This document shows positions 1 through 32,000 of a DNA stretch of 32,000 nucleotides, piece after piece. The stretch comes from Mycolicibacterium smegmatis. Its GTDB lineage: Bacteria > Actinomycetota > Actinomycetes > Mycobacteriales > Mycobacteriaceae. Both the position numbers and the translations under genes were made by a program. The stretch's first letter is position 1; each line of letters opens with the position of its first letter. Below the pieces are notes generated by a model. It saw only the letters and a program-made list of their open reading frames with translations. It was not told the origin of the DNA and made no database searches. The DNA lies in assembly GCF_001457595.1 (NCBI RefSeq), contig NZ_LN831039.1, positions 2,130,001 through 2,162,000 of the forward strand, read 5' to 3'.

Positions 1-492
1 GGCCGCATCCAGGTCGGCGACGAGATCGCGCTCACGGGACCCTACGGCTCGTTCACCCTCAAGGACGGACACGTGTTGCCCGTCGTGTGCATAGGCGGCG
101 GTGCGGGCATGGCGCCCATCCTGTCGCTGCTGCGGCACATGAACGAAACCGAGAACAGCCGTCCGGCAAGGTTCTACTACGGCGCACGCACCCCGGCTGA
201 CCTGTTCTATCTCGACGAGATCCTCGAACTGGGCAAGGGAATCAAAGACTTCCGGTTCATCGCCTGTCTCTCGGAGTCCGCGGACGGAGAGGTCCCCGGC
301 CGGGTCACGGTGGAGGAGGGCATGGTGACCGACGTCGTCGCCCGGCACGAAACCGCGATCGCCAAGACCGAGGTGTACCTGTGCGGGCCGCCACCGATGG
401 TCGACGCCGCGTTGATGTTCCTCGACGCCAATTGCGTGCCCAAAGACCAGGTGTTCTACGACAGCTTCACCAGCCCCATCTTCGACCAGTAG
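1..492 (+). CDS. mimB: 3' part (163 codons) of the NAD(P)H oxidoreductase component of a soluble di-iron monooxygenase (MimB/PrmB-like). The 5' end lies outside the window.
   Basis: Frame 1 is open from nt 1 to TAG 490-492. The translation GRIQVGDEIALTGPYGSFTL...CIGGGAGMAPILSLL...VYLCGPPPMVDA carries FNR-family NAD-binding motifs. The gene lies directly upstream of the beta-subunit and coupling-protein genes. Confidence 0.85.
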   Translation, partial: GRIQVGDEIALTGPYGSFTLKDGHVLPVVCIGGGAGMAPILSLLRHMNETENSRPARFYYGARTPADLFYLDEILELGKGIKDFRFIACLSESADGEVPGRVTVEEGMVTDVVARHETAIAKTEVYLCGPPPMVDAALMFLDANCVPKDQVFYDSFTSPIFDQ

Positions 493-515
493 CAGCCCAC
501 CAGAAAGGAACTTCG

Positions 516-1622
516 ATGTCAGCCCCTGAGAAGCCAAGAGAACGAAGCTTTCCCAAGATCGAGTTCACCGACTCCGAAGCCGGAGCCAAGGAGTTTCCGA
601 GTTCCAAGAGTCGCAGTTACTCGTACTTCACGCCGGCCAAGTTGCGCGCGACGATGTACGAGGACGTCACCGTCGACGTACAGCCCGATCCGGACCGGCA
701 CCTGACCCAGGGCTGGATCTACGGCTTCGGAAACGGGCCGGGCGGATATCCGAAAGACTGGACCACGGCCAAGTCCTCGGACTGGCATGCCTTCCGCGAC
801 CCCAACGAGGAGTGGAACCAGACCATCTACCGCAACAACGCCGCGGTGGTGCGTCAGGTCGAACTGTGCCTGAAGAACGCCAAACGTGCGCGCGTCTATG
901 ACGGCTGGAACTCGACCTGGTTGACGTTCATCGAACGCAATGTCGGAGCGTGGATGCACGCCGAGAACGGCCTGGCGCTGCACGTGTTCACGTCCATCCA
1001 GCGGTCCGGACCGACCAACATGATCAACACCGCGGTCGCGGTGAACGCCGCGCACAAGATGCGGTTCGCCCAGGACCTCGCACTGTTCAACCTCGACCTG
1101 GCCGAGGCCACCGAAGCCTTCGACGGCAGCGCCCACCGGGCCGTGTGGCAGGAGGCGCGGGAATGGCAGGCCACCCGTAAGGTGGTGGAAGAGCTGACGG
1201 CGGTGGGGGATTGGTGCCAGCTGCTGTTCGCCACGAACATCGTGTTCGAGCAGCTGGTCGGTTCGCTGTTCCGCACAGAACTGATCATGCAGATCGCCGC
1301 CCGCAACGGCGACTACATCACGCCGACGATCGTGGGCACCGGCGAACACGACTACGACCGCGACCTCAACTACACCCGCAACCTGTTCCGGCTGCTGACC
1401 CGTGACCCCGAGCACGGCGAGGCGAACAAGGCACTGTTCACCGAGTGGCTGGGGATCTGGGTGCCACGTTGCCTCGACGCCGCGCTTGCGCTGCAGCCGA
1501 TCTGGTCGGCACCGGCCGACAAGGCCGTCACCTTCGCCTCCAGCCTGGACGCTGCGAAGGCGAAGTTCACAGCACTGCTGGAAGAGATCGATCTGGACAT
1601 CCCCGAGGAGTTGAACAAATGA
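516..1622 (+). CDS. mimC: Soluble di-iron monooxygenase small (beta) hydroxylase subunit, 368 aa
   Basis: ATG 516 is preceded by GAAAGGA (504-510). The upstream part of tracked ORF 381..1622 overlaps mimB and is Arg-rich. The gene sits between reductase and coupling protein, as in mimABCD/prmABCD. The family call rests on context plus remembered SDIMO beta-subunit character, not on a search. Confidence 0.8.
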
Positions 1623-1963
1623 GCAGCATGCAGTTCGGCGCGGCCACAGAGTTCTCCAACAAATGCGGCGTGACGCTGATGAACACCCCGATCGGGCGCG
1701 TCGTCGCCGAGGTGATGGGCGCCAAGGAAGGTGTCGAACTCACCGAGTACCCGTCGATGATCCGCGTCGACGGCGTCAAACTGCTGAGCTTCGACTACGA
1801 CGAGCTCACCGAGGCCCTCGGCGAGGAGTTCGACGGTTCGATCTTCGAGGAGATCAGCTCCACCCACTACGGACGCATGGTGCATCTCGACGACAAGACG
1901 ATGCTGTTCGCCAGCCCCGAGGATGCCGCCGAGTACATCGGCTTCGACCTCACCGCGAAGTAG
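1619..1963 (+). CDS. mimD: Monooxygenase coupling/effector protein (MmoB/DmpM family), 114 aa
   Basis: ATG 1619 overlaps the mimC stop (ATGA at 1619-1622). Small acidic product [33 protein letters not shown]...; size and position are typical of SDIMO coupling proteins. Confidence 0.8.
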
Positions 1964-1999
1964 ATCGATCCAAAGAACCCATAGCGCAAGGAGATTGCA

Positions 2000-3043
2000 A
2001 TGTACGAAAAAGACGGCCAACAGTACTTCATCGTCGACTCGCACGTTCACCTGTGGGACGGCCGGGCCTCGAACCTGAAGAACGTGCACGGCAAACAGTT
2101 CATCGACTGCTTCTACGACTACCACAAGAATCTCAGCCCGGAAGAAGCGTTGTGGGATTACGACACCTACACCTACTACGGCGGCGACCGGTTGATGAAG
2201 GACCTGTTCACCGACGGCTACGTCGACCACGCGATCTTCCAGGCCACCTTGCTCAGCGACTTCTACGTCACCGGGTTCGGCCAGACCGAGGAGGCGTTCG
2301 CGCTCACACAACGCCATCCCGGCAAGCTCACCTACAACCACGCCTACGACCCCCGTTACGGCGAGGCCGGCCTGGAACAACTGCGCCGCGATGCGGATCG
2401 GATGGGTCTGCAGGGCGTCAAGCTCTACACCGCCGAATGGCATGGTGACTCGCGCGGCTACAAGCTCGACGAGCCGTGGTCGCGGCGATATCTCGAAGAG
2501 GCCATCAAGCTGGGTATCAAGAACGTCCACGTCCACAAAGGCCCCACCATCCGGCCGTTGGACCGTGACGCGTTCGACGTGGCCGACATCGACAAAGTGG
2601 CCACCGACTACCTGGAGCTCAACTTCGTCGTCGAACATGTCGGGTTACCTCGGTTGGAGGACTTCTGCTGGATCGCCACCCAGGAGTCCAACGTCTACGG
2701 CGGTCTGGCCGTGGCCATCCCGTTCATCCACACCCGGCCGCGCTACTTCGCCCAGATCATCGGCGAACTTCTGTACTGGATCGGTGAGGACAAGATCCTG
2801 TTCGCCAGCGACTACGCGCTGTGGACGCCGAAGTGGCTGATCGAGAAGTTCGTCGACTTCCAGATCCCCGAGGACATGCTGGGTGAGTACACTCAGATCA
2901 CCGCCGAGCAGAAGCGAAAAGTTCTCGGCCTCAACGCCGCATCGCTGTACGACATCGACGTTCCCGCCGAACTGCGGCTGCCTACACCGGGGCAGGACAC
3001 GGTGGAGGTGGCCGCCGGTGCCAAGGAGAGCGTGTCGATATGA
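2000..3043 (+). CDS. Amidohydrolase-2 family metal-dependent hydrolase associated with the monooxygenase cluster, 347 aa
   Basis: AAGGAG lies 7 nt upstream of ATG 2000. N-terminal FIVDSHVHLWD metal-binding motif. High GC3 in this frame. Confidence 0.88.
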   Translation: MYEKDGQQYFIVDSHVHLWDGRASNLKNVHGKQFIDCFYDYHKNLSPEEALWDYDTYTYYGGDRLMKDLFTDGYVDHAIFQATLLSDFYVTGFGQTEEAFALTQRHPGKLTYNHAYDPRYGEAGLEQLRRDADRMGLQGVKLYTAEWHGDSRGYKLDEPWSRRYLEEAIKLGIKNVHVHKGPTIRPLDRDAFDVADIDKVATDYLELNFVVEHVGLPRLEDFCWIATQESNVYGGLAVAIPFIHTRPRYFAQIIGELLYWIGEDKILFASDYALWTPKWLIEKFVDFQIPEDMLGEYTQITAEQKRKVLGLNAASLYDIDVPAELRLPTPGQDTVEVAAGAKESVSI

Positions 3044-3783
3044 GTACCGCAGTGATCTCCCTAGAGACGGAGATCCTCGAGGCGCTGGCGACGGTGACCG
3101 ATCCCGAACTCGACGAACCGATCACCGAACTCGGATTCGTGCGCTCGGTGTTCGTCGACGATGACGGGATCACCGTCCATCTGCGGTTGCCGACGGCGTT
3201 CTGTTCCCCGAACTTCGCCTATCTGATGGCTTCTGATGCCCTGGATGCGCTACGCGAACTCGACGACATAGGGGAAGTGCGGGTGTTGCTGGACGACCAT
3301 CACGACAGTGACAAGATCAATGCGGGCCTGGCCGCCGACGCCGGTTATGTCGGCACGTTCGGTGTGGAAGCCGAGAAGAGCCTCGACGCGCTGCGGGAGG
3401 TGTTCTGGCGCAAGGCACACGCGGCGGCGATGGAACGGGCGATCACCTTACTGCTGCGCCAGACACCGATGGACGCCGAGCAGATCGGGCATCTGCTGCT
3501 GCGTGACCTGCCCGAGGGCAAGGCGAAAGCAGCGCTGCTGCGGCGTCGCTTCACTATCGGTCTGAGCAACTGCCCCAACAGCAAGGTACTCGTCGATGAC
3601 GAGGGAAAACCTGTTGCACCCGAGGCGGTTCCCATGCGGCTGCGTTTCGCCCGCTCGGTACGGATCTCGATGGAAGGCAACTCGCATTTCTGCCGGGGCC
3701 TGTTGGCCACACGGTATTCCGACGACGAACCCGCGGGCGCACTGCCCGTCGTGACCGACACCAGAACCCGAAGGAGCAGGTGA
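3040..3783 (+). CDS. DUF59 (SufT/MIP18-like) domain protein with a C-terminal extension of about 150 aa, 247 aa
   Basis: ATG 3040 overlaps the preceding stop (ATGA). The N-terminus EILEALATVTDPELDEPITELGFVRSV...LPTAFCSPNF matches the DUF59 signature, including the conserved Cys. Confidence 0.75.
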   Translation: MSTAVISLETEILEALATVTDPELDEPITELGFVRSVFVDDDGITVHLRLPTAFCSPNFAYLMASDALDALRELDDIGEVRVLLDDHHDSDKINAGLAADAGYVGTFGVEAEKSLDALREVFWRKAHAAAMERAITLLLRQTPMDAEQIGHLLLRDLPEGKAKAALLRRRFTIGLSNCPNSKVLVDDEGKPVAPEAVPMRLRFARSVRISMEGNSHFCRGLLATRYSDDEPAGALPVVTDTRTRRSR

Positions 3784-4808
3784 TGAGAGCTGTGCAGGTG
3801 GTGGGCTACCACCAGAACCTGGAATTGGCCGACGTGGAGAAGCCCACGCCGACAGGTCCGTTCGATGTCGTGGTGAAGATCGGCGGCGCCGGCGTGTGCC
3901 GGACCGATCTGCACATCCTCGAAGGTCAGTGGGCCGAGAAGTCACAGGTGCAACTGCCGTACACGATTGGCCATGAAAATGCCGGTTGGGTCGAATCTGT
4001 CGGGTCCGCGGTCACCAATGTCACAGAAGGCGACAAGGTGATCGTCCATCCGCTGATCACGTGCGGGTTGTGCCGAGCCTGCCGATCCGGGGACGACGTC
4101 CACTGCGAGTCGAACGCGTTTCCCGGGATCGACACCAACGGCGGGTACGCGGAGTATCTCAAGACCTCCGCACGCAGCGTGGTCAAGATCGACGACGCAC
4201 TGGAGCCGGCCGATGTCGCGGCCCTGGCCGACGCGGGTCTGACGGCGTATCACGCCGCCGCCAAGGCCGCTCGCAGGCTGACACCCCGAGACCGGGTCGT
4301 CGTCATCGGCGCAGGAGGTCTGGGCCACATCGGGATTCAGGTGCTCAAAGCGCTGTCACCGGCCGAACTCATCGTCGTCGACCGCAACCCCGAGGCGCTC
4401 AAGCTCGCCGAGGCGATCGGCGCCGACCACTGCGTGATCGCCGACGGCAACCAGATCGAGCAGGTGCGCGACCTCACCGGCGGACACGGCGCCGAGACCG
4501 TGGTCGACTTCGTCGGTGAAGGAGGCGCGACCAGCGAGGGGATCGCCATGTTGCGCAGGGCCGGTGACTACCACGTGGTGGGCTACGGCGAGAACATCGA
4601 TGTGCCCACGATCGACGTGATCTCCACCGAGATCAACTTCATCGGCAACCTCGTCGGTTCCTACAACGACCTGTGCGACCTGATGGCACTGGCCGCCCGG
4701 GGAGCGGTCAACCTGCACACACAGAAGTACGCCCTCGACGACTTCCAGTCCGCCATCACCGATCTGGACAACGGCAACGTCCGCGGGCGCGCGATCCTCG
4801 TCCCCTGA
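3780..4808 (+). CDS. Zn-dependent medium-chain alcohol dehydrogenase, 342 aa (341 aa if ATG 3783 is used)
   Basis: GTG 3780 / ATG 3783 overlap the DUF59 stop (3781-3783), with AAGGAG at 3771-3776. Motifs present: GHENAGWV, structural-Zn CGLCRACRSGDDVHC, and Rossmann VIGAGGLG. Confidence 0.9.
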   Translation: MMRAVQVVGYHQNLELADVEKPTPTGPFDVVVKIGGAGVCRTDLHILEGQWAEKSQVQLPYTIGHENAGWVESVGSAVTNVTEGDKVIVHPLITCGLCRACRSGDDVHCESNAFPGIDTNGGYAEYLKTSARSVVKIDDALEPADVAALADAGLTAYHAAAKAARRLTPRDRVVVIGAGGLGHIGIQVLKALSPAELIVVDRNPEALKLAEAIGADHCVIADGNQIEQVRDLTGGHGAETVVDFVGEGGATSEGIAMLRRAGDYHVVGYGENIDVPTIDVISTEINFIGNLVGSYNDLCDLMALAARGAVNLHTQKYALDDFQSAITDLDNGNVRGRAILVP

Positions 4809-6485
<1,677 letters not shown>

Positions 6486-6510
6486 ACGTCCTTACAGCAA
6501 CAGGTTTGGA

Positions 6511-6852
6511 GTGATCGTGATATTCATCGTCGTCAAGTTCCAGGTGGACGAGGCCTACCGCGACAAATGGCCCGCGCTGACCAAGGCGTTCACCGACGCC
6601 ACACGGGCCGAGGAAGGCAACCTGTGGTTCGAATGGTCGCGCAGCCTGGATGATCCGAACGAATACGTTCTGGTGGAGGCGTTCCGGGACTCGGAGGCCG
6701 GCGCTGTGCACGTCAACTCCGAACATTTCCACGAGGGCCTCGCTGCCATGCGGCCGGCCCTGACCGCGACCCCGCGGATTCTCCACACCGAGATCGAAGG
6801 CGAGGACTGGGCGGCGATGGGCGAACTGGAGATCGCCGACGCCTCGCGCTGA
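6511..6852 (+). CDS. ABM-domain (antibiotic-biosynthesis/quinol monooxygenase-like) protein, about 111-113 aa
   Basis: The translation VVKFQVDEAYRDKW...EEGNLWFEWSRSLDDPNEYVLVEAFRDSEAGAVHVNSEHF is a typical ABM fold signature. GTG 6517 has better spacing to GGAG (6508-6511) than GTG 6511, so the start is uncertain by 2 codons. Confidence 0.75.
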   Translation: MIVIFIVVKFQVDEAYRDKWPALTKAFTDATRAEEGNLWFEWSRSLDDPNEYVLVEAFRDSEAGAVHVNSEHFHEGLAAMRPALTATPRILHTEIEGEDWAAMGELEIADASR

Positions 6853-6858
6853 ACGCGC

Positions 6859-8034
6859 CTACAACCGATACTCGGGCAGCGCGAAGTCATCAGAGAAGGT
6901 GCGCGCCAACAGGCGGTCGGTCCACGGCACGGCGTTCACGACGCGCATGCAGAGGTCACGGAACGCGATGCCCAGGTTCGTTTTCGGGATGAACACCGCG
7001 AGGTATCTGCGTGCGGCCTCCTGTTTGGCCGCGATGAGCGGTCGCAAGGCAGTCTCATAGGCGCTGAACGCATCTCGGTGATCGCGGTGAGCGGCCAGCT
7101 CACCGGCGAGAACATAGGCCTCGGCCATGGCCAGCCCCGTGCCTTCACCGCCGAGCAGCGATATACACGCCGCGGCATCACCGACAAGCACCGTGCGGCC
7201 GCGAGACCAGCGGTCCATACGGATCTGGCTGACCACGTCGAGGTACAGATCGTCGACGTCGTCCAGTGCGTCGGTGATGCGTTCACATTCCCACCCGAGG
7301 TCGCTGAACTCACGTTTCAGCAGGGCTATTCGCTCGTCGTGGGACCCGGGAACAGTGGCATCGTCCGATCGCAGGATGAACAGGAACAATGTCCGGTCGC
7401 CGCGCAGGGCCACTCGGCCCACGGAATGTCCCGGTGCGCTGAACGTCATGTACACCAGGTCGTCACGAGGGCGGTATCCGTCGACGACGGCAGCCGCGAC
7501 CAGGCAGCCCAGATAATGCTCGGGGTCCGGTGCGCGGCCGAACGCGAGCTGGCGCACGTGGGAATGCAGACCGTCCGCGCCGACCACCAGATCGAACTCG
7601 CGCTGCGTCCCGCCGGCAAGACCGACGGCAACCCCGTCCTCGTGCTCGGTGATCGAGGCGATGCTGTCGCCGAACACCGTTTCCACCTTGCCGTCGATGG
7701 TGGAGTAGATGGTTGCGGCGAGGTCGCCGCGCGGCAGGCTGGTGAACTTGTCGTGGGTGACGCGACGAATTCCGGCGGTGTCGAGGTTCGCGCGGATCCG
7801 GCCGTCCGGGGTGACCGAACGGATGGCCGTGATGTCGTATCCCTGCTCGCAGAGCGCCGGTTCGATACCCATGCGGCACGCGACCTCGTAGCCCAGGCCC
7901 CAGAAGTCGACGACGTATCCGCCCGTGCGCAGGCGCGGGGCCGCTTCGATCAACGTAGGTTCGTGGCCCGCACGCATCAACCAGTAGGCGAGCGTGGGTC
8001 CGGCGATACCGGCACCGCTGATGGCGATTCTCAT
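6859..8034 (-). CDS. Group A FAD-dependent monooxygenase/hydroxylase, 391 aa
   Basis: Starts at ATG (complement of 8032-8034) with MRIAISGAGIAGPTLAYWL (GxGxxG). Also has GADGLHSHVR and VLVGDAAACIS motifs. The 90-codon upstream extension of tracked ORF 6859..8304 overlaps the next gene and is Arg/Pro-rich. Confidence 0.85.
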   Translation of the reverse strand: MRIAISGAGIAGPTLAYWLMRAGHEPTLIEAAPRLRTGGYVVDFWGLGYEVACRMGIEPALCEQGYDITAIRSVTPDGRIRANLDTAGIRRVTHDKFTSLPRGDLAATIYSTIDGKVETVFGDSIASITEHEDGVAVGLAGGTQREFDLVVGADGLHSHVRQLAFGRAPDPEHYLGCLVAAAVVDGYRPRDDLVYMTFSAPGHSVGRVALRGDRTLFLFILRSDDATVPGSHDERIALLKREFSDLGWECERITDALDDVDDLYLDVVSQIRMDRWSRGRTVLVGDAAACISLLGGEGTGLAMAEAYVLAGELAAHRDHRDAFSAYETALRPLIAAKQEAARRYLAVFIPKTNLGIAFRDLCMRVVNAVPWTDRLLARTFSDDFALPEYRL

Positions 8035-8519
8035 CCCGGTGTCCGAGGAACGAAGCGGATGAACGGTATCTGCTCGCCGGCCGCCCGGAAGTCCTCGAGC
8101 GACCCGTCGACGGAGAATCCCATCAGCCGGGGGAGCAGGTGACGGGCGAGGAATCGGTGGCGCACAGCGTAGCGGGCGAAGATGTCGGCGCCTTCGGCCT
8201 GGTCCAACGGCAGGGCCGTGACGGCGATGGTGCGTCGTCCCACCTGGATCGTGACCCGGGGCTCGGCGAGCACGTTGCGGTACCAGGCTGCCTTCGGACC
8301 CCACCCGGAGGCGACCGTGTACGCCCCGGTCTGTGGGTCGTGCTCGACCACCTCGAGGACCACTTCTCGGTTCTTGCCGGACACCCGGCCGATGTGGTGC
8401 AGCAGCAGGAGCCGGTTACCGAACATCCAGCCAAGGTTGGCCCGGAACATCGAGATGGGCGCCCGGAACAGCAACTTGCTCAGCCCCGACGGCGGGTGGA
8501 CCCTCTTGGTGATCTTCAC
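8031..8519 (-). CDS. Deazaflavin (F420)-dependent nitroreductase-family oxidoreductase (FDOR-A/DUF385 type), 162 aa
   Basis: GTG start (complement of 8517-8519), with GAAAGGA 9 nt upstream on the minus strand. The translation ...FRANLGWMFGNRLLLLHHIGRVSGKNREVVLEVV... is typical of the family. Its stop overlaps the downstream FAD monooxygenase start by 4 nt. Confidence 0.8.
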   Translation of the reverse strand: MKITKRVHPPSGLSKLLFRAPISMFRANLGWMFGNRLLLLHHIGRVSGKNREVVLEVVEHDPQTGAYTVASGWGPKAAWYRNVLAEPRVTIQVGRRTIAVTALPLDQAEGADIFARYAVRHRFLARHLLPRLMGFSVDGSLEDFRAAGEQIPFIRFVPRTPG

Positions 8520-8739
8520 GTCTTGATGTCCTTTCGCGACGACGACAGTTCCGAGCCTAGTGAAAGAGCCACAAGAACGACACCCAGTATGTGAGATGTC
8601 GCCAGGATCGTGAAATCGCTTGTAGCAACGAAAAAGTCATGTGTCCGCGTGAGCAGACGGGGGTGTTCGCGGTTGCGGCTGTATGCGGACATTGCGCCAT
8701 CGCGGCCGCGCCGACCACAGGCAGGGGTACGGTCCAAGA

Positions 8740-10287
8740 ATGGCTGTCTTCACCTTCGCCGAGCTCACTCCGACCAGCCTCCTGCAGCGATCTGCCCAGG
8801 CGTTTCCCGATCGTCTCGCCATTGTCGACGGTGAGCTGAGATTGACCTACACGCAGTTCGCGGAGAGGTGCGGCCGCGTCACCTCGGCGCTGGCGGCCGC
8901 GGGTGTGCAACCCGGGGATCGGGTGGCCGCTCTGTGCACCAACAGCCACGTCATGCTGGAACTGCACCAGGCGGTGCCGGCCCGCGGGGCGGTGCTGGTG
9001 CCGCTGAACACGCGGCTGGCGTTCGAGGAGATGCAGTACATCATCGGCCACCCCGGCGCTCGTATCCTGATCGCCACCCGTGAGTTCGCCGACCGTGCGC
9101 GAGAGTTGGCTGACGACGCCGGGATCGACGTGGTGATCGAAGGTGACGGGTACGAGGAGTGGCTGCCGGACGTGGCGTCACCCGAGGATCGCGTCGCGGT
9201 CGGAGAACGGGATCTGCTCGCCATCAACTACACGTCGGGGACCACGGGCAGGCCCAAAGGCGTGATGTACCACCATCGCGGCGCCTACCTGCAGGCTGTT
9301 GCGATGGCCTACCACACGCGTCTCGATCCCTCGACCGGCTATCTGTGGACCTTGCCGATGTTCCATTGCAACGGTTGGTGTTTCACCTGGGCTGTCGGCG
9401 CTGCCGGGGGCACCCACATATGTCTGCGCAAGATCGACTCGGCCGAGATCTGGCGATGGCTGCGTGGCGGCGGTATCACCCATTTCAGCGCCGCGCCAAC
9501 GGTGTTGACGATGATCGCCGAGGATCCTTCGGCGCAACCACTGCCCGCGCGAGTGCACGTCGACACTGGCGGTGCGCCGCCCTCGCCGGCGCTGCTCGCG
9601 CGCCTTACGCCGCTGGGGTTCGACGTCACGCATCTCTACGGGCTCACCGAGACGTACGGACCGGTCGCGGTGAACGTGTGGCAACCGGAGTGGGACGAAC
9701 TGCCGGACGACGAGCAGGCGAGGCTGCGGGCCCGGCAGGGCGTGGGCAACATCATCGCCAACCCGCTGCGGGTCGTGGACCTCGGCGGTGATGACGTGCC
9801 GCGGGACGGCACGACCATCGGGGAGATCGCGGCGCGCGGCAACGACGTCATGCTCGGTTACTACAACGACGACGCCGCCACCAGCGCCGCCACCCGTGAC
9901 GGGTACTTCCTGACCGGTGACCTGGCCGCCATGCATCCCGACGGGTATGTCGAAATTCGGGACCGGGCAAAGGATGTCATCATCTCCGGCGGGGAGAACA
10001 TCGCGTCGATCGAGATCGAAAAGGTCATCGACAGCCACCCCGAGGTGGTGGAATCGGCGGTTGTCGGTGTGGCGGACGAGAAGTGGGGCGAGGTGCCGGT
10101 CGCGTTCATCACGCGGCGCGACGGGTCCGACGTGACATTCGACCAGCTCACCACGTTCCTGCGGGAACATCTCGCCGGTTTCAAGGTGCCGCGCACCATG
10201 GTGTTCGACCATCTGCCGAAGACCTCGACGGGCAAGATTCAGAAGAACGTGCTGCGTGCCCGCGCCGAGCAGGACAAGGCGAACTGA
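8740..10287 (+). CDS. AMP-forming acyl-CoA synthetase/ligase, 515 aa
   Basis: ATG 8740, product MAVFTFAELTPTSLLQRSAQAFPDRLAIV.... AMP-binding motif YTSGTTGRPKGV, later GDLAAMHPDGYVEIRDRAKDVIISGGENI and KTSTGKIQK. Confidence 0.9.
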   Translation: MAVFTFAELTPTSLLQRSAQAFPDRLAIVDGELRLTYTQFAERCGRVTSALAAAGVQPGDRVAALCTNSHVMLELHQAVPARGAVLVPLNTRLAFEEMQYIIGHPGARILIATREFADRARELADDAGIDVVIEGDGYEEWLPDVASPEDRVAVGERDLLAINYTSGTTGRPKGVMYHHRGAYLQAVAMAYHTRLDPSTGYLWTLPMFHCNGWCFTWAVGAAGGTHICLRKIDSAEIWRWLRGGGITHFSAAPTVLTMIAEDPSAQPLPARVHVDTGGAPPSPALLARLTPLGFDVTHLYGLTETYGPVAVNVWQPEWDELPDDEQARLRARQGVGNIIANPLRVVDLGGDDVPRDGTTIGEIAARGNDVMLGYYNDDAATSAATRDGYFLTGDLAAMHPDGYVEIRDRAKDVIISGGENIASIEIEKVIDSHPEVVESAVVGVADEKWGEVPVAFITRRDGSDVTFDQLTTFLREHLAGFKVPRTMVFDHLPKTSTGKIQKNVLRARAEQDKAN

Positions 10288-10296
10288 GCGCCGCCC

Positions 10297-11649
10297 TCAG
10301 TTCTTGTACGCCGAATGCTTGGTCCCCTGGTCGAACATCGCGGGGACCACGGCAAGCACGGCCGCTCCGACGAGGACGACGCCTACACCCACGGTGGAAT
10401 GAGTCGGGGAGGCTGTCACGAGTGCCAGTGCGCCAAGGGGCGCCGCGCCGCCTGCGACCGAGGTGCCGAACTCGCGGGCCGTTCCGACGCCGCTGGCCCG
10501 CGTCGCCACCGGAAACTGCCTGCTGTAGAACGAACCCTGCGCCGCCATCATCGTCGGCACCAGAACGCCCGTGCCGACGATCAACGCGGTCCAGATCGCC
10601 CATGTCTCACCGGTGTTCAGCAATGCCAGGAAGAAAGTCGCCCACACGCCGCTGAGAACGCCGCCGACGATCAGCACGCGCTTGCTGCTCCACCGGTCGC
10701 ACAGCCGCCCCAGCAGCGGGATGACCAGGACCGCGGCGATTCCCGCGAGTGTGACGCCGAGTGCGCTGTCGGCGGCCGAGACACCTTTGAACTGCGTCAG
10801 GTACGCCAGGGAGAAGGTCTTGAAGATGTAGCTGATCGAGGTGCAGCCCAGGGCGATCCCGATGACGACGGCCAGACCGCGCCAGTCCTGGCGCAGCAGC
10901 GCGATGAGCGGGAACGCCTTGGTGCGTCGCTGTTCGGATTCCTGCGCGAAATCCGGTGTCTCGGGCACAGATGCGCGGATCCACAGACCGACGGCGACCA
11001 GCGCGAAGCTCGCGACGAACGGGATGCGCCATCCGACGGTCGTCAGGAAGTCGTCACCGAGCAGTGAGATGACGAAGACCGTCGCGGCCGACAACACCAG
11101 CCCGAGGTTCATCCCGAGTGTCGGCCATGAGCCCATGCTGCCGCGTTTGGCGACGTCGGCATGTTCGTAGCTGGCGACCGCCGCCGAGGCGAATTCGGCG
11201 CCGGCACCCAGACCCTGCAGGATCCGCAACAGCACCAGCGCGATAGGCGCCCACATACCGATCGTCGCGAAGTCGGGCAGGAAACCGATGACACCCGTCG
11301 AGACGCCCATCAAGATGAAGGTGACGACAAGTGTGCGCTTGCGCCCGATCCGGTCGCCGAGTGCGCCGAAGACGACGCCGCCGACGGGCCGGGCCAGGAA
11401 CCCCACGGCGAACGTCGCAAGCGATTGCAGCGCTGCGAATTTCGAGTCTCCTTCCGGGAAGAACACCGTCGCGAACACGATCGAGGCCATCGCGGCGTAG
11501 AGGTAGAAGTCGTACCACTCGACCGCGGTTCCGACGACGGCGGCCAGCGCCATGCGCCTCTGGCGTCGGCGTGCCTGCTCGGGGGTCTCGGTGAGGGGTA
11601 CGGCATGGGTTCCGGTGGGGCTCGCGTCGTTGAGAGCTGGGGTGGACAT
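10297..11649 (-). CDS. MFS transporter, metabolite:H+ symporter (MHS) type, 450 aa
   Basis: ATG (complement of 11647-11649) is preceded by GAGAGGA at 5 nt spacing. The translation ...AAVVGTAVEWYDFYLYAAMASIVFATVFFP...GALGDRIGRKRTL is the MHS signature, with about 12 hydrophobic segments. The alternative start at 11673 lacks an SD. Confidence 0.85.
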   Translation of the reverse strand: MSTPALNDASPTGTHAVPLTETPEQARRRQRRMALAAVVGTAVEWYDFYLYAAMASIVFATVFFPEGDSKFAALQSLATFAVGFLARPVGGVVFGALGDRIGRKRTLVVTFILMGVSTGVIGFLPDFATIGMWAPIALVLLRILQGLGAGAEFASAAVASYEHADVAKRGSMGSWPTLGMNLGLVLSAATVFVISLLGDDFLTTVGWRIPFVASFALVAVGLWIRASVPETPDFAQESEQRRTKAFPLIALLRQDWRGLAVVIGIALGCTSISYIFKTFSLAYLTQFKGVSAADSALGVTLAGIAAVLVIPLLGRLCDRWSSKRVLIVGGVLSGVWATFFLALLNTGETWAIWTALIVGTGVLVPTMMAAQGSFYSRQFPVATRASGVGTAREFGTSVAGGAAPLGALALVTASPTHSTVGVGVVLVGAAVLAVVPAMFDQGTKHSAYKN

Positions 11650-11726
11650 GGCAATCCTCTCGGTTTTGGGCACGGTGAATCGGCCGCATCGGTTGCGGCT
11701 CTTGGCAACAGCGGTGGATCAGATGG

Positions 11727-12617
11727 CTAGGCGCAATCACCGAAGAACGCGCGCATTTCCGCGACGATCTCCTCGGGTTGTTCTTCGGGAAGGTAGTGGC
11801 CGCAGTCGAGGGCGCGGCCGGACACGGTGTCTGCGATGTTCTGCCACAGTTCGAGGGGTTCGAACAGTCGCTCGATGACACCGTGCTTGCCCCACAGCAC
11901 GCGCAGCGGCGCGGCGATCTTGCGGCCCTGGTCGCGGTCCCGTCGGTCGTGGTCGAGGTCGATGGTGGCCGCGGCCCGGTAGTCCTCGCACGCGCCGCGC
12001 GCACGCTCGATCCCGGCGAACCCCGCGATGTAGTGATCGAGGACGTCACGGGGGAACGGCGCCAGGCCGGCGTGGCGTGCGCCCATCACCCCTTCGACGT
12101 AGGCACGCGGGTCGGCGCCGATCAGCGTCTCGGGCAGGGGAGCGGGCTGGATGAGGAAGAACCAGTGCCAGTAGGCGCTCGCGAAGTCGCGCGTGGTTCC
12201 CTCGTACATGTCGAGGGTGGGCGCGATGTCGAGGAGCATGACGCGGGTGACGCACTCCGGAGAGTCGGCGGCAAGTCGGGCGGCCACGCGCGCCCCGCGG
12301 TCGTGCCCGGCCACGTAGAACTGCTGGTGACCGAGTGCCGCCATCAACTCGACACAGTCGCGGGCCATCTCCCGCTTGGAGTAGGTGCTGTGATCGGGGC
12401 TCGCCGGCGGACGCTCCGAATTCCCGTATCCACGCAGGTCCGGGGCGACGATGAAGAAGTCCTCCGCCAGCGCGGGCGCCACACGGTGCCACATCAGGTG
12501 CGATTCCGGGTGGCCGTGCAGAAGCAGAAGCGGCGGCTTGCCGCAGGCCGGTCCGACCCGGCCGCGAAGCCGGACCCCGTTGACCGTGATGTCGAGTTCG
12601 TCGAAGCCAAAGAACAC
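11727..12617 (-). CDS. Alpha/beta-hydrolase of the haloacetate (fluoroacetate) dehalogenase / epoxide-hydrolase-like class, 296 aa
   Basis: LLLLHGHPESHLMWHRV, nucleophile elbow VAGHDRGARVA (Asp nucleophile), YWHWFFL, EDYRAA and C-terminal GHYLPEE. Divergent from a LysR gene. Confidence 0.85.
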   Translation of the reverse strand: MFFGFDELDITVNGVRLRGRVGPACGKPPLLLLHGHPESHLMWHRVAPALAEDFFIVAPDLRGYGNSERPPASPDHSTYSKREMARDCVELMAALGHQQFYVAGHDRGARVAARLAADSPECVTRVMLLDIAPTLDMYEGTTRDFASAYWHWFFLIQPAPLPETLIGADPRAYVEGVMGARHAGLAPFPRDVLDHYIAGFAGIERARGACEDYRAAATIDLDHDRRDRDQGRKIAAPLRVLWGKHGVIERLFEPLELWQNIADTVSGRALDCGHYLPEEQPEEIVAEMRAFFGDCA

Positions 12618-12706
12618 GTCCGGTCTCCTTCGTCGCGGCTTGCGGCCTTTTCCCGATGCTAGATTTGGCCCACAGCGCGAGGAAGGCTCGTCACCTCAAA
12701 GGATCT

Positions 12707-12721
12707 TTGCGCTGAACGCAA
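12707..12721. promoter_or_regulatory. Candidate LysR-type operator (T-N11-A dyad) TTGCGCTGAACGCAA
   Basis: Perfect 5-bp inverted repeat TTGCG-N5-CGCAA containing a T-N11-A core. It lies in the 116-bp divergent region between the hydrolase operon and the LysR gene, 12 nt upstream of the LysR start. Confidence 0.45.
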
Positions 12722-12733
12722 GAGGGGTACGAC

Positions 12734-13666
12734 ATGGCCGATGTCGGTGATCTCGAATTCTTCGTGACGCTCGCGGCGGCAGGGACGATGACCGAGGCCG
12801 CACGGCACTGGGGTGTCTCGGTCTCCGTGGTGAGCCGACGGCTCAAGGCTCTCGAAGAACGCCTGGGCACACCGTTGGTGCACCGGCGCGCCCGCGGGCT
12901 CGAGCTCACCGCCGAGGGGCAGCAGTACCACGTGCGGGGGAGCGAAATACTCCAGCAGCTCAAGGATTTGGAGAGCACGCTGAACCCCGATCCCAAGGAC
13001 TTGACGGGTTCGATCCGGGTGATCAGCACCGTCGGCCTCGGGCGAGTGCACATCGCGCCGCTGCTTCACGATTTTCGGCGACGTCACCGGAGCGTCGAGA
13101 TCTCGCTGGAGCTCACGAGCCTGCCGCTGTCGGCTTCGGTGCCCGGTTTCGACATCGCGATTCAGGTCGGGCGGGTGCGCGACTCGTCGCTCGCGATACG
13201 TCAACTGCTGCCCAACCGGCGTGTGGTGGTGGCCTCGCCCGACTACCTCGACGCGCACGGCGCACCGGCGGACCTCGACGACCTCAAGAATCACGAGCTT
13301 CTCGTCGTCCGCGAGAACGAGGGTGAGTCGATCTGGCGATTCGTGAAAGACGGTCGTGAGACGGCGATTCCGGTACGAGGCGGCCTCATCTGCAACGACG
13401 GCATCGCGGTGACCGAATGGTGCCTGGCCGGCGCAGGACTGGCCATGCGCTCGATCTGGCACGTCGCACCGTATGTGCGGGAGGGGCGACTCGTACACGT
13501 GCTGCCCGACGTCGAGACTCCGGAGGCCGACGTCGTCGCGCTGTTCGACGCCGGGGTGCGTACCTCGCCACGCGTGCGAACATTGTTGTCCTTCTTGCGT
13601 AAACAGCTTGCGCAGCGGTGTATCCCGTTACCGACACGACAGGCTGGAGCGGCTCTCCACTGGTAG
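12734..13666 (+). CDS. LysR-family transcriptional regulator, 310 aa
   Basis: N-terminal wHTH LEFFVTLAAAGTMTEAARHWGVSVSVVSRRLKALEERLGTPLVHR, followed by a LysR substrate-binding-like C-terminal domain. AGAGGGG lies upstream of ATG 12734. Confidence 0.9.
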   Translation: MADVGDLEFFVTLAAAGTMTEAARHWGVSVSVVSRRLKALEERLGTPLVHRRARGLELTAEGQQYHVRGSEILQQLKDLESTLNPDPKDLTGSIRVISTVGLGRVHIAPLLHDFRRRHRSVEISLELTSLPLSASVPGFDIAIQVGRVRDSSLAIRQLLPNRRVVVASPDYLDAHGAPADLDDLKNHELLVVRENEGESIWRFVKDGRETAIPVRGGLICNDGIAVTEWCLAGAGLAMRSIWHVAPYVREGRLVHVLPDVETPEADVVALFDAGVRTSPRVRTLLSFLRKQLAQRCIPLPTRQAGAALHW

Positions 13667-13925
13667 TACCGATACAGATCCCGTCGCCGAAACAGACACC
13701 ACGGTCGTGAATTCGCCACCCGATCCCGAAACCGCAACCATGACGTCAAACTCGGCGACGGGACCTCGACAGGAGTTATCCACCGAGACAAGGCCGGAGC
13801 CGGGGCGCATTTTTCGCCTGGGACAAAACGGTGTTGCGTCATGCGGCCTGTCTGGACGGCGGTTTTCTTCCTAACCTCGACATCAGCGAAGGGCGTGTGC
13901 CCGCGCCGAAGCGTGAGGAGTTGTC

Positions 13926-15026
13926 GTGGTCAACAGGTACAAGGTCGCAGTCATCGCCGGTGACGGCATCGGTCGCGAGGTCGTTCCGGAAGGGCTACGG
14001 GTGTTGCAGGCCGCCTCGGAGCGGTTCGGCTTCACCCTGGACCTCGAAGAATTCGACTACGCCAACGTCGACTACTACCTCAAGCACGGCCAGATGATGC
14101 CCGACGACTGGTTCGAGCAGTTGCGGGGATTCGACGCCATCTTCTTCGGCGCGGTCGGCTGGCCCGAACTCGTTCCCGACCACATCTCGCTGTGGGGAAG
14201 CCTGATCCAGTTCCGCCGCCATTTCGACCAATACGTCAACCTGCGCCCCGTGCGCCTGCTGCCCGGCATCGCCGGACCACTCGCCGGCCGCAAACCCGGC
14301 GACATCGACTTCTACGTGGTGCGGGAGAACACCGAGGGCGAGTACTCCAGCATCGGCGGCAAGATCTTCGAGGACACCCCACGTGAGACCGTGATCCAGG
14401 ATACGGTGATGACCCGCGTCGGCGTCGACCGGATTCTGCGGTACGCCTTCGAACTCGCGCAGCGCCGTCCCCGTCGCCTGCTCACCTCGGCGACAAAGAG
14501 CAACGGGATCTCGATCTCCATGCCGTACTGGGACGAGCGCGTCGAGCAGATGTCCACGATGTTCCCGGACGTCTCCGTCAACAAGTTCCACATCGACATC
14601 CTCGCGGCCAACTTCGTGCTGCATCCCGACTGGTTCGACGTTGTGGTTGCGAGCAATCTGTTCGGCGATATCCTCTCCGATCTCGGCCCGGCCTGCACGG
14701 GAACCATCGGCGTCGCTCCCAGCGCCAACATCAACCCCGAGCGCACCTTCCCCAGCCTGTTCGAGCCGGTCCACGGTTCGGCGCCCGACATCGCGGGTCA
14801 GGGGGTTGCGAACCCGGTCGGCCAGATCTGGTGTGCCTCAATGATGCTCGAGCACCTCGGGGAACGCACGGCAGCAAAGGCCGTGCTGGATGCCATCGAA
14901 GCGGTGCTGGCCGACGGTGCGGTGCTCACCCCCGACCTCGGCGGGACGGCGACGACGACGGCGCTGGGAACCGCGATCGCGGACAGCGTCGGCGCGTCGG
15001 CCAGTGCGGGTGCCGGGACGCGCTGA
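13926..15026 (+). CDS. ttuC: Tartrate / D-malate dehydrogenase (decarboxylating), isocitrate/isopropylmalate dehydrogenase superfamily, 366 aa
   Basis: GTG 13926 with GAGGAG 5 nt upstream. Long stretches match what I recall of E. coli DmlA/YeaU and TtuC: AIFFGAVGWPELVPDHISLWGSLIQFRRHFDQYVNLRPVRL, DFYVVRENTEGEYS, LFGDILSDLGPACTGTIGVAPSANINPER, LFEPVHGSAPDI. Confidence 0.85.
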   Translation: MVNRYKVAVIAGDGIGREVVPEGLRVLQAASERFGFTLDLEEFDYANVDYYLKHGQMMPDDWFEQLRGFDAIFFGAVGWPELVPDHISLWGSLIQFRRHFDQYVNLRPVRLLPGIAGPLAGRKPGDIDFYVVRENTEGEYSSIGGKIFEDTPRETVIQDTVMTRVGVDRILRYAFELAQRRPRRLLTSATKSNGISISMPYWDERVEQMSTMFPDVSVNKFHIDILAANFVLHPDWFDVVVASNLFGDILSDLGPACTGTIGVAPSANINPERTFPSLFEPVHGSAPDIAGQGVANPVGQIWCASMMLEHLGERTAAKAVLDAIEAVLADGAVLTPDLGGTATTTALGTAIADSVGASASAGAGTR

Positions 15027-15153
15027 GGGCGCACACGCGTAACGCGGCTCGGTTTCTGGATCCGCCTACTGCAACACACCTTTCACCTCAGGCAACACCT
15101 ACGAAACCGTTCATCGCGTTTACTGACAATCAACCTGGTTTCTCGCAGAGAAA

Positions 15154-15546
15154 ATGGAGATTGTCATGGAAGCGACCACCACTCATCCCCAGTTCAGCGT
15201 CACGCCGGACGCGTGGAAGAACCTGCCGAAGATGCCGGAGGCGGAGTACCCGGGTGCCGAGGGCTACATCGGCGACGTGTACGAGAACCCGGGCGGCAGC
15301 GTGATGTGCAGTGGCTTCTTCGAGTTGGTGCACACCGAGGCGCCGTTGCTCTACGAGTACACCTATGACGAGATGAAGATCGTGCTGGAGGGCGAATTCC
15401 ACCTGGAGAACGTCGACACCGGACAGAAGTCGATCGCCAAGACCAAGGACGCGATCTTCTTCCCGAAGGGGTCCCGCATCCTGTTCAGCACACCCGATCG
15501 TGCGCTGGCCTTCTATACGGGCCATCGCACTGCGGACGGTCTCTGA
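15154..15546 (+). CDS. Small cupin-domain protein (EutQ/DUF861-like), 126-130 aa
   Basis: High-GC3 ORF. The C-terminal half, YTYDEMKIVLEGEFHLENVDTGQKSIAKTKDAIFFPKGSRILFST, is a cupin beta-barrel pattern. ATG 15166 has better SD spacing (GGAG + 7 nt) than ATG 15154. Confidence 0.7.
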   Translation: MEIVMEATTTHPQFSVTPDAWKNLPKMPEAEYPGAEGYIGDVYENPGGSVMCSGFFELVHTEAPLLYEYTYDEMKIVLEGEFHLENVDTGQKSIAKTKDAIFFPKGSRILFSTPDRALAFYTGHRTADGL

Positions 15547-15580
15547 TCGGTCAAGCGACCCGCCGAGATTCCAGCGCAGC

Positions 15581-16117
15581 ATGACGATCACCGAAACGAT
15601 TCCCCCGCAGTTCCCGTCGCTGCCGCAATGGCCTGGAGAACCCGAACCGGTCGACACCACGGCGTCCGCATTCCTGGTGGTGGCCATCGGTGCGGCGCCG
15701 CGCACCGCCGACGTCGCCGGTGAGTGGGTGCAGGCTGCCGAGGCGGTCGCCCCCACCCGCCTGGTGTGCCTGGACGCGATGACCGACGAAGAGGACTGTG
15801 CCAGAATGCAACACGCACTGTCGGAAGTGCGCACCGGCGTGCGCATCATGATCGTCGGCGGACAGTTCGACGTGCTGACGGCGCTCACGATGGCCCGTGC
15901 GGCGGGCGCCATTCCTGCCGAGTTGACCGGTTTCGTCGTGCACACCGACGACGCGCCCATCTTCTGCGCGCAGTGTCGCGGCACGTTCCGGGTGGCGGCA
16001 GGTCCGGGCGACGAGATCGATTGTCGCGGGTGCGCGCGCACCCTGGAGATCCACGGTCATTTCGCGTCGGCGCTGGGCAGTTACCTGGCCTCCGATGCGC
16101 GGGCGAGGGAGATCTGA
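15581..16117 (+). CDS. DmmA-like small subunit (gamma-type) of a heme oxidative N-demethylase/dimethylamine monooxygenase-like system, 178 aa
   Basis: Starts at ATG 15581; the tracked ORF start at 15500 overlaps the cupin gene. The C-terminus has CxxC-x15-CxxC (FCAQCRGTFRVAAGPGDEIDCRGC). The stop abuts the reductase start with 0 nt gap. The family call is from memory of DmmA-family proteins and from context. Confidence 0.65.
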   Translation: MTITETIPPQFPSLPQWPGEPEPVDTTASAFLVVAIGAAPRTADVAGEWVQAAEAVAPTRLVCLDAMTDEEDCARMQHALSEVRTGVRIMIVGGQFDVLTALTMARAAGAIPAELTGFVVHTDDAPIFCAQCRGTFRVAAGPGDEIDCRGCARTLEIHGHFASALGSYLASDARAREI

Positions 16118-17116
16118 ATGACGGTGCTCGACACGGCCGAAGCGCGTTTTCCCGGACACCTCCACCCGGCCTACGACACGACGCCCCGGATGCTGACCGT
16201 CGTCGGCCTCGAACACCTCGCCGGAGACGTCCTGCACATCACGTTCGCGGCCGCCGACGGGCGTGTGCTCACGCCGTACCAACCCGGCAGCCACCTCATC
16301 GTCACGGCGGGCGCCACCCGCAACGCGTACTCGCTGACCGGGGCCGACCTCAACCCGGTCCGCTACGAGATCTCGGTGCTGCGCAAGGCCGACGGCAACG
16401 GGTCGGTGTGGCTGCACGACAACCTCGAACTGGGCATGTCCGTCGAGATCGAAGGCCCGCGTTGCCTTTTCCCGCCCGTGACCAATCAGCGGCACGCGCT
16501 GTTGATCGCCGGTGGCATCGGCGTCACGCCGGTGCTGTCCCACGCCCGCGCCATCGCGCGGGCCGGCGGCACGGCCGATATCGTCTACTCGTACCGACCC
16601 GGGCACGACGCCCATGTCGGCGAGCTGCGCGAACTGGCCGCGCGTCCGGGGATCACGCTGTTCGAGGTGGACACCATCGAGGGCACCCGTGAGCTGCTCG
16701 CCGATCGGCTGGGGGCCCAGCCGTTGGGCACCCACGCCTACGCGTGTGGGCCGATCCCGATGCTCCATACCTACCAGGAGCTTGCCGCACAGGCCGGTTG
16801 GCCTTCGGCCCGGGTGCATCTTGAGCGCTTCACCGCACCGGAACAGGACCCGGGTCTGCCGTTCACGGTGCGCATCGCCTCGACCGGGGAAAACCTCGCA
16901 GTCCCGGCCGGGGTGTCGCTGCTGCAGGCCCTGCTCGACGCAGGCATCGGGGTGAACAACTTGTGCCGGCAGGGCGTGTGCGGCGAATGCCGTATCCCGG
17001 TGACCGCCGGTGTGCTCGAGCACCGCGACTTCGTCCTGACCGAGGAGGAACGCGAGGCCGCAAACAGCATGCTGTGCTGCGTATCTCGCGGATCCGACAT
17101 CGAAGTGGATCTGTGA
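16118..17116 (+). CDS. PDR/VanB-type oxidoreductase (flavin + NAD + plant-type 2Fe-2S), 332 aa
   Basis: RNAYSL (RxYS flavin motif), GGIGVTPVLS (NAD binding), and C-terminal CRQGVCGEC...x28-CC (C-x4-C-x2-C-x~29-C ferredoxin motif). Confidence 0.9.
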   Translation: MTVLDTAEARFPGHLHPAYDTTPRMLTVVGLEHLAGDVLHITFAAADGRVLTPYQPGSHLIVTAGATRNAYSLTGADLNPVRYEISVLRKADGNGSVWLHDNLELGMSVEIEGPRCLFPPVTNQRHALLIAGGIGVTPVLSHARAIARAGGTADIVYSYRPGHDAHVGELRELAARPGITLFEVDTIEGTRELLADRLGAQPLGTHAYACGPIPMLHTYQELAAQAGWPSARVHLERFTAPEQDPGLPFTVRIASTGENLAVPAGVSLLQALLDAGIGVNNLCRQGVCGECRIPVTAGVLEHRDFVLTEEEREAANSMLCCVSRGSDIEVDL

Positions 17117-17144
17117 CCACAGCCGAGAGATTCGAGGATCACTC

Positions 17145-18218
17145 ATGACCGCACACCTGTCGACGCCCTATCTGCGTGACATGGGCGCCAAGGCCGCCGA
17201 CCTGGTGGCCTCGTCGTTGACCCCGGCCGCGGCCGCCTACCTCAACCAGCCGGTAGATCATCTCGCGAGCCTGCCGTGGCCGTTCGCCGACGACGTCACC
17301 TCGTTCCGCTACACCGTCAACGTCGATCCCGCGCGGGTGCCCAGGCCGACGAGGGCCGGAGAATGGGGCAGGCACATCGTCGATCTCGGCGGCGCGGATT
17401 ATCCGGTGAACATGGCCGAACGCCGCCACGTGCTGGACACCGATCCGCAGCGGGTGAAGGTCCGCCCCGGGATGGAACTGGCGTGCTGGGATCTGCTGAT
17501 CTACTACCTGCGAGACCTCGCGCAGTCCTACCCTGACCTGCTGCACCTGGACGAGGACGGCGATCACTTTCATTGGCGCAACGACCTTCTCGGAACCGAT
17601 CAGCATTTCGTCCTCGGCGATACCGGCACGCTGCCCGGTGGTCCGTTGTTCTTCCTGGCCGCCGAAATCCCCGACGATCTGCTACTGGTCATCGAACGCG
17701 ACGGGCGGTTGTACTTCGACGCGGGTGCGGTGACCTTCGCGGCAGCCTGGTCGGCGTCGTTCGATATCGGCATGGACATGTACGAGATCCACGGACCGGT
17801 GCCGCGCATGACAGGGGAGGGGATGACGGCCCGTGCCGAGCAGTTCCTCAAACGACTGCCCGCCAACCAGGTGTACCGCCGCCTGAACTGGAACCTGGCG
17901 GCGTCACCGACGCGGACCTTCGACATCAGCCTGGAAACGCTGCCGGACTGGGGCACCCACATGCCGAGGGCCCTGCGCGACGGCGACGTGTCGCAGGTGC
18001 AGTTCCGCATCGAACTCGAACACTTCATCCGGCTCCCGATGACCGGCGCGGTCACCTTCAACATCCGCACCTTCATGGCGTCGCTGGAAGAGATCCGGGC
18101 GATCCCGGAGTATGCGGAGCAGTTGGCGGCCATCATCGAGGAACTGCCCGACGACATCGCCACCTACAAGGGTTTCGCCGATTACCAAGACGACGTCGTC
18201 GCGTATTTGAGGCGCTGA
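17145..18218 (+). CDS. DUF3445-family protein (heme-dependent oxidative N-demethylase alpha-subunit-like), 357 aa
   Basis: GAGGAT lies upstream of ATG 17145. Size, position after the DmmA-like and PDR-type genes, and segments such as RLNWNLAAS and FRIELEHFIRLPMTGAVTFNIRTF resemble DUF3445 proteins as I recall them. Not search-verified. Confidence 0.65.
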   Translation: MTAHLSTPYLRDMGAKAADLVASSLTPAAAAYLNQPVDHLASLPWPFADDVTSFRYTVNVDPARVPRPTRAGEWGRHIVDLGGADYPVNMAERRHVLDTDPQRVKVRPGMELACWDLLIYYLRDLAQSYPDLLHLDEDGDHFHWRNDLLGTDQHFVLGDTGTLPGGPLFFLAAEIPDDLLLVIERDGRLYFDAGAVTFAAAWSASFDIGMDMYEIHGPVPRMTGEGMTARAEQFLKRLPANQVYRRLNWNLAASPTRTFDISLETLPDWGTHMPRALRDGDVSQVQFRIELEHFIRLPMTGAVTFNIRTFMASLEEIRAIPEYAEQLAAIIEELPDDIATYKGFADYQDDVVAYLRR

Positions 18219-18258
18219 CGCCGACGCCCGCGTGCTTGCGCTGCCGTCCGCTCTATTC

Positions 18259-18281
18259 ATAGAATATTTTCTATAGAGAAC
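18259..18281 (+). promoter_or_regulatory. AT-rich promoter/operator element ATAGAATATTTTCTATAGAGAAC upstream of the acyl-CoA dehydrogenase operon
   Basis: An AT-rich island in a GC-rich genome. It contains a TAGAAT -10-like hexamer (18260-18265) and the palindrome TCTATAGA. It is near-identical to a motif at 22335-22358. Confidence 0.45.
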
Positions 18282-18292
18282 GGAGCGAGGAC

Positions 18293-19447
18293 ATGGCGCT
18301 GACGGCCGAAGAGGAAACCATCGTCAAGACGGTGCACGATTTCGTCGAGAAGCAGGTCAAACCGGTGGTACGGGAGTTGGAGCACGCCAACACCTATCCC
18401 GAAGAGCTGATCGAGACGATGAAGGAGATCGGTATCTTCGGGCTCGCGATCCCGGAGCCGTACGGGTTCGGGGCGGTGTCCATGCCGTGTTACGTGCAGG
18501 TCGCCGAGGAACTGGCCAGGGGCTGGATGAGCCTGGCCGGCGCGATGGGCGGCCACACCGTGGTGTCGAAGCTGCTGTTGCTGTTCGGCACCGAGGAGCA
18601 GAAGCAGAAATACCTGCCGCGGATGGCCACCGGTGAACTGCGCGCCACGATGGCGCTCACCGAACCCGGTGGCGGGTCGGATCTGCAGGCCATGCGCACC
18701 GTCGCGCGCCGGGACGGCGACGACTACGTGATCAACGGCAGCAAGACCTGGATCTCCAACGCGCGGCGCTCGGATCTGGTGGCGCTGATGTGCAAGACCG
18801 ATCCCGACGCGCAGCCCGCACACAAGGGTGTGTCGATCCTCCTGGTGGAGAAGGTGCCCGGCTTCGACGTGTCACGCGACCTACCCAAGCTGGGCTACAA
18901 GGGCGTGGAGAGCTGCGAGCTCAACTTCACCGACGCCCGGGTTCCGGTCTCCTCGCTGCTCGGCGACGACGAGGGCCGTGGGTTCGCGCAGATGATGAAA
19001 GGCCTGGAGGTGGGCCGGTTGCAGGTCGCGGCGCGGGCAACGGGCGTGGCGCGTGCGGCGTTCGAGGATGCGCTGCGGTACTCCCAGGAGCGGGAGAGCT
19101 TCGGCAAGCCGATCTGGCAACACCAGTCGGTCGGAAACATGTTGGCCGACATGGGAACCAAGCTGTATGCAGCGCGCTCGCTGCTGCTCAGTGCGGCCGA
19201 GAAGTTCGACGCGGGGCAACGCTGTGACATGGAGGCCGGCATGGCCAAGCTGTTCGCGTCGGAGACCGCGATGCAGATCGCACTGGACGCCGTACGCGTG
19301 CACGGGGGCTACGGCTATTCCACCGAGTACGACGTCGAACGTTACTTCCGCGATGCGCCACTGATGATCGTCGGCGAGGGCACCAACGAGATCCAGCGCA
19401 ACGTGATCGCCAAACAACTCGTCGCGCGCGGCGGTCTCGACATCTGA
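18293..19447 (+). CDS. Acyl-CoA dehydrogenase, 384 aa
   Basis: Canonical ACAD motifs: ALTEPGGGSDL, YVINGSKTWISNA, QIHGGYGY-type VRVHGGYGYSTEYDVERYFRDAPLMIVGEGTNEIQR. Confidence 0.95.
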   Translation: MALTAEEETIVKTVHDFVEKQVKPVVRELEHANTYPEELIETMKEIGIFGLAIPEPYGFGAVSMPCYVQVAEELARGWMSLAGAMGGHTVVSKLLLLFGTEEQKQKYLPRMATGELRATMALTEPGGGSDLQAMRTVARRDGDDYVINGSKTWISNARRSDLVALMCKTDPDAQPAHKGVSILLVEKVPGFDVSRDLPKLGYKGVESCELNFTDARVPVSSLLGDDEGRGFAQMMKGLEVGRLQVAARATGVARAAFEDALRYSQERESFGKPIWQHQSVGNMLADMGTKLYAARSLLLSAAEKFDAGQRCDMEAGMAKLFASETAMQIALDAVRVHGGYGYSTEYDVERYFRDAPLMIVGEGTNEIQRNVIAKQLVARGGLDI

Positions 19448-20613
19448 TGCACCCGCAGGCCAACGGAAAGTCATTGCCGCTGAGCGGGATCACCGTGCTG
19501 TCGCTGGAACACGCGGTCGCCGCGCCGTTCGCCACGCGGCAACTCGCCGATCTCGGCGCACGCGTGATCAAGGTCGAACGGCCGGGCTCCGGTGATTTCG
19601 CGCGCCAGTACGACGATTCCGTCAACGGCGAGTCGAGCTACTTCGTGTGGCTCAACCGGTCCAAGGAGTCCATCGCGCTCGACGTGAAATCCGAGCACGG
19701 GCACCGGGTGTTGCATGAACTGGCCGACCGCGCCGATGTCGTCGTGCAGAACCTGGGCCCGGGCGCGGCGGCCCGGCTGGGGTTGGCGGCCGAGGACATC
19801 CGGGCCAAGGACCCGCGCAAGATCGTGGTGTCGGTGACGGGATGGGGCAGCACCGGTCCATGGGCCGATCGCAAAGCGTATGACCTGCTGGTCCAGTGCG
19901 AGACGGGACTGGTCTCGTTGACCGGTACCCCCGACGAGGTCGCCAAGGTCGGGGTGTCGATCGCCGACATCGCCGCGGGCATGTACGCCTTCAGCGGCAT
20001 CCTGGCCGCGCTGTACCGCCGCGAGATCACCGGTGAAGGCGCCGTCATCGAGGTGTCGTTGTTCGAGGCGCTGGCCGAATGGGTGGGCCAGCCGGCACAT
20101 TTCACCGCCGGTGCGGGACGTCAGCCCGGCCGGTTCGGCGCCCAGCACGCGACCATCGCACCGTACGGCCCGTTCGAGGCCGCCGACGGACACACCCTCC
20201 TCATCGCGATCCAGAACGAGCCGGAATGGGCGCGGTTCTGCACCACCGTGCTCGGGCGCCCCGAGGTCGCGGAGGATCCGCGATTCGCGTCCAACACGCA
20301 ACGGGTGGCGAACCGGGCGGACGTCAACGCCCTGATCTCCGAGGTGTTCTCGTCACATCCCACCGACGAGTTGGAGTCCCGGCTGACCGAGGCGCGCATC
20401 GCCTTTGCGGGCGTCAACACGGTCAGCGAGTTCCTCGACCATCCGGTGCTCGCGGCCCGTGACCGTTGGCGCTCCGTCGAGACCGAGAACGGACCGGTGC
20501 GCGCCCTGCTGCCACCGCTCGATCTCGGTACCGAAGTGAGGATGGATCCGGTTCCCGCGCTGGGGGCGCACACCGCCGCGATTCTCGCCGAACTCGGCCA
20601 TGGCGACGATTGA
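19447..20613 (+). CDS. Family III CoA-transferase (CaiB/BaiF/Frc type), 388 aa
   Basis: LSGITVLSLEHAVAAPFATRQLADLGARVIKVERPGSGDFAR is the class III N-terminal signature, followed later by ...YDLLVQCETGL.... The start overlaps the previous stop by 1 nt. Confidence 0.9.
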   Translation: MHPQANGKSLPLSGITVLSLEHAVAAPFATRQLADLGARVIKVERPGSGDFARQYDDSVNGESSYFVWLNRSKESIALDVKSEHGHRVLHELADRADVVVQNLGPGAAARLGLAAEDIRAKDPRKIVVSVTGWGSTGPWADRKAYDLLVQCETGLVSLTGTPDEVAKVGVSIADIAAGMYAFSGILAALYRREITGEGAVIEVSLFEALAEWVGQPAHFTAGAGRQPGRFGAQHATIAPYGPFEAADGHTLLIAIQNEPEWARFCTTVLGRPEVAEDPRFASNTQRVANRADVNALISEVFSSHPTDELESRLTEARIAFAGVNTVSEFLDHPVLAARDRWRSVETENGPVRALLPPLDLGTEVRMDPVPALGAHTAAILAELGHGDD

Positions 20614-20621
20614 GAGTTGAT

Positions 20622-21476
20622 ATGAACTCCCTTGAACAGTACGTGGAGAACTGGCGCCCGGGCCCGGTCGTCAGCACCGACCTGCTCGGCCCACAGGCCG
20701 CGGGAAACCTCGCGGCCACACTGGATCTGGATCACGTCCCCGGCGCGGGTGAGGTTCTGCCGGCCCTGTGGCACTGGGTCTACTTCCTGGACTGGCCGCC
20801 GACCGCCGCGCTCGGCACCGACGGGCACCCACGTGACGGTCACTTCATGCCGCCGATCCCGCACCGCCGCAGGATGTTCGCCGGTGGACGCCTGGAGATC
20901 AACGAACCCTTGCGGCTCGGCGAGGCGGCCACGCGGCACTCCGAGGTGGTTTCCACCGCGGTCAAGAGCGGCAAGACCAGTGAACTGATGTTCGTCACTG
21001 TGCGCCACGAGTTCAGCCAGGGCGGTCAGCTGCGCATGACCGAGGAACAGGACCTGGTGTACCGCAGTGATCCGGGTTCGAGCACGCCGTTCACACGGGT
21101 CACCGAACCGCTGGCAGAGCGCACCACCCCGTGGGCTGCCGAACCCGCGACACATCCGGCGCTGCTGTTCAGGTTCAGTGCCGTGACCGCGAACTCACAC
21201 CGCATCCACTACGACGCCGAGTACACCTGCGGTGTCGAAGGCTTTCCGGCGCTCGTGGTCCACGGACCGCTGCTGGTGCTGTACATGGCCGAACTGGCGC
21301 GGGCACACAGCACGCGACCCATCAAGAACTTCCGATTCCGTTTGACCAAGCCGGTTTTCGTCGGTGACGCGATCCGTGTACAAGGCACCCCGGCTGCCGA
21401 CGGCGCCGCCGCTGAACTGGCGGTGGTGACTGGTTCCGGAACAGTTCACGCGAGCGCACAGGCCGAGTACGCGTGA
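20622..21476 (+). CDS. Double hot-dog MaoC-type (R)-specific enoyl-CoA hydratase, itaconyl/mesaconyl-CoA hydratase-like, 284 aa
   Basis: ATG 20622; the tracked ORF start at 20466 overlaps the CoA-transferase. The C-terminal half has FSAVTANSHRIHYDAEY...GFPALVVHGPL, the MaoC dehydratase motif. Confidence 0.8.
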   Translation: MNSLEQYVENWRPGPVVSTDLLGPQAAGNLAATLDLDHVPGAGEVLPALWHWVYFLDWPPTAALGTDGHPRDGHFMPPIPHRRRMFAGGRLEINEPLRLGEAATRHSEVVSTAVKSGKTSELMFVTVRHEFSQGGQLRMTEEQDLVYRSDPGSSTPFTRVTEPLAERTTPWAAEPATHPALLFRFSAVTANSHRIHYDAEYTCGVEGFPALVVHGPLLVLYMAELARAHSTRPIKNFRFRLTKPVFVGDAIRVQGTPAADGAAAELAVVTGSGTVHASAQAEYA

Positions 21477-21604
21477 ACGCCCGGTACACCACCGACACGC
21501 TCAGGACGGCCAGATCGTTCCTGTTCGTACCGGGCAACCGGCCAGAGCGGTTCAGCAAGGCAGTCGCGGCGCAGCCGGATGTGGTCGTGCTCGACCTGGA
21601 GTGA
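21473..21604 (+). pseudogene. Truncated 5' remnant (43 codons) of a CitE/HpcH-family acyl-CoA lyase gene
   Basis: GTG 21473 overlaps the hydratase stop (GTGA). The translation VNARYTTDTLRTARSFLFVPGNRPERFSKAVAAQPDVVVLDLE* matches the CitE N-terminus and stops where the LDLED Asp is expected. Only 37 nt separate it from the convergent GntR stop. Confidence 0.6.
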
Positions 21605-21641
21605 TGCTCGCTCGTGGCCGCAGCGTCTCGCACCTGGCGAA

Positions 21642-22325
21642 TCAGCCGAGGGTTCCGCTCGCAGCGAGGTGTTCGGCCAGCAGTGTGCCCGCACGGCGGA
21701 TGTGTTGAGCCATGGCTTCTCTGGCGCCCTCGGCGTCACCCGAGCGCAGCTTCTCGATGATCGCGCGGTGATCGTGCGCCGACGCCTCCGGCCAGCCTTC
21801 GACCGCGGCGAAGAACTTCCGCGGGGCGTAGGGCAGTGTCGCCTTGATCAGCCAGCGGATCTTCCGCGACCCGGACAGCCGGTAGATGGTCTGGTGGAAC
21901 CGGTGATTGAGCCGTTCGACGTCGTCGTAGTCCTTGCCCGCGGCGGCCTGCTCGAGCTGGGCCTGGATGTTCTCGAGTTCTTCCACCAACTCCGCGGTGA
22001 TCACGCCCGCGGCGCGTGCCGTCAACTCACCGCCGAGCAGGGCCTGGGCGTCGTAGACGTCACGGATGTCCTCGCTGGACAACGCCGTCACCGAGAAACC
22101 CTTGCGGGGTTCGATGGTGAGGAAGCCCTCCGTCTGCAACAGCAGCAGACCCTCGCGGGCCGGTGTGGCGCTGATGCCGAGGTCGTCGGCCACCGTCTCA
22201 GGCCGGATGAACTCACCGGCCCGAAGCTGACCCGACACGATGAGTTCACGCACGTGAGCCGCCGCGAGATCACTGAGCCGCAGCGGCGGTGTGCGCTTGC
22301 GATCGGTCGCGGCCGTCGGTCTCAC
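21642..22325 (-). CDS. GntR-family (FadR/FCD subfamily) transcriptional regulator, 227 aa
   Basis: wHTH LRAGEFIRPETVADDLGISATPAREGLLLLQTEGFLTIEPRKGFSV plus a helical FCD-like C-terminal domain. I prefer GTG (complement of 22323-22325) over the tracked TTG at 22367, because the extra 14 codons lie in an AT-rich, promoter-like stretch. Confidence 0.85.
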   Translation of the reverse strand: MRPTAATDRKRTPPLRLSDLAAAHVRELIVSGQLRAGEFIRPETVADDLGISATPAREGLLLLQTEGFLTIEPRKGFSVTALSSEDIRDVYDAQALLGGELTARAAGVITAELVEELENIQAQLEQAAAGKDYDDVERLNHRFHQTIYRLSGSRKIRWLIKATLPYAPRKFFAAVEGWPEASAHDHRAIIEKLRSGDAEGAREAMAQHIRRAGTLLAEHLAASGTLG

Positions 22326-22331
22326 GGTTTG

Positions 22332-22358
22332 AATATAGTCAATTTTCTGTAGTAGAAC
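22332..22358. promoter_or_regulatory. Divergent promoter/operator. It contains a minus-strand TATATT -10 box (22332-22337) and the plus-strand motif ATAGTCAATTTTCTGTAGTAGAAC (22335-22358).
   Basis: TATATT ends 6 nt before the GntR GTG, which is leaderless geometry. The motif shares 19 of 23 aligned positions with 18259-18281. Confidence 0.45.
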
Positions 22359-22516
22359 CGGCAGCAACGCGCAGCGTCTCCGCGCTGACGCAGGTCACCG
22401 CGCCGACGTCCCCGGCGCTCGGCGGATGTGGCCGACGGTCACCCAACTGCCAGGCGCGGGGAATAGCCTGGGGTCGGCGGGCGATGCACACGGTGATCAA
22501 CAGTCAGGGGACAGGC

Positions 22517-23347
22517 ATGAAAATCGGCATCTCGACCTTCGTCAACGACGACACCATCGATGCGGTGACGCTTGCCCGCGCGATCGAGGAACGCGGCTTC
22601 CATTCGTTGGTGATCGCCGAGCACTCACACATCCCGGCCAGCCGCGAGTCGGCCTATCCGGGCGGAGACGAGCTGCCGCAGAAGTACTACCGCACGCTCG
22701 ACCCGTTCGTCACGCTGGCGGCGGCCGCGGCGGTGACGACGAAGATCGAGCTGTTCACCGGCGTGGCCCTGCTGATCCAGCGCGACGTCATCCACACCGC
22801 GAAGGAGGCCGCGAGCGTCGACCTGATCTCGAACGGACGGTTCGTCTTCGGTGTCGGCGCCGGCTGGAACCTGGAGGAGATGCGCAACCACGGCACCGAC
22901 CCGAAGACGCGCGGGCGCCTGCTCGACGAACAGATCGAGGCGATCAAGGCGTTGTGGACGCAGGAGCCCGCCGAATACCACGGCAAGTACGTGGACATCG
23001 AGTCGTCGTACATGCGTCCCAAACCGGTGCAGAAGCCGCACCCGCCGATCTACATCGGAGGCGCGTCCGAGGCCACCGTCAAGCGCGTGATCCGCCACGA
23101 CGCCGGATGGATCTCCAACCCGTTGCCGGTGGACTTCTTGAGCAAGTTCGTGACACAGATGCGCGACGGTCTGGGTCACGAGGTCCCGCTCGCGCAGTTC
23201 GGCACGCCGGCGGATCCGGAGTACTGGGGCGCGGTCGAAGAACTCGGGTTCGGACAGATCGCGTTGTTGCTGCCGACGCTGCCGACCGACGAATCCCTGC
23301 GCATGCTCGACGACTACGCGACCGCGGTGGAGAAATACCGCGGGTAG
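22517..23347 (+). CDS. LLM-class (luciferase-like) F420-dependent oxidoreductase, 276 aa
   Basis: MKIGISTFVNDDTIDAVTLARAIEERGFHSLVIAEHSHIP... and GRFVFGVGAGWNLEEM are typical LLM/F420 signatures. The tracked start at 22289 runs through the promoter region. ATG 22484 is a possible alternative start. Confidence 0.85.
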   Translation: MKIGISTFVNDDTIDAVTLARAIEERGFHSLVIAEHSHIPASRESAYPGGDELPQKYYRTLDPFVTLAAAAAVTTKIELFTGVALLIQRDVIHTAKEAASVDLISNGRFVFGVGAGWNLEEMRNHGTDPKTRGRLLDEQIEAIKALWTQEPAEYHGKYVDIESSYMRPKPVQKPHPPIYIGGASEATVKRVIRHDAGWISNPLPVDFLSKFVTQMRDGLGHEVPLAQFGTPADPEYWGAVEELGFGQIALLLPTLPTDESLRMLDDYATAVEKYRG

Positions 23348-23358
23348 GGGACCTGCCT

Positions 23359-23389
23359 GACGTCGGCGAATTTGCGGGTTGCCGACGTC
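23359..23389 (+). terminator. Perfect 9-bp inverted repeat GACGTCGGC-N13-GCCGACGTC just after the LLM stop. It could be a tail-less terminator or an RNA-stabilising hairpin.
   Basis: Read directly from the sequence. No T-run follows, so the function is uncertain. Confidence 0.3.
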
Positions 23390-23484
23390 GCGCGCCGTCG
23401 ACGGTGATCGGAAGTCGGCACCGCAGGGTTGACGCTGTAGCTAAGCTGTCAAGCCAAGCGCCGACCCCGAGGGGGAATCCGAGC

Positions 23485-25245
23485 ATGACTTTCGACAAGG
23501 TGATCCTGGGCGGCCGTCTGTTCGACGGCACCGGCGGTCCATCTGCCCTGCGCAACATCGGCATCCGCGACGGCCGCGTCGCCGCGATCACCGCCGACGC
23601 CGTCGAGGGCACCGAGACCGTCGACGCCAGCGGGTGCTGGGTGATGCCCGGCATGATCGACATCCACACCCACTACGACGCCGAGGTGCTCGCCGCGCCG
23701 GGGCTGACCGAGTCGCTGCGCCACGGCGTCACGTCCATCGTGATGGGATCGTGCTCACTGTCGACGGTGCACGTCAACGGATCCGAGGCCGCCGACCTGT
23801 TCGGCCGCGTCGAGGCCATCCCGCACGAGCACGTGGTGCGCATCGTCGGCGAGCACAAGACCTGGAACAACGCCGAGGAATACATCGAGGCGCTCGAGGC
23901 GCGGCCGCTGGGGCCCAACGTCACGGCGTTCATCGGTCACTCCGACATCCGCGTCGCCGTCATGGGCCTGGACCGGGCCACCCGCAAGGATGTCCGCCCC
24001 ACCAAGGCCGAGCAGGCCCGCATGGAACAGATGCTCACCGACGCGCTCGACGCCGGATTCATCGGGTTGTCCTCGCAGCAACTGCTTTTCGACAAGCTCG
24101 ACGGCGACGTGTGCCGCTCGCGCACGCTGCCTTCCACCTATGCCAGGGCGAAAGAACTGCGCCGGCTCAAGTCGATCCTGCGGCGACGTGACCGCACACT
24201 GCAATCCGGGCCCGACATCAGCCATCCGCACAACATCGTCTCGCAGGCGTTTCAGTCCGTGGGCATCGGCAGGCCGCGCCTGAAGACCAGCCTGCTGGCT
24301 GCTGCCGATATGAAATCCACGCCGGGCGGCATGTGGTTCACGGTGGCGCTGGCGGCGATCGCCAACCGGTTGGGCGGGGACTTCCGCTTCCAGCACCTGC
24401 CGGTCCCGTTCGAGGTGTATGCCGACGGCATCGACCTCGTGATCTTCGAGGAGTTCGGATCCGGCGCTGCGGCACTGCATCTCAAGACCGAGATGGAGCG
24501 CAACAAGCTGCTTGCCGACGAGGGCTACCGGCGCCGGTTCCGCAAGGACTACGACAACAAGTTCGGCCCGCGGGCCTGGCACCGCGATTTCTTCGACGCC
24601 GAGATCGTGGCGTGCCCGGACCCCAGTGTGATCGGCAAGAGTTTCGGCGACGTCGGTGTGGAACGCGGCCGCCTGCACCCCGTCGACGCGTTCCTTGACC
24701 TCGTCCTCGAGCACGGCAGCCAACTACGTTGGCGCACCACGATTTCCAACCACCGTCCGAAAGCGCTGCGGCAGTTGGCGGTCAGCAGCGGAATCCAGGT
24801 CGGCTTCTCCGACGCCGGCGCGCACCTGCGCAACATGGCGTTCTACAACAGCGGGCTGCGCCTGCTGCGCCACGTCCGCGACGCCGGGTTCATGAGCGTC
24901 GAGGACGCCGTGTACCGGCTCACCGGTGAACTCGCCGACTGGTACCACCTGGACGCCGGACATCTGCGGATGGGGGACTGGGCCGACGTCGTCGTGATCG
25001 ACCCGCAGTATCTCGACGCCGGCCTCGACGAGTACCACGAGGCCCCCGTGGAGGCGTTCGGTGGGATGCAGCGCATGGTCAACCGCAACGACCGCACCGT
25101 GAAAACCGTTCTGGTGGCCGGTCATACGGTGTTCGCCGAGGGCACGCCCACCGAACTCGTCGGCCGACGGCGCACCGGCAGCTTCATGCGCGCGGACGGC
25201 AGACCACGCAACGCGCCACTGCGCCGCGAGAGTGTTGCCGTATGA
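23485..25245 (+). CDS. D-aminoacylase / N-acyl-D-amino-acid deacylase-family amidohydrolase, 586 aa
   Basis: ATG 23485 with GAGGGGG upstream. The N-terminus VILGGRLFDGTGGP...IRDGRVAAI...DASGCWVMPGMIDIHTHYD is the family signature. The 353-codon upstream part of tracked ORF 22426..25245 overlaps the LLM gene out of frame. Confidence 0.85.
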   Translation: MTFDKVILGGRLFDGTGGPSALRNIGIRDGRVAAITADAVEGTETVDASGCWVMPGMIDIHTHYDAEVLAAPGLTESLRHGVTSIVMGSCSLSTVHVNGSEAADLFGRVEAIPHEHVVRIVGEHKTWNNAEEYIEALEARPLGPNVTAFIGHSDIRVAVMGLDRATRKDVRPTKAEQARMEQMLTDALDAGFIGLSSQQLLFDKLDGDVCRSRTLPSTYARAKELRRLKSILRRRDRTLQSGPDISHPHNIVSQAFQSVGIGRPRLKTSLLAAADMKSTPGGMWFTVALAAIANRLGGDFRFQHLPVPFEVYADGIDLVIFEEFGSGAAALHLKTEMERNKLLADEGYRRRFRKDYDNKFGPRAWHRDFFDAEIVACPDPSVIGKSFGDVGVERGRLHPVDAFLDLVLEHGSQLRWRTTISNHRPKALRQLAVSSGIQVGFSDAGAHLRNMAFYNSGLRLLRHVRDAGFMSVEDAVYRLTGELADWYHLDAGHLRMGDWADVVVIDPQYLDAGLDEYHEAPVEAFGGMQRMVNRNDRTVKTVLVAGHTVFAEGTPTELVGRRRTGSFMRADGRPRNAPLRRESVAV

Positions 25246-26135
25246 CCGCCCCTGAGCGGCTCACCCTGGATCTGCCGCACCTGCGATTCGCGGCGCTGGC
25301 GTGGGGCCCGAAGGACGGCCGGTTGATGCTGTGCCTGCACGGCTACCCGGATTCGGCATGGACGTGGCGGCACCTCGGCCCGCACTTTGCGGCACAGGGC
25401 TTTCGGGTGGTTGCGCCGTTCATGCGGGGCTACGCACCCACCGAACTGGCCCGTGACGGTGACTACGGCCTCGGCGCGCTGATGTACGACGCGGTGACGC
25501 TGCACGAGGCGCTCGGCGGGACCGGTGACGCCGTCCTGGTCGGCCACGACTGGGGCGGGCTGGCGTCGGCCGGCGTCGCGGCGTATCCGAAGAACCCGTT
25601 CGGCACGGTGGTGTCGATGGGTGTGCCCGTGGTGGCGGGCATGCGGGATGCGGGCAATCGGCGCAGGCTGGCCCCGCTGTTGCCGGTGCAGATGCGGATG
25701 AGTTGGTACATCCTGTTCCAGCAGATCCCGTGGCTGTCGGAGCGCAACCTCGGCCGGGTGATCCCCAAGTTGTGGCGCGACTGGTGCCCGCCGGGTTACG
25801 ACGCGCGCGAGGACCTGGCCCACCTGTGGGAGGCCCTGCCGGACACCCGCCGGCGTACCGCCGCGCTGGCGTATTACCGCGCCGCGTTGCGGCCCTGGCG
25901 GCGTGGTAGCCATGCCGAACTGGACCGTTACGCCATGACGCAAAACCCCATCTCACCCATGTTGGTGCTGCACGGTCGCCTCGACGGCGCGATCGATGTG
26001 CGCATCGGCACGCTGAGCGCCTCGGTTCTGGTGCCGGGGAGTCGGCACGAGGTCATCGACGGGGCCGGACATTTCATGCACCTCGACAGGCCCGACGAAG
26101 TGCATGCCCTGATCGCGGATTACGCGAATTTGTGA
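25242..26135 (+). CDS. Alpha/beta-hydrolase, epoxide-hydrolase-like (Asp nucleophile), 297 aa
   Basis: ATGA overlap with the previous gene. LCLHGYPDSAWTWRHL (HGxP), VGHDWGG nucleophile elbow, and C-terminal GAGHFMHLDRPDEV. Confidence 0.85.
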   Translation: MTAPERLTLDLPHLRFAALAWGPKDGRLMLCLHGYPDSAWTWRHLGPHFAAQGFRVVAPFMRGYAPTELARDGDYGLGALMYDAVTLHEALGGTGDAVLVGHDWGGLASAGVAAYPKNPFGTVVSMGVPVVAGMRDAGNRRRLAPLLPVQMRMSWYILFQQIPWLSERNLGRVIPKLWRDWCPPGYDAREDLAHLWEALPDTRRRTAALAYYRAALRPWRRGSHAELDRYAMTQNPISPMLVLHGRLDGAIDVRIGTLSASVLVPGSRHEVIDGAGHFMHLDRPDEVHALIADYANL

Positions 26136-26147
26136 TCAATTGCCGTG

Positions 26148-26204
26148 AAAAACAACAGAGCCGGGGCCTTGTGGGCACCGGCTCTGGATTCGGATCCGTT
26201 TTTT
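26148..26204. terminator. Bidirectional intrinsic terminator between convergent genes
   Basis: Perfect 9-bp stem CAGAGCCGG (26156-26164) / CCGGCTCTG (26178-26186). On the plus strand it is followed by a mini-hairpin GGATtcggATCC and a T6 run. On the minus strand it is followed by TTGTTGTTTTT. Confidence 0.6.
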
Positions 26205-26205
26205 G

Positions 26206-26349
26206 TCAGCGGTCCTGGAATTCGTGGCGCTGAGCAATCGCAATCAACTCTTCGCGCACCGTCGAATCGGGGAGCGCATTGATTTTTGCGTACAACCGCC
26301 GCCGGCTGTTGGCGCGCTTCAGGTTGGCGCGGAACTGCGCGAAGGCCAT
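26206..26349 (-). CDS. Untracked small ORF, 47 aa: MAFAQFRANLKRANSRRRLYAKINALPDSTVREELIAIAQRHEFQDR
   Basis: ATG (complement of 26347-26349) is preceded by GAGGAG at 8 nt. 38 of 47 codons end in G or C. The stop lies immediately before the terminator. It is below the 60-aa cutoff of the supplied track. No family recognised. Confidence 0.55.
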   Translation of the reverse strand: MAFAQFRANLKRANSRRRLYAKINALPDSTVREELIAIAQRHEFQDR

Positions 26350-26592
26350 TTCTCTCACTCCTCGTCAAGCGCCCCGGGTCGCGGGGACTTTTTGTCTGTC
26401 TGGCGTTCTCGTGCGGGGATCACCCGCACTTATCGGAACGCCTCAATCGTGCTTGTTAATTTCTTGTAACGCAAATTTTTCGGTGTGAGGTTGGCTACAG
26501 CCGTACAGATTCCTGTCGATAAAGGTGTGCGCCGTCGCAAACTCATTCAGGAGGGGGCTCGATCACTCGAGGCGCGACCGGCCCCCCATTTA

Positions 26593-27042
26593 TCACCGCG
26601 GTTGCGCCGCAGCCTGTTTCTCGGCTTCCGAGGTGACCTCGACGTACTCGGCGACATTCCAATAGAACGCGCGGAAGTCGGTGATCCGCCCGTCCTCCAC
26701 CGTCACCACCTGCACCATTGGGTTGTTGATCGAGCGCCCGGTGACACGTGACCGGGTGTAGAGATTGCACAACACCACCACCTGGTTACCGGACGTGAGG
26801 AATTTCGCGTCCTGGACGTCGACCACATCGAAGTGACGGCTCATCTCGACCGACCAGCCTTTGAAACCCTCGTACCCGTGCCATTCACCGCCCCACGGCA
26901 GATCGGGGGAATGGTGCAGCTGCACGTCGGGGTGCAAGGTCGCGCCCATGCCCTCGAACGATGCACCGGCCGGGACACCTCCGGCGGTCATGTAGATCCG
27001 CTCGGCGGCATAGAACTGCTCGAGCACTTCCTGTGGTGACAT
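26593..27042 (-). CDS. NTF2-like / SnoaL-like domain protein, 149 aa
   Basis: ATG (complement of 27040-27042) with AAAGGAA 8 nt upstream. MSPQEVLEQFYAAERIYM...VVVLCNLYTRSRVTGRSINNPMVQVVTVEDGRITDFRAFYWN is an NTF2-fold pattern. The upstream 239 codons of tracked ORF 26593..27759 overlap the sugar porter out of frame. Confidence 0.8.
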   Translation of the reverse strand: MSPQEVLEQFYAAERIYMTAGGVPAGASFEGMGATLHPDVQLHHSPDLPWGGEWHGYEGFKGWSVEMSRHFDVVDVQDAKFLTSGNQVVVLCNLYTRSRVTGRSINNPMVQVVTVEDGRITDFRAFYWNVAEYVEVTSEAEKQAAAQPR

Positions 27043-27067
27043 GGTGTTGTTTCCTTTTGTTGTCGGT

Positions 27068-27102
27068 GAACCACGGCGGATGCCGATAATTTGCCGTGGT
27101 TC
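27068..27102 (-). other. Perfect 10-bp inverted repeat GAACCACGGC-N15-GCCGTGGTTC between the sugar porter stop and the NTF2-like start
   Basis: Read directly from the sequence. On the transcribed (minus) strand the hairpin ends 25 nt before the NTF2-like ATG and has no U-tail. Confidence 0.4.
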
Positions 27103-27140
27103 GGTTACATGGGATTCATCTTGTATGGGCCAACGTCGTT

Positions 27141-28592
27141 TCAGTCGGCGATGTCGTCCATCTCTTCGAGTTCGCGACCCTTCGTCTCCCGCACGAACCG
27201 CAGGACGAAGAGGGCCGACAGCAGCGCGCACGCGCTGTAGAAGCAGTAGGAAAGGGGCAGGCTCAACGCGGCGAACGGTGGGAAGGTCACGGTGACCACG
27301 AAATTGGCGATCCACTGCACCGCGACGGCGACCGCGAGCGCGGGGCCGCGATACGAGTTCGGGAAGATTTCTCCGAGCATCACCCAGGTGACCGGCCCCC
27401 AGGAGACTCCGAAGGCCACCACGAACAGGTTGGCCGCGACCAGCGCGATCGGACCGTAGCTCCCCGGGAGAGTCACCGCGCCACCGGCTTCGACCGCGGC
27501 GGCGAAGCAGAGCCCCATCACCGCAAGCATGGCCGCCATGCCGACACCGCCGGCGATCAGCAAGGGTTTGCGGCCGATCTTGTCGACCACCGCGATCGCG
27601 ACGAGGGTAACCACGACGAAGATCGCCGATGTGATCACGGAGCTGAGAAGCGAATCGGATTCGGAGAAGCCCACCGACTGCCACAGCGTGGTCGAGTAGT
27701 AGAAGATGATGTTGATCCCGTTGAGCTGCTGGAAGATCGAGATCCAAATGCCGATCCACACCACGCGTCTCAAGCCGAAGGACCGCCCACGAAGGTGCGA
27801 CAACGACGAATGCCGTTCCGACCGTAAACTGTCGGTGATTTGGTCGACCTTGCGTCGTGCGTCATCGATGGATACGTCGAGAACACGCGACAGGACTGCT
27901 GCGGCCGACTCGTATTCGCCGCGCCGGGCCAGATAGCGCGGCGACTCGGGGATTCGTCGCGCGATGATCGCGTACACGACGGCTGGCACCAGACCCACGA
28001 GCAACATCCATCGCCAGGCTTCCACGCCGAACCAGGACGTATTGGCGGCGCCACCTGCCACGGACGCCAACGCGGCATCGGAAAGCAGTGAGACGAAGAT
28101 GCCGATGACCAGTGCCAGTTGTTGCAGCGCGGTCAACGCACCCCGAATGCGCGCCGGGGCGATCTCGGCGATGTATGCCGGTGCGATCACCGAGGCAATG
28201 CCGATCGCGACCCCGGCCGTGATTCGCCAAGCCATCAGATCGAAGGCAGAAAAGGCCAGACCGGACCCGACCGAACTCACGGCGAAGAGCACTGCGGCGA
28301 CACCCATCACGCGCACCCGGCCGATGCGGTCGGCGATGCCGCCTGCGAACCAAGCACCAACCGCACATCCCAGCAGAGCGCTGGCCACCGTAAGACCGGC
28401 CATCAGTGGGGTCAGTGCGAAGTGAGCAGTTATCGCTCCTACGGCACCGTTGATGACGCTGGAGTCGAAACCGAACAGGAAGCCACCCACAGCCGCGGCG
28501 ATCGAGATGGCGACCGCCTTCACGGACCCGCCGGTCGGCGGGGTCACGGACCCGGTGACGGGTGTCTTCGGCTCATATGTGCTGTGGGACAC
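27141..28592 (-). CDS. Sugar-porter-family MFS transporter, 483 aa
   Basis: GTG (complement of 28590-28592) with GGAAGGA 6 nt upstream. GGFLFGFDSSVINGAV, GGIADRIGR, IPESPRYL and PVTWVMLGEIFPN are sugar-porter signatures. It overlaps the upstream gene by 20 nt. The tracked 655-aa ORF is an out-of-context extension. Confidence 0.9.
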   Translation of the reverse strand: MSHSTYEPKTPVTGSVTPPTGGSVKAVAISIAAAVGGFLFGFDSSVINGAVGAITAHFALTPLMAGLTVASALLGCAVGAWFAGGIADRIGRVRVMGVAAVLFAVSSVGSGLAFSAFDLMAWRITAGVAIGIASVIAPAYIAEIAPARIRGALTALQQLALVIGIFVSLLSDAALASVAGGAANTSWFGVEAWRWMLLVGLVPAVVYAIIARRIPESPRYLARRGEYESAAAVLSRVLDVSIDDARRKVDQITDSLRSERHSSLSHLRGRSFGLRRVVWIGIWISIFQQLNGINIIFYYSTTLWQSVGFSESDSLLSSVITSAIFVVVTLVAIAVVDKIGRKPLLIAGGVGMAAMLAVMGLCFAAAVEAGGAVTLPGSYGPIALVAANLFVVAFGVSWGPVTWVMLGEIFPNSYRGPALAVAVAVQWIANFVVTVTFPPFAALSLPLSYCFYSACALLSALFVLRFVRETKGRELEEMDDIAD

Positions 28593-29406
28593 CGGCGTTC
28601 CTTCCCGCCGCGCGGTCCAGCAGCTGATCCGCCGATGCAATGGTTTCCAGCGTCTTCTCACGGGTGAGGTTGACGGCCACGTCCAGAGCCCGGTGGCGGT
28701 GCTCCTCGGAGATGATCTCGACGCCCCAGTGCCCCCTCCAACCTGCGCGATGCATCTCGGCGACAAACTGTGCGACGTCGATGGAACCCAGGCCGGGAAT
28801 GCGACGACGGTCGACCGCGTCCTCCCACAGCGGGCCGACGACTTCGGCGTCGGCATCGGTGAGTTCGACGACGAAGACGTGTTCAACCGGCACGATCTCC
28901 GCGAGCTTGCGGTAGTCGGTGCCGCTGCGGTGGACATGCCATGTGTCGATACACAGGCCCCCGTGCGGATTGCCGACGTCTTTGATGAACGCGACGCCGT
29001 CGATGATGCTGGGCAGGTTGGACATCGGCATGGGTTCGATCGCAACCCGCAGGCCGTGGCTTCCCGCCCGAGTGGCCAATTCGTCGAATGCAGACGCGAA
29101 GCGCTCACGGTCGACGGATGTTTCGCCGAAGGCCTGCAGGCACGCTGCGGCCTTCAGCGTCGTGGCGCCTAGCACGGCGGCCGCTTCGAAAAGGTCGTCC
29201 CGCATGGCGTCGGACTCGCGGCGCTGTTCACCGGTGGTCCACCAGTTGGTGATGAACTCCAGCTCGACGTGTTTGATGCCGTGGTCGTCGAGCATGCTGC
29301 GTAGCGTCGGAAGACCTGTTGTCGAGGCGTTCTCGGCGAGGTCGGCGTACACGATGCCGACTCCCTCCCAACCGGCTGACGCAACCGCGTCGAGTCGCTC
29401 GGCCAT
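28573..29406 (-). CDS. Xylose-isomerase-like TIM-barrel protein (sugar phosphate isomerase/epimerase or dehydratase type), 277 aa as tracked. It is probably the remainder of a 308-codon gene starting at 29499 that is interrupted by an in-frame TGA (29455-29457).
   Basis: ERLDAVASAGWEGVGI...IKHVELEF...LRVAIEPMP...HGGLCIDTWHV...VVELTDAD fits the AP-endonuclease-2/XylA-like barrel. ATG 29406 has no SD, whereas ATG 29499 in the same frame has AGGAAACCG upstream. Confidence 0.75.
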   Translation of the reverse strand: MAERLDAVASAGWEGVGIVYADLAENASTTGLPTLRSMLDDHGIKHVELEFITNWWTTGEQRRESDAMRDDLFEAAAVLGATTLKAAACLQAFGETSVDRERFASAFDELATRAGSHGLRVAIEPMPMSNLPSIIDGVAFIKDVGNPHGGLCIDTWHVHRSGTDYRKLAEIVPVEHVFVVELTDADAEVVGPLWEDAVDRRRIPGLGSIDVAQFVAEMHRAGWRGHWGVEIISEEHRHRALDVAVNLTREKTLETIASADQLLDRAAGRNAGVPQHI

Positions 29407-29585
29407 GGGTATCGGACTGCGCTCGGTTCCCCGGGCCGGGGCCGCGTTGCCTGCTCACGTCCAGCAGGTGGCGAGTAGATCTCGGTTCTCGATGTTCATC
29501 GGTTTCCTAGGTGAGCGAAGCGGACAAGGTGGGTTTTCGGGCGCAGGCGACCGCCACACGTGGATGTGCGTGTACAGACCGCCCC

Positions 29586-29640
29586 GATTTCTGCATGAGG
29601 GTTGTGATCTGGCGAGAATCACGACCTTCACGCAGAAATC
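29586..29640 (-). other. Long imperfect hairpin, 55 nt with a stem of about 23 bp, in the VOC-dioxygenase/TIM-barrel intergenic region
   Basis: GATTTCTGC ATGAGGGTT GTGAT (loop CTGGCGAGA) ATCAC GACCTTCAC GCAGAAATC. The outer 9 bp and inner 5 bp are perfect. The middle 9 positions give 6 Watson-Crick pairs, 2 G-U pairs and 1 mismatch. Confidence 0.5.
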
Positions 29641-29658
29641 GGCGCAGAGAGAAGGGGG

Positions 29659-30582
29659 TCAGCCGCTGTGACCGTGGATCATGTGCTCGGCGAGGTCCTC
29701 CGGTTGCAGGAATGACGCCGGCGGAGGCGGGCCCCATTGATAGAGACCTCTTGCGCCCTCGAGTTCCTCAGGTGTCCACAGCGCATCATCGACGATGCAG
29801 TCCATGTCGCTGTGGTACTCGGCGAAGTTGTTGGCAGGATCCTTGAAGTACCAGAAGAAGTTCGACCCGGCGTAGTGACGCCCGAGTCCCCAGACGTGCC
29901 GTTCGGGGTGGTCCTCCAGCAGGGCCATCGCGCCGCGCCCGATGGCGTCGACATCGTCGACCTGCCAACTGCTGTGATGCAGGAACGGCACCGGCGCGCG
30001 CTGGAGGAGGACGTTGTGGTGATCGGTCGAACAGCGCAGGAACGCACCGTGGCCCTTCACCAGATCGCTCACCTTGAAGCCGAGTCCGGAGACGAAGAAC
30101 GCGTATGCGGTTTCGTAGTCGGGCGATCCGATCACGATGTGGCCGAGCCGACGGGGCCGGACGCGGTCGGTGATCATGATGCCCGCGGCCCGGGCGTCGA
30201 CGCGGTCGTTGCGCCCCGGCGCGTTCACCGGCGGTGCCACATAAGGGGTTTGGTCCAGACGGGGCGCGGTGATCAGTTCGATCTCGGCACCCGTTGTCGG
30301 TTCGACGGTGTGCAACCGACCAGGTTCTGGGAGCACGGCCGCGAACTCCGATCGCCTGAGTTCTCGTGCCGCGCGCTGCAGATCGTCGTCATCGTCGACG
30401 GCGAACCGGGCCGAGACCAGTCGGCGTCGCGCCGAGTGCACCAGTTCCAGTTGGACACCGCCTTCCGTGCTGGCGAAGCGGTGCCCGTCGTGGGGGATCA
30501 GCCCGAAATCCTCGTAGAAGGTGGCCGCAGTGGCCAGGTCGGGTACGCCCAGAACGATGGAATCGAGGCGGTGGAGAGCCAT
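29659..30582 (-). CDS. Two-domain VOC-superfamily protein, extradiol (catechol 2,3-) dioxygenase-like, 307 aa
   Basis: ATG (complement of 30580-30582) lies 2 nt after the FAH stop. MALHRLDSIVLGVPDLATAATFYEDFGL... and RRLGHIVIGSPDYETAYAFFVSGLGFKVSD...HHSSWQVDDVD... form two glyoxalase/VOC repeats. The tracked 551-aa ORF is an overlap artefact. Confidence 0.85.
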   Translation of the reverse strand: MALHRLDSIVLGVPDLATAATFYEDFGLIPHDGHRFASTEGGVQLELVHSARRRLVSARFAVDDDDDLQRAARELRRSEFAAVLPEPGRLHTVEPTTGAEIELITAPRLDQTPYVAPPVNAPGRNDRVDARAAGIMITDRVRPRRLGHIVIGSPDYETAYAFFVSGLGFKVSDLVKGHGAFLRCSTDHHNVLLQRAPVPFLHHSSWQVDDVDAIGRGAMALLEDHPERHVWGLGRHYAGSNFFWYFKDPANNFAEYHSDMDCIVDDALWTPEELEGARGLYQWGPPPPASFLQPEDLAEHMIHGHSG

Positions 30583-30584
30583 TG

Positions 30585-31448
30585 TCAGCTCCGCGGTGCT
30601 ACGGATGCGCTGTCGGCGGTCACGAAGCGCTGGGTGAACTCCCCGACGCCGGTGATGTAGGTGCGCAGTTCGTCGCCAGGTGCCAGGAACCGCTTCGGGT
30701 TTCGGCCCATGCCGACACCCGACGGTGTGCCGGTGAAGATGACGTCGCCCGGATAGAGCTCGACGGTGTCCGACAGGTAGGCGATGAGGTTGGACACCGG
30801 GAAGATCAGCTGCGAGGTGCGGCTGTGCTGCACCGTCTCGCCGTTGATCTCGGCTCCCAGTTCCAGATCGTCGGGATCGGGCAGCTCGTCGACGGTCACC
30901 AGTTCGGGCCCGATGGGGGAGAACCCGGCGTGCGATTTGGCGAGGCTGAACTGCGGTGCGGGGCCCGCGAGTTGCAGGTCCCGCTCGGAGAGGTCCTGGC
31001 CCACCGAGACGCCTGCGACGAACTCCCAGGCGCGGTCCTCGGGGATGTTCCGGCCGCCGCGGCCCATGACGACCACCAGTTCGACCTCCCAGTCGACCGA
31101 ACCTGCCGGCAGCTGGACGGTTTCGACGGGCCCGGTGATCGACGAGACGAACTTGGTGAAGATCACCGGATGCTCGGGCTTGCTGAGCCCGGACTCGGTG
31201 GCGTGGTCGTCGTAGTTGAGACCGACGGCGAAGACCTGCCGCGGCAGCGGTGCCGGTGAACCGATGGTTCCGACGCGCGCGGACGGTGCGGGCAGTGCCG
31301 CGGTGCGCGCCCACTCCTGGAATGCGTCCCAGTGCTGGTAGAGGTCCTGCGGATCGGGGCCGAAGCGTTGTTCGGACGCTTTGGCCACATCGACCACGCC
31401 ATCGCCGGTGACGAGGTGGATTCGACCGTCGAGATTGATCAAGCGCAT
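30585..31448 (-). CDS. Fumarylacetoacetate hydrolase (FAH)-family hydrolase/isomerase/decarboxylase, 287 aa
   Basis: ATG (complement of 31446-31448) with AGGAAAGA upstream. QVFAVGLNYDDHATE, DWEVELVVVMGR, FSPIGP and GDVIFTGTPSGVG are FAH-family motifs. Confidence 0.9.
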   Translation of the reverse strand: MRLINLDGRIHLVTGDGVVDVAKASEQRFGPDPQDLYQHWDAFQEWARTAALPAPSARVGTIGSPAPLPRQVFAVGLNYDDHATESGLSKPEHPVIFTKFVSSITGPVETVQLPAGSVDWEVELVVVMGRGGRNIPEDRAWEFVAGVSVGQDLSERDLQLAGPAPQFSLAKSHAGFSPIGPELVTVDELPDPDDLELGAEINGETVQHSRTSQLIFPVSNLIAYLSDTVELYPGDVIFTGTPSGVGMGRNPKRFLAPGDELRTYITGVGEFTQRFVTADSASVAPRS

Positions 31449-31539
31449 GACATCAGTTCTTTCCTGAGCGTGTGGTGTCGGCACCCGGTGCGGGCGCCAG
31501 GCGCAGAAGCGCCCTGTTACGACAATCACTCCGATCCGG

Positions 31540-31592
31540 CGAAAAGTCAACATATTTTCGAAACTTCTCGAATCTTTCGTTTCGGGTACGAT
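31540..31592. promoter_or_regulatory. Divergent promoter/operator region with clustered TTTCG / CGAAA half-sites
   Basis: CGAAAA-N9-TTTTCG (31540-31560), palindrome TTTCGAAA (31556-31563), tandem TTTCGTTTCG (31575-31584) and a TACGAT -10-like hexamer (31587-31592). This is the most AT-rich stretch of this intergenic region. Confidence 0.35.
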
Positions 31593-31630
31593 GGCCCTGT
31601 GATGATGCAGTCAGACGTCGGGGGTTTGCG

Positions 31631-32000
31631 ATGACCGCGGCCGCAGGTGACGTTGTCGAAGGTCTTGGCCCCACGGCGCGCGTCTATCAGGCGTTGCGGG
31701 CCGACATTCTCGCAGGACGTATTGCACCCGGGTCGCGGCTCGGCTTCGCCGCGCTGGTGGAGCGCTACGACTGCAGCATCGGCGCGATCAGAGAGGCGTT
31801 GCAACGGCTCGGTGAACAGGAACTCGTGATTGCCGAGCCGAAGCGGGGGTTCCGCGTCGTCGACATTTCACCCGACGACCTCAACGATCTGACCGAGGCG
31901 CGGTGTGAGATCGAAGTGCTCGCCCTGCGTTATGCGGTCAATCGCGGCAATCTCGAGTGGGAGTCGAAGGTGGTGGCGGCGCATCACCGGATGGAGCGCA
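31631..32000 (+). CDS. GntR-family (FadR/FCD-type) transcriptional regulator, 5' part (123 codons). The gene continues beyond the window.
   Basis: Absent from the supplied track because it has no stop in the window. My own translation from ATG 31631 gives MTAAAGDVVEGLGPTARVYQALRADILAGRIAPGSRLGFAALVERYDCSIGAIREALQRLGEQELVIAEPKRGFRVV..., a GntR wHTH. The frame stays open to nt 32000. Confidence 0.85.
   Translation, partial: MTAAAGDVVEGLGPTARVYQALRADILAGRIAPGSRLGFAALVERYDCSIGAIREALQRLGEQELVIAEPKRGFRVVDISPDDLNDLTEARCEIEVLALRYAVNRGNLEWESKVVAAHHRMER

Follow-up and report, generated by a model that had tools for sequence, protein, structure and literature searches.

A GlnR-activated operon of Mycolicibacterium smegmatis probably encodes a heme N-demethylase for small methylated amines, led by a EutQ-like cupin

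Introduction

What do the four adjacent genes MSMEG_1987-1990 of the model mycobacterium M. smegmatis make, and on which substrate does their product act? An earlier note, made from the sequence of the window alone (the whole stretch of DNA analysed here, 32,000 nucleotides), had read them as a Dmm/HODM-like heme N-demethylase cluster. In that reading a cupin stood in the place of the tetrahydrofolate-binding subunit, and a methylated acid was the suggested substrate. Our literature searches on DUF3445, HODM and the dmm genes in Actinobacteria, on trimethylamine in Gordonia and on dimethylamine in M. smegmatis turned up no characterised actinobacterial system. We followed up the note with profile, structure and regulatory evidence and with a comparison set of 75 related actinobacterial loci.

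Results

The locus

The four ORFs lie tightly packed on the + strand, separated by 34, 0 and 28 nt (Table 1), in agreement with the coordinates, direction and packing that had been described. The motifs listed at that time are readable in the translations, as CAQC-x15-CRGC (in MSMEG_1988), RNAYS, GGIGVTP and C-x4-C-x2-C-x28-CC. The cupin had been given as 130 aa. This ORF exists, but the public annotation starts at 15166 and gives 126 aa, and a GGAG is positioned 7 nt upstream of this ATG. The gap between the cupin and DmmA genes is unchanged by the choice of start. An Rfam scan of the whole window gave no RNA family, so no riboswitch is evident 5' of the cupin. A scan for sigma-70 promoters and terminators (14900-18500), which is uninformative for mycobacteria, returned nothing above shuffle expectation.

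Table 1. Features of the MSMEG_1987-1990 locus (positions within the window).
Feature	Coordinates	Strand	Remarks
GlnR box GCAAC-n6-GAAAC	15092..15107	+	59-74 nt upstream of annotated cupin start
EutQ-like cupin, MSMEG_1987	15166..15546	+	126 aa, public annotation start; first gene of operon
Cupin, alternative ATG at 15154	15154-15546	+	130 aa
DmmA-family (HODM gamma-like) subunit, MSMEG_1988	15581..16117	+	178 aa, C-terminal CxxC-x15-CxxC
PDR/VanB-type flavin-NAD(P)H-[2Fe-2S] reductase, DmmB / HODM beta-like, MSMEG_1989	16118..17116	+	332 aa
Predicted heme PAS-type oxygenase subunit, DmmC / HODM alpha-like, DUF3445, MSMEG_1990	17145..18218	+	357 aa

Three enzyme subunits

All three enzyme subunits pass curated HMM cut-offs, which upholds the assignment to the Dmm/HODM-type three-component heme N-demethylases. 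MSMEG_1990 matches PF11927 (HODM_asu-like; 195 bits, E 1.9e-57, cut-off 25) and PDB 5LTE (E 4.8e-63), and is 37% identical to Pseudomonas HODM alpha. Its AlphaFold model (pLDDT 76) superposes on 5LTE and on 5LTH, the dimethylamine complex, with Foldseek TM 0.78-0.83, and no other match fell below E 1e-3. H216, equivalent to HODM H194, is the sole histidine invariant across the two actinobacterial paralogues described below (C1 and C2) and the proteobacterial enzymes; judging from the alignment, it may be the heme ligand.

MSMEG_1988 belongs to the DmmA family NF041259 of NCBIfam (95.4 bits, cut-off 60) and also matches PF22289 (31.2 bits, cut-off 27.4). It is 26% identical to Pseudomonas HODM gamma and has a counterpart in 73 of the 75 related loci. 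MSMEG_1989 carries the Pfam domains FAD_binding_6, NAD_binding_1 and Fer2, and shares 43% identity with HODM beta. Its gene sits between the A and C genes, in the same A-B-C order as in Pseudomonas. The public name of this protein, repeated in the GlnR regulon table, is 'Phenoxybenzoate dioxygenase beta subunit'.

Nitrogen regulation

GlnR ChIP-seq peak 15 was assigned to MSMEG_1987, and the GlnR-dependent fold changes of MSMEG_1987, 1988, 1989 and 1990 were 120.7, 42.4, 19.8 and 32.9 (PMC3662644). A separate starvation array gave 42.5, 18.75 and 9.45 fold for MSMEG_1987, 1988 and 1990 (PMC4222082). The box upstream of the cupin fits the M. smegmatis consensus Gn2AC-n6-GnAAC (PMC3662644). By itself this motif is not significant, with 6 matches in the window vs 4.1 expected. 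A second GlnR-like site is found at 26454-26469, and the two sites are spaced 11,362 bp apart, within 2 bp of the 11,360 bp between ChIP peaks 15 and 16. This agreement in spacing checks the mapping of the box to peak 15. Of 66 related loci, 17 also have the strict motif 5' of the cupin, compared with 3.2% of background windows (p about 2e-11).

MSMEG_1987-1990 is a GlnR-activated operon induced under nitrogen limitation. With 20-120 fold induction across this operon, the cupin is co-transcribed as its first and most induced gene. The linked cupin in the first cistron is thereby confirmed, and the induction contradicts a transcriptionally unlinked cupin, the outcome that had been named as speaking against the original reading. 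The amt1-glnT-MSMEG_6261-6263 set (MSMEG_6259-6263) is likewise GlnR-induced in M. smegmatis (PMC3662644, PMC4222082). As a separate observation, MSMEG_4634-4639, the amtA region, is GlnR-induced, includes a VanB-type reductase and is a candidate second set.

Conserved neighbours and the substrate

Downstream of the ABC genes, the related loci carry an Amt transporter (54/75), a GmaS-like type III glutamine synthetase (52/75; TIGR03105, 581 bits), MgsA/B/C-like genes (46-48/75) and a SoxB-like (sarcosine-oxidase-like) flavoprotein (47/75). These neighbours, like the co-regulated genes, point to a methylamine assimilation route in which small methylated amines feed GmaS and N-methylglutamate. 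In M. smegmatis itself, the genes for the transporter and for GmaS/Mgs lie apart from MSMEG_1987-1990.

The flanks of the operon had instead suggested an enzyme that demethylates an N- or O-methylated organic acid, tied to the adjoining tartrate/D-malate dehydrogenase and acyl-CoA genes. These genes are indeed adjacent in the window, and the C2 alpha subunit is a diverged paralogue. Furthermore, the acyl-CoA dehydrogenase MSMEG_1991 shows a GlnR-dependent change, consistent with some read-through, but only of 4-fold against 20-120-fold for MSMEG_1987-1990 (PMC3662644). The flanking genes lie outside the GlnR operon, and the regulon tables searched do not list MSMEG_1986. None of the 75 loci has the genes for tartrate dehydrogenase, LysR, CoA-transferase or MaoC, and two have a distant acyl-CoA dehydrogenase; since this synteny is not conserved in the relatives, we rejected the substrate read from the flanks. 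The neighbours that are conserved serve nitrogen and methylamine assimilation, and the other partners of the cupin are Tdm and Tmm. A methylated acid is thus a very unlikely substrate.

The folate-binding subunit and the cupin

Pfam scans found no GCV_T domain in any plausible gene of the window, and tblastn with the Pseudomonas HODM delta and Tdm proteins gave no match in the window or in the 75 related loci, none of which carries GcvT, Tdm, PurU or FolD genes. The window thus holds no tetrahydrofolate-binding subunit, as had been claimed. Large unlabelled ORFs near related clusters were considered as GcvT/SoxA-like and proved unrelated (LTD, gamma-glutamyltranspeptidase, EutB, P-type ATPase, ABC transporter and others). 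In L001, the closest seven-gene relative, an S-(hydroxymethyl)mycothiol dehydrogenase gene (TIGR03451, 683 bits) is positioned immediately 3'. The missing DmmD had been taken as a sign of unusual chemistry. This does not follow, since DmmABC alone turns dimethylamine into methylamine in E. coli and DmmD is accessory (PMC5520151).

The cupin matches Pfam EutQ PF06249 (46.8 bits, cut-off 21) and PDB EutQ 2PYT (E 2e-10), while against the NCBIfam EutQ equivalog NF012001 it reaches 43.6 bits, far under the cut-off of 193. It is present in 70 of the 75 loci at 48-82% identity and is better conserved than DmmA, with 34 invariant residues in the alignment. It has a small close family, of 8 representatives at E<=1e-30 among 1.84 billion. 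An AlphaFold model made without an alignment reached pLDDT 44, too low for use.

Could the cupin replace DmmD/HODM-delta as a formaldehyde-handling fourth subunit? Its conservation and induction, together with its presence in 70 loci where a GcvT-like gene is found in none, would suit such a role. However, close homologues (50-78% identity) lead Dmm operons and, in metagenome contigs, at least 14 Tdm-Tmm operons as well. The Tdm of some of these cupin-led operons has its own GCV_T domain, and in two (L120 and L122) a further stretch after Tdm resembles HODM delta (37%). In three contigs (L151, L154 and L158) the cupin is directly 5' of Tmm, whose reaction releases no formaldehyde. The alignment of homologues shows no conserved histidine or cysteine on which metal or thiol chemistry could rest, and one related MAG, L067, carries the set but no cupin. 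We consider a replacement of DmmD quite improbable. Since it leads Tdm-Tmm operons too, the cupin looks like a general methylated-amine leader gene; by its sequence context, it may serve methylated-amine operons generally as a conserved accessory or leader protein.

Two paralogous sets

Two paralogous ABC sets stand behind one cupin in 70 of the 75 relatives. M. smegmatis appears to keep set 2 alone, the more derived of the two. The alpha subunits C1 and C2 are sister clades, with MSMEG_1990 in the derived C2 clade; identity to characterised-type proteobacterial alpha subunits is 38% for C2 vs 45% for C1. C2 differs at 9 positions from a conserved residue that C1 has in common with the proteobacterial enzymes, and the reverse pattern occurs at none. 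The best 120 of 1,438 C1 homologues, all at least 70% identical, include no close C1 from M. smegmatis. A fusion of C1 to the set 2 DmmA in Gordonia suggests that the two sets may normally work together.

An atypical arrangement, a single set with unrelated flanks, could mean that the operon is a decaying remnant, in which set 1 and the adjacent assimilation genes were lost and the remaining set has no useful function. However, the four ORFs are intact with all motifs and invariant residues kept, the sequences are near-identical across many M. smegmatis genomes, and the GlnR induction is strong and specific. A remnant is therefore hardly credible.

Since C2 is less like the characterised enzymes, the substrate of MSMEG_1990 may differ from dimethylamine. 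The idea of a different substrate thus survives in part: the diverged alpha paralogue leaves room for a shift, while the methylated acid is unsupported. Candidates are trimethylamine, methylamine or another small secondary or tertiary amine. With trimethylamine, C2 and C1 would form a cascade, independent of Tmm/Tdm, that runs from trimethylamine via dimethylamine to methylamine; with methylamine, ammonia would be released directly. Such a shift would fit the 9 to 0 asymmetry between the sister clades, and the 70 loci with both sets, none of which has tmm or tdm within 10 kb. One set-1-only metagenome operon (L146) adjoins a Tmm, as expected if C1 is the dimethylamine enzyme, and in L001 a GbcA-like Rieske oxygenase and reductase are encoded upstream of the cupin. 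On the other side, C2 appears to stand alone in M. smegmatis, no assimilable nitrogen would come from an enzyme confined to converting trimethylamine to dimethylamine, and specificity is not defined by sequence divergence alone. We regard a substrate other than dimethylamine as rather unlikely.

Discussion

Probably, MSMEG_1987-1990 is a GlnR-activated nitrogen-scavenging operon, which encodes a DmmABC/HODM-type heme N-demethylase and a leader cupin and acts on small methylated amines. Working from gene content, homology, fold, regulation and conserved context, we propose the following course. MSMEG_1989 would take electrons from NAD(P)H and hand them on, by way of its flavin and [2Fe-2S] centre, to the heme of MSMEG_1990, the PAS-fold alpha subunit, with the tetra-Cys DmmA-like MSMEG_1988 as the third structural subunit. 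The heme would activate O2 and hydroxylate the N-methyl group of a small methylated amine, and the carbinolamine would break down to formaldehyde and an amine short of that methyl group. We regard dimethylamine, converted to methylamine, as the likeliest substrate; activity on trimethylamine or a different secondary or tertiary amine is also possible. The primary amine would be assimilated via the co-induced amt1-glnT-MSMEG_6261-6263 genes (GmaS/MgsABC-like), and formaldehyde would go to the actinobacterial mycothiol-dependent dehydrogenase without capture on tetrahydrofolate.

A bolder reading, possible though doubtful, is that C2 is a neofunctionalised N-demethylase which prefers a compound other than dimethylamine, perhaps trimethylamine or another N-methyl compound. 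In most Actinobacteria C2 and C1 may then act as a two-enzyme cascade in place of the Tmm/Tdm route, perhaps physically joined in one complex. The cupin, small, EutQ-like and histidine-free, may be a previously unrecognised accessory factor common to Dmm, Tdm-Tmm and amine-oxidase operons. Tied to three unrelated methylated-amine enzymes, it is a good target in the search for a missing accessory function.

With the probable N-demethylase assignment, four strongly nitrogen-regulated 'uncharacterised' genes gain a concrete, testable function and are linked with the amt1-glnT-mgs genes as one methylated-amine scavenging route. Actinobacteria would have their own widespread version of dimethylamine monooxygenase, without a folate-binding subunit, usually in two sets and with a conserved cupin. 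It matters for the question of which bacteria consume methylated amines in soil and wastewater, and for surveys that rely on dmmD, tmm or tdm as gene markers.

Comparison with known systems

The DmmABC(D) systems of Ruegeria pomeroyi, Methylocella silvestris and Paracoccus aminophilus have the same order of DmmA-family protein, PDR-type reductase and DUF3445 heme subunit, a likeness drawn from the NCBIfam DmmA model and gene order. In contrast to these, DmmD (GcvT) is absent from the M. smegmatis window and all 75 actinobacterial loci, a EutQ-like cupin leads the operon, and the alpha subunit falls in an actinobacterial paralogue clade. The M. smegmatis operon is also under GlnR, for nitrogen scavenging and not methylotrophic growth.

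HODM of Pseudomonas mendocina (PDB 5LTE, 5LTH, 5LTI) resembles the M. smegmatis proteins in all three subunits, in the predicted alpha fold and in the invariant histidine. At a 95%-identical Metapseudomonas locus, no cupin is present and the HODM genes lead into those for a GcvT-like delta subunit, PurU, FolD, Tmm and Tdm. The window and the 75 loci lack all five of these genes.

EutQ, the cupin and acetate kinase of ethanolamine utilisation (Salmonella 2PYT, Clostridioides 4AXO), has the cupin core and the YDE..LEG and (F/I)PKGS signatures in common with MSMEG_1987. Both are encoded in operons for small-amine catabolism, the role of MSMEG_1987 being predicted. MSMEG_1987 is, however, half the length of the 233-position NCBIfam EutQ model, and the Pfam scans of the window gave no microcompartment or eut domain.

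EutQ-like cupins beside methylated-amine genes were noted earlier in Gram-positive methylotrophs, namely Lake Washington Arthrobacter and Mycobacterium, where they lie next to Tmo, Mao and a 'ferredoxin/flavodoxin NAD(P)-binding' gene (McTaggart et al. 2015, PMC5023230). That study proposed a role for the cupin in methylated-amine oxidation, found GmaS/MgsABC clusters in Mycobacterium and assumed that Tmo oxidises dimethylamine too. The DmmA and DUF3445 partners were unrecognised there, and the two paralogous sets and the GlnR link undescribed. MSMEG_1987-1990 is an uncharacterised actinobacterial version of a known enzyme.

Results

Translation of the window gave four open reading frames on the forward strand with intergenic gaps of 34, 0 and 28 nt, which bears out the positions, strand and spacing that the earlier note had read from the sequence alone. 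Its four family calls held in profile searches, and the cysteine and flavin motifs it pointed to are legible in the translations. The cluster is real and its family assignment is correct. An identical M. smegmatis protein, ABK75664.1, is on record for the 357-aa product, and the neighbouring genes match entries of this species too. Public records have a cupin of 126 aa instead, with its start at 15166, 12 nt further 3' and preceded by GGAG.

Features of the window and the matches that define them
Feature	Position (nt)	Strand	Match or remark
Soluble di-iron monooxygenase cluster	381-6485		Phenol_Hydrox subunit, amidohydrolase, Fe-S assembly protein, zinc alcohol dehydrogenase, GroEL-like chaperonin
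LysR regulator and tartrate dehydrogenase	12734-15026		LysR gene 5', closest models YafC and TtdR; dehydrogenase TIGR02089, 572 bits (cut-off 470)
GlnR box GCAAC-n6-GAAAC	15092-15107		consensus match
Cupin	15154-15546	+	Pfam EutQ, 46.8 bits (cut-off 21)
DmmA-like protein	15581-16117	+	NCBIfam DmmA family model, 95.4 bits (cut-off 60); Pfam DmmA-like_C
PDR-type reductase (DmmB)	16118-17116	+	FAD_binding_6, NAD_binding_1, Fer2
Alpha subunit (DmmC)	17145-18218	+	HODM_asu-like PF11927, 195 bits
Acyl-CoA dehydrogenase, family III CoA-transferase, MaoC-type hydratase	18293-21476		stop/start overlap at 19447
257-aa ORF	21579-22352		no Pfam match
939-aa ORF	22426-25245		sole Pfam match Amidohydro_3, residues 397-579
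GlnR-like site GTTAA-tttctt-GTAAC	26454-26469		intergenic, after an alpha/beta hydrolase gene

The di-iron monooxygenase cluster presumably corresponds to mimABCD (MSMEG_1971-1978), a region known to encode a propane and phenol monooxygenase. No match covers the long N-terminal part of the 939-aa frame, so this frame may begin at a wrongly called start or be a merger of two genes.

The reductase bears the public name 'Phenoxybenzoate dioxygenase beta subunit', under which the GlnR regulon tables list MSMEG_1989, and the downstream acyl-CoA dehydrogenase fits the 'Isovaleryl-CoA dehydrogenase' MSMEG_1991. Therefore, the cluster is MSMEG_1987 (cupin), 1988, 1989 and 1990. GlnR ChIP-seq peak 15 lies at MSMEG_1987, a gene flagged as an operon; between wild type and the glnR-deletion strain the four genes changed 120.7, 42.4, 19.8 and 32.9 fold, and MSMEG_1991 only 4-fold (Jenkins et al. 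2013, PMC3662644). The GlnR dependence of MSMEG_1991 probably arises from read-through. A separate starvation array gave 42.5 fold for MSMEG_1987, 18.75 for 1988 and 9.45 for 1990 (PMC4222082). Both papers list the products as uncharacterised.

Taken by itself, the GlnR motif does not reach significance in the window (6 matches vs 4.1 expected). The mapping of the box 5' of the cupin can be checked because the spacing of sites can be compared with that of ChIP peaks: it lies 11,362 bp from the second GlnR-like site, and 11,360 bp separate peak 15 from peak 16. The gene given for peak 16, MSMEG_1999, shows 2-fold repression. A strict GlnR box also precedes the cupin in 17 of 66 related loci, and its orientation does not vary; of background windows, 3.2% contain it (p about 2e-11).

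The alignment of alpha-subunit homologues led to 75 genome loci, all from Actinobacteria, with Gordonia, Nocardioides, Aeromicrobium, Nocardia, Cryobacterium, Corynebacterium and Mycobacterium among the genera. Gene conservation was scored by tblastn with the proteins of the window. DmmB and DmmC were found in all 75 loci, DmmA in 73 and the cupin in 70. The tartrate dehydrogenase, LysR, CoA-transferase and MaoC proteins matched in none, and a distant acyl-CoA dehydrogenase in two; the M. smegmatis flanks are therefore incidental. The flanks were the ground on which an N- or O-methylated acid had been proposed as substrate, and this idea is not supported. The LysR and dehydrogenase genes appear to form a tartrate/D-malate unit of their own that has no connection with the demethylase operon.

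The neighbours that are conserved, by tblastn counts, are others: an Amt transporter (54/75), a type III glutamine synthetase (52/75; TIGR03105, 581 bits), GATase, GXGXG and Glu_synthase proteins (46-48/75), a SoxB-like FAD oxidoreductase (47/75) and an XRE-cupin regulator (39/75). Judged by domain content, this is a predicted GmaS and MgsABC methylamine route followed by a candidate N-methylglutamate oxidase. The equivalent M. smegmatis set sits elsewhere, at amt1-glnT-MSMEG_6261-6263, and is GlnR-induced 20-256 fold. The amtA region, MSMEG_4634-4639, has two ChIP peaks and includes a 'vanillate O-demethylase oxidoreductase' as well as hypothetical genes induced by GlnR (PMC3662644, PMC4222082); it might be a further reductase-dependent amine oxygenase system. 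In Nocardioides sp. GY 10113 (L040, 1701-4652) an ethanolamine ammonia-lyase large subunit (EutB domain, 684 bits) is encoded a few kb 5' of the cupin-Dmm cluster, which may be a coincidence or a hint of a wider small-amine island.

In most relatives about 3 kb separate the cupin from the orthologous DmmA 3' of it, and a second DmmA-DmmB-DmmC set fills this gap. Both alpha paralogues, C1 and C2, were detected by tblastn in 70 of the 75 loci, the exceptions being short contigs and one uncultured Mycolicibacterium MAG (L067). The latter has only A2-B2-C2 (8449-11056; alpha 80% identical), with no cupin or set 1 within 10 kb, so adjacency of the cupin is not obligatory. The order is cup-A1B1C1-A2B2C2 in Gordonia and many others and cup-A2B2C2-A1B1C1 in several Nocardioides, while Cryobacterium has divergent operons. 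Neighbour joining placed C1 and C2 as sister clades with respect to the proteobacterial enzymes, to which C1 is 45% and C2 38% identical. At nine positions a residue conserved in C1 and the proteobacterial proteins is replaced by a different conserved residue in C2; the reverse case does not occur. The window encodes C2 only, and no M. smegmatis protein is among the best 120 C1 homologues. In Gordonia, and also in some others, C1 is fused to the set-2 DmmA (505-525 aa, PF11927 + PF22289; L009 7414-8976 in Gordonia terrae; P0305-P0395), which suggests that the two sets associate physically as one complex.

The AlphaFold model of the alpha subunit (pLDDT 76, pTM 0.79) matched only 5LTE and 5LTH (TM 0.78-0.83), the latter a dimethylamine complex; no further PDB match fell below E 1e-3. 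His216 (His194 of HODM) is the sole histidine invariant in C1, C2 and the proteobacterial group. It is positioned in a low-confidence loop of the model, and we suggest it as a putative heme ligand.

Across the related loci the cupin is better conserved than DmmA (48-82% vs 30-71% identity). It has 34 invariant residues, Tyr63, Tyr65, Tyr67, Glu69, Lys71, Asp95 and Lys101 among them. No histidine is conserved, which makes a classical metal-cupin site unlikely. The motifs YDE..LEG and FPKGS are shared with EutQ. Its close family is small: a cut-off of E<=1e-3 admits 296 cluster representatives out of 1.84 billion, and one of E<=1e-30 admits 8. Some relatives of 213-418 aa (P0398-P0401, P0407, P0410) have two to four tandem cupin-like stretches.

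A metagenome scan with the cupin alignment gave 80 loci, in which the cupin is most often 5' of Dmm sets. In at least 14 (L095-L101, L104, L109, L114, L116, L120, L122, L124) it stands 5' of Tdm-Tmm; in L098 Pfam finds DUF1989 and GCV_T, then an FMO-like protein. These contigs have about 68% G+C, and their cupins are 66-71% identical to the M. smegmatis protein. The cupin is directly 5' of Tmm in L151, L154 and L158, and L146 carries Tmm, then the cupin and a single set-1 Dmm. For Gram-positive methylotrophs, EutQ-like cupins had already been reported next to Tmo, Mao and a reductase gene (McTaggart et al. 2015, PMC5023230). By gene context, the cupin is a general leader gene of methylated-amine operons. 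It is unlikely to replace DmmD functionally, because it co-occurs with the GCV_T-bearing Tdm.

Pfam scans found no GCV_T domain in any plausible gene of the window, and tblastn with delta (the GcvT-like, tetrahydrofolate-binding DmmD), Tdm, PurU and FolD gave no match either there or at the 75 loci. The result for the window agrees with the earlier note. Within 10 kb of the genes, the absence is therefore characteristic of the actinobacterial clade as a whole, and it does not point to exotic chemistry: R. pomeroyi DmmABC alone turns dimethylamine into methylamine in E. coli, and the role of DmmD is to couple formaldehyde to tetrahydrofolate (Lidbury et al. 2017, PMC5520151). Moreover, the closest seven-gene relative, L001 of Mycobacterium sp. 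NAZ190054 (88% alpha identity), encodes an S-(hydroxymethyl)mycothiol dehydrogenase directly 3' of DmmC (TIGR03451, 683 bits, cut-off 513), with homologues in L011, L053 and L130. Formaldehyde is likely removed by mycothiol-dependent oxidation.

In L001 an NCS1-type permease, an AsnC regulator, a Rieske oxygenase and another PDR-type reductase lie 5' of the cupin (69-4409), and the mycothiol-dependent formaldehyde dehydrogenase follows the cluster (10042-11139). The best match of the oxygenase is GbcA, at 152 bits far under the cut-off of 670. This arrangement suggests a longer pathway that starts from a quaternary or tertiary amine.

Discussion

The cluster is best read as a dimethylamine monooxygenase variant that serves nitrogen scavenging under GlnR control. 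With the HODM alpha sequence, rebuilt from the PDB alignment, we located a 95%-identical Metapseudomonas gene. Its locus runs DmmA-DmmB-DmmC-GcvT(delta)-PurU-FolD-Tmm-Tdm, without a cupin, whereas the features that distinguish the M. smegmatis cluster, the cupin and the lack of a folate subunit, are common to a large actinobacterial clade.
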